A stretch of 64,000 nucleotides of DNA from Folioceros fuciformis (lineage: Eukaryota). The notes beneath the pieces were generated by a model that did no database searches, had not been told where the DNA came from, and saw only the letters and a list, made by a program, of their open reading frames with translations. Location: assembly GCA_049999805.1 (NCBI GenBank), contig JBNGIO010005486.1, positions 1 through 64,000 of the forward strand. Reading direction: 5' to 3'. Positions 1-64,000 of this stretch are shown in pieces. Made by a program: the position numbers and the translations under genes. The first letter of the stretch is position 1, and each line of letters begins with the position of its first letter.

Positions 1-681
1 GAGTGGTACAGCAGAGGTGATGGGGCTAGTCGGGGTGACGGTGCCAGCAGGCGGGATGGGGGAAGCACTGCTGCACATTCTCTTTACAGCAACATCGTCT
101 TTCCCATCGACCCAGAGGACTTCATTCATACGACCTTCTATACCTTCACCAGGGCCTCCCACCACAAGATGGTCCAATGTATCCGAGACAAGCACTACCC
201 AACGGCGGAGGAGATCCAGGAAGTGCTGGACCCCATCACCATGGCCAAGTGGCTCACAGAGGAGGGCAAGAAGTACAAGGATGCGAATACCTGCCACGCA
301 GGCACCTGGAGGCGGTTCCAGAATCTCTTCAATGCTCACGTGGACAAGGATAACAACGAGTTGCTGACTTTCAAGTATAATCCAGCCCCAGTGCTCCAGG
401 TGCCCCATGTCCATCAGTGGCCGGAGATTGTGCACAAGTATCACATCGACGAGAGCAACACACATTTCCCATGGAAGGCCACTTTTGAGAGGTTGAAGCA
501 GGTGTGGCACACCCAGCCCAGCAAGCACGGGCTGCCCATCGGATTCGTGCACCACTACATCACCAATTGCATTTGCTCCATAACCGCCATCGATTCCGGC
601 AAGCACATCATGTCGCTGAGGGGACACGTTGAACGGAGGGCCACCTTTCACGCCACTGTGGACTTCGCCTTCAAATTTTGA
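1..681 (+). CDS. 3' part of an unknown protein with an integrase-type HHCC zinc-binding-like motif (open at the window edge)
   Basis: Frame +1 is open from base 1 (EWYSRGDGASRGDGASRRDG...) to TGA 681. The segment IVHKYHIDESNTH...TFERLKQVW...GLPIGFVHHYITNCIC resembles the H-H-C-C integrase zinc-binding pattern. No DDE core follows before the stop. Confidence 0.45.
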   Translation, partial: EWYSRGDGASRGDGASRRDGGSTAAHSLYSNIVFPIDPEDFIHTTFYTFTRASHHKMVQCIRDKHYPTAEEIQEVLDPITMAKWLTEEGKKYKDANTCHAGTWRRFQNLFNAHVDKDNNELLTFKYNPAPVLQVPHVHQWPEIVHKYHIDESNTHFPWKATFERLKQVWHTQPSKHGLPIGFVHHYITNCICSITAIDSGKHIMSLRGHVERRATFHATVDFAFKF

Positions 682-1747
682 TGACTTCTGGGTCCTTGTT
701 GAGCTCTTTGGACATTCCTTCAGGACGACAGGCCCTCACTGTGGACTCTGGCCTTGACAGCTGGAGCTGGGACTGTCGGGTTCTGCTCTGAAACTGACCA
801 ACCCTCCGCAATCTCGGCACATAACATGCCTCTGGAATTATCCACACCAGTGCAGGCTGGGTCTTCCTCATGATGACTCCGGTGGTGGCTTGCAGGCTGC
901 TCTACAACTACCAGCTAGGCCAGTGATCAGTGATCGGTGAATCCTTGATTCTAGAAACCTCAGCTTTTCCTGCTTGATGCCCTCGTCTCCCGCTGCTGTG
1001 AGCTTCCCAGCGTTGTTTTTTTTGTTCTCTGTGGTCGGCGGTACAGTAGTTTTGTGTTCACTTTCCGAGGTGGACCTTGCCGTCCAGAATCTGCAGCTGC
1101 TGAAGCAGCTCCAACCGGCCCTTCACAGCAATCGGACCAAAAGCCTTAGCTACTCCACATCTTGTGAAATGGAGCCAGGGAAAGATGCGTAATTTTTTAC
1201 GCTTACATCTCACCTCAATTTCCCTGAAATAATTTCTCAAAATTTGGAGCCAATTTTGAAAAATACCAGAGAATTGGCAACCTTTTACCCGCTGCCAATG
1301 CCCGTGTTTAAGCCTTGAGGAGCGTTAGCTCGATCCTTAACTTTAGGACTTAAATGAGCTATAAAGTACGTTCTTATGGGGACACTATATTGCTCTTTTG
1401 TCTGTGATTCGAATGACTAATGATTCTACATTCTACTGTTATTGATATATTGCAATCAAAACGGAAGTTCCGTCCATTAAAAGGGTTATTTTGGTGGGGC
1501 CACCAAGTTCCAACATCATTCGCTTCAATGTAAGCACAACCTATGGTAATAGCACACCAGCAGAAAAATAAGTCTCCAAGAGTGGAACTTGGAGATGTAG
1601 GTCTACTTGATTTTGTGTTTAATCAGGATTTTTCGAACAAGGTTTCGAGTGCAGCTCCAGCTACCCTGAGAGGCCCCATTTCATGCCCTGCGTGATGCAC
1701 GCAAGGTGACCTGGGCAGTGGAGGGTGGTGGTCGACAGTGCGAAGAC

Positions 1748-4700
1748 ATGGAAGTCGCTAGTATGACAGCCCACAAGAAGCCTCGGGTCACGGAGGATGG
1801 GGCGCCGCCTCCCGAGTCTTTGCTTGGTCTGCCGCCAGGCAAGTCTATCACCGTCAATGAGCTGCAAAGGGACAGGCTTACCAGGATTGCAGAAACGAAC
1901 TGGTCGGTCACCTTAGTCCCGAGGGCCCCTTTCAATCCCTCGCTGGTTGTGGATATCTACCGCACGGAGCTCGATCCTTCAGTTGGCAACAAGCCGGTTC
2001 CACTTCAAAGGGTTATGGTTCTAGAGATTAGCCAGTATCTAGAGAATTATCTTTGGCCTCACTTTGATGCAGCCAATGCCTCCTTCGAGCATACAATGTC
2101 AATCATACTGATGGTAAATGAAAAGGTAAGGACGGAATACAGTGCATCTTTATTCTCTGCGCGTTCCCCGCGAACTTGCCCTGATTTTCTCTCCATTACG
2201 CATGGATGTACAGTTTCGAGAGAATGTACCAGCTTGGGGATGTTTTCACCACAGGGAGGACGTTTTCCCATCCTTCTTTTCATGTGTTCTGTCTTTGAAA
2301 GATCAGGTTGGTCCCTCGATGGCTTGTCTCATTTGCTTGCCTTCTATGATGCCTTTCTGCCGAATATGGATGTCTGATACCTGACCTCGGCAGGTGGAGC
2401 ACACCTTCAGCATCAGGGAGAAGACAAACTATTTGCTTTTTATGATTCACTGCTTTCAGAGCCTGGAGGATGAGATGGTGCGGAAGCCAGTCCTGAAGTT
2501 GGTGTCCATTGAGCTGTGGCACAATCTCTCTCCAGGCCGTTTGAAAATGGAGCTGCTGGCAGATCTCACGGACCCTGACGTGGGCCCACAGTCGCAGCTT
2601 TTAGGTCGATGGAAGAAAATTTTGAAGAAGAGTCGTTCTTCTTCTGCAGTTGATCCGTGCCAGAAGCTGGAGGTTCGGTTCCTGCCCTCTCTGATCGCAG
2701 AGTTTCTGGAGATCCTGGACTCCAATGTTTTTGTAGCAAGCACGACGGAGTTAGGCAGCCAGGTATATGAGCAAAGGGGAGAGAATGAGCTTGTGGTGGA
2801 TGCTGCAGCTCTTCTTTACTGTGAACGGTTTATGGAGTTTCTGATTGATCTGCTTAGTCAGCTTGGCACCCGAAGGTCAGTCCGAGCTCTAGTTGAGGAC
2901 AAAGCGGTTTTAGTGAAGTGCAGAATGAGTCAACTCTACACCCATCCCCAGGGCTCTCTGTTCTCACAGCTAGTTGATTTGCTACGTTTTTATCAAGGAT
3001 TTGAGATCAATGAACGGACAGGTTCACAATTAAGTGATGAGGACATCCTGCGAATGCATCATTCTCGCTTGCAATCTCTTCAGCTTCTCGTATTCAAGCA
3101 AGTGCCCCAGGTTTGGGTCCTCTCACGTGCGTTCTCCTCTAGTGACTGTTAAGCCTGTCTATATGTTTTGACGTGGTGCTGATGTCGGTCGTGGTGCAGT
3201 TACGAGAGCTGGCCCTCACTAATGTGGGGTCAATAGAGAAACGAGCCGTTTTGGCAAAGAAATTGTATGGCCTTCCTGTTGAAGAGCTCAAAGATCTGGT
3301 GTTTCAGAAGGTTTGTGTCTTCACTTAGCTCCTGATCCCTACTTTTTCTTTATGGCTTCACAATGTCTTCTTTGTCTTGTGTGAAGTGGTTTATGGGTTA
3401 CTTCCATCCGTTTAATTTGCAACTTTCTGACAATGACTTTGGATCTCCAGCTGGAGCTGCTGTCACCACAGGATCCATGGGCACACAGAGTCGATTTTTT
3501 GGTGGAGGTATTGGTTTCCACGTTTGAGAGGAGGCAGTCTCAAAGGGAAGCTATTAATGCTCTTCCTTTGTATCCAAATGAACGTGTTATGTGGGATGAG
3601 AGTCTCGTACCGAGTGTTAACTACACTGGTGAGGGATGCCTAGCTCTTCCAAAGCTCAATCTGCAATTTCTGACACTTCATGATTATCTTCTACGAAATT
3701 TCAATCTCTTCCGGTTGGAGTCGACATATGAAATCAGGGAGAACGTCAATGAGGTTCTGAAGCACCTGGTTGCGTACATCAATGAGGAAGGGGACACTAA
3801 GTTCAAAGGCTGGGCACGAATGGCTGTCCCAATTCGACATTTCCGAATTGCGGAAGTGAAGCAGCCTGACCTCGGGGAGAACAAGCCGTCAGTGGTAACT
3901 GCAGAGGTCACATTTAGCATCGGCTCTTATCGAGGTCCTGTAAGGTCTGAGTGGGATGAGCTTAAAGAGCATGACGTCCTTTTCTTGCTGTCTCTTCAAC
4001 CACCGCCTATGCAGCTTGATGAGGAAGTTGCTGCAGGAATGAGTCTGACAGAAAAGAGAGGGCTGCTTTATGTGCGAGGGTGTGAAATTATCGAAATGCA
4101 TGATGAAGCTGGGTACCTTATGAATGACTTCACCGGGAGAGTGAAAAGGGAGGAATGGAAACCGCCGAAGGGGGAGGTCCGGACTGCTATTGTAGCTCTT
4201 GATACCGCTCAATATCAGATGGATGTTGATGCAATGACAGAGAAGCAGTCTGAGGACGTGTACAAGACATTCAATGTGTTGATGAGAAGAAAACCGAAGG
4301 AGAACAACTTCAAGGCAATCTTGGAATCAATCCGTGACTTGATGAATGAGGACTGCATTGTCCCTGACTGGCTTTTAAACATATTTCTGGGCTATGGTGA
4401 TCCAGGCGCTGCTCAATGGCGCAACATGCCAGATCAGCTTGATGTTGTTGACTTCAAAGATACATTCCTTGATGCTCAGCACTTGCGGGATAGTTTTCCT
4501 TCATGGGAGGTGAGTTATCTTCCGAAGCTAGCAATCCACATAAGCTAATGGGTTCACTTGTCTTAGTTGGACTTTATACAGAGTAAACCCGAGGTCGTCA
4601 ATGGTGGGTTAACTTGTCTGGTTTTTACTCCTGATGATGCTATTCATGTTATTTGTCAACAGGTGCAGTTCGTTAATCCCGATGGAGAAGAGGATAGTAC

Positions 4701-7406
4701 TCCCAAACCACCATTTCGTGTGACACTGCCCAAGGGTAACCAGTTTTCGGGGTCAAAGATGAAGGGAGCAGGGAAAAGGAAACAGGTTAGCAGTGGTGAG
4801 GCAGGCGTAACAGAAAGGGGCATCGTACTTGTAGAATCTTATGTGCCTCCAGATCCAGGACCCTACCCTCAAGACCAGCCCAGGAAAAACGCTGTGCTGT
4901 TTACGCCTGTTCAGGTATGAGTTTACTTTGTGCTGTGTTGTTGACTTTGCGATGGACAGATTCAATTACATCGTTAGTCTCTGCTGCTTTTGGACTCACG
5001 GATGGAATAGGTCTTCCTGGCAAAGGCTTACGGATGGAATATCTCTTGTTTAGCCAGGTTGATGCTATATTATCAGGAGTACAACCAGGACTGACCATGG
5101 TAGTTGGCCCTCCTGGCACGGGGAAGACAGATACTGCTGTGCAGATACTGAATGTTCTTTACCACAATTGTCCTTTGCAACGGACTTTGTTGATCACTCA
5201 TTCCAACCAAGCTTTGAACGACCTGTTCGAGAAAATTATGCAGGTAATTTGGCTGTAGAGTGCCCATCATCTTCTAGAGTGATATTTGCGAATTATTGCA
5301 TGCACTAGTCATATATAGTTATTGTTTTGCATTCCTACTGAAGTCGTTGAACCTTGTATCAGAGGGATGTTCCTGCACGATATTTGTTGCGACTTGGGCA
5401 AGGAGAACAGGAGCTTGAGACAGAGTTAGATTTCAGTCGTCAGGGAAGGGTAAACGCAATGCTTGCTCGGCGGCTCGAGCTTCTGGGTGAGGTTGAGCGA
5501 CTGGCGAAGACACTCCAAGTGCCTGAGGATGCTGCGTACACGTGTGAGACGGCTGCACACTTTTGGTTATTGCATGTACTTTCAAGATGGGAGGCTTTTC
5601 TGGCTGCCTGTGAAGCTGGTGCACAGAGCCCAGGCATGGTGATGGAGCAATTCCCATTTAAAGAATACTTTTCGAACGCTCCGAGACAGCTGTTCAATGG
5701 CTCATCTTATGCTCTCGATATGCGTTCAGCGGAGGGATGTTTCAAACATCTTCAGACCATGTTTCAAGAGCTTGAAGAGTGCAGAGCATTCGAGCTGCTG
5801 AAGTCTACAGCAGACCGTGCGAACTACTTGATGGCAAAACAGGCCAAGATTGTGGCTATGACTTGTACTCATGCAGCTCTGAAAAGACGAGACTTTTTGA
5901 AACTTGGCTTCAAATATGACAATCTGCTTATGGAAGAAAGTGCACAAATACTGGAGATTGAAACTTTCATCCCATTACTACTGCAGAGACAGCAAGATGG
6001 TGCGTCTCGGTTGAAAAGGTTTATCATGATCGGTGATCACCATCAACTGCCACCCGTGGTCAAGAACATGGCATTCCAGAAGTACAGTCACATGGATCAA
6101 AGTCTGTTCACGAGGTTTGTGCGACTTGGTGTGCCGTATGTGGAGCTTAATGCGCAGGGTAGAGCAAGGCCCTGTATTTCCAAGCTTTACAATTGGCGCT
6201 ACCGGAATCTAGGGGACCTGCCTTATGTGAAGGAGGAAAGGGCTTTCAATCTGGCAAATTCCGGGTTCGCATATGACTACCAGCTCATAGATGTTCCTGA
6301 TTTTGAAGGGCATGGGGAGTCTGAACCCAGCCCTTGGTTCTATCAGAATTTAGGAGAGGCAGAGTATGTCGTGAGTGTCTTCCAGTATATGCGGCTCTTG
6401 GGCTATCCAGCTAACAAGATATCCATTCTCACTACATACAACGGCCAAAAGAGTTTGATCAGGGATGTGGTTGAGAGAAGGTGTGCCAGGCATCCTTTGT
6501 TTGGCAAGCCGAGCAAGGTAAGGAAATAGTTTGTGGAATTCTAGTTCTGTCCCTCTGAGGCATTCTTACGGAACTGTTTGGCTTTGCAGATCACAACTGT
6601 GGACAGGTTTCAGGGACAGCAGAACGATTATATTTTGCTGTCTTTGGTTCGTACTCGGGTGGTCGGTCACCTTAGAGATGTACGAAGACTTGTGGTGGCC
6701 ATGTCCCGTGCCCGCTTGGGGTTGTATGTTTTCTGTAGACGCTCGTTGTTTGAGCAATGTTATGAGCTCCAGCCAACTTTTCAGCTGCTGCTCGCGCGCC
6801 CTGACAGACTGGCACTTGTGCTGGAAGAGAATTCTAGTCCGACCTCGAGAGTTGTCACGGACACGGGTGTGCCATACTTTGTCAGTGGCTTACAAGAGAT
6901 GGCAGCGGTTGTCTCTAACAAGTTCAACTATCAGGTGGGTTTGTCATCCCAGAAACTTCCACTCTTTCCAGACGTTAGTCGTCATGTTATAACGTGGGAT
7001 CTGAGCTTGATGTGTGCTGCAGGCGGAGATGGCTCGGTACCGAACTGCTCAAGCTAGCAATTGTTTTATAGATGAAGGTGCAGCGGATGCAGGTGGTGAG
7101 CCAAAAGCGAATGGCAGTTATGAAGATGATCTTGCCCCTGGTGTAGATTCAAGTAGCGTTCGGGATGCAGAGAAAGAGCAGGCCAGCAAGGAAACAAGGT
7201 CTCTTGCACCAATGGATGTTGACGCCGCTGATCCTGGTGGAGACACAGAGATGACTATTGCGCCGGAGGCAGAGGTAACTCAGTCTGTGGATGTAGTCTC
7301 AGGACCTGGGGTAGTAGATGGCGGCAGTGTGAGTCTGGGTGATGCAAAACTCGACTCTGGACCCTCCCACGTGGATGACAGTGGACCACATCCAGAACAG
7401 TCTTGA
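1748..7406 (+). CDS. AQR: Spliceosomal intron-binding RNA helicase Aquarius (multi-exon)
   Basis: Exons encode [48 protein letters not shown], the P-loop [36 protein letters not shown] and [15 protein letters not shown] introns link the ORF-track pieces. ATG 1748, TGA 7404-7406. Confidence 0.96.
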
Positions 7407-8204
7407 CAGAGGCGCCAGGGGAGCTAAGGGTTGATAATTGAATGGCTGTGGATGCTTCGTCATGGGGCCGACATCCGACGCAGTGCAGATGGAGAGGGGC
7501 CTCCCGTTGTGTGTCCAAAGGCCGGAAGTTGGAGGCCGGGTGTCCTTTCTGCGAATTCCGTGGGACTCCGCCTTGTTCAGCCTCCAAGGGACCGTGATTT
7601 CGAGCAGAGGCCGCCCTTTTTTAACAGGCGCTCGGTCGTGAAGATGATTTTGCGGCATGAGCCTGGTGTCACCTCCCTTTATTTCCAAGGCTCATCTGCA
7701 TCCGAGAGGTCCGTGGTTAAATAAGTTTGAACTGAGCGATCTGCCCTTTCTTTGTCCATTCGGTAGGATGAAACGTAATTTCTTCACCTGTCACCTAACC
7801 CTGGGTCACCTTTCACACGCAGTTTTGGTAGCCTTATCCATTTGCGGAGGTGGTTCCGGGAGGCAGCCCCACAACGGCTGCAGATTCCTGTCACGCGGAC
7901 TACCTTGCTTTTCTTCCCGTGCATTCCATCCTCCGCTAATGTTTGCTGTATTTGCATGCAACTACGGCTACTTTGCCGTGTTCCGTGCCTTGTTGTATGG
8001 TCTGTCCTCGGAAGTCTTCAACAAGTGACCGTCCTCCTCTGCCTCCTCTGTCGTATCAGCAAAGGGTGGGGTTGCAGGTTCTGCATGCTATTGAACGTCA
8101 TCCTTGCATAGACTTCGGTCCACCTGTGTGCTCTGCCGGGAGTGGTACCGGTCGAGCTTCCCTGCATATATCAATTTTTGTTCTGCGAGGACTGTGCTAC
8201 AAAG

Positions 8205-9609
8205 ATGATGCTCGCCATGTTTGTACTGGGGGTAGTTGGTGCGTCCCGCAAACCCTACACAGGCCATACGTACTCCTGCCTTTGCCGATTGAGCCAAATG
8301 ACTTCCTGGAGAAGTTCGCGCATGTTGTTGAAGCGGGATGGAAACCCACCGGCGTTGATGTTTTTCGCTGATTTGTTGCAGGAAACATCACTTCCATGTT
8401 CTTGTTTCTCTCACCGACGTGCGTATCGTATCTTTACCAACAACCGATCTAGCTCCTACAGAACTTGTATTTCCAGCACATGAGTTTGTGATCAATAGGT
8501 GGTCTGCAGGAAAGAAATAGCGTGTCTGGAAGCAATCAGTAGCCTGCTTGAATCTTCCATCAAGCCAATAACATTTCAATATTTCAGGCCGACTTTCTTG
8601 AGAGTCTTGAAAACAAGAAGCACCGGAGAATACTCAGCTGTACCATACGTTTGCACACTGCTGAATTGCCTGCTATGGTTGCTGTACGGAGCGGTGAAAT
8701 CTCTCACTTTGGTTCTCACCATCAACGGAGCTGGCCTTTTACTGGAGGCCATGTACCTGATCATCTTCTCGGCTCTTGCTCCCAAGAAGAGCAAGGTACA
8801 TCAATCATCTCGACGTTCAAATTCCCGCCCATCTTTTCCCATCACATCAGCGAACAATAATAAGCGAGCCTCACGCATCGACCTGGTTTCTTTGTATGCA
8901 GCTTCATGTCTTCTACATGCTCGTGGCCGTGTCAGTGTTCTACGCGATTCTGGTTCTGGTGGTGGTGTTTGCTTTGCCCAGTAACTCACAAGGTGTAGTT
9001 GTAGGATCCATTTGCGTTATTATTGGGACCTTGATGTATGCGTCACCTCTCGCAGCTATGGTAAGCCGCTATCTCGATTCTCACGTTCAATACCATGCTC
9101 AGTACACAACTCCACTACTGTTGCAAACAGCTCACGCACGTTCTTGTTTCTGCCAGAAACTGGTGGTGAAGACGAAGAGCGTGCAGTACATGCCCTTTCT
9201 CTTGTCCCTGGCTTCCTTCCTCAATGGTTCCCTGTGGACAGCGTATGGATGCTTTGCAGCAGATGTGTTCATCATCGTAAGATGCTCCCTTGCCTTCCCT
9301 CGGCAATTACAGCGCAGCGAGAAACATTTCGTCTCCATACTGACATTTGTTTCTTCTGAGTTGCAGCTTCCCAATGGTCTGGGAACCGTATTAGGTGGAG
9401 TTCAGCTCGTGCTTTGGGCATACTACAAAAAGTACGGAGTCAAAGGCGGCATTGGCGAGGAGGAGGCCGTCCCTCACGATCCGGAGCTTTGTGTTATCGA
9501 GTTCGACGAAAAGAAGATAATCATCAGCCCGGTCAACGCTGACCCAGAAAGGGCGCCTTCTCCTTCTCTTCCTCCGGAAACACGGGAAGCACCTGAGCCA
9601 GAGAGCTAA
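8205..9609 (+). CDS. SWEET: SWEET/MtN3 sugar transporter (multi-exon)
   Basis: Exons MMLAMFVLGVV / GNITSMFLFLSP / PTFLRVLKTRSTGEYSAVPYVCTLLNCLLWLLYG / MYASPLAAM / KLVVKTKSVQYMPFLLSL / PNGLGTVLGGVQLVLW give two MtN3 repeats with the typical SWEET intron pattern. Confidence 0.93.
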
Positions 9610-10076
9610 GCGGGAGGTGCTTAGCTCCTGCGATTTGAGAGGAACGTCTCGTTTCTTGGTTGCCATCCGCTTTCTTCAGAACAAGGTGGTGTCAAATTCA
9701 TGACCAGAGGACGCTGCAGAAGTGCGGGCTCCAGGTGAGCAGTTATCAACTCACGCAACTTGTGTAAGCGCACGAACTTTGGTGCCCCCTCTGACATCTT
9801 TTACGACGAAGGGACCTGAAGCAACATGGAGATTTTTGCAACGCCATCCTGTCTTCCGTGCACCTGGCGCTATGAAGGCCTCGTATCATGTAACACTAAA
9901 CAAAATCCTGTCGTTTGCCACAAGCGGGATTTGACATTTTACATTTTTTTAATAATTGATACAGCTCCCACAAAGAGAGAGAAGGATGAAATACATCTGG
10001 GATCACTGAATGTGGTAATTAATACATAAAAAAAGAATGACGACGGCCATTTGGCCTTTCAAGTTCCCCTGTGAAC

Positions 10077-12435
10077 CTACTGAACAGAAAATTTTTGAAA
10101 ACCTCCCACTCCACCGCCCCTGGGCTTCTTGGACCTGGACCAGCTGCTCTCGTTTTGGATGACTTCCACATTAAGCGCCCCTTCAATCAGTCGTTCTGCT
10201 GTAGGCGCCATCTCTTGGACGTACTCAATAGACTCTGATAATCTTGATAGCAGGTTGAACAGGGCAATGACCTCATTACGCTGGAGATGCAGCTGCCAAG
10301 CACATTGGAAGAGTGAGAAACTGTAAACAGAGGAAGGTGGTAGCAGATTTCACATTACAGACAGGCTCACCTCGGTGCTGCGTAGAGTATGAGGCTCATT
10401 GTCCGCTGCAAACAAGATCTTCAGAGCCGTACCCAAACCTAGCACCTGTAGCTTACCCCACAGCCTACATTTCTCACAACCTACACAGTCCATCAAGGCA
10501 CTGCACAAATGGCAAGTCAGTGCATGACGAAAACAAACGCTGCAAATATGATGTGCCCGAGACCAAGGTATGAACCACACCTTATATTTCGAAAATGCTG
10601 TTGAATCTGCCCTTTCAGTTCAGCCCCATCGGCACCTTTCCACATCTGAGCCTCATTGAACGGAAGTGGACATGCCGACCTCAGCTCCTCACTTTCGAGA
10701 AACTCTACAACCATCTGGTGTGTGGTTGCATCCTCCACCGGGTCCCCAGTGCTGTACTCAGCTTGCGACAGAAAGTCACCAGCCTATAACAATAAGAACA
10801 ATAGAGTGAGACATTATGTAGGAATACGTTGTAAAAAGTGTGTTGAACAAACATTTCGCCGTCAGAAGATACAGTACCAAACGATCCACAAACGTTTGTG
10901 AACAAGAACCACTTCTCACCTTCATGATGGCTCTAAGCACAAAAAGATAAGTGAAATACAAATTTTTTATCCGCCAGGGATACTGCAGTACTCGCTCATA
11001 CAATAAGACTGGGTTGGGTCCCCACTGAACAGAAAAAATATGAACATGAGCAATTGAGAAGAAGCGCAGACATCTACGAAAAGATCATAAAAAACTTTGC
11101 AAACAATCCTTAACCTACTTTGTCCGTTGGCTCATCAAGAAGGTAGTCAGCAGCAATGTGTGTGGAGATCGATGTGTGAAGTCCTGAAATAAGGCGGAAA
11201 AACACTCGCCTTTCTGTGCAAGTATCTTCTGACTCATCTGATCAAGCAGAATGCAATAGCTGATGAGCCTACTGACGTACATGATTTTCTTTTGAACGTG
11301 TAACAAGCTTACTCACCGTAGAAGCAGTTCTCCTCGTATATAGCATTCCATATTCTGCGTGCAGAGGGTCCTGTGTAGCCCGTGTATCTTTCAGGATTAC
11401 GAAGCAGATTCACGTAAGTCATTTCCCCTGTGTATCAGGCACACAGGATGGCGGTTAGCAAATCAATCCAGACAACAAGCAACAGCAACGGCATAAAACT
11501 CAGATAGATGAACCACAAATACATGACATAATAACATTGCACGGTTCAGGAGATCACCATTGTCAGTTTCATCGTCAAAGGTCCAGGGATTGTCCACTTC
11601 CATCCACCGCTTGAATGCAACATTGTCAAGAGTCCGATCGACTGTACCCTGTGGTTTGCCTTCTTGACACACAGTGTCCTCTGTTGAGAGGTGCCCCTTA
11701 TTCCCCTTGAAAGATTCAGGGAACTCATTGTCTGGACATTCACAGACACTGCAGTCCCTCAGACGGCACATGCCATCATCCGGCCAGAAAAGACAGTCAC
11801 ACCATAGTCGTACCTGATTCATGGCGAGACACCGTTACCTAGCCTGCTCGTAGCAAAGAAAACATCCACCACGACAAAGGAAGGCAAATCTTACCTTAAA
11901 GTATCGAAAAAAAGGTTTTGTGACTAGTTCACGAAGGATAGGGCGAATCACATCATAATTCAACTTAGTAACAGTCTGATAGTCGCAACAGCAGTCCTCG
12001 ACAACTCCGGTTAAATTCTGAAGTTGCTGGAAACAGACAGGCACCAAACAATCAAACTACAAATTTCCAAAAGCAATACACAATTATGAGCCTGAAGCCT
12101 GCAAGTTGGATCCAAACCCTAGCTCCTATCCTTTGACCGGGATTTTTGAGTAGCTGGCTCACACAACAAGGTAAACGACTGGATGTTGATGTACTGTGAA
12201 ACAATCTGGCAAACGTAAGGTGGCGCTACGCGGAGGAAACTGAAACTCGATTCAGTACCTTACAGACGCAAGGCGGATCAGAAACGGTTGAAGCCTTAAG
12301 AATAGGATTAAAAAGCGGATGACGTGCGCCAGCCCACGCTATCGCGAGCACGGCCGCCAAGGTGCTGACTACAATGAAAGGCCGCAATTTGCAGGGCGTA
12401 CTCCAGTTGCTCACAGCCACATTTTCCCTCGCCAT
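10077..12435 (-). CDS. ERO1: Endoplasmic reticulum oxidoreductin 1 (multi-exon)
   Basis: N-terminal hydrophobic anchor, then [28 protein letters not shown], the active site [16 protein letters not shown] (CxxCxxC) and [20 protein letters not shown]. Stop TAG at 10077-10079. Confidence 0.95.
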
Positions 12436-13377
12436 CTCTCGTCTCCACCAATAATTGCAGTAGCAGCATATGCGGTCCAATTCGCGCTCCAAGCTCTCAA
12501 GAACAGGTTATCCACAAATGCAACCGATCACAACACGCACGACACTACTCGGGCATCCAAAGCCACACCTCCAGCTGGCCGCAGGAAGCAGAAGCGGAGC
12601 CAGACCAAAAGCGCCGCCCGATCCTCAGCTCGCCAGACCACTTCCAACCAGCCAGCGGTGCTCACCACTCGGCCCGGCTCAGCTCCCGCGACGGGACCTA
12701 GCCGAGTCTTCCATCTGCTGGCCTCACGCATCGCGGAAACAGACGTGATCCACAACTAACAGAGGAACACGTCTTCCGCAGACCAAGCGTCGAGGAAAGA
12801 GCGATCTCGATGCACCGCAAGAGGCAGCGACTGAACCCATTGACGCTGCCTCGGGAGTGCCGCGTCACGACTGAAGTTTACATTGTTTACATTGTTGCGT
12901 TTGTGGCCTGCTCCGTCCGTCCTTTATATACCGTATGCGGCTGTTGTCGATGAACCGTTTACCATTTTAGTAAGTGTTTTTCATTATGACTATTTTACAT
13001 ACCGGGTCAGTCTTCCCGTCATGCCCAAAGTTGTTATGAACCAAAGTTCTAGTAGCCCAAAATGACGGGCAACCCGGGACGATCCCGGGCTTGACCAGCG
13101 TATGGATTCACCTTTTGGTGGGTCCAACTGCCCAGAGTTAAAATCGCCGACACGGTCCGTCCGTCGCCCGTTTACATACACATCCACATCGTAGGTAGAC
13201 CAAGCTCTGCATCGTCCAAAGGGCAGCCCACGTGGCGCCCGTGAACAGCTCACGTGACGTCACCTCTTATTAATTTTACTGCTACTGAACAGGAAAATCT
13301 AAAATTATATATGTACCTACGATTGCTGGTCAAACTGATACCAAAATGTCAGCTTACCAGAATTTATAAAACACAAG

Positions 13378-16300
13378 CTATTCTTTCATCACCTTTTGTA
13401 AGTACTCCGTTCTCCAAAACACGAGTTGCCTTTTGGGATCAATACCCTCCAAAGTAAGAGGCTTAGCAAGGTAGCCATAGAGAATGAGCTTAGCTTGATT
13501 CTTGTCATCGATTCTCACAAGATCGATGGTCTCCTTCAAACCTATCTCGGTTTTTGGAAGACTTTTCCAAAGCGGGCGAACTCTAATCCAATCGACAAAA
13601 CCTCGCCCATGAGAAGAGAACTGTTTGTGAAGGTTATTGGCATCCTGCCAGCCCTCCTTGGTGGGTGGAAATCTCAACAACACCCTACCTCTGTGCCCGT
13701 GTTTGCCCATGATCGGAATAAATGATCCATTGCCTTTGTATCCAAGATCTGAAAAGAGAAACATACAACACAAAACATCAGAAGAACTAAATCTTCATTG
13801 GATTTCATGTTTCCACTAAGTGTATGCATCTGTACGAATGTTGACAGAAAAGCCAACCTTGAAGCATCAGACTTAGTTCGAAGTCGTTCAAGCCAATCCA
13901 ACGCTTCTTAACATGTCGAATTCGAGCATTTTCGATTATCACCATAGGAGGCCATACTATCTTCCTGTGATGATTTTTTCTAATGCCAGTTTTTGTTATC
14001 AAAGCTGCCATTACATGAAGCCACACAATCAATAGGAAACAAAAGGCTTCATAATAATAATATTTTATATTTTTTAAAACAAAATAATGGTTTCGAAAAT
14101 AAGCTCACACTCACCAGCCATATCAATAGATTTTCCTACATGGTCTAATCCCAGAACATCACATATTGCTCTAGAGTACCCACGATGTTCAGGAAGTTTA
14201 GGTGCCTTGACTGCATGTCCATGTGCTACAAGAGATGGAATATCTTCAAAGTTCTCTTTCCTGGAGTAGACATGGAACTATATGCTTAGAATGGTCAAGC
14301 AAAGGAATCGACATAAGATGTTGTTGAAAAGAATTGGACATCACACATACCTGTTTAAACTTTCACAAACATGACAAAACAAATTTGTGTTGGTCTCCAA
14401 ATCTCTTCTAGCAGAGGTGTTGTTTGTTAGAAAATTTGTGAACTCCGTAACAGCCTTTTCTTCCCTTTCGAACATGTCTTCATCATAGTCATTGGCCTCC
14501 TCTATGATCAACTTGGGTGTTTCGGGTGATTTTGGCTTGCTTTGTTCCACTGAAGATTTGTCTCTGTCTTTATATCTGTCTTGGGCATTGATTGATTTTG
14601 CAGGTGATTCAACTTGCTCTATTGACGATCCGTACAAAAAGTTAGGTTTCCATATCAAGTGCGAGTTTTTGCTCTTCAAATTCTTGTCGAAATCTACATT
14701 GTTGTGGTCAATTCTTTCGTTGTTGCTCCGACATGCTCTTTCTTGAGAAACAAGTTCAGTAGTATTAGTTACAGTTGTTGCATTGCTGCAAAGTGTGTTA
14801 TGTTGATCCACTTCTTGCAAAGTGGCATAATTTTGTTCTACTCTTTTGAATTCAAGTGAAGTATGAGATTGTTCATCAGATATGACATTATGGCAAGAAA
14901 CTTTGGCTTTTTTTTCGTAGTTTCTTTCCCTTTTATGACTTGAAGCATTTCTTGTATCACCATTGCTAGAGCAAACAACTCCATTTTCATTTGAAAGAGG
15001 CTTGAGATTGCTGTTGGCCTCCTCTTCCCATGTCTCTCTTAATCTCTTTTTTTTTTTTCTTTGTAGCTCGCAATTGAGCCCATCATGTTCATGATAATCA
15101 AAACCTTGAAGTAAGATAGTCCCATCGAATTTCTCTGTCATGCTTGACATGTTGGTGATACCCTTCTCAGGGTCCTGAGTTGTGCTTGTTATAAACCTGT
15201 TTTGCTTCTCATAATTTTTATCATAATTTTCTTTACATTTCTTCTGACCACATCTTAGCCAATTGGTGCACAAATCATGAGGACTATGTCGGTGTTGTTG
15301 GTCATTGACATGCTTTTCTACATTCTTCACACTAACATGCTCTAAGGGAGAGTAATCTGGGGATTCTACACTTGGATTTGGAATCTCAATAGAAAGTCTT
15401 TTGTACTTGTTCTTTTGTTCTAAAGTACGAGTAAACGAAGATAGATTTGGGGAATTTTCATGTTGTTGCAATCCAATGCTTTGGCTCGCATTATGTGAAG
15501 TAGGAGGTTGGACATGACAATCTCCCATGTTTTTAAAATATGTATTTTGAATAAAAGATTTGTTTTCACAATTTTGAAAATCCTTCATGGACCACAAACC
15601 TGGTTGAGGCAAGAGTTCTCCTGGACTTGGAGCTTTCAAAGTGTTTGCTTCACTAAAGAGCCAATTGTTTCCTTGACCAACTACCAAGTTACCTAAATCT
15701 GTGTTAGACTCGCCATTAGCTAATGACTTCCAAGCACCAAATGTGTTGGTTGGGTTGCTACAAAACGCTCCTTGGTAGCCTTTGTTAACTGCATCAACCT
15801 CAACAAAGTACATGGGGTGGTTATACTTTCTTTCCTCAAAATCTACAGCACTAGGATTTGAGCAAAAGTGAGGATCAACATCACTAGATTGAAAAACATT
15901 GTCAATGGACTTAGCTCTTAAGTTTTGAGGAACAAGTATGTCAGACAAACTCGAAGTATTGCAATTTAGCCCATTCGCTTGGATGATTGAAGGGTAAGCA
16001 AATGCATCATATGTTGGTGCTTTCAGTAGGCCAGGCCTCTTACTCAACAAATCCTTGTTGGCATCTAGAAAACTGTCTTGAGGGGATCTACCCACCACAC
16101 CCAAACCCGAAGTAACTTGGTTGCCATGTTTGTAAGGAAGTGCATTGTTTGGAAAGATTGAACAAAGATTTAGACCTACACTTCTCGACCCAATGTCCAT
16201 ATCACTCTTTATCAATTCAGAGTATGCATCCACATTTGAAAATGAAGTTGAGCTATATCTATTATCTAGAGGAGTCACAGGTGTGGACTTGGGGTGGATA

Positions 16301-16731
16301 TAAGATGGTATGTTTGTATCTAACCCACTTGAGACGTAATTGAATCCATGTGATTTTGAAGTTGAAGCAAGCATAGGGTTGTGACTTACACCATTTTGAG
16401 GCACTGATAAAAGTTCAGTGCCCAAAAGAGAATCATAGTTTCCCTTCCTCATTTCATTGAGATTAGAAAAGGTGGGGTTGATGATAGCACATTGAGCGAA
16501 AGAATTCCTACAAGACATGTTTTGTGTGATTGTCTTTCCTAGTATGTTTCCAACATTGTTGCCATAAACTCCATCATATGATGTGCCATTCACAATTGGA
16601 AATTCTCTCGCCTCAGGTTTTGTCATTTCACTCACTTTGAAACCAATCTGCATGTGACCATTCACTTCAATAGAAAATGGAGAAAGCCCATAGGAAGAAA
16701 ACTGTGAGTCCATCATCACATTCCTGTTCAA
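13378..16731 (-). CDS. XS-domain (SGS3-like RNA-binding) protein with a putative zinc finger and a long Asn/Ser-rich N-terminus
   Basis: A 796-codon exon ends in FCHVCESLNR. Later exons encode SLVAHGH...EHRGYSRAICDVLG, IVWPPMVIIEN, GKHGHRGRVLLRFPPTKEGWQDANNLHKQF and ILYGYLA, which are XS hallmarks. The start codon is uncertain. Confidence 0.8.
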
Positions 16732-17461
16732 TCTTCTTGAAATTGTGCAACTAGTCTCCTGAAATCAAAAGCATATTGAGTTGCTCTCTATACATAATCC
16801 ATCATATCTTGTTGCACCATGTTTGATGAGAAGAAGCTCTTAGACCTACACATCTAATTAAAGGTGAAACTAGGAGCTCAAGCCAAGCATTTTGCTATTT
16901 CTTGTCACAAAGCTCAAGTAAGAATACAAGTGTGTGCCATTGTAAAGTGGATATTTCCATGTCGTTTTTTCCATGTTATTGCAATTATTTATTTATTTAC
17001 TTTATATTTTAATATAAAATAATCCTAGGTATCAATCGTGGCTGAACTTTGCCCGTTCTTACTCCTGTTTTCGTCTTCTTTGTTAACTACACTCTTTTCA
17101 ACACGTTGCACGTTGAGAGCTCCAGTTCCATCGGTCCTCGCATTCATAGCCTGTGGTACGATGGCTCGCAACTTTCGAGCAACTCAAGTCCTCTCAGTTC
17201 TTGAAAAGAATTGCCTCGAGGCCCCACCGACACAGGTAAAACAGATGCATTTGGCAGTGGGGCACGTGAGGTGGTCTTTAAGGATATCTGGATAGGGAAT
17301 ACCGCAGCTCATGGTGACTCTTCAAGTGCTTAATGGTGGTTATTTTTCGAGACTTGCCGTCATGGGACGCCCAAAGCTTCATGGGAGCAGTGGAAGTTGG
17401 CAAGAGACTTGGCCTCGAGAGGTTTCCAATCCTCCAGTTTCCAAGGTGGACAGACAAGGAT

Positions 17462-19671
17462 TCAGCTGGCAGACAATTCAGGAAGTTCGAGCGGCTTCCA
17501 GGCTGCCAGCAAGTGGTCGGGGAAATCGGGACTCACGAATTCCTGCACCACTTCCGCCTGCAGAATCTCCTTCATTCTGGAGGAGGTGATATACCGCGGC
17601 GTCTTGTACTGGTTGCCTCCTCCCACGGACACCGCGTACTGTAGAAGCTTACCGAATGTACCTTCTTGCACGATCCGGAGCTTCAAAGGGCCGATGGTCT
17701 TGGCCACCCTGCCGCGCATGTAAGGGTTGTTGAAAGACTGGTCCAGCAACGTACAGCAGCTTTGCAGGACTTGGTGCGACAAATTTGTGCTGCTCTTGAG
17801 CTCCCAGTAGATGACGTAGCTGCCGGGCCTGGACGTCATGTCGGTATGACTGGTGAAGTCGGACAGCTCCCGGCCCGCGGTCCTCAGTTGGAGGGCGGCC
17901 TTGCCGACAACCATCATCAGCTCCGCCTCGTCCGTCTTGTCCGTGTTCACACTGAGCACCACGTTCTTTCTACATACGAACTCCACCTTCGGAGTCTGGT
18001 TGTAGAACCCTACCACCTTCACGATATCCGACATCCGGTACCTGTACAAACCTGGAGAAACAGATTGCTGTCAGACTCTTCTTTCTCTCCAACTCCAGAA
18101 CAGCAGCAGAACAAGGTTGCATCCCAACCTCCATGGCTGCTGGTGCACACCAGTTCGTAGATCTGCCCAACCTTCACATCCGCTATCCCGACAGGCGGGC
18201 CCTCCGAGTAATCAGCAGTGGCAGCGAGATGCAAATTATCTCCCGCATCTTCGTCCAATTTGAAAAGAGGGATGAACTCCAGGTAAGCCACATCGGGCGC
18301 CAAGGTGAAGACGGCGTCTTCCGGCCTATTCCTAGGGTTCAAATTCGACCCCAGCCAGGCCTCCGATGCGCCATAGTCTCCAGAAACCTGCACACGGTTC
18401 ACTGTCACACTGATCTTACCTCACCACTCCTCATTCATGCTGCAAACAGGGTTTCAATCCAAGCATTCCTCACCAAGGGCAAGTCCGGGCCGAGGTATCT
18501 CTGCAACATAGGCACGTACGGCCGCATCGCCCCCGTCACGATCGCGACAACGAACTTGGCATTCGGCCACAATCGCTTCGCGATTCCCTCCCACTCCCCG
18601 CCGGCACACTCCTCCTCCACTCTGCTCGCGGCCGAGGGATCAGGTCCACTCAGAAGCTTCTCCACAGCCGCACGAATCACCGGGTCCCGTACGCGCTCCC
18701 GGCTCACCTCCCCGGTCCTGAGATCCTCCGCCAGCTCCCGCCACGCCTGCTCCAGACACCGGAACCCTTCTACCAGCCCGTAGGCAAACAGGGAGTTCAG
18801 GCTCTGTATCTCCTGATGCAGCTTCAACCCGCACAGCAGGTGGCAGTACATGGACTCCCGGATGTCGTATCCGAGAATGACCTCGTTCGGGCTGACAGTG
18901 ACAGGCCGGTTGCCCACTTTGTCCTTCACCCTGTTCTTGAACTCGTCACTGCGAAAGAAGTGAGTGCTGTCTGTTGCGGCCACCAGCCCACCCTTGGTTG
19001 GAAACATCTTCCCGGCGTAGCTGAAGGACACACATTTGGAACCGGGCTCCAGGGGATACACCCTGCAACGCGAGGTCAGCATCAATCCATCCCCCGCCCG
19101 GGAACAATGGAATGAGTGAATTGGTTCCAGCTGAGCTCAGCTTACTCACATGTTTCTGAGAAGATCATTCCGCTGGTCCATCTTGAAGGCCGCCTCATCC
19201 TTCCCCTTCGCCGTCACAGGGATCATCCTGGACTTGCCCCCGCTCGTCCCCGAGCTGCATCACAGCAATCCGGCAAACCAGTGTTCACCGAATTCGCAGA
19301 CAACTTCCTTGGATTCGGCCGCTGCACTTGCAATGCCGTACCCATAGCCATTCGGTAGCTTACCTCAGCGTGAGCCTGGCCACCGGCTCCGTAGTCAGGA
19401 TAGGTACTTTGTCTCCGTCTATCATGCGTTGGATGTCGGCCTCGATGTCGGCATATGTGATGACAGGGACACAGGCCCTGAAAGAGGCCTCGTCTGTCCT
19501 GCCATTGAGCTGCGTGCGCCGTAGGTACTCGGCGTCGGCATTCTCCTTGAGGATCTTCTCCAGGAGCTGCCTCTGCACCTCCACAGCGTGCTTCGTGACG
19601 TGCTGCAGCGCTTCCCACACTGCCTTGTCCCCGGGCCTGAGCAACACCGGATCCTCCTCAGGGCCTGCCAT
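17462..19671 (-). CDS. GH3: GH3 acyl acid amido synthetase, paralog 1 (5 exons)
   Basis: MAGPEEDPVLLRPGDKAVW; P-loop SSGTSGGKSR; DYGASEAW; LYRYRMSD; LSVNTDKTDEAEL; QYKTPR. Four GT-AG introns and no disruption seen. Confidence 0.95.
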
Positions 19672-19852
19672 TTCCTCCTCTCTCGAGCTAATCGAGAGCT
19701 GCAAACTCCTCCTTCTACAACACACAGCAGACGGATGTTCCCGACAGCAGCCAGACGGCTAATCGTTCGTCCCACGTGTCCTGCGTCGCTGCGAGACAGC
19801 CATCTCCAATAGCACGCTGTTTCTGTTTAATGGACCAAGAATGAGACAAGAA

Positions 19853-22157
19853 TCAGACGGTGTCCGGTAGAGGCTTCCAGGAGGCCAGCAGCGCGGCAGG
19901 AAAATCAGGGCTCTGAAACTCCTGCACCAGCTCTGCGTCCAAGATGGCCAGCACCTTCGGCGAAGCTACGCAGCGGGGGGTTTTGTACTGGCTAGCCCCG
20001 CCTCCAACGCCCAGAGCAAAATCCGCCAACTTCCTGAACGATCCTTCCTTCAGGACTCGGAGCTTCAAGGGGCCAATGGTGTTGGCAACCCGGCCGCGCA
20101 TGTACGGGTTGTTGAAGGACTGGTCCAACATAGTGCAGCACTTCTGCAGCACATCCTGCCTCAAATTTGAGGTGCTCTTGAGCTCCCAGTAGATGACGTA
20201 GTTGCCGGGCCTGGATGTAATGTCGGCGTGGCTGGTGAAGTCCACCAGCTCGTTGTCCGCCTCGGTGAGAATGCGGGCTGCTTTGGCCACCACAGCCATG
20301 AGCTCGGCCTCGTCCGTCTTGTCCGTGTTAACGCTCAGCACCACGTTCTTCCTGCACACAAAAGAGACCTTGGGGGCTTGGTGGTAGAAGCCCACCACCT
20401 TCACCACGTCGGACATGCGGTATCTGTAAAGGCCTGGAAGGATGGGACACTGTCAGAGCTGCCGGGCCGACATAGGTTTGGCGGGGGAAGCTTGAGAGGA
20501 GTGGGATCACGGGGTTATTACCAGCAAAGTTGGTGAAGACAAGCTCGTAGATTTGCCCAACCTTCACATCAGCAATGCCCACAGGCGGCCCTTCCGAGTA
20601 GACTGCAGTGGAGGCAACATGGACTTCCTCTCCTTCACCTAGACGTTCGTCCAGCCTGTACAGGGGAACGAACTCCAAATACACCACGTCGGGAACCAAT
20701 GTGAAAACGCTGTCTTCTGGAGGATTCTTAGGGTTGAGGTTGGAGCCAACCCAACCCTCACTGGCACCATAGTCTCCCGAGATCTGCACGACGCCATATC
20801 CCAATTTCACCACCTTTGCTCCACAATGCATTGCTCTTTGACATCCGAACATGCAGCAAACAACGTTGGCACGGCTAGAAAGAAACAGACTTGACGAGAG
20901 CGTGACTGACCAGTGGCAGGTCGGGGCCCAAGTATCTCTGCAGCACGTGCACATAAGGAGCCATGGCTCCAGTCAGGATGCACTTGACAAACTTGGCCCT
21001 GGGCCACAGCCTGTGCACCACGCCATCCCAGGCCCCCTTCGCACACTCCTCCTCCACCCTAGCAGCAGCCTCCACATCCGGCCCGCCCAGAAGCTTCTCC
21101 ACAGCCGCACGCATGTCCTGATCCACCACACGCTTGGCACTCACCGTGCCCGTCCTCAGGTCATCCACCAGCTCCCGCCAGGCCTGCTCCAGGCACCGGA
21201 ATCCCTCAGCCAGCCCGTAGGCGAAGATGGAGTCCATGCTCTGCACCTCCTGGTACCGCTTCAGCCCACACAGAAGGTGGCAGTACATGGACTCCGGGAT
21301 GTTGTAGCCCAGAACCACCTCGTCCGGGCTGACGTAGGTGGGCGAATTCTGCACCACATTCCTGTCCCTGTTCTTGAACATTTCGCTCCGGAAGGCAATG
21401 GAGGTCCCGGCCCCGGCCTGGAGACCTCCTTTGGTGATGAAGACCTTCCCTGCGTAGCTGAAGGACAAGCTCTTGGAGCCCGGCTCCAGAGGGAAAACCC
21501 TGCCATGGATCCAAGCTCCACCCACCCCAAGGTCACCAACACCAAACGACCAAATTCAACTCCCGACGATGCTCCAACTCAAGCTACAAGTCCTCAGATT
21601 GAAGAAGGTTTTTCTGTGCATTGTTTTGTGTTTGTTTGGTTCTTAAATTTCTTTCACTCTCACTTACATGTTCCTGGCCACATCAAACCGCTTGATCATG
21701 ATGTAAGGTAAGATTCTGGTCCTGGCTGTGGCAGGCAGCATCTTCGCCTTTCCCCCGCTGGTTCCAGAGCTGCACGCAGTGCAAAAGACAGAGGTCGTCA
21801 GCACCCAACCAGAGCTGCCCCACACGATCCACCATCGCCGCACATTGCTGCCTCTCACCTCAGAGTCAAGCTGAGCACGGGGTCCGCGCACAGGATGGGC
21901 GACTTGTCTCCGTCCGCAATTCGTTGGACATCGGCCTCGATGTCCTCAAACGTGATGAGCGGCACGCAGGCCCGGAAGGAGGCTTCGTCGCTCCTGCCAT
22001 TCAGCTGCCTGCGCTGCCTCAGGTACTCCGTGTTCCCGTTCTTCTCTACGATCTCCTTCAGCAACTCCTTCTGCACCTCCACGGCATTCTGCAGCTTCTG
22101 CTGCAAGTCCTCCCACACCTCCTTGTCCCCCGGCCTCACCAGCAACTCCGTCGCCAT
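19853..22157 (-). CDS. GH3: GH3 acyl acid amido synthetase, paralog 2 (5 exons)
   Basis: MATELLVRPGDKEVW; SSGTSGGKAK; DYGASEGW; LYRYRMSD; QYKTPRC. Same four intron positions as paralog 1. An alternative in-frame ATG lies at 22226. Confidence 0.95.
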
Positions 22158-22412
22158 CGCCGCTAATCCGCGACCCAAACTCGAACTCGGAAGAAGTCTT
22201 TCAAGCCTTCCAAGGGTCTTATCCATTGCACTTGCTTGGCTTGGATTATTTTACAGGTAGAGCATCAGCTGCTAGTCTGGGACAAACCCCTACTTAGTCA
22301 CAAGCCTGGGAGACAGTGCAGAGAGAGGGTTCCAAGCAAACACGGTACGCCACCAACCGGTCCTGAAATACTGCTAGCCAGGATTTCACAAACAGAAAGA
22401 CTGGCGCAACCA

Positions 22413-24072
22413 TCATCGAATTCCTCGCCAGTAGCGTAACAATTCCGGGTCCTTGTGCAGCCGATCCATTTGATGGGGAAAGAGGCGGAGAGAAGCATCG
22501 ACGCTTCCAGGCCCGAGCATGCCCGGGTTGAGGACCAACACGAAGGGGAAGTTCTGGGTCACCTGGCGGACGCACGCAGGTTTGCCCCACCCGAAATCGC
22601 ACCCCAAACAAGGGAGCTTGTTGGATCCCATGGCAGCGGCCCCGTTTCTCGACACAATCGCATTGCTGAAGGCGTCGTGCTGCTCAGACTGCTGGATGAA
22701 GTCTGCAATCACCTCGCTTCTGATGCCCTTGGAGATGGCCTGGGGCGGACGGACGTCAGTCCCGTTCTCAAATCCATGAGCAAAGGAGGGTAAAATCATC
22801 TCACCTGGTGGATGACGGTGGCGGCGAAGGACACGGGGCTGGTGAGGAGCTCCTGGGCCGTCGCTGTAGCCACCACGTTGTAAGCCGCGTTGCCGAAGTA
22901 GTTCTGTGGGAGGAAGGGGAGACGGTCCCGGCATCCGGCTGGGATGATCATCGGCGCCTCTTCGCCTCCGGCAACGTCGCGAGCCCGGGTGATGCATCTC
23001 CAAAACAGGGCACACACGACCTGGTGAAGTGAGGAGGAGAATGTTAGACAAAGTACATGGCAGCAAGGACTATAAAGGGAACGGAGCGCCGGCCGTATGT
23101 GCTCACCTCGTAGGTAGTGAACCAGCTGGGAGAGTCATGGCCCATTTGGGAGACTCGGAGCACGTCGGCCTTCAGCTGGCTCAGTCCTTCAGGGGAGAAG
23201 CAAAAGTACGTCTCCTGGGTGGGCGGAATGAGCTTGAGCCGCGACTTGGGGACCATGCCTCCTCCATTCTTCACCTCCGTGGTGGACAAAAACTTGAAGC
23301 GCTCGGCGATGTCAGACTTCCCTGGTAGGATTGCATCGCACAGCGTCTTCAGGCCGGGAGAAGTGGAAGGATGCAATAGGGTCCGGTCGTGGAGAGGGGG
23401 ACATAGCTGTGGCTCGTTTCTGGCAATCTCTGCCCAGCATTTGACAAAGGTCCAAAACCCCGTGCCGTCTGCAACAACATGGTTGAAAGCCAGGCCCAGG
23501 GCGATTCCTCCGCATTTGAATCTTGTCACCTGCAGGATGGCGAACTTGAGCGTGCGTCACAGCTACACGTGGATATCCATTCTTCATGCCTACATTGTAC
23601 AAATTTGGATACAAGGCTTTGAGAACAATACCTGGATTGAAAGGAGGGGAAGCTTGTGATAGGTCGTGTGGTCACCCTCTGCATCCGGGGCGGCGACGAG
23701 ACTGTCAAACAGGTCATTATTAGTTTGGAACTCTGGTAGCAGGGTATCCAGGGACGAGTCTGCCTCTGCTGTCACGAATGGGATGCCTGCATCATCACAT
23801 ATCAGGGATGGCCTTGCTCCGTTTTCGGAGTCGTCTATCTCTGTCAGACGTCCTGCAAACGGATAGAAATGCACCAAGGCATCCCGCAAGCTGGACTTCA
23901 ACTTCTCAACCAAGCTAGGAAACGGGGGAGTCTCTCCTTGGGCCGGATAGAACAGCAGCCGGCGCACAAACGGAAAGTGCCACATGCGTAAGTCGAAGCA
24001 GGATAGGAAGAGGCTTTGAGAGGATGTCGGACTGGTGGGACTGATCGTCCAGGACTGCTGCATGGTCACCAT
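22413..24072 (-). CDS. BAHD acyl-CoA acyltransferase (4 exons)
   Basis: LFLSCFD; LKSSLRDALVHFYPFAGRL; conserved Q-intron 17 residues before the catalytic HVVAD (HxxxD, 23467-23481); NYFGNA; DFGWG (22584-22598). Confidence 0.95.
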
Positions 24073-24084
24073 TTCCGCTCAAAT

Positions 24085-24577
24085 CAACCCTGGGATAGAA
24101 GCCTCCTGCATCCGAAGTCCCGAGGCACAGAATGTCAGAGAGAAGTGAGACCGTATCGTACAGGAAACAGCCAAAGGTCGAACCTCTCCGAAGTGCTCAA
24201 CACCTCACAATGCTGCGCCCCATGTGAAATAGACGGGCTCCCTGGAGCCTATCTGTCACTTCCAAGAATAGCACGAAGACGCATAACGATTGACGAGGTT
24301 CATTGTATTCAAACTTGTCGTGGGAAGTGTAGCTCAACCCTGGATAGGAGCCCTCCTGCATCGGAAGTCCAGAGACACAGAATGGGAGAAGTGAGCACGT
24401 GTCTCCAGGCCAGCATCGCAAGGTGGAATCTCGTACAAGAGCTCAGCACTTAACAGTTCGACGACCCCTGTGAAATGGACGGCCTCCCTGCCTGACCAAC
24501 CCATCCGTCACTTCCAAGAATAGTAAGGTAAGGAATGACAATTGACGTGGTTACAAAATATGCATTTAAACTTGTCA
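24085..24577. repeat. Diverged ~250-bp tandem duplication filling the BAHD upstream region
   Basis: Copy A (24085-24320) and copy B (24335-24577) share CAACCCTGG..CCTCCTGCATC.GAAGTCC.GAG.CACAGAATG, TGTGAAAT.GACGG, GTCACTTCCAAGAATAG, ATTGACG and AAACTTGTC in the same order. Confidence 0.85.
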
Positions 24578-24655
24578 GAATGATGCTCCCACTCTAGTGG
24601 ACGCCCGGAGTTGTGGGCTACCTCCCACGGTCCAGCCTACATGACTGATTTTCCC

Positions 24656-26923
24656 TTACGCGTTGTGCGATGCTGAATTGCCCACCGCGAGCAACTGTTC
24701 TGGAAAATCAGGACTCTGAAGCTCCTCTAATATTCGGCCATTCAGAATATTGAGGAGCTTTGCCGACGTCACACAACGTGGGGTCTTGTAACTACCGTCT
24801 CCCCCTCCAAGGCCTTTCACATACTCGAGAATCTGCTCGAACGTTCCTCCCTGCACCACGCGGAGCTTCAATGGCCCATGCGTTTTGGCAACCCTTCCCA
24901 CCCTGTAGAAGCTGCCGAAGGACTGATCCATGACTGTGCAGCATGTCTGAAGAGTATCAACGGGCAGATTTTCACTCTTGTTGAGCTCCCAGTAGATTAC
25001 GTAGCAACCTGGTCGAGAAGTCGTATCTGCATGGCTGGTGAAATCCACAACCTCCAGGTGTTCAGCTTCCAGGTGTTTGGCTGCTTTGGAAACCACCGCC
25101 ATCAGCTCCGCTTCATCTGTCTTGTCCGTGTTCACACTCAACAACACATTCTTCCGATACATAAACTTCACAACCGGAGACTGGTGATAGAAGCCTACAA
25201 CCTTCAACACATCTCCCAAGCGGTACCTATACAGACCTGGTCAGGACAAAGGTGAAGGTTTTAGATAAAAAAACGGGGCTGGGATAGTCTCTAGCATCGC
25301 AGGCTACGAGGACAGTAGACGCAGCCTTACCAGTGAAAGTAGTGAAAACAGGCTCGTAGTCCTGTCCCACTTGGAGGTCCCCAAATCCCACGGGCTCACC
25401 CTCCGCATGACTATCGGTAGAAGCCACATGAATCTCATCTTCAACTCCAACATAACTCTCCGTCCTCTTATGGAGTGGGATGAACTCCAAGTAAACCACA
25501 TCTGATGCCAAAGTGAACACAGTGTCGTCTGGAGCATTGCGAGGGTTGAAGTTTGAGCCAATCCAACCCTCCGAGGCACCATAATGTGCTGAAACCTGCA
25601 CGAAGCACAATTCTCATCCTCCTGCTCATAGTCTGAGAAAGAGTGGATGCAACAGGTGCGAGCACATCGAGGCAAACCTAACTCAACTATTGTCCGTAGA
25701 GAGCTCACCAGCGGCAATGCAGGGCCCGCATATCTCTGCACCACAGGCACGTACGGCTTCATGGAACCTGTGATGATCGCTTGAATGTACGTCGCGCTTG
25801 GCCATAACCGTTTAGCAATTCCTTGCCAGTCTCCACATCCACATTCCTTCTCCACCCGAGCCGCAGCATCGGGATCCGGGCCTTCCAAAAGCTTCTCCAC
25901 TGCAACTCTCACTTCTTCTTCCGAGACTCGCTCCACGCTCACCGTCCCCGTCCTCAGATCGTCAGCGAGTTCCTGCCACACTTGTTCCAGGAAGCGAAAT
26001 GCTTCCGAGACGCGATACACGAATATGGAAACAATGGCGTCAACTTTCCGGTAGAGCTTCAGTCCGCACAGAAGATGGCAATACATGGCTTCCCGCGTTC
26101 TCCCAGCGCGAATCACCTCAATCGGGCTGATCGCAGTCGGAAATGGGAACACTACGTTTTTTGGGCGATTCTCGTAAGCTGCGCTCCGGTAAAAGACCGC
26201 CGCAGCGGATCCGAGAGGGAGGCCGCCTTTTGTGGTGGATGCCTTGGATGCGTAGTTAAATGCCAAGGTTTTCGCGCCGGGATTGAGTGGGAACGCCCTG
26301 CCACAAGCGCTCACGGAACATCAACCAGCCATCTCCACAGGATTCCTCCGACGTCCCGTCACAAGGACCTGAGCAAGATTCAAACAAGGAGTAAGATTCA
26401 TACATGTTCCGAAACAAGTCGCATCTCCTGAACATCTTGAAAGGAACACCAGCGACCTCTGTCGTCTGAGGTATCATCTTCAGCTTCCCCCCTGAAGTTC
26501 CAGAGCTGCAGGCACACACACGGGATGAGAGCGCCGAACTTCACTTCACACTCACATTCCACCTAGGGGAGGAAGAAGGAGCCACGCCAAATCCATGACC
26601 TCCGACATTAATCACCTAAGGTACATCGCAGAGATGCGGTCGGCGCACAGAATCGGAGACGTGTCTCCATCTGCGATCCGCTGCAGGTATTCCTCATAGT
26701 CCGCATGAGTTGTGAGGGGTATGCAGGCCTTGAAAGATTGTGCATCGGTCCTGCCATCCAGCCCGTGCCGCTGCAGGTATTCCGTGCCAGCATTCCTCTC
26801 CAAAATGCTCCGAAGAAGCTTCCTCTGCACCTCCACAGCATTCCGCGTGGTATACTGCACCTCATCCCAGACTTCCTTGTCTCCAGGCCGCAACTGGATC
26901 GGCTCGGACTCCACGGTGTCCAT
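24656..26923 (-). CDS. GH3: GH3 acyl acid amido synthetase, paralog 3 (5 exons)
   Basis: MDTVESEPIQLRPGDKEVW; SSGTSGGKLK; HYGASEGW; canonical LYRYRLGD; SYKTPRC. Same four intron positions. Confidence 0.95.
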
Positions 26924-28263
26924 TGCGTCTCAAATCTTCGAGAGTGCGCGGCAGTGATCGATGCGAAAACGAACGGGAGAGGAGCGGGTTTGGACAGAAT
27001 CCGTCAACCTGAATTAGCAGCGCGTGCGACAAGACTTGAACCATCGAAAACAGCAACATCCAGCGCATAACTCAAGACTAGTCAATGGCAACATCCTGAG
27101 CCGACCCCACCAAGCCATCGGCTGCGCTGCTGTTTTCACTCATGCGTTTAAGCCCGATGGACATGTCCGCTCTCGTTCTCCTTCGGTCAAATCCAGAAAA
27201 CTCGTTTGCAGTTTGCTTTGGACGAACGTCATCAAGGTAGAAAACCTGCACCATCCCGCACACTCCTGGTTCCCGGGGCCTAATCTGAAAGCTCCACAGA
27301 GCGCCGCGCCGCGCCGCGCCGCCCCACGTTTTTCAGGCCCTGATAACAAAAACTACACCGGACTTTTGCTTCTGTGCGGTGTGATATTCCATTCCCGATC
27401 CAAGTACATAGACGACTTTTCTCATGGATCATTGAGGCTGAGACAGACGTACCTATTCTAAGGAGACAGGTGGTAGTCGGAAGAGGATAGCTTGCAATTA
27501 CTAAGGTACGTTTACAGCATTATGCAATGTGTTTGCTGATCGAAGTGAACTTAAAGTGAGCTTTATGAGTGCAATGGAATAGGACCAGGAACTGCCGTTG
27601 GAAGAGCCTTTGTGAGCTGCAGCTTCAGCCTAGATAGATAGAAGGATATGTGCCGCAAGCTTGGATGCAGAAGTTGAATCCGCGGGTTTTGTCTTGACGG
27701 AGGCTTGGGTCTTCCCTTTGCTGTTCGCCGAACTCATCCAAGTTTGTGCGAGAGTCTGCTCACAATCGCCGCACTTGAAGGACGTTGTGGAAGGAATGAA
27801 CCGTGATACCTAGCGAAGGTGAAGAAGAGTCTCTCTGGCACCTTCCTCTTTGTTGGAAGTGAAGAGTATCTTCCAAGGACGAACGGAGTGTGTGTGATCA
27901 TCGGGTGTTGGTATAGTAAGGGAATCAAGTTTGCTGCGACGCTCCCGATTCCCATCTTGCTAGAGCAGCTCCGCTTTCGTTGCAAGGCAGTGCTGTGAAC
28001 ACGGAAGCGATAACGGCAAAGCTGAGCAAAGTAAGCTCAACAAAGTGATGAAGCGGAAACGAACCGAAAAGGAGCAACGTGTGTCTCAACAAACGCGGAA
28101 TTTGGCGGTGTGAAAGGCATAAAGTGGATTTGTTTGGTGTGGGGAGTGTGTGGATGTGCTGAAAGAGAGAAGATTCCAGGTTTACGTGGCTCAGTGTCGA
28201 TGGAGGAGGAATTCGAAGCAACAATTTGGCTCGCTAAGGTGCGGTAGCAGCGCAGAGCTGGCG

Positions 28264-29490
28264 ATGGATTCCGATGGGAGCTTCCCGGGAGGCCTCGACA
28301 CGCTGGACCGGCTGCTGGAGGCGCATCTGCCACCGGAAGCTTTGGCGCAGGTGCGGAGAGTGATGCTGGGACTGAACGGGACGGAGCCGGTTGGAAGGCT
28401 GAAGCTCCCGGAGGCGGTCCGGATGTTGGCCAGTTTCGGGAAGTTTGACGTACAGGGGTACCAGTTCTCGGCGGCCAGGGAGGAGCTGCGGTCGCCGCGG
28501 CTGGTGCGGATCGGGCTCATCCAGAACGCAGTGGTGCTGCCTACCACGGCGCCGAAGGAGGAGCAGCGGATGGCGCTCATGGAGCGGGTGGGAAAGCTGG
28601 TGCACATGGCGGGGGAGGCGGGGGTGAACGTGCTGTGTTTGCAGGAGGCGTGGACAATGCCGTTTGCCTTTTGCACCAGGGAGAAGAGCTGGTGCGAGTT
28701 CGCGGAGAACGTGCACGGGGAGAGCACGGTCTACCTGCAGGACTTGGCGAAGCGGTATCGCATGGTGGTGGTGAGCCCGATTTTGGAGAGGGACGAGGTG
28801 CACGGCGGGGTGCTGTGGAATACCGCTGTGGTTATTGGCAGCAAGGGGAACGTCATAGGGAAGCACCGAAAGAATCATATTCCCAGGGTGGGGGATTTCA
28901 ATGAGAGTACATATTACATGGAGGGGGACACAGGGCATCCAGTGTTCGAGACGGAGTATGGTAAGATTGCTGTCAATATCTGCTACGGCAGACATCATAC
29001 TCTTAACTGGCAGGCGTTTGGGTTAAATGGGGCGGAGATTGTGTTTAATCCGTCTGCTACTGTTGGGGAGCTGAGTGAGCCCATGTGGGGCATTGAGGCA
29101 AGGAATGCTGCTATTGCTAACAGCTACTTTGTGGGTGCTATCAATCGTGTGGGGACTGAGCATTTCCCCAGACCCTTTACTTCCGGGGATGGTAAGCCTG
29201 CTCATACTGATTTTGGGCATTTCTATGGCTCCAGCTATGTGGCTGCCCCGGATGCTTCTTGCACTCCTAGCCTTTCTCGTTGCAAGGATGGGCTCATGGT
29301 TGCGCTGGTAGATCTCAACTTGTGCCAGCAAGTGAAGGACAAGTGGGGTTTTAGAATGACGGCTCGATATGATATGTACGCCCAGCTCTTTAACAGGTAC
29401 TTGCAGCACAACTTCAAGCCGCAGATTGTCAGGGATCCGGCTTTGGACGAGCATGAGCAGAATGGATATCCCAGTGTCAAACCTGTCTGA
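28264..29490 (+). CDS. PYD3: Beta-ureidopropionase (beta-alanine synthase, nitrilase superfamily), intronless
   Basis: Single ORF with the catalytic triad motifs [22 protein letters not shown] and NICYGRHH, plus [15 protein letters not shown]. Confidence 0.95.
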
Positions 29491-29818
29491 GGTTTGACCA
29501 ACATCTGTACAAAATTGTAAAGAGCCACCTTCCGCCGAGGCGATTTTTTGTATACGTAGATGACTCAGGGTAGAGGTCCCATTCAAAAAGGAGCTTTCCC
29601 GAGGTCCTTGACCGCTGTCCGAGCAGCGAAAGCAGGGAGACGTCATGAGATCTTACATCAGAGGGGCTGATTCACAGTATTCGGAAACTCGATTGTCTGG
29701 TTTGTAGGGAGCACTGAGGGTGTTATAAGCCAACTACCCTCCTCGTTTACATTGTACAGAACTCTTCCTTGATAGAAAGTTTACAAGGGGTCAAAATTGT
29801 GTGAGCAGTGTATGGTGG

Positions 29819-31570
29819 CTACAGTTGCAATTTGGTCCTCCATGTGCGGCCAACAATCTTCTTGGGAGAAGGGTCATCAACTCCTTTGTCCCTCTGCCCC
29901 GAAGTCACGTACAGCCAGCCATCCCAGTAGGCAACCAACGCAGTTTTCACCCGGTAGGGCAGCTGCCCAAGTGTTCTCCAAGCCTGGAAGGCGGCATGAG
30001 GTGTGAGGCTCCTCTCCAGTGGTCATTGACATGGTTTTCGATACGAAAAAAAGGGAAAGACGGCGAGTCATGAAAGTCTTACCAGCTGCTTTGTGTCAAA
30101 CAGAAATATGTCTCCAATGAGTACCATTCTTTTGGTCACTGGATTCTTCTCTGTTGAACCACCAGCGGTGATGATCAGGTGCCCAGTTACTGCGGCTGCA
30201 AACTCTATATGAGAAACAGGCTTGGGCACTGAAGGCAGGGAACCCCAGTTGGAAGCCACATCATCCAACATGTACACGTCTCCATAAACCGTCTGCAAAG
30301 CCAGGAAGTGTCAGCCGAACGCAGATGCCACAGGAGCTATCGGAAGCTACCTGAAGGAAGGGTTGTGGAAGCAACCTCTAGCTGACGAGAACACTTGAAG
30401 ATTGGTGAACCGTGTTTGGCGACGAAGTCTCCCTCTTGCCCACCTATTACGTACAGACGGTCTTCAATCACCACAGAGGCTCTGCTTGCCACAGACCACA
30501 CTGGATTCAGTTGGCAATCAAAGGGTTCCCAGGCCTTACGATATGCAGGAATTTATTGCTACCTGTGCGGGCCACCTCGGGGGATTGAAACTTCACTGCG
30601 CCAATCACTTTCAAGGGCCTTGCCATGCTGCACAGCAAGGCTCCAGTGATCCAATGCAGGCTCTCGACGGTTCTCCTTGCTACCTCCCATAACGTGCAGC
30701 CTCCCCTTCCACAGTTGCGTAGCAGGTGCGTATCTGTCAACCACATCAAACCTATGGTAAACCACTGGACCCAACGAACCCACTAGCAATCTAGTTGGGA
30801 TGACCAGATTTGGCTGCTTCTTGATACCTTGGTACAGGGAGGGGCGGAAGGGTCGACCAGTCGCCTGTGCGACTGTCATAAACAAAATTGGCCGCTGTTG
30901 GTCCACGACATTGTGGCCCATGCTGGCCTGTGACGACGTAAATATATTGGCCATCTGTGGCCATTCCTAGGTGGGAATGTGCCATGCCCTTGGGCATTTT
31001 GATCTGCTGTCCCCAAGTATTATTCCTCAAGTCGTACACATCTACATGGGAATGCACCTGTTTCTCCAGCACCCAGCAGTGACACAGCCTGACTCAAAAC
31101 AATGTCCAAGGCGTTGCAACAGGTCAACAGCCACAGCAGCTTCAATCACCTCATCAATTGTACTGTATCCCGCGAAAACATACAACAGGTGGCCAATTTG
31201 CACGGCAGCTCCGTCCAGGCGTCTCACAGGAGCCTCTGCAACCTCTTCCCACTTCAAAGTTGGCAGGTCTACGCTCTCCTCCTCAATGTCCATCTCCTGA
31301 CAGTTAGCAGTTCCGCGAAATGCGCAATCAGGTTTTTTCTCGCATCCCTGAGTTGGAAACATGGCAGAACTCTCACTCAATTACCGTGACGGCTTCCTCC
31401 GCAGCAGGCTCTGAGTCACGGGAGTGGGAGCTCCATCCCGAAAACATGGCAGTCTGTGTGGTAGCCCACAGCAGGTTGGCGAGCACCACAACGCTGACCA
31501 CGCTTGCGCAAGCTCCTAGGACTGCGTGTCTGCACCACCACCTGGCCACGGTGTTGTTGGCGTGTCCCAT
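29819..31570 (-). CDS. Kelch-repeat protein with an N-terminal membrane anchor (multi-exon)
   Basis: Hydrophobic N-terminus; WEEVAEAPVRRLDGAAVQIGHLLYVFAGY; MAHSHLGMATDGQYIYVVTGQHGPQC; GRLHVMGGSKENR; last exon LPYRVKTALVAYWDGWLYVTSGQR...WRTKLQL, TAG 29819-29821. Confidence 0.88.
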
Positions 31571-31992
31571 CGAACGAGTGAAACAAAGGGCGGTTTAAGC
31601 TATACGCAGCTTCCCCGACATCTTGAACGCGTTCGGTGGCTTCTCAAGTTCCTCGGCAGCAAGTCACACCAATGGAGTATAGCTTCACTGGCATTGACGG
31701 AGAATTTTCCGAGACAAGCTGTACACATGGTTGTGCGCTCCTGGGATCAAGGTGCGGCGATGCCTGGCAGCTTTTCACCAGCTGCTGCCGAAGAGTTTCG
31801 ACGAGACGTTTCATCTGTAAGCCCGTGTGATATGACTTGTTGGCATAAGGGGCCGTCCACATTGCCCACGGGACCTGTACACATGAGGTGACTGGGCTCG
31901 CTACTCCAGTCATTTCTTAGAGCACTCGTGTGGAATTCTTTTGCTTCCCTCCTGATGATGCAGAGGGATAGACAGTTAGGCAACAGTCTCTG

Positions 31993-32620
31993 TTTTCCAC
32001 CATGCTTAAACTGTGTACAGCTAAGAAGAATTTTCTTGTCGGGCGACGAGTTCACGATTAAACTTGGGCACCAGTAGAGTGCCTACTTGGGGAACCATAC
32101 CTTGCGCGTGTGTGCATGTATGTGGAGGTAATCTGCAGGAGCTCATGCATGTGTTCATAAGGGCGGGCAAACGGAATGTCTTCATGTGGTTTTCCATAAT
32201 CTCTGCACATGCTAAGCAAGGGGGACTGTACTCTGCGATGCGTAGTTTAGGAGCGCAGGCGAATACCCACGTCTGTGTAGCTGCCCTTCAGGCTTCCACC
32301 CTCGCTGCCGTTTTGATGCGTGGCAGGAAACAACTGTGACTTGTTGCTGAGGGGCACTTGTATTGACTTGTTTGTTGGCAACCGCATGGTCGGCATGTAT
32401 GAAAAACGTGGTGAGTGAAAGATTGACAACAGGCTCTCGAAAGAATGGCCAACAAGGATCTGGTGACATACACAGCTCTGATTGCCGGGTATGCAGAGCA
32501 AGGGCTCGGCCACGAGGCACTTGTTGTGTATGAACGAATGGGGCAGGAGGGCCCGATTGTGGCGGACCATGTTACTTCGTTTGCCTTCTCAGGGCCTGTG
32601 CAGGCGCTGGTGCCTTACAG
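31993..32620 (+). pseudogene. Degraded PLS-class pentatricopeptide repeat gene fragment
   Basis: Collinear PPR-like pieces in shifting frames: FSTMLKLCTAKKNFLVGRRVHD(stop), RNVFMWFSIISAHAKQG, VGNRMVGMYEKRGE(stop), KDLVTYTALIAGYAEQGLGHEALVVYERMGQEG. Confidence 0.75.
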
Positions 32621-32729
32621 AAGTGCAGTCAGCTGCACGGTTCCTCACAGTTCTATGCTTTCCATGCTGGTTTTCTTGAAACCTGCGTGCTCGGAAGAAA
32701 CTGAAAGGTGTGATGAACTCGTCGTATTC

Positions 32730-35700
32730 TTAAATCACCAAATTCTGCAAGTGCAAACTTGTTGGATAGAGCTGCCTCGCAAGAGCTATCCCAGCATGCA
32801 TTCCGTCCACTGCAGCACTCACGATACCACCTGCATATCCCGCTCCCTCGCCAATGGGATATAAGCCTTGCATAGAGATACATTGAAAGGTTGTCTCATG
32901 TCGATCAATCCTCAGGGGAGAGCTTGTTCTTGTCTAGTGACCAAAACAGAACACATGATCAATGGAGGCGACATGCTCCCAAAATAAGAGAATGCGCCAG
33001 TGTCACCAAGATTTGCTGTACCTCAACACCATGCAACAGGCCACGTTTGTCAATAAACCCTGGCATCTGTGATCATGCAGTTACTGTCAGTGCGAATATT
33101 GTGGCGAATCCCAGCAAGGCAACGGTGCAGTGCAGGTACAAGGCACAAACCTGACGATCAAAAAGTGCTAATCCTTCTTTCAAGGCCTCTGTGAGATGAG
33201 GTGGAAGCATGTCATGCAAAGGTGCGGCTCGCACACCAAGCCTGTAACTGGAAGATGGAAGCTGATTTCCTGCCACTTCATTCATGTCAGTTCCAATACA
33301 AACTCACTGTTATGTCATGGGAAGTTCAGTACCCTCAAGAATTATTGGCAGATTGCACGAATACCTGACAGGACATCATCCAGAAAGTCTGGGACAGTTT
33401 GCGCAGGCGCCACAAGATGACCACCTCCTCGGCAGGCTGCTTCCTGTTCAATTCTCCTCTGGATTCAGTGACAAGACGTGAGTGTTTTCGGGCGATACGA
33501 CGCTACATTAAAAGCATCAAGCTAATGGTTAGTACCTGGAAGGCAACAGTTGGCAGTGGGTCAGTTTCAGAGACAAATGCCTTGCACTCATTCGCAGCCA
33601 CAGACACTACGATAGCTGCATTAGCCCATTTAGATGAGCGATTTGAGAATGACATTCCATTGATGCAGAGCTCTGTTTCAATTGTGCTTGTTGGGACAAC
33701 CTGCCCAAAGACAAACAGTCGTAACAATATGCTGTTTAGTGAACGCCTAAACACAAGGGAAGGCACATTGCTACAGCGATCCTGAAGAACGTCTAACAGA
33801 GTACCTGGCCCCCAGGGCACATACAGAATGAGTAGCACCCCCTGCTAGACTTCTCCTCACAAGCCGAGTGAGCAAGATTTGCAGCAACCTTATAATCTGC
33901 GACAGGAACTTTTCCTCTTCCTCTTTGAACTTCTGCAGCCCATTTTCGATACTGTCACAAGGCAGGGGAATCAGGGAGAAAGCACACACAAACAAAGGAC
34001 CGAGTAAAACTCTGCCAAACGGTGCAAGGCATAGACATTTCTGCTTACTTGCATCTCATTGATAAGCTCCTGAGGATGCTCAACCCGAAAGCCAACCTGC
34101 CTAATTTATCATGTGAGATATAAACAAGACCCAGATTTAGAGGAGAGCCAGCAATAAAAATCACCAAGGAATCCTACCGCGAAATCCTTTGGGGTCAAGA
34201 GAATATTATGAGAAAGAAGCTGCTCATATACATCACGCGCAGAGTGTCCCACACCCAGTACGACTGCATCAGCCTCAAGCAAGGCTGCCGGTTGTCCCAG
34301 TGACTGATTGATGGAGGTCACCTTGATCCCTACAGTCCGTCCGTTGCGTACCACCAAATCTTCCATTTTTGTTCCAAACATAATCTTGACCTGAGAAGCA
34401 AGAATGTTGCCTGGGTTCAACCCATTCCAGATGGGATAACAGGAGCAGGGGAACCGTGGTGGAAATAGCCTAAAACTATCAAGCCACAATATCAATACCA
34501 CAAGCAAGTGGAATATGAAGGTGCAGATTTGCACACTACACATTACCCCAAGATCCTGCAGATGCAGCCGGAAAGCACGGAGTATGTGTATCAGCTTGTC
34601 AGTCCCAACATGCGGTTTCCCATCAATCAAGATATGTGCAGGTGCTCCGAAACGCACCAGAGTTGCAAGGACCTGAGAGCAAATTAACAGCTTGAGATAC
34701 AAACTGAGGCAAGGACAACTAACCAGGGCAGGGGAGGATAAAACACAGAAACTCAACTCACTGTTTGCACATTAACGCCGTTCTTCCCTGTGCGAGTTGT
34801 CAACTTTCCATCACTCCAAGTACCTGCACCACCCTATAAAAAGAATCAGAATCAGCCAACGATGCGAATAACACCAAAACCAAAGGAACTCGGAGATGAC
34901 ATCTACCAATCGTACCATTCCAGGGTCTGGGAAAACGGTGATGGACAAACCTCTCCAAAGCACAGGTTACTCTCAGGGTTCAAAATGCTCCTAACCATGA
35001 GTGCCCCAATGTCCCTGCCCCTTCCCTGCACAGGCTGACCCCTCTCCACCAATATGACCTCTACATTACATTCAGCGAGTGTCAGGGCTGCAAAAAGACC
35101 CGCAGGCCCACTTCCCACCACCACAACCCTTGGTTTCCTAGGCTGCGTTGAGGCTTGATTTGAAGAAGTAATCCTAGATTGCAGTAGTCCAGGATCATGC
35201 ATCCTGAGCTCGTCACTGTGCGTATCCTGTGTCTGCATTCCTTGGTGGATGCGAGACATCAAATCAGTTGGTGTCCTTGACGTCTCACAAAACTCTCGCT
35301 TCCCTGCTTTGGGCTTAATTCGTGAAAGAAATTGTTTGCTCCCAGGCCACAACTTTACAAGAACATCCACATGCATGTCAACTGTATATACAAACGTGGG
35401 TGGTTCCTGTTCACAGGAACTGGCAAAATCAAGCTGCGTCCTCCTTCAACTCCCAGCTGAATCCAATCTTCACCTTTAAGCAAGTCGCAAAACCTTACCT
35501 GTCTAGCATCGAACGACTTTCGCACTATCGAGAATGCGCACCGTGGAAGACGATCAGCCTGCAAATGTCACACGTTCTCATTTCAGAGGAAGAGGTCAAT
35601 CTTTCAGCAGATGAGATGACCTTCGGTCAACACCTGTCGGCGACTCAAGCAATCGCATTCAGGAGCCACCAAGCATTTAACTCACTGGGATCTGCAGAGA

Positions 35701-36165
35701 GGCAGCAATAGCTTCCAAAAGGGCATCGAACACCGTGAAGTCATCCTTTCCCAAATCTTGTTCAACCCGTACTTCTATCTGGTACATTCTCCATACTCCT
35801 GTGCCGATGTCAATTTCATCCGTAGCCCGCCTACTATCGTGCTTCCTTCTCTTGGGCTTCGTGGGTGCATGATTTGTTGGCACCTTTTTGTTTGATAGAA
35901 TCACATCCCGGCCCTTAGCTAGTGCAACTCTGCAACACACCGTTGGATGGATTCCACCGCGACGTTTCTCGGCGCTGGGGAAGACTCTGGACCCAGGAGC
36001 TCTAACCGGGGTGGGCAGTGTGGACCACTCAACGCCAAGCGCTAAGACATCAATACCCAAGGAACCATGCCTTTGGTGAGACAGAATTGATGCAGGATTG
36101 CTGTGCAACAGCTGGACTCCATACGAGCTGGAAGAGCATTGATGGACTGTTTGCCATTCCCGCAT
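32730..36165 (-). CDS. FAD/NAD(P)-binding oxidoreductase, probably plastid-targeted (multi-exon)
   Basis: Rossmann motif VVVGSGPAGLFAAL; SNLCFGEGGAGTWSDGKLTTR; KPHVGTDKL; final exon TRTSSPLRI...GLYPIGEGAGYAGGIVSAAVDG, TAA 32730-32732. Start is ATG 36165 or in-frame ATG 36288. Confidence 0.88.
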
Positions 36166-36322
36166 CGTGACCCAGGAAGGAGCCCAAAATTCCTGTCGAA
36201 GTTGCTTGCTGTTCAGGAGAAAGGCTCGAAATATCTGGGGTTTAAGCTTAGGGTTCTGATTTCTGGTGATCGTCTCTACTACACCCATGACCCTCTGGCA
36301 TTGTTGGTGGATTGCTTAAAGA

Positions 36323-38793
36323 ATGCACGCCTCGATGTACGCTGTGCCGGTTCCCTTTGGAGGGTGGGGTCGGGATGCTTTTACTGCATCTTGCTCTCAG
36401 GCCGTGGACTCAGCCGACTGTTGGATGAGAACTGGTCGGGGGAGTGCTGGGTGGTATCACAAGGGCGCTGGCCTGCTACGCCATTCTGAAGTCCTGCAGT
36501 CTTTCCAGGATCGGTTGAGCAGCAATAGCCACGTTGGTAATGAATATGTGGGATGTATACTGCGTTGGCTGTTCAGCTGGCATGGAATATGGAGCTTTAA
36601 AGGCTTTGTTGTCTCTTGCTTGAAGGTAGGCAAAGGCAGGGGATAATCTGCTCCTCGATCACAAAACCTCGTCAGCCCAATGTGGAAAATGCTCCTGAGA
36701 ATCTCGACAAGGAACCACACAAGTACTTCGACCAAGTGGCGATCACAGTCCGGTCAGGGGACGGTGGCAATGGCACAGTGCTTACTATGCCTCGACCTGC
36801 TCTGCCAGGCAAAACAGCTCCTGGCCAGAAGAAGAGTAAAGAGGAGAAGAAGAAGAAGATGAGTACCGTGAAGAGGGGATCGGATGGCAATCTGATTTTG
36901 CCTATGGGAGGGCATGGAGGGGATGTGGTAATCTATGCTGATGAAGGTGTGAGCAGCTTGCTGGAGTTTCACAGAAAGAGGAGGTACAACGCAAAACGTG
37001 GCTCCAACGTGGATTCCATGACGAATGAGCTTTATTCCCATGTTCGCGATGGGGTACCAGCTCCTCCTCTCCGGATTCCTGTTCCCGTGGGTGAGGCTTT
37101 GAAGATTCCTTCGCCTTCTTACCATCTGAGGTGCAGTTGGCTCGGCATTCGCGGTAATCGCTCCTTTGCTCCGGTGCAGGAACGGTTGTCAAGAAGAAAA
37201 GAGGTGGCAAGCTTCTGGCAGATTTAGCTTTTCCAGGAGATGAAATTTTGGTGGCTCGGGGAGGCCATGGTGGGGTGAGTGGCTGTCGTTGGGCAATATT
37301 TGGCTCTCGTGCTGACGGGATGTAGGATCTAAGCCTCGGTGATGATGTGACCATATCAGATAAGCATTATGGAACTGCCCAAGAGCAATCGAAGTCACCT
37401 TCGGCCAATCAATGCACCTACTATGACAGATGCTGAAGACAAGGTGGCTTCTCCACGCCTGTGATTCTGCCATGACGATGCACTACTGTAGCCAAGGCAC
37501 GGTTGATCTGAGTATGTGACTCTAATGGCAGTACAGGTTCTGACAATTGGCACACCAGGAGAAGAGGTTGCACTGGAGTTGACAATGCGCGTGGTGGCAG
37601 ACCTCGGTCTTGTGGTATGTGCATTGTCGATATGTTGCTACATACTTTTGCTCTTGAGAGTGGCAGTAGTTCAACAATCTGTACATTACTTTATTTTTGT
37701 GATGTGCAGGGGCTTCCAAATGCAGGCAAGTCATCTCTTCTTGCTGCTGTCACCCGAGCGAAGCCTGACATTGCAGACTACCCTTTCACAACCCTCATGC
37801 CGAACCTTGGCCGACTCGATGGGGATCCTGAGAAAGCTGATGGAGGACTGGCTATGGGTGCAACTGTGGCGGACCTCCCGGGGCTGATAAAGGATGCTCA
37901 CTTGGGGAAGGTGAGATCCTGCCACACGTTCTTACAACCCGAGTATGTGTCACCACGAGATGAATTCCGTTTCTGTAACCGCTCTTTTGCCCATCTGCCA
38001 GGGACTTGGTCGCATGTTTCTACGACACTTACGTCGTACAAGGCTGCTGATTCACATCGTAGACGCGGCTGCTCCAGATCCTGTTGGGGACTACACAGTT
38101 CTCCGAGAGGTAAAAAAGTCCAATCTGAGGTTCCATAAGCTGAAAGGCTCTGCATGCCGTAGAACTAACGTGCCTTGTCCAGGAGCTACGAATGTACAAC
38201 CCAGAATACGTGCGACGACCACACATCGTAGTTTTGAACAAGCTCGACCTTCCCGAGGTACAAAGCTACGAGATCCAACAAGCTTCAGCCACAGCCTTGA
38301 GGCACTTTTCGGTAATCCCACCGCATCACCCAACGCTCTATGTTGGCAGGCAAATGGCAGGTTTGCAGTCCTGAAGGACTCCATCCTCAACTTCCGAATC
38401 ACCAGCTGTACGGAAGAAGGTCCCGACCAGCCAGTCTCCGCCTCGGCCACGAACTTGGCTGGCACGACAGTGGCAACCCTCCCACAGCTTGAGCCTGACG
38501 CCGGAGCCGAAGCAGCCTTACCCGCAGCATCGGAGGAGTTCCCTCCACCTGTGGCCGTGGTGGGCATAAGTGCCCGGTACGTTGCTCCTCCCATCCTCAC
38601 AACCTCCGTCTCCAGACCTTAGTTACTCAGGCATCGTAACTCTCCCTCCCTCCTCCCCTCTTGCAGGGAAGGCTTTGGCGTGGAAGACTTTCTGAAGCAG
38701 GTCCGAGATGCTTTGAAGAACATAGGAAGCGAAACGAAACAAGCACGACCAGAAACGAGAGTGTTCTACAAGCCTCCGTCTCTGCAACTATGA
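36323..38793 (+). CDS. Obg-family GTPase, OBGC2-like (multi-exon)
   Basis: [29 protein letters not shown]1 [10 protein letters not shown]2 YPFTTL; G3 DLPG; G4 NKLD; TGA 38791-38793. The first exon and start (36323) are inferred from a plausible intron near 36537-36625. Confidence 0.88.
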
Positions 38794-39758
38794 TAGAGCA
38801 CGGCCGTTCCAACACATCTCCGATGTGCCTCCCATGAGATTTTCTCCCCTCCTTAGACGAGGGAACACACTCAAGAAAATAAGAACCATCTTTCCGCCAC
38901 ATTTTCCTTGTCCTCTCATTAGAAGCACTGTTTTCCTTCAGCGACCGGACGCCTGCACGCCGCAAGTAGGGACATGGAGGCGCCGGATTGCGGGATGTGC
39001 GGTCAACAGTGGCGGAGGCTCCAGCGGCTGCCATGGCAGAGCACACACAGGTAGAGTGGGACGTGATATTTGCAGGAAGCGCATATCCCGACAAGGACGA
39101 TGTGAACACAGACGGGGATATTCCGAGCATACTCCTGAGGTGACAGATAGCAGGAAAGCGCCAGGGGGGGGAAGGGAGTCGAGTTTCGCCAGGCGGCGAA
39201 TCTGGCGGAAGGTGCGGACAGAAAGCAAACGGGAGAGCCCTGGACACAGCTCGCCGGCCGGCCGTCCGCGTTCCTCCTCCTGGCTCCTCCCCCGACCGCT
39301 CGCCCCGCTTAGGCCGCTAGGATAGGTAGGATCCACAGCTCTACAGTGCCAGACCCCGGGGAGGTGGGATCCCTAGAGAACCGCGCCCGGCAGCTGCTGC
39401 TGTTCCTGTGCAGGAGCAAGGCATTTCAAATTTCTTTTTGATGTTTCTGGGCAGCTTTCCTACCTGGCGAGCGATGGAGGAGGAGGAGGTGGATTGGAGA
39501 TGTGTGTGGGATGCGTCCAGCGCGGGGCTCAGCTCTGCTGCTGCCAAGAGGCTGCTTGTGGGATGCGGCGTGGCGGGGAGGGGAATTGGGTGCTGCGGCA
39601 ATGGGAGGGCGGCGTTCGGCGGGCTGATGGGGAGGAGGGTGTGGTAGGCATGGGGGATCTGGATTTGGTTTGGCTGGGAGCTGGTGGGGTAGGCTTTTTG
39701 GAGGGCGCGGCGTGACAGACGGCAATCGCGTTTCTGGGTCATGGGACGACGCCAGAGC

Positions 39759-40158
39759 NNNNNNNNNNNNNNNNNNNNNNNNNNNNNNNNNNNNNNNNNN
39801 NNNNNNNNNNNNNNNNNNNNNNNNNNNNNNNNNNNNNNNNNNNNNNNNNNNNNNNNNNNNNNNNNNNNNNNNNNNNNNNNNNNNNNNNNNNNNNNNNNNN
39901 NNNNNNNNNNNNNNNNNNNNNNNNNNNNNNNNNNNNNNNNNNNNNNNNNNNNNNNNNNNNNNNNNNNNNNNNNNNNNNNNNNNNNNNNNNNNNNNNNNNN
40001 NNNNNNNNNNNNNNNNNNNNNNNNNNNNNNNNNNNNNNNNNNNNNNNNNNNNNNNNNNNNNNNNNNNNNNNNNNNNNNNNNNNNNNNNNNNNNNNNNNNN
40101 NNNNNNNNNNNNNNNNNNNNNNNNNNNNNNNNNNNNNNNNNNNNNNNNNNNNNNNNNN
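39759..40158. other. Assembly gap (400 N)
   Basis: Run of N. It probably hides the start of the PXA-PX gene. Confidence 1.
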
Positions 40159-43100
40159 TCCAGGAACGGGGGGAATGCTGGGCAGGGGGGAAAAGAGGGG
40201 CGGTGGCGGCGGGCGGTGGACTCTCCTGTTGTGGAGGCTGCGATTGAGGAGTTCACTGAGTGTGTTGTGAATGAATGGGTGTTGCAGCTCTGGTTTTCGG
40301 CTTTGTCTCCGGATCTGGAGGTTCCGGAGGAGATCAGGCTGCTGCTGAATGGGGTGATTGGGGAGGTGGCGCAGAGGGCGAGGAAGGTGAACCTGGTTAG
40401 CCTGCTGACGAGGGATGTGGTAGATCTCGTGAAGGGGCAGCTGAAGCTCTTCAGGAAAACGCAGTCCACTGTTGGTGCGGATGTGCTGGCCAGGCTCTCG
40501 TCAGAGAAAAGAGATGAGAGGTTGAAGCAGGTTTTAGTGGAGTCCCGGCAGTTGCATCCGGCTATGGTTTCGGTGGATGCGGAGTATGAGGTGCTGCGGA
40601 GGCTGATGGGGGAGGTTGTCGATCTTGTGTTGCGACCGCAGGATAAGCAGAACAAGCTAGTGCGGGGCCTTGCACGGGAGCTTCTAGGCTGTGCGGTGAT
40701 GCGGCCTATTGTAAATTTGGCCAACCCTGGGCTTATCAATCAGGTTATTGAAGGCCGTGTGCTGGCAGCAAGGAACAAGGTTCGTATGGAGCAGCCTTTG
40801 AAGAGCACGGCCGTTCCTGTGAAAGTGAACAAGCTGGCGCGGACTGTCTCTGATGACTTGTCTATGGAGATGTCGACCATGGCGGTTTCGGGGGAGATCC
40901 CCCCATCTGGTGGTGTGCACGGCCCTGCGGAGGCCGAGCCTGCCGTTGCGGGGGTCGTAGTAGGAACTTCTGCCCAAGCTATTTGGTCTTATGGCGCTAC
41001 CAAAAGACAGTCCAGTGCCTCCAGAGGCTGGTCGCGAACTGTTGATGTGGCGAGTAGCAAGAAGACCCAAGTCCTTGCTCCGGAACACTTGGATAACATG
41101 TGGACGAAAGGGCGGAATTACAAAAAGAGGGAGGTGAAATCTCTGTCACCTAAGGTAGCTCAGCTGGTGCCAATCGCAGCAGTAGGCAAGACCCAAGAGT
41201 TAGGACCTCCGTCAAGTGCTTGTGAGCAGGTCCGGGAGGAGTATGAGGAAGAGATTGCGTCTGCTGTTAGTACACGGAGCAGAAAAGATCCTTCGAATGT
41301 AGTGCACAGCAAGCAGAACAGCCAGAGGACATCAGATCACAAGAAAAATGTGCAGTCAAAAAATGGTCCTGTAGTGAAACCGGCGCAAGCCGCTGTCGGG
41401 AAAATGTTGCTTGACGACTACGAAGAGGAAGACGTGCCTGGAATCGGGTTTGCTGGTGCTAAATGTAGCAAAGCGACGGCGGCCAACAGCGCTGTGGGCT
41501 CCCATGTTAACGTCGAGCCCCTGAAGGTGTCTGAAGCTAAAAAGCACCCTCTCAGCTTTTTTGATGATAGGCCACTCTCTGCTGAAAATTCTTCGCAATT
41601 TCAGAGTGTGAGAGCTCCACAGTCATGGTTGCAACACAGAAGAACCAAGAGTGGCTCAGGGTTGGACTCCTGGCAACGGGGACTTGATGATCATCAGGAT
41701 GATCAAGGTAATTCCTCCAGAAGCTTAGATGCGAGTGTGGTGAGTCCACGTATGGAAGGACAGGGCCTTAAGCCTGTAAGTGTCAAGGCACCTGAAGAAG
41801 CAGGATATGGATCTGGCAGCCTGTTAGCATCTTCCCCTGACAACTTTTTCTGCAAAGTCGTGGGTTATAATATTGTCAAGGATGTTCAAGCAAGGCCCTT
41901 TGTAGTATACACGATCTCAGTCAGAGACTCTCTGAATCGAATCTGGAAAGTGCAAAGGAGATTCAGCAATTTTGAGAAGTTACACCGACGTTTGAAGGAG
42001 ATACCTTTCTATGATCTCAATCTTCCACCCAAGAGATACCTGTCTTCTAACATGGAGGATGCTTTTATACTTCAAAGATGCCAACTTCTTGATGTGTACC
42101 TGCAGGAACTGTTGTCCCGTCCAAGTATATCTGAGCAGCATGAAGTGTGGGATTTTCTCAGCAAGAACTCGGTTAGTTATGGGTTCGATAGTGCAGAATC
42201 TATTATCAAGACTTTGGCCGGCAATGTCGACGATGCAGTCGATGATGTCTTCCGTCACATCCGGTGGGTGTCGGATGACTTTCAGGAAGCATTGAAGACG
42301 GCCGCTGGTATGAAGAAGCGTGTGAATGTTGGTTCAACGTCCTTGGTAGACTCCTCATTTCCTGCGTCAGATCTTCCACAGACACTTCTCTTGACAGAGG
42401 CTGCTTACGGTGAGAGGGGTCTAGCAGCTCATATGCTGGATGACGAGGATCTGGGGGATCTGGAGAACAGGCCCCCTCCGTTACAGTATGAAATTTATTC
42501 AGACAGCGAGTTGCCCTATAGATCCTTTGCACAACATCAAACTAGCAGGTATCAGGAGTACCGGGGAAGAAAAACGGAAAAGGCCTTGTCTGAAGGGCAC
42601 TCCCCAGTTGAATCATTAGGTGGGTCAGACACAATAGATGATGATCTTGGCATACCTCAGGAATGGGCGCCACCAAAACTGAGCGTTCCCCTTCTGAATC
42701 TAGTAGATGTTATTTTTCAGCTTGAAGCTCGTGGGTGGATCAGGCGGCAAGTGTTTTGGATGGCTAAGGAAGCACTGCAGCTAGTTATGGGAGACACCCT
42801 GGACGATTGGCTGCTCACCAAAATTCAGTGGCTACGGAAGGAGGAAGTGGTTGCCTCTGGCATCAGCTGGGTAAGAGGTATTTTGTGGCGGGATGGCCTC
42901 TTCATCACCAAACGCAATGGGGCAAACAACTCAGCACCGCGTGCAAACAGTGGGCCTGGTAGCCTGGGTCAGCCACAACCTTTAACATTCGAGCAGCAGA
43001 GGGAGGCAGCTCGGCGGAAAGAATTTGTGCGTGAAGTTTTGATTGACAATGCTCCCATAGCCCTGGTGAGCCTGATTGGCCGGAAGGAGTATCAGAGGTG

Positions 43101-43239
43101 TGCCAAAGACATCTTCTACTTTATCCAGTCACCACTGTTTGTGAAACAGCTAGGTTTTAGTCTTCTAGAGATTCTTATTCTTGCAGCCTTTCCTGAGCTC
43201 CACGATGTCGTTCTTGATGTCCGAAGCTCTGTACTGTGA
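40159..43239 (+). CDS. PXA + PX + Nexin_C domain sorting-nexin-like protein (5' end in gap, visible part intronless)
   Basis: PXA: WRRAVDSPVVEAAIEEF...VNLVSLLTRD...LHPA. Conserved LAPEHLDNMWTKGRNYKK. PX: FVVYTISV...WKVQRRFSNFEKLHRRLKEIPFYDLNLPPKR. C-terminal EWAPPKLSVPLLNLVDVIFQL...GWIRRQ and FPEL. Confidence 0.92.
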   Translation, partial: SRNGGNAGQGGKEGRWRRAVDSPVVEAAIEEFTECVVNEWVLQLWFSALSPDLEVPEEIRLLLNGVIGEVAQRARKVNLVSLLTRDVVDLVKGQLKLFRKTQSTVGADVLARLSSEKRDERLKQVLVESRQLHPAMVSVDAEYEVLRRLMGEVVDLVLRPQDKQNKLVRGLARELLGCAVMRPIVNLANPGLINQVIEGRVLAARNKVRMEQPLKSTAVPVKVNKLARTVSDDLSMEMSTMAVSGEIPPSGGVHGPAEAEPAVAGVVVGTSAQAIWSYGATKRQSSASRGWSRTVDVASSKKTQVLAPEHLDNMWTKGRNYKKREVKSLSPKVAQLVPIAAVGKTQELGPPSSACEQVREEYEEEIASAVSTRSRKDPSNVVHSKQNSQRTSDHKKNVQSKNGPVVKPAQAAVGKMLLDDYEEEDVPGIGFAGAKCSKATAANSAVGSHVNVEPLKVSEAKKHPLSFFDDRPLSAENSSQFQSVRAPQSWLQHRRTKSGSGLDSWQRGLDDHQDDQGNSSRSLDASVVSPRMEGQGLKPVSVKAPEEAGYGSGSLLASSPDNFFCKVVGYNIVKDVQARPFVVYTISVRDSLNRIWKVQRRFSNFEKLHRRLKEIPFYDLNLPPKRYLSSNMEDAFILQRCQLLDVYLQELLSRPSISEQHEVWDFLSKNSVSYGFDSAESIIKTLAGNVDDAVDDVFRHIRWVSDDFQEALKTAAGMKKRVNVGSTSLVDSSFPASDLPQTLLLTEAAYGERGLAAHMLDDEDLGDLENRPPPLQYEIYSDSELPYRSFAQHQTSRYQEYRGRKTEKALSEGHSPVESLGGSDTIDDDLGIPQEWAPPKLSVPLLNLVDVIFQLEARGWIRRQVFWMAKEALQLVMGDTLDDWLLTKIQWLRKEEVVASGISWVRGILWRDGLFITKRNGANNSAPRANSGPGSLGQPQPLTFEQQREAARRKEFVREVLIDNAPIALVSLIGRKEYQRCAKDIFYFIQSPLFVKQLGFSLLEILILAAFPELHDVVLDVRSSVL

Positions 43240-43447
43240 CTGCCCACCTATCGTCCAAGTCAGCCAATAAAGTTATTGATCAGGCAGCGTACAAGAAGGC
43301 GTCTTGCCCTATGTGTTCCACATGCACCGAAACGCACGTAAACCTCTTAACGAAAATTGTGGCAGACTTGTGCTGGAAGCACGTGAGAGGAGAAAACCTT
43401 TCGCGTGCAGTTGTGTAGGCTATGTGGCATTTCTGCTTATCGGAAAG

Positions 43448-46400
43448 CTACGAGAACTGATTATGTTTTAAATGGATTTCCACCCAAGGAGAAACTGGCA
43501 ACAAAATGGAGTCTTTCTTGGGTCCTTTCCCCGTGGGTTCGCTGACGCCGCCTACAACCTCCAGCATGACGCAAGCCTTGGCCACACAAGCCGCGACGGG
43601 GGGACCAACCACCTGCACAACTATGGTAACCTGCTTCCTCAAAGGATCCACTTCTGGAAGGAGGTTTGTAGAGTCCCGTGTTACATCCCAGGTCCCATTT
43701 CCCTTACTGTCGAGAAAGGTGAATTTTGGAGGGCTGTTTTCCAATACGAGCTGCACCCACAACCTAGTTCTGGGGGTGGTGCTCATGTTCCTGATTACGA
43801 CATCCAGTTGAATGCCCAGTGGCAGACCACCTACAATTTGCAGTGGGTTTTCGCACGTGCTGCTTGGAGCTCTGATCTCTGCCTGCAATTCCCTGATAGT
43901 GCCTACATCCTCATAACCACATATAACCAGCTTAGGACAATGAGACAGAGCGAAATCTCTGCCAGCATTCCTCAGCCTGGAAAAGTATGAGACAGCATCG
44001 GCAGCAGTTTCTGCCACAAGCTCTTTTAGTCTTCTGAAAGCTGATTCCTCTTCAGAACCATACGGTCCCCGTCTGTCTGCATTAGCAACTGCTGAGCAAA
44101 TATGTTCCTTAAGGGTTGTCCAAGCGTCTGGAGCGGCAAGGACAGACAGTGAAGCTTGCTTCCAAATCAGGACAAGAAAATCAAGTTCTCGCAAGAACTG
44201 TTCAATCGGTGATTGAAGGCCAATAAAACAGTGTTGCATGCGCCTAACTCGTGTCTCCAGCCTTTGGCAAAGCAGCTGCAAAGAGGTACCTTTCAAAGAG
44301 CTTCCGCCGCTCAGCATAAGACCAGCACGAAACTGGGCAACCAAGGATATACAGTCCACATACAGCATTGTGAACTTGGCTGCCTCATTCCCGTTGTAAG
44401 TTCTGCTTGCAATACCTTGCAAGTCCTGCCGACAGACACTGTTACCAGAGTGATCAGAATACCTCCCGAATCAACAAGGTAGAACCAGACACTCCAATAA
44501 ACATACTGTTGGTCAAACAACCGAAGTCTTACCGGATGATTCTTAGGGACTCACGCAGCCCTTTGGATTCCAGCAATGACAAGGACTTAGTTGCAGTTTC
44601 CACAACGTAAGAAACAGCATCAAACACGTGCGGTGCTCTCAGATCTCCTTTGTGTTCCCCGCGTCCGTTGTCTTTGCTGCGCAGAGATGCTCCTTTGGCA
44701 TCACCTTGTGGGGTTTGCATCCCCCCTTCTGCTTGCAATACTGAAGAAGTACCACGGTTTCTAACCAATGCATCCTTCCCAGACCTCCACGTTACTTGTT
44801 TTGCATTACACCCGACTGAGTGGATTTCAGGGATTGATCCTTCCAGCAACTGATGGCTGTAGTTTCTAGCGTACATGAGCAGGTTGGCTGGGACGATGGA
44901 CAACACCGTGGAAGTCTCTTTTGAAGCACCAATCAACAGGGCCAAAGTTGCAGCAAAACGAGGTTCATCCAGGCCCACCTCACCATACAAAAATGTTCTC
45001 ATCTAAAAAAGGATGATCACACGAATCAACACTGAAACAACAAGAGACTGTGGGGTGCTGACGCACATCCGAAAGGAAAGATAAATCTTCTGATTTTTTC
45101 TGTTGCATAGAGAAATTCGTAACCAACCTCATGTACAAGATCATCGGCAATGGATTCTGTTTGACTTCCATGTGCTGACCCAAACCTTGCAAGTGCTTGC
45201 ACAACGCTCGTGACGTCCTACCATTCCCACAGTGAATCAGCTTGAACCATCCTTTGTAATTAGCTAGGAGGAACACGAATCAGAATTATTTCTTACTTCA
45301 GGGTGTTGCTCCAAGCTGGCTAACAGCTTTTGCACAGTCGCGCGATAAGTTGGAATACTTGAAAGTTTGATCGAGGATAGCAAGTCGTGTACAGCCTTTC
45401 GCATGCCGGCATTTGAATCTTCTAAAACACTGAGAAACTGTGACAAGTGAGCCATGCTAACGTAAACACAGCCAGCTCCTGGCGACATTGGCCTCAAATT
45501 GAATGCCAGGGGCCACAAAAACCAAATAAGAAACGGGGAATGTACCATGTGCAAATGATTTTCCTTGACCACAAGTTGATCTGCATGGGCCAAACTCAGA
45601 AATGCATCCATCGTTTGCATCCGCACGTTTGCTGCATGGTCGTTCAGCATATCCACCAGAAGATCAACGGCGCCTTTTGACATTTTTTTAGAAGAAATGC
45701 TCAACTTAGCCAGTGCCTCAACGGCTGCTGCCCGTACCTGGAATTGCTCAGTAGATAATCAAAGGTCTCAGCAACATTTGTACCCCAGTTGTGCTCGCAG
45801 ATGATTGAGTAAACCAAGCAGCATCACAGTGCAAGAATCTCACTTCATAATACTCATCCTCAAGGCCATGTACAAAAGCTCCTGCGGCACTGCTGTAAAA
45901 CTGGACGCTGGCAGATTCGGACTTCAAAACGTCAGATTCATGAACTGCCTCTGGTGTTCCAGATGAGTCCTTTGAAAGAAGGACCTTTTTGGTCAACGTC
46001 TGAAGCAGCACTGATTCACTGACGAATTTCATATTGCCTAGAGTCTGGCACGCCACCTGCCTTACTCTGAAGCTCACATCAGTAAGCCTCTTGCAGATCT
46101 GCAAATGAACGTAAACACTGGAAGCAACAATGTTACTCTCAGCTGAAATAATTTCCCACTTCGAAACAAATTGCACAACAGCTCAGCCATCGACGAAACC
46201 GAATCGGAAATTTATGCCTGACCTGAATAAATGGATCATCCAATTCATGAGTCTGGGACCCATCCTTCATGCATGAAAGGAGATCTGTTGCCCAATGCCC
46301 AACCTGCACAGCAGACCCAGCCAAAAGAAATGCTTCAATACAAGCCCTTAGGTTTATAATACAAGCCCTTAGGTTTATAATACAAAGCCCGTCGAAATTC

Positions 46401-47387
46401 TCTCACCAGCTCAACGGCAGCAACACGAACTGTTTCGAAAGTGTCATCAAGCAGCTCCACTGCACGCTCGTAACAGCCCCTGGTCAACTTCAATCCCTTT
46501 GAACTGATTAATATCATGGCCCGCAAAGCAGCTTCCCTTACACCCGAGTGAGGATCATTCATATATTCCTCCAAAGCACGAGCCAGCTGATACCTATGAC
46601 CACTATCAGTCCGATCACAGGCAGCTTCTGCAGGGACCTGTGAGTCCCTAACACTTTCAGCAAGCAATCGGATCGCCAACAAGCGCAGCCTTGGATTCAA
46701 GCTCCCCAGCTGCAAATTCACATGTGGTGCGATGGCCTCCCAGCTCAATGAAGAAGTTCCGGTTGCAAGATGGTGCAACGAGCGGAGAATTTGCAGCTTG
46801 ACAATGTCTCCAACCTGGCCATGTCTAGTGGACAGGTACTTCAGCAGAACACTGGTGATGTCTTCCAGCATCGGAAGCTGTACGTTCGTGTCATCCCTTT
46901 CCACTTCCTCGGTATTATGATTCAGGTCAATACCTTCCATATCTATGTCGGCACATCTGTCCTTGTTCAAATCTATCTCCTCAGTCTTCCGACACGCATA
47001 CGCTCCGAAACTACCAGCACTTCCCAGTCCCGTGAATCCTCTAAGGCCACATCCAGGATCCCCAGCTTGCTTGTCCAGAGCTGTAAACTCACCATGCTGT
47101 TCGCCCTTTCGGTCTGGAGAATGGTCGGCAACTGAAGCAGCCAGCAAGGACAGACCGAACACAATCTTCTCCAACACAAAACTATTCTCTTCTTGCCACA
47201 ATTGCCTGATGAATACACCATGGATCAGCTTCACTGCCTCGCTGTCGGGCTCCAAGGACCCGATCTGCGCAATGATACACTGGACTGCCTCAAACCTAAC
47301 CCACACGTCATGATCGCTCAGTCTGATCGCATGCTCGCGGACCACTGCGCTCATCCTCGTCTGCGGTAGGGTTTGGACAACCTCCAT
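43448..47387 (-). CDS. SIEL: HEAT/ARM-repeat protein SIEL (Integrator subunit 4 homolog, multi-exon)
   Basis: DPHSGVREAALRA; CYERAVELLDDTFETVRVAAVELV; VSESVLLQTLTKK; SAAGAFVHGLEDEYYEVR; AVDLLVDMLND. These match the INTS4/SIEL pattern. Confidence 0.88.
46337..46390. repeat. 21-bp tandem repeat (~2.5 copies) in a SIEL intron
   Basis: AATACAAGCCCTTAGGTTTAT twice exactly, plus a partial third copy. Confidence 0.9.
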
Positions 47388-47938
47388 CGCTCCTCGTCTT
47401 CCCTGTGCGATCAAGCCCTCCCGGACTTCCGTCGCGGCTGAGCTGCTGAACACAACGCTAATACGCTCACACTCTTTTTCACTCACTGCCGTTGACAAAT
47501 GCTAATTAAACCCGGACAGTACTTCACCCGATAAGCAACTCACCTGGAGAAGAACGCGTCTCAAAACCCGAACTCAGCGTAGAGATCCTACTCAACGCTC
47601 TTCCTTTCTATACCGGGTAATTTATGAAAAGATGGAAAAATATATTTATGATGGAAACACTAGGGACTAACCCCCTAATTTATTTACTTGAGAAGAACAA
47701 CATAGAGATAAACCATGATAGGAATACTAAGGGTTAACCCTTTAAGCCTAATGACTACCATAGTACCTAAAACATCATGGTTAAGGAGGAGAAAGATCTA
47801 CCTACTACTGCTAGGGTTTCTAACGTTGCCTCTCTTGCCAACGATGTCGTCCTTTCCATACTAGATTTAATCTTTCTATTATCCACGCACTGACCCCATG
47901 AGGAGGACCAAAATCATCCGGCACAGTCACATCATCTT

Positions 47939-48038
47939 NNNNNNNNNNNNNNNNNNNNNNNNNNNNNNNNNNNNNNNNNNNNNNNNNNNNNNNNNNNNNN
48001 NNNNNNNNNNNNNNNNNNNNNNNNNNNNNNNNNNNNNN
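47939..48038. other. Assembly gap (100 N)
   Basis: Run of N in an AT-rich, repeat-like block. Confidence 1.
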
Positions 48039-48190
48039 AACCTTCACTTCAAAACAACCTTTGTTCTATCCAACCTTCAACATAAACCTCAACCCAACTT
48101 CCACTCTATGAAGATTATCATAACTAAATCCCACTATGCTCAAGTTTCAAAAATCTGCCACCATCCCAAGAACCTTCCATCCACATTCTC

Positions 48191-49099
48191 TCATGTTTTT
48201 GTCATTCTTCTCAAAGTTTTTGCCAATCTTCTCAAAGAAAGCAAGGGATAAAATGCTTCAAGGATCTTCTTCTTAAAGCTCTGCCACTCCATCCCATCTA
48301 CACACAAGGTTGCCACCACATTGGACCACCATAGAAGAGTATCACCCACCAAGTGATAATGTATGAACTTCACATACATTTCCTTCTCCAAACCTCGGGC
48401 TTCAAAATACTTCTCCATGTCACCAAACCACTTTGTCATACTACTAGGATCAATGTTGACATTATATATGCACAATCCCCGAGGTGGGTGAGGCAACTCC
48501 ACAGAGTTATTAATCCAAAATACAAGACTAAATCTTACTTGAGGATCATGTCTTTGCCTCTTCATTCTCCACACACCAGGGTTGGAATAATAAGTCGAGA
48601 AGATCAAATAAGACGTCTCCACAACAAGCAGCTCAAACGAGCCATCTTGGAGTTTGAACATACTCCAGTAGGGCTGAACCTCATAAACATAGATGGGTGG
48701 AATGCTCAACCACTCTTTAGTATTCGGATTGAACACCACAAACTCAGTAACAGCCCAGTTACGCTCCCTAAGCCATATGCATATCCAGTCATCCACCACC
48801 AGATACTTGCGAAATTTCGAATTCAAACCATCCCTAAACTTGGAAGGCAGGTAACTGATATCCATGGGCACAAAGGTCCTCATCTTCTCTCCATATCTTC
48901 CTACTTTCCTGTGTGTTCGAAACAATGCAGTGCCATCAACATTAAACCTCCATTCATATGGCCCAAATGCAACAATATAGTCACGAGGACTGGTAAATTG
49001 CTGGCTTGAGCTCGTCATTTCTAAACCTAAACCTACATCAATATATAGTATGAAAATAGGGTTAGAAACATAGTACTTCCCAAAAGAATGATGCAACAT
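48191..49099 (-). mobile_element. LTR-retrotransposon Gag remnant (Ty3/gypsy-like) in frame with an F-box-associated-like segment
   Basis: The C-terminal WFGDMEKYFEARGLEKEMYVKFIHYHLVGDTLLWWSN...MEWQSFKKKILEAFYP fits the retrotransposon Gag pattern. The upstream FVVFNPNTKEWLSIPPI resembles F-box-associated domains. AT-rich and next to a gap. Confidence 0.6.
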
Positions 49100-49763
49100 G
49101 AAAAAATCACTCTAAGTTTAAATTACATAATAGTAAAAAACAACAAACAAACATTGTAACATAATACTAATGGCAAACTAACATAATCTCTTACTACCAT
49201 ACTAACCTCCTGCACATAAACAAACACAAAGATATATTTCTATGAATATATAGAAATAAAGCCCCAACATCAAAATTTGGTCACTCGATTGAACATAATT
49301 ATGACCAGCGAGATCAAGACCTACTACATACATATATACCATGTTTCCTCGATTACGCGAAGGAACCATTCGAGAGGGGGGATAAAAATAATGTTGTGAA
49401 TTTATGCTTGAAAATTAATCATAATCTCACAACTAGTTGGTCTGAGAACTATTTTTGTGGAGGTTATTTATTAAGATGTATGTCTTGGTTTATTTTTCCA
49501 TCGCCATTTCAATGTATTTATTGGTTTTTTTTTTTCCTTCGCCATTTCATTTCAATGATAGAGTTTCTAACGTTTGTTTTTGTAAGATTGTTTTGTTAAC
49601 TTACTAACGTATTACATATATTTTGTAGTCTACTAGCTATACTTTGTAGTAGAGTGTCATCTAATGATTAGATTTCTGGAATTCTATTTACTCGTGTGAC
49701 ATCGATGGGAGGCTCGACTCAAGTTGGCTTCGTTTCTTGTAAGACTCTTCTCTAAGATTCCTC

Positions 49764-50113
49764 TATCCCTTAGTCTATTCGAGCCTACCTCTGTTCTTGT
49801 TTGAGGAAAGATGCTGGTGTCCCTTGGTTTGTTCGAGCTTGCCTGTACTCTTGCTGAAGAAAAAGGGCTAGTATCCCTTGGTGTGTTTGAGTGTGTCTCT
49901 ATTCCTACTCAAGAAAAAGGGGCTATTGTTCATTTATTTATTCGAGCTTGCCTACATTCCTACTTGAAAAGAAAGGGACTGGTATCCTTTGGAAGAAATG
50001 GACTGATATCCCTTGGTTTGTTCCAGTTTGCCTTCATTCCTACTCAAGGAAAAAAGGGCTAGGATTCCTTAGTCTGTTCCAGCTTATCTCCCTTCCTACT
50101 GCGAGAGAAGGTA
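49764..50113. repeat. Degenerate ~55-bp tandem repeat array (~6 copies)
   Basis: Recurring unit similar to TATCCCTTGGTTTGTTCGAGCTTGCCT..ATTCCTACTCAAGAAAAAGGGCTGG, with one truncated unit near 49983-50007. Confidence 0.85.
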
Positions 50114-50773
50114 GATGTGAATTCATTGCTACTAGCTTGGCTCTGTATAAAGGCTTTTCAATTCACATCAACAGTGTTCTCTAATGTGATGAACAACATT
50201 CTATCATGACATTAACAATATTTTCTACTGTGATAAATAACATTCTCTACTGTCATGAATACATTCTCTAGTGAACAACTTTCTCTATTGTGATGAGGTT
50301 TCACCTTGGCTTTGTCCAATTTGTGTTCTATGTTGTCTTGAATGTGAGTCTTGAATGCTAGTTGGCTTGGATGGAGTGCATAGGTATGCAATGCACATTG
50401 TGAAGAAGGTGGCTTGTTGCCTTCCCAAGATGTTTGTATAATACATTGCTTCAAATGGTTCCCTTTCACTTTGGAGAGGTCTTGATATGAGGAAATATAT
50501 TGCACTTTTGACAGACAGATCCTTTGATATGAGGAAACATGTTGCACACATTCGACTAGGATATGTTTTGCAAGTGTGTCTACAAGGGTTGCTTCAGACT
50601 AAGATCCATGAATACAACCCAATTCAATCCGAGCACATCTTCATGTGCGACTAAGATCCATAAATACAACGCAAGCTTATCCTACCCTTTGTTGCCATGC
50701 AGATCCTAGGCACATCTTTCTTCTGCTGTTATGGCACCGGCTGTTGGTTCCAAGGCGCACCAGGACACGACAG

Positions 50774-50815
50774 AAAGGAAGGAAGGAAGGAAGGAAGGCT
50801 AGGAAGGAAGGAAGG
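50774..50815. repeat. (GGAA)n microsatellite
   Basis: aaaggaaggaaggaaggaaggaaggctaggaaggaaggaagg. Confidence 0.9.
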
Positions 50816-51389
50816 CTTCACTTCGATAGCGGGTGTCCATCGCCCCTACCAAGGGCAGTAGCCAAATGTAAGTTCCAAAACCACGGCCAACGAAGGGAGG
50901 CGGCTTCATTGGTGATAGTGGAGACCCATGGCCGGCATTTGGTCTCGAGATCGCAAATTGTGCGGTCTCCCTGAACCGAGTGAGCCTGAATCACTCAAGG
51001 CACTGCATCCCTCGCAAACAAGTCAGTCACGATCCACTCGCAGCCAGAGGTGGCGGCTGGCTCGGTGGCCGACGATCGGCCATGTCGGCCATGTGTCACG
51101 CACAGGCGTGATGGTGAGGAGGAGGAACATTCGCAAGCCTGCGGCAAGCGTTCACTGGCCCGGATTGAATAACCGATATCTCCTGCCATGTCCACGTAAG
51201 CGCCATCCATCCGATTGTGGTGGCCACAAATTCACACTAGCACTTCACGGGATGGACAAGTGGTATGTGGGCAGTATTGAGGGGAGTTTGTTGGGTGTGA
51301 TTTGGGAAAGATCGTTGAAAGCGGGCTGGGCTGTCTGTTGCATTAGCTGGGCCTTCATTCCTTGCCTTCTGCTGGTATCGTCGAGGACG

Positions 51390-54419
<3,030 letters not shown>

Positions 54420-55131
54420 CGTACGGTTTAATTCACTACAATTCGTGAGCTGCATCCGGACGATTTTGTCTCACCATTCTCACTCGAATACGTGCAAGGC
54501 GACAGTCGTAAGCTGAGCACAGGGATCATAAGAGACCTACTTGCACCGCAGCGTCTGGCTTGTGTTTCTGCCTGAAATCGTAAGGGCATGGTAAAACGTA
54601 AGCATTGAGGGGGAGGCAAAGCTCCATGAGAAGTAAGCCTTATTCATGGGAAAAACTCACGTCCCTATCTACACAATATACGGGAGGTGAAGCATGCCTG
54701 CCCACCGGCAGAACACTTCTTGTGCTGGAGAAAGACAGGACACCTTAATCGAAGATATGGGACTGACCCATGCTATTCTGCACGGAAGGTTGTCTGTTGT
54801 GAGTGAGTGGCACGAAGTACTTCGGTGATCGATATGTTGGCGCGGTTGGACAGCTACTTTCTGCAAACGGGAAACGGAGTCTATGGCTCGAGCTTATAAT
54901 AGGTTGGAATCACAATTCCTTTGAGGCCGAGCCTTTCATTTCCTCGAACATCTTTCCACGTAAACATATATCTACGCAGCCATAACTTGAGTGTTGTCCA
55001 AACGGCAATTTGATAAGCGGCGTCTGAAAGAGACGTAGTCTTTCCCGAGCAGCGCTTGCAAGCCCCTGGGCGAGGGGACAGACGGGGCGATGGTGAGGCA
55101 ATCCGGAGGCTTGTAGAGGGTGGCCGGCCAA

Positions 55132-56334
55132 ATGCTGAGCAATCCAAGGATTTTCGCGTCGGCAGGCCGCTGCTTACTGCGCCCGGTGCCTGGATCATTA
55201 TTCCAGCGGCTATCCTGTGGTGTGGCTGCTACAATGGCGGCAACCGTGCCGACATGGAGGCCGAATTTCGTGTCAGTGGAGCGGGGAGGCGTGCCTGGGG
55301 AGGAGGCATGCGAGGAGCCAGGCACCAGCATCAGGATCGTTTCCTACAACGTTCTTGCCCAGGCTTATGTGAAGAGCGAGACGTTCCCGCACTCTCCTTC
55401 CGGCTGTCTGAGGTGGAAGCCTCGGTCCCGAGCGGTGCTGTCTAGGTTGCTGTCGTTCGATGCGGATTTCCTTTGCCTGCAGGAGCTGGACGAGTTCGAG
55501 AGCTTCTACAGGCAGCCTATGAGCAGGCAGGGATACGACAGCGTGTATGTGAAGCGTGGCGGGAGGAAGCGAGATGGATGTGGAATTTTCTTCAGGCGGT
55601 CTAGGTTTGAGTTGCTGGACAGGCAGGAGATCGACTACAACCGCCTTGTGCCAGACTCATCCGGTCAGGATTCGAGCGGATCCGAGGAGGAGGAACTGTC
55701 GATGGAGAGGCTGGCAAACCCTAACGATCCTCGGGTGAGGTTGAAGCGTGATTGTGTTGGCATCATGGCTGCTTTCAGGTTTGTGGATGGCCCGCAGCAT
55801 GTGCTTCTCATAGCGAACACGCATCTGTACTGGGACCCGGCATGGGCCGACGTGAAGCTGGCACAGGCGAAGTATTTGCTGTCATGCCTTGCAGAGTACC
55901 GGCAGACACTGTCGGAGAGATTCAAATCTGCTCCGCTTGTCATGGTGACTGGAGACTTCAACTCTCAGCCTGGGGACGAGGTATACTTGTTCCTCGTCAG
56001 TGCCACCTCTGGGCACGTCAAGGAATCTGTCCAGATATCCTCCAGAGATGAGTCAGGTGATGTGTTGGTCTGCAAGGATCCTGAGCTTCCAACAGTCCAG
56101 CTACGCAGCCTGTACGCTCAAGCTCGAGGGGAGCCTCCTTTCACAAACGTTTCCCCTGGATTCACCGGCACGTTAGACTACATTCTGTTCCATCCAAGTG
56201 ATCTGCTTAAACCTAAGTCATTCTTGGAGCTACCAGACTCGGAGTCAGCTACTGAGCTTGCTGGGGGACTACCTAACCACTTCCACCCTAGCGACCATCT
56301 GCCTCTAGGTGCGGACTTCGTCATCCGCCATTGA
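55132..56334 (+). CDS. CCR4/nocturnin-like EEP-family deadenylase/phosphatase, intronless
   Basis: IVSYNVLAQAY; DFLCLQELD; KRDGCGIF; IANTHLYWDP; TGDFNS; GTLDYI; HPSDHLPL. Confidence 0.93.
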   Translation: MLSNPRIFASAGRCLLRPVPGSLFQRLSCGVAATMAATVPTWRPNFVSVERGGVPGEEACEEPGTSIRIVSYNVLAQAYVKSETFPHSPSGCLRWKPRSRAVLSRLLSFDADFLCLQELDEFESFYRQPMSRQGYDSVYVKRGGRKRDGCGIFFRRSRFELLDRQEIDYNRLVPDSSGQDSSGSEEEELSMERLANPNDPRVRLKRDCVGIMAAFRFVDGPQHVLLIANTHLYWDPAWADVKLAQAKYLLSCLAEYRQTLSERFKSAPLVMVTGDFNSQPGDEVYLFLVSATSGHVKESVQISSRDESGDVLVCKDPELPTVQLRSLYAQARGEPPFTNVSPGFTGTLDYILFHPSDLLKPKSFLELPDSESATELAGGLPNHFHPSDHLPLGADFVIRH

Positions 56335-56761
56335 CTGTACGCCAGGCACGTCTGGACATATTGCGCGCCGCGGGCTTCACACTTCAATGACGGTAAATCA
56401 CAGTGCAGTGGCATCTCCTTCGTCACCCGCATCCATGGTGCCGAATTCCTTTCAACTGTACGCCAATCAAAATTTCAATATCATCTGCAAGCGTAGACCT
56501 CACACATCACTCCCGGTTGAGTGCCTTGAGTCCCCAAATCCCACGTTATTCCCTCGTTGCAAGAGTACGGCCACGAGGCACAGTTAAAAACGTCCGTGCT
56601 CGCAAACTTCCTCCTCCCAAGGTGCTCTTGTTTAACTTCCTAGCCTTTTTCTCTACATCGGAGTCAACAACAAATCACTAAGTAGTCTAGAAAGTTGACA
56701 TTTTGGAAGCAATAATGATATTTGAAGGAGCTAGTACCTTTGGCTTTGTTTGGTTGTTCCT

Positions 56762-56980
56762 CCAATCTTCTTTGGAGGAACAATCTTCTTTGGAGGAACA
56801 ATCTTCTTTGGAGTAGATGAGACTTTCTATCAATCTTTGAAGTAGATTTGTTTAGTTGTTCCAACAATCTTTGAAGTAGATGAGACTTTCCACCAATCTT
56901 TGGAGTAGATGAGACTTTCCACCAATCTTTGGAGTAGATGACACCTTCCACCAATATTTGGAGTAGATGAGACTTTCCAT
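56762..56980. repeat. Compound short tandem repeats (18-bp and ~29-bp units)
   Basis: AATCTTCTTTGGAGGAAC about 3 times, followed by about 5 copies of CCAATCTTTGGAGTAGATGAGACTTTCCA-like units. Confidence 0.88.
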
Positions 56981-57065
56981 CTCTTTTTCAATAATAGAAA
57001 ATACTGCCTAGAAACAAGTAGGTGTTACATAGAACGATAATGTAGCACATGAAGGGACAATTTTT

Positions 57066-57569
57066 TCACATCCAAGTGTCTTCCACAAAATCACTCACAC
57101 AAAAATCTTGATCTCTATCTACATAATTTTCGTACCTAATAATACAATCCACAACTTGCACAGTTGCGCTACGAGCATATGGACAAGCTAATAAAAGACG
57201 ATCTCGCACAATTTCCACACAAGTCTGGCATTGCAATTTGGTAACCATTGTGGGCTCTTTGACATAACAATCAACTTTACCCCATATTGCTGGAAACGAT
57301 AACAACCCATTTCTCATTCTTATTCTGCATTCATAAGGCCTTGATGGAAAGTTTCTTGCAGAATTTTGTACGAGTAATTTTAGCATTGTGGTCACTGCTT
57401 CTTCCCATAATGTGCCTGGCAAAAAAGATGATCCACATCTAGTGAATAGAGCAGTGGTGTTTGGTGCAATAATCTCTTCCAAGATGAAGCTTGTTGACAC
57501 AACTCTATGAAAAAATATTAACAGAAGTAACAGAAGATAGCTAATATAGTTTGCTCTAAATCCTTTCAT
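57066..57569 (-). CDS. Secreted single-domain Gnk2/DUF26 cysteine-rich protein
   Basis: Signal-peptide-like LLLLLLIFF; APNTTALFTRC; WGKVDC-X12-CQTC; CPYARSATVQVVDCIIRYENY, similar to the C-terminal strands of ginkbilobin-2. Confidence 0.75.
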   Translation of the reverse strand: MKGFRANYISYLLLLLLIFFHRVVSTSFILEEIIAPNTTALFTRCGSSFLPGTLWEEAVTTMLKLLVQNSARNFPSRPYECRIRMRNGLLSFPAIWGKVDCYVKEPTMVTKLQCQTCVEIVRDRLLLACPYARSATVQVVDCIIRYENYVDRDQDFCVSDFVEDTWM

Positions 57570-59028
57570 GTAGATTTCTGTGGTTATAATCCAAGTGCTA
57601 CATCCATCTAGTAGAGATTCAAAATACCATAATCAAAATAAAAACCTTGTTATTCTTACATTGTTCACAAACGAAACTATACGGACAAAGAATCTTTTAG
57701 TGAAACATATGTGAGCATTCACTCCGTGAGAAGAAAAGGTTTCTCTTAAATAGGTTTTTGAATTAAAAATTTTACCAAAAAGATGCATTGAGAACTTCTA
57801 GAGAATTTTTATGTCAAATTTGACTTTCTTTGCATAGTTGGATTCTTTTTCTTCTTTCTTACTTATGATGTATATATAAATAAATATTATGCATATATAC
57901 ATAATACTATACTTGTAAATTAAATATGATTCTATGTATTAGGTAGGACAACAACAACGGGTGGAACTTCGTGTATATGATTTGTTCTCGAAAAATGATT
58001 AAGTAGATTATGTAATATGATTTTTTAAAAAGTATCTAGTAGTTAAAAAATATTTTCTCCAACACTACATGTATATAATCACCATATGTTTTCGTATTTG
58101 AATAAATCTTTATTTGAAGGTCAAAGATGGAACCGTCCAACCTATAATGGAAAGAAACATGGAACAAGGACCATATTGGATTGTTATGAAAAAAAAAAAA
58201 AAAAAGGTGAGAAAAACAGGTCACTCTCCTTGCTAGCTTCCTGCTTTGGTACATGCGGCTGCCACCTTCTGCTTCGAGGGTCCAGGTTCAGGCAAACCAA
58301 AAAGGGCGGGATTCGCAAGGTCCAAAGACGGACAACGGAGGGGTATCATCTTCGTAGAACGGACCCATGCACACCGTTGGACCCATTATGTTTTTCATTG
58401 CGCTGCTCCCTTGAGGAAAAACGAATGACTGCCCGAGCTGGTCGTTACTGCTTGCTGATGAATGACTGAAATGACCGACAGCGAGACGAGATAAGCACGC
58501 GACAGGTTGAAAGAGATGCAAGATGTCCCAGCTGGAGAGCCAATGTAGGACCTTCTGGACTGTTTTCTCTGCAAAAGGGTGCCAGCTGCACGACATGCAC
58601 AGGAAGGCTGCAACCAACAGCAGTTGGCTTCAGGTACTACTTGTAAATAGGTTGCCCTTACAGGGCACCAATTGGCAAGTTGCACATATGATGTCACAAA
58701 GAATAGTAGTTCTTACGGCTACTTAAGTATCCACTCATGTCACACGCACTTGAAACTACTGCATGAAGAATCCTCGAGCCAGGGATGTTTCATGTGCAGC
58801 CAGGAGGCAACAGTTCACGCTGTAGGACAAGGTAACACGGGCCCTGAGGCAAAGACGAACCCATCTGCTCGGAAGATGGGATGTTATGACCAGAGAAAAG
58901 AAACAATGCTCTTTAAATGTCGTGGTTGCTTTTCTGTGAGCCTGGAGATCGCTTGACGTATGCTGGAAAGTATAGACTGAGGGACCATCACTCCACTCCC
59001 TAACCACTAAAGCTTGTCAAATGCCGGC

Positions 59029-59904
59029 TCACAAACTCCAACCCAAAGCCATCGGCACCACAAGAGAACAGGCGATAACTAGCAAGCGGGGTGCTTCCAG
59101 CATCCCTGCACTCTTGTCAGGGGTGACGGTGAAATTCCCATTGAAGCTTCCTACACCACACGCAAGCAGAAGCCGGCTGTGAGCAGAGCAGGATGGAAAG
59201 TTCATCCATCCCCGGTGTTAGACATCCGAGTCGGATGCATGCAGGAGGAAAATTGAAGCAGGAAAATCGGGAAGGAGAGCGCCAGGCCAGAGCAGTGCTC
59301 CCTTACTCACCATTGCTCGTTATCGAGCAGCCCGTGTTGATCGCCGCTTTCACATTCGCCGGAGATGCGTAGTCGTTGAAGCGGAACTCGGGATACACTT
59401 TTGTGAGGCAAGACAGCTGGTGAGTAGTCTGGGAAGAGCAGTTGAGACAGTAGTGCGTTGTAAGCGCCGCAGGCACGTGCAGCTTCCCCGTTTCGTTCAG
59501 AAACGTAGCCGCATCCGGGCACGCAGAAGTCTGCACGCCATCCCACAGCATTTACAGAACAAGTCATCGAAAAGTCGCGTCACGTCACACCCACCGCACC
59601 AGCCCCAGCAATCCGAGTGCAGCCACCCACAGCGTTCTGCAAACACAACAGCGCGTTGGTGTACGCCTGGTTCTTGTCAAGGTTCACCATCCCCGTAGGA
59701 TCCAGAGGAGCCGGTGGCGCAGACGCAGCCTCAACCGTGCCTGCACGGAATCCGATACCGCAAAGTTATAAACAAAATTCCTGAATCCACACCATTCAGC
59801 AGCGGAACCAAGCTCATACGAGTTCCCATCTCACCCCAAGCGATGCTCAAAAGCAGCACGGAGAGCGTGCCCCAGGCAGCCGCGGACGACATGCACCTGG
59901 CCAT
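59029..59904 (-). CDS. Small secreted Cys-rich protein, probably GPI-anchored (4 exons)
   Basis: Spliced reading MARCMSSAAAWGTLSVLLLSIAWG / TVEAAS...NALLCLQNA / TSACPDAATFLNETGKLHVP...YCLNC...LSCLTKVYPEFRFN...INTGCS / FNGNFTV...SAGMLEAPRLLVIACSLVVPMALGWSL. All phases are consistent with GT-AG introns, and both ends are hydrophobic. Confidence 0.8.
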
Positions 59905-60253
59905 GGCTCACAAGGCGAAGTAATCGCTACTCCCAGACCCTTTCGCAGAGAAAGCGCAACCGGGTTCTGGTGGCGGAAAGAAGGCCCGTGGGCAGGAAGG
60001 GCGGAGGAAGACGCAATTTGAGGAAGGCAGGGGGAGCAGGGCCAGGTTCCCCCTGAATCCGGAACCGGGCCCAAAGGCGATCCCAAACAATCCGTGCGGG
60101 GGCCCGGCTCCAGGCTGGGGAAGAGAACAGTACAAGGGACAACCTCAGGCCGGGACAGCGTGATCCATAGGAAAAGCTGTGACAGCCCCGCCCAGCCAGG
60201 CTGCAAGTCAAACAGCGGCCCGCCGGGAGGGAATTCTTCACGGGCAAGCAGAG

Positions 60254-60332
60254 GCATATTCCGGCACAAAATCGCTGCCCCCGCCGCTTCCGGCTGGGGC
60301 GGGGCAGGAGGCCCAGATGCCCAGGCATATAC
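60254..60332. promoter_or_regulatory. Two P1BS (PHR1-binding, GNATATNC) elements upstream of PHT1
   Basis: GCATATTC at 60254-60261 and GCATATAC at 60325-60332, about 610-690 bp upstream of the PHT1 ATG. Confidence 0.7.
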
Positions 60333-60941
60333 CATATCCCAGTGCCGCAGGACAGGATTGCGTGGTGACCGGGGCCAGCCGGTGGCACCCTGCGGGACCC
60401 TGTCGGTGACGCGTGCTGGCGACGGCGGGGCCTAACCGGGCCCTCGGTTAAGCAGCCCGCCTCGGTTTACCCGCTGCTGCAAACCCCTTGGCAGCAGTGT
60501 GGGTTATATCACGCTTCGTGTCCCGCCCAGCTCCAACTGCATCGGCTTGAAGGAGTCTGAAGCAGGCGGCAGCCACTTTGTGGGGGTGCGAGCGTTGGAT
60601 CGTGAGTGGTGCCCCAGAATTGCGAGCAGAGGTGCGTGTTACAGTGCTGCAGTACGGGGCTCTGGTACACCTGGTCGGTCCTGTCACCGGCCCTGATGCT
60701 CGTGCTGCATGCTGTTAATGGCAGCCCAGACCCGTGGCGGCCTTGCTTGCTTGCTGCTGCTGGGCTGGGTGGCTGGGAGAGGTTTGGAGCTCTTCGGTGT
60801 GGTAGGACATTGTGCTTGTGGAGGGACTGACAATGTGGGTGTGTGCTGGTGGGATGGGATGGACTCGGGTGTGTGTGTGTGTGCAGGGACTGGGAGAGCA
60901 AGAGTATAGCCAGCTGGTTCGAGTCCCCGGCGGCGATCCCG

Positions 60942-62863
60942 ATGAGTTCCAAGGCTCAGGCGCAGCAGGCGCCCTCGGCGCATCGGGAGTCCGATGTTCT
61001 CGCCGCTCTAGACTCGGCCAAGACGCAATGGTACCATGCGACTGCGGTGATCATCGCCGGGATGGGCTTCTTCACGGATGCCTACGACTTGTTCTGCATC
61101 TCCACTGTGACGAAGCTTCTGGGGCGGCTTTACTACTACGATCCTTCCAGAACCGCGCCCGGGGTGCTGCCGCCAGCAGTGTATGTGTCGTTGACTGGAA
61201 TGTCTCTGGTGGGCACTCTAGTGGGGCAACTCTTCTTTGGGGCCATGGGCGATTTGTACGGGAGGAAGAGGGTGTATGGAGTCACGCTTGTGCTCATGAT
61301 CGCCTGCTCCATCGGGAGCGCCCTGTCCTTCGGACACACCGCCAAGGCCGTGATAATAACGCTGTGCTGGTTCCGGTTCTGGCTGGGCTTTGGCATAGGT
61401 ATGATCGCCTTGAGAGAATCGAGCTGGCTGGTTCATGTTCGCAGGCTATAGCTATAGCCATAGCTGGAATGCTGCGAGTTTGCCTGTCACCCATTTCATG
61501 CAGCCAAGGGCGTGCTGCATTGTCTGGTGCGAGGGCGGTAGCGTGTATACATGACTGATTGCGTCTCGTGTGTACGTGTTTGAGCCTGTGTTGAGCAGGA
61601 GGAGACTACCCGCTCTCGGCCACCATCATGTCAGAGTATTCCAACACCCGAACCCGAGGCTCCTTCATCGCTGCAGTCTTTGCCATGCAAGGCTTCGGCA
61701 TTCTCTTTGGCGGAGTAGTTGCCATGGTCGTGAGTGCCTCTCTGGGAGCGAGGTCGCGCACAACTCCGTCGTTCGAGCAAGATGAGATCCTCTCGACCCC
61801 TCCCGAGACGGACTTCATTTGGAGGCTCATCTTCGCCATCGGAGCCATCCCGGCGGCCATGACTCTGTACTGGAGGATGAAGATGCCGGAAACTGCCCGG
61901 TACACCGCCCTGGTGGAGGGGAACATGAAGCAAGCGGCAGCAGACATGGCCACAGTTCTCAACGTCGAGTTCCAGCCAGACCAGAACGAGAAGGTGGCAG
62001 AACATCAGCTGAAGCCCTCCGAGCAGTACGGATTATGGTCCAGGGAGTTCACCAAGAGGCACGGCTTGCATCTCGTGGGCACCACCGTCTGCTGGTTCGT
62101 GCTGGACGTGGCGTACTACAGCCAGAACCTGTTCCAGAAGGACGTTCTCACAGCCGTCGGCTGGCTGAACAAAGCCTCCAAGATGCACGCAGCCCAGGAA
62201 GTGTACGACATCGCCAGGGGGCAAGCGCTGCTTGCGCTCTTCACCACAGTACCGGGATACTGGTTCACCGTAGCCTTGATAGATAGAATCGGGCGGTTCA
62301 AAATCCAGTTGGGAGGCTTCTTCTTCATGACTATCTTCATGCTGGCCGGAGCTATCCCATACAACCATCTGCGTGGCAAAGCCTGCACCACCAGCGAGAC
62401 GGGCTACTGCCATGGGCACGTGATGCTCTTCGTGGTGCTGTACGGGCTCACCTTCTTCTTCTCCAACTTCGGTCCCAACAGCACAACCTTCATCGTCCCC
62501 GCCGAGATCTTCCCAGCCAGGGTGCGGTCCACCTGCCACGGGATCTCCGCTGCCGCAGGCAAACTAGGAGCCATCGTCGGCAGCTTCGGCTTCCTGTTAG
62601 CTTCACAGGACAGCAAACATGCTGATCCAGGCTACCACAAAGGCTTTGGCACACGGAACTCTCTCATCTTCATGGCTTGCATCAACGCCATAGGCTTCCT
62701 CTTCACCTTCCTGGTGCCAGAAACTAAAGGGCGATCGCTGGAGGAGCTATCAGGGGAGAATGAAGACATGGGCATCGTACTATCAGTTCCACACTCCACC
62801 TCCAGTATCCATAGCACCGGGAACAAAGGCACAGCCTTTGACTCCCCAAACATGGAAGTCTGA
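60942..62863 (+). CDS. PHT1: PHT1-family inorganic phosphate transporter (2 coding exons)
   Basis: [27 protein letters not shown]; signature [13 protein letters not shown] split by one intron (~61399-61598); [45 protein letters not shown]. Confidence 0.97.
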
Positions 62864-64000
62864 TCCTCTCCTCGACCTTCAGCACAGTTCCTGGAAAGCC
62901 GACCATCATCACACTTTCCGACACATCTATATCCTTCCGGGTCATGGAGCAGTCGACAACAAATTCAGCCATCATAGATCCCTTTCATAGGCCTCGTTTC
63001 TTTCTAGAAAATGCCAGCCCCATGAATGTTTGAAGAGAACAACAGATTCAGACAGCATAGACGCTCGATTTCCTATAGAAGAAGACAGCCCTACGAATAT
63101 TCGTTGCCTACTGATTAGAGCTTCCCTGCTTTTCTGTTTTCAAAATTAAAAATCTTAATCTAGATTATGTAGCTATACTCAACTCCTGCCTGCTGCGTGT
63201 TTTGTTTTCACTACAATCCTCATAGCTCCGCCGCCTCCTCGGGTTCATCCGGGTTTGCCTTGTTGGGTGGGCTTCACTACAATCTTTCAGCTGCCACCCA
63301 TAGCTTCTGGTTTGGGTCCTATCATACCCATGTCAACAACCGGCATCCAAACATTAGAGAGGTCTGGACATTAAAAAGCATAAGAAGAGTCCATGGATTA
63401 TAACACGCCACTCCACTTGGGCCCTTCCCGCCCTTAACTTTGCAATTCCCATGGCAGTCTGCACTGCAACATGTAAAAGGTAAAAGTAAATTATGAAAAA
63501 AATATTAATAAAACTATTCTTTATTTGTTTTCAAATGTTGCTAGAAGAGTAGAAAAATATGGTTTAATTAGCATCCTCACAAGTGGTGAATAAGATCCCA
63601 AAAAATATGTCATAATTATTCATTGAATATGATATCCAAGAAAAATAAATAAATCAAACAAGTATATTAGCTCTTTTTTATAAGATGAATTAAATGATTG
63701 TATGATTGAGTCACTTTTGGAAATGGTTGACAAGGCCAAAACATATTCCTTAAAAGTTGGGTAAAATATATCACAATAATCTCGTGTAAATGAAGTTCAG
63801 AACCTTAGGGTGAAATAAGAGACTATTTTCAAATCAATTTTGTAGGCAGCTTCACCTCTAGCAGGGAACTCTCTATATGTTGGTGCTCTTGCATATGCTC
63901 TTGTTGTTGATGCTACTACTAGTCCTCTACATGTGCGACTATTCTACTTTTTTCCCTCTTAGATTAACAAGCCTATGGGTTGCGATCCTACTTGCCAAAG

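Follow-up and report, generated by a model that had tools for sequence, protein, structure and literature searches.

On the minus strand of positions 17462-26923 of the 64-kb window, the whole stretch of DNA that was analyzed, we found four intact genes lying head to tail in the order GH3c-BAHD-GH3b-GH3a. GH3a, GH3b and GH3c are five-exon GH3 genes (616, 610 and 614 aa), and the fourth is a BAHD gene of four coding exons (468 aa; Table 1). The spliced models gave ORFs without stops, and all their introns are of the GT-AG type and 65-168 nt long. The genes are co-oriented and the intergenic spacers measure 583, 255 and 181 nt. The limits given for the span in the preliminary description are exact, position 17462 falling on the stop codon of GH3a and position 26923 on the ATG of GH3c.

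When minus-strand ORF pieces were compared with Pfam, all 10 of the 10 pieces tested matched GH3 domains or the BAHD "Transferase" domain, with E-values from 1e-9 to 1e-49 except for one BAHD C-terminal piece (6e-5). A tblastn search of the window with three full-length GH3 references recovered exactly three GH3 loci. Pfam, tblastn and the spliced models thus agree with the earlier claim that a single strand carries an intact BAHD gene and three intact GH3 genes in a span of 9.5 kb; the gene order confirms that the BAHD gene is nested inside the GH3 array. Given the domain matches, the intact models and the RNA-confirmed introns, the genes are real and not chance ORFs. The diverged direct repeat next to the BAHD gene is made up of two repeat families, 56 and 53 nt in length and 77-80% identical, with spacings of 250 and 252. 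An Rfam scan of the 64-kb window gave no matches, Tandem Repeats Finder returned no rows, and a scan of the spacers for poly(A)-signal and TATA motifs found nothing informative.

Table 1. Coordinates of the genes, exons, untranslated regions and spacers of the GH3-BAHD locus.
Feature	Position	Strand	Evidence or remark
GH3a, acyl-acid amido synthetase gene (predicted)	17462..19671	-	Pfam GH3, GH3_M, GH3_C; model; 4/4 introns as GT-AG RNA joints
GH3a exons (stop included)	19671-19364, 19254-19150, 19062-18474, 18387-18129, 18051-17462	-	616 aa
GH3a 3'UTR, 261 nt	17201..17461	-	6095-nt RNA contig ends at 17201; read depth of bin 17000-17350
Spacer, GH3b stop to GH3a ATG, 181 nt	19672..19852	-	wholly in RNA; contig piece 19364-20432 unbroken across
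GH3b gene	19853..22157	-	Pfam; model; 4/4 introns seen in RNA
GH3b exons	22157-21859, 21769-21668, 21499-20911, 20783-20522, 20433-19853	-	610 aa
GH3b alternative in-frame ATG	22226	-	
Spacer, BAHD stop to GH3b ATG, 255 nt	22158..22412	-	wholly in RNA; contig piece 21859-22738 unbroken across
BAHD acyltransferase gene (predicted)	22413..24072	-	Pfam Transferase on 3 pieces; model and motifs; 3/3 CDS introns in RNA
BAHD coding exons	24072-23632, 23529-23107, 23020-22805, 22739-22413	-	468 aa
BAHD 5'UTR with 78-nt intron (~24105-24182)	24073..24457	-	RNA joint 24104->24183
BAHD RNA contig start	24457	-	derived from contig coordinates; agrees with depth 48.2 of bin 24371-24721
GH3c 3'UTR, 183 nt	24473..24655	-	GH3c RNA contig ends at 24473, piece 24473-25234
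GH3c gene, most divergent copy	24656..26923	-	Pfam on C-terminal exon; tblastn; model; PDB match of exon 3
GH3c exons	26923-26616, 26505-26404, 26297-25709, 25595-25331, 25236-24656	-	614 aa
GH3c RNA support			2/4 introns listed as joints; other 2 not displayed
Diverged direct repeat, ~250 bp	24084..24552	.	covers BAHD 5'UTR and GH3c 3'UTR

To study transcription, we used the assembled contigs of one public run (X3), the only RNA sample covering the region; contigs of this kind allow no ranking of expression levels. All four genes were present as spliced RNA in this sample, with 13 of the 15 modelled CDS introns found at the predicted positions and the other two joints not displayed. The confirmed joints include intron 4 of GH3a, which has the weak donor GTTGGG. 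None of the splice joints was present in the DNA run X1, and matches in X5 and X6, two runs of other organisms, were limited to 49 and 34 nt. A single RNA contig of 6095 nt contains BAHD, GH3b and GH3a as three complete ORFs and retains both of the spacers between them, while GH3c lies on a contig of its own that is separated from the BAHD contig by a gap of 15 nt (24473 versus 24457). Introns and the flanks past 17201 and ~27091 are without RNA cover, and the bridging by the contig therefore reflects RNA and not DNA carry-over. A contig across two genes is not proof of a single transcript, as overlapping UTRs or a few read-through reads suffice to produce it; the shared contig nevertheless fits shared regulation of BAHD, GH3b and GH3a.

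The nucleotide-binding motifs of GH3 proteins are the SSGTS..K loop, Y-G/A-S-S/E, YR-x-GD and a C-terminal Lys. All three GH3s contain SSGTSGGK, YGASE and KTPR, and the YR-x-GD motif reads YRLGD in GH3c versus YRMSD (Gly to Ser) in GH3a and GH3b. The domains PF03321, PF23571 and PF23572 were matched by three pieces each of GH3a and GH3b, whereas GH3c was recognized by Pfam on its C-terminal exon and for the remainder by tblastn and a PDB match. All three ORFs are full-length, uninterrupted and expressed, and we predict the products to be acyl-acid amido synthetases. Among the 120 GH3 matches listed, a search for fused forms found Pfam domains of the GH3 type only.

The GH3 copies are ancient duplicates: GH3a and GH3b share 69% of their amino acids and GH3c is 57-58% identical to either, while synonymous sites are saturated in the GH3 pairs and the 4-fold sites differ at 0.56-0.66. 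We considered membership in the angiosperm groups I (JAR1), II (IAA) and III (PBS3) and found no consistent fit, with the scores against solved structures disagreeing between exons. For GH3b, exon 3 scored highest with PBS3 (133.7 bits, versus 127.7 for JAR1 and 112-116 for group II), and exon 5 scored highest with group II (165-173, versus 164.6 for JAR1 and 142.8 for PBS3, the worst solved GH3 match). Exon 3 of GH3c gave 128 bits with JAR1, 124.5 with GH3.6 and 116.6 with PBS3, which ranks sixth of ten distinct solved sequences (third of six proteins). The best database identity of GH3b exon 3 is ~45%, all to seed-plant JAR1-type proteins among the matches listed; in a word search, the named entries among the 120 matches listed were JAR1-type or generic GH3, and none was named group II or III. 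Compared with 31 seed-plant JAR1-type proteins, the GH3s keep 129-137 of the 187 conserved columns, and we read the departures as probably marking a different subfamily and not decay.

The BAHD protein matched PF02458 Transferase on three pieces (E-values 1.5e-23, 7.3e-19 and 6.2e-5) and has the motifs HVVAD at residue 164 and DFGWG at residue 408. It is very divergent, the closest full-length homologue being 35% identical, and of the 41 columns with conservation of 85% or more among 28 full-length homologues it retains 40. In a full scan with exon 1, 371 proteins reached E <= 0.001, the one with over 50% identity being a 195-aa exon-1 fragment (59%), and a word-based search with exon 2 found one protein among 200 candidates. 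No GH3-like sequence was seen in the 151 BAHD-matching proteins. The motifs and conserved columns suggest a catalytically complete acyltransferase. We also compared it with EPS1-type BAHD lyases, in which the catalytic His is replaced (Ser160 in AtEPS1; PMC12225020); the protein here is not EPS1-like, because it keeps this residue.

A plant biosynthetic gene cluster consists of linked, non-homologous and co-regulated enzyme genes of one pathway, usually of at least three classes. Non-homologous enzyme genes are indeed physically linked here, with GH3s and a BAHD within 9.5 kb. In the flanks, 17 of 30 ORF pieces had a Pfam match in the window, among them SWEET, Integrator subunit 4, HEAT repeats, PXA/PX sorting nexin, an exo/endonuclease-phosphatase family protein, an MFS transporter, an AAA_11/AAA_12 helicase-type ATPase, ERO1, XS, PPR, an FAD oxidoreductase and thioredoxin reductase/thioredoxin; a beta-ureidopropionase gene is also among the flanking genes. 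The 30 flanking ORF pieces contained no P450, methyltransferase, glycosyltransferase or other typical tailoring enzyme. Every flanking gene examined looks like a housekeeping gene, and the linkage therefore comprises two enzyme classes. As for co-expression, all four genes were found in one RNA run and three of them on one contig, from contigs that cannot rank expression. Metagenome scans returned 442 pattern matches and no relatives for the BAHD, and 198 pattern matches for the GH3s, with five GH3 loci without a BAHD and the closest on a 2218-nt contig; neither scan bears on synteny. The literature searched contained no GH3-BAHD cluster, in line with the earlier statement that no described cluster of this make-up was known to its author.

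The preliminary description also held that the nesting of the BAHD gene calls for more than tandem duplication, and here the duplicate ages argue otherwise. GH3c is the old and more divergent copy and GH3a and GH3b are closer to each other, so the order can be explained by one later local duplication: a GH3-BAHD-GH3 neighbourhood followed by one more such event would account for it without selection for clustering. With duplicates this old, the array could thus stem from ordinary local duplication around a neighbour gene. In a hornwort genome, 9.8% of genes are in tandem clusters, and the arrays were defined with 0, <=1, <=5 or <=10 non-homologous spacer genes (PMC7027989). Interrupted tandem arrays are common enough to call for such graded definitions.

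Our preferred reading, held at slightly better than even, is an old, lineage-specific GH3 tandem array with a divergent, putatively catalytically complete BAHD inside it, the GH3s and the BAHD having separate jobs and sharing only a neighbourhood. The BAHD gene would have come to lie within an old three-copy GH3 array in a compact, intron-poor genome from an early branch of the streptophytes, belonging to a streptophyte alga or to a plant of bryophyte grade, and the transcripts of BAHD, GH3b and GH3a may overlap or read through into each other because the packing is so tight. Judging from their families, each of the GH3s would activate a carboxylic acid by ATP-dependent adenylation and then transfer its acyl part to an amino acid, at the amino group. 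The BAHD, with the histidine of HXXXD as its catalytic residue, would acylate hydroxyl or amino acceptors from CoA thioesters. The GH3s might then conjugate hormone, oxylipin or phenolic acids and the BAHD form phenolic esters or amides, in a common chromosomal and transcriptional neighbourhood with no obligate pathway. Bryophyte GH3s of known role act on hormones, MpGH3A joining dn-iso-OPDA to Glu, Gln or His (PMC13364333). In Arabidopsis, read-through from one gene into its neighbour on the same strand is documented at 271 loci (PMC9768141), and the bridging contig therefore needs no operon. We regard it as improbable that BAHD, GH3b and GH3a form one polycistronic or read-through primary transcript coupling their expression, an arrangement compatible with separate jobs as well as with a cluster. 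The assembled contig does span the three complete ORFs and both spacers, but an assembly cannot show a single molecule, and a contig like this would also result if UTRs overlapped or a handful of reads ran through. At 181 and 255 nt, the spacers do not exceed the 3'UTRs of GH3c (183 nt) and GH3a (261 nt), so that scarcely any space, or none, is left for a terminator and a promoter between neighbouring genes, and green algae have polycistronic nuclear transcripts (PMC7896298); plants, however, are not expected to translate ORFs behind an ORF of 1.4-1.8 kb, and the read-through transcripts of Arabidopsis are NMD targets (PMC9768141).

Several observations count against separate jobs: the extreme spacing and common direction of the four genes, the single spliced RNA contig of BAHD, GH3b and GH3a, the persistence of very old duplicates, all intact, beside the BAHD, and the fact that both families make acyl conjugates, with the pairs PBS3/EPS1 and LsAAE3/LsBOS known (PMC9935904). 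A two-family metabolic cluster is unlikely but has an appreciable chance. In such a cluster, one or more of the GH3s would couple an amino acid, e.g., glutamate, to a phenolic or another carboxylic acid, and the BAHD would acylate the conjugate or supply an acylated precursor, the genes therefore being kept together and co-regulated. For a hornwort host, the products could be related to the hydroxybenzoyl-, protocatechuoyl-, vanilloyl-, isoferuloyl- and coumaroyl-glutamic acid amides of Anthoceros agrestis. Phenolic-acid glutamic acid amides do occur in A. agrestis (PMC7911284) and the transferases making them were, at the time of PMC7419483, yet to be found; its authors expected CoA-dependent transferases and not GH3s. 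Among the solved structures, an Arabidopsis GH3 bears the name "4-substituted benzoates-glutamate ligase", and an adenylating enzyme working with a BAHD has precedents (PMC9935904). Within the locus, a cluster is favored by the single strand and short spacers (181-583 nt), by the occurrence of the four genes as spliced RNA in one sample and by enzymes that all appear catalytically complete; the sharing of one contig by BAHD, GH3b and GH3a is weak evidence, since contigs bridge on very few reads, and two enzyme classes with no tailoring enzymes nearby speak against it. In its GC content (50.0%) and short introns, the window is similar to the genome of A. angustus, which has 49.6% GC and 4.8 exons per gene (PMC7027989). 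A beta-ureidopropionase tree narrows the host no further than to a position outside mosses, liverworts, lycophytes, ferns and seed plants. In a more specific form that we find quite doubtful, the four genes would be a co-regulated bryophyte-grade module, with BAHD-GH3b-GH3a as one read-through unit, making N-acyl amino-acid conjugates of phenolic acids and acylated derivatives, e.g., hornwort-type glutamate amides. Most improbable by far is a salicylic acid route of the PBS3/EPS1 type, with a GH3 making isochorismoyl-glutamate and a BAHD lyase releasing salicylate. It pairs the same two protein families, and PBS3 is the top solved match of GH3b exon 3 while EPS1 is the second-best solved match of the last BAHD exon, weakly (E = 0.007); PBS3 is, however, the worst match for GH3b exon 5 and only sixth of ten solved sequences for GH3c exon 3, the BAHD keeps the His in HVVAD where AtEPS1 has Ser (PMC12225020), and EPS1 is described as Brassicaceae-only in the available text of 10.1101/2021.08.21.457228. 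The retained His and GH3s that are not consistently closest to PBS3 thus undo the analogy drawn with this pair in the preliminary description.

Should the GH3s and the BAHD belong to one pathway, the locus would represent a new composition of plant metabolic cluster, among very few outside seed plants, would tie GH3s, usually hormone conjugators, to specialised metabolism and could name enzymes for the phenolic acid-amino acid amides of early land plants. As a co-regulated module, it would be without precedent as a biosynthetic cluster centred on GH3 amido synthetases. Without a shared pathway, the locus reduces to an interrupted tandem array of an ordinary kind, in a genome densely packed with genes. 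The near-gapless, co-oriented genes with RNA across the spacers make a handy case for how compact streptophyte genomes separate or couple transcription units.

PBS3 (GH3.12) and EPS1 of Arabidopsis, whose genes are to our knowledge unlinked, form the only direct GH3-BAHD partnership found in the literature searched. EPS1 functions as a lyase and no longer has the catalytic His, whereas the BAHD here retains this residue and the GH3s are not specifically PBS3-like. The tomato cluster BGC2 with SlEPS1 likewise joins non-homologous enzyme genes including a BAHD member; in the available text of its description, GH3 appears in the reference list only (PMC12225020), and the present locus has two enzyme classes. 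In the LsAAE3-LsBOS metabolon of grass pea, an adenylate-forming enzyme and a BAHD make the N-acyl amino acid beta-ODAP, but LsAAE3 is of the CoA ligase type and not a GH3, and clustering of the two genes is not stated in the available text of PMC9935904. For BAHD exons 1 to 4, the best solved matches are hydroxycinnamoyl transferases of the HCT, SHT and ACT types, comprising 6dd2 ("probable hydroxycinnamoyl transferase"), spermidine and agmatine transferases and HCTs; the per-exon E-values are only 1e-8 to 1e-10, and the residue just before DFGWG is Ser in the BAHD versus Trp in 6dd2 in the alignment. GH3a-c differ from known GH3s in their low best identity (~45%, for GH3b exon 3 to seed-plant JAR1-type proteins among the matches listed) and belong consistently to no angiosperm group, but they resemble bryophyte GH3s such as MpGH3A and other tandem GH3 arrays in three-domain architecture, nucleotide-binding motifs, length of ~600 aa and tandem expansion.

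Four minus-strand genes were found between 17462 and 26923, in the transcription order GH3c, BAHD, GH3b and GH3a (GH3, acyl-acid amido synthetase; BAHD, acyltransferase), and in our exon models the limits of this span, proposed in the preliminary description as those of an undescribed biosynthetic gene cluster, coincide exactly with the GH3a stop codon and the GH3c ATG. All 10 ORF pieces tested carried Pfam domains of the two families (GH3 N-terminal, middle or C-terminal, or BAHD "Transferase"), and tblastn searches of the window with three full-length GH3 references returned exactly three loci of this family, each as five collinear blocks. The exon models were built from in-frame GT-AG junctions in agreement among the paralogues. 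The BAHD protein contains an HVVAD motif (residue 164) and a DFGWG motif (residue 408). Introns of the array are 65–168 nt long. Counted from stop codon to ATG, GH3c and BAHD are separated by 583 nt, BAHD and GH3b by 255 nt, and GH3b and GH3a by 181 nt. An alternative in-frame ATG for GH3b at 22226, 69 nt upstream of the modelled start, would add 23 residues and cut the spacer from the BAHD stop codon to 186 nt.

Three public sequencing runs were found to contain the stretch, and we compared contigs from four runs with positions 17000–27500. One run, X3, whose annotation as RNA was only a guess, showed GT-AG joints at at least 13 of the 15 modelled CDS introns, including that with the weak GTTGGG donor of GH3a, and revealed a further 78-nt intron in the BAHD 5′UTR; the DNA run X1 had none of these joints in the same interval. 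X3 therefore represents spliced RNA and confirms the exon models, and the presence of three intact GH3 genes and an intact BAHD gene on one strand, first noticed from the sequence alone, is borne out by Pfam, tblastn, spliced models and RNA joints alike. A single X3 contig of 6095 nt spans 24457 to 17201 and joins BAHD, GH3b and GH3a, its coordinates summing exactly to the BAHD 5′UTR, three ORFs, two spacers and a 261-nt 3′UTR. A second contig, of 2196 nt, carries GH3c and reaches from 24473 to ~27091, leaving a gap of 15 nt between the two, in agreement with the depth of the bin 24371–24721 (48.2). Within 17000–27500, RNA cover is absent below 17201, above ~27091 and in the introns, and the cover of the spacers thus derives from RNA. 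Transcripts of all four genes occur in a single sample, and those of BAHD, GH3b and GH3a show overlap or read-through; the contigs prove nothing beyond that, as neither a single transcript can be deduced from a contig that covers two genes nor a ranking of genes from contig depth. At 20179–20362, a 6204-nt X1 DNA contig and one X3 RNA contig matched only two short conserved GH3 stretches, separated by 101 other letters, which suggests that the organism expresses at least one more GH3 paralogue, encoded elsewhere in its genome.

The GH3 copies are diverged, with amino acid identities of 69% between GH3a and GH3b and 57–58% between GH3c and either. Differences at their four-fold degenerate sites (0.56–0.66) have reached saturation, which makes the array an old one. 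All three retain SSGTSGGK, YGASE and KTPR, while GH3c has YRLGD where GH3a and GH3b have YRMSD. Of 187 columns highly conserved in 31 seed-plant JAR1-type proteins, the copies keep 129–137, and many of the departures are common to all three; we read them as a probable separate subfamily. A word-based search with GH3b exon 3 returned 522 proteins, with identity of at most 46% among the 120 matches listed, in which the named entries were seed-plant JAR1-type or generic GH3. In metagenome data, one contig (L001, 306–2039) contains an uninterrupted, apparently intronless GH3 frame of ~600 aa, 44–48% identical to the window copies, and three contigs of 28% GC (L002–L004) contain GH3-like frames at 28–32% identity.

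The remaining genes of the window match housekeeping families (see table); none of the 30 ORF pieces scanned had a match to a P450, methyltransferase or glycosyltransferase. The beta-ureidopropionase, one unusually long open frame, shares 79% identity with its nearest database protein, 75% with a lycophyte protein and 72% with liverwort proteins; in a 24-sequence tree it forms with the nearest protein a lineage of its own, outside mosses, liverworts, lycophytes, ferns and seed plants. In GC content (50.0%), short introns and an exon number of about five per gene, the window resembles the Anthoceros angustus genome; the accessible part of that genome's description gives 49.6% GC and 4.8 exons per gene, and places 9.8% of genes in tandem clusters (PMC7027989). 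The host is plausibly a hornwort, or perhaps a streptophyte alga.

Features of the window, with positions and strand
Feature	Positions	Strand	Remarks
GH3a	17462–19671	−	five exons, 616 aa
GH3b	19853–22157	−	five exons, 610 aa
BAHD	22413–24072	−	four coding exons, 468 aa
GH3c	24656–26923	−	five exons, 614 aa
Diverged direct repeat, ~250 bp	24084–24552		two families, 77–80% identity, spacing 250–252; covers BAHD 5′UTR/promoter and end of GH3c 3′UTR; BAHD 5′UTR intron in downstream copy
Open frame, 807 aa	14341–16764	−	directly downstream of GH3a; low-complexity, Asn/Ser-rich; no Pfam match; in AT-rich stretch (GC 0.37 in 14001–16000)
Beta-ureidopropionase	28264–29487	+	complete, 408 aa, intronless
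PXA/PX sorting nexin	40159–43239	+	>1000 aa in one unusually long frame, broken only by 400-N gap, 39759–40158
AT-rich ORF	48191–49111	−	adjoins N run 47939–48038; weak match to retrotransposon gag (E = 2.5e-4, below Pfam cut-off); only transposon-like piece seen in window
Thioredoxin reductase with thioredoxin	52956–54273	+	domains on adjacent same-strand ORF pieces, an arrangement like that of NTRC-type fusion proteins
AAA_11/AAA_12 helicase-type ATPase			
SWEET			
ERO1			
XS-domain protein			
PPR protein			
FAD oxidoreductase			
Integrator subunit 4			
HEAT-repeat proteins			
Exonuclease/phosphatase-family protein			
MFS transporter			

Plant gene clusters are usually required to combine three or more enzyme classes, and the GH3–BAHD array has fewer. 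In the full-text literature searched, we found no description of linked GH3 and BAHD genes, and the composition is, as the preliminary description supposed, unreported there. A tomato cluster paper, in the portion available, mentions GH3 nowhere but in its references (PMC12225020), and the titles and abstract beginnings of the literature on hornwort biosynthetic gene clusters and plantiSMASH suggest no GH3–BAHD cluster. The proposed cluster is partly supported: linkage, transcription and unreported composition stand, the number of enzyme classes speaks against it, and the gene order needs no selection for clustering. The neighbourhood is a well-defined, testable candidate cluster of putative function.

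The nested BAHD had been held to be beyond the reach of tandem duplication alone, but an ancestral GH3–BAHD–GH3 neighbourhood followed by one extra duplication of the downstream GH3 would yield the present order, making selection for clustering unnecessary. Since, moreover, tandem arrays containing spacer genes are routine (PMC7027989, in excerpt), the known functions of bryophyte GH3s are hormone-related, MpGH3A acting on dn-iso-OPDA (PMC13364333, in excerpt), and read-through from one same-strand gene to the next is known in plants (PMC9768141, in excerpt), our default reading, which we consider somewhat probable, is an old tandem array enclosing a BAHD that acts on its own. Extreme packing and an RNA contig shared by three of the genes nevertheless keep this from being settled, as do the acyl conjugates made by both families, the precedents of the cooperating pairs PBS3–EPS1 and AAE3–BOS (PMC9935904, as excerpted) and, should the host be a hornwort, the phenolic acid–glutamate amides described from Anthoceros agrestis (PMC7911284, in excerpt), the enzymes for which were still being looked for (PMC7419483, in excerpt). 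We regard a real shared GH3–BAHD pathway as possible though rather unlikely. An operon-like read-through unit, which would be compatible with either an independent BAHD or a shared pathway, appears improbable.

A salicylate route of the PBS3/EPS1 type seems very improbable. Among solved structures, PBS3 ranked top for GH3b exon 3, with JAR1 next, whereas for GH3b exon 5 group II was top and PBS3 bottom, and for GH3c exon 3 JAR1 was top; as the ranking shifts by exon, we did not assign the window GH3s to any angiosperm group. Of the 41 columns conserved in at least 85% of 28 full-length homologues, the BAHD keeps 40. It is a very divergent family member: its closest full-length homologue is 35% identical, and exhaustive scanning with exon 1 brought up one 59%-identical fragment, ending at the same exon boundary. 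Its exons matched solved BAHD structures at only E = 1e-8 to 1e-10, with hydroxycinnamoyl, spermidine and agmatine transferases at the top and EPS1 scoring weakly. The catalytic His, absent from AtEPS1 according to the available text of PMC12225020, is present in the window BAHD.
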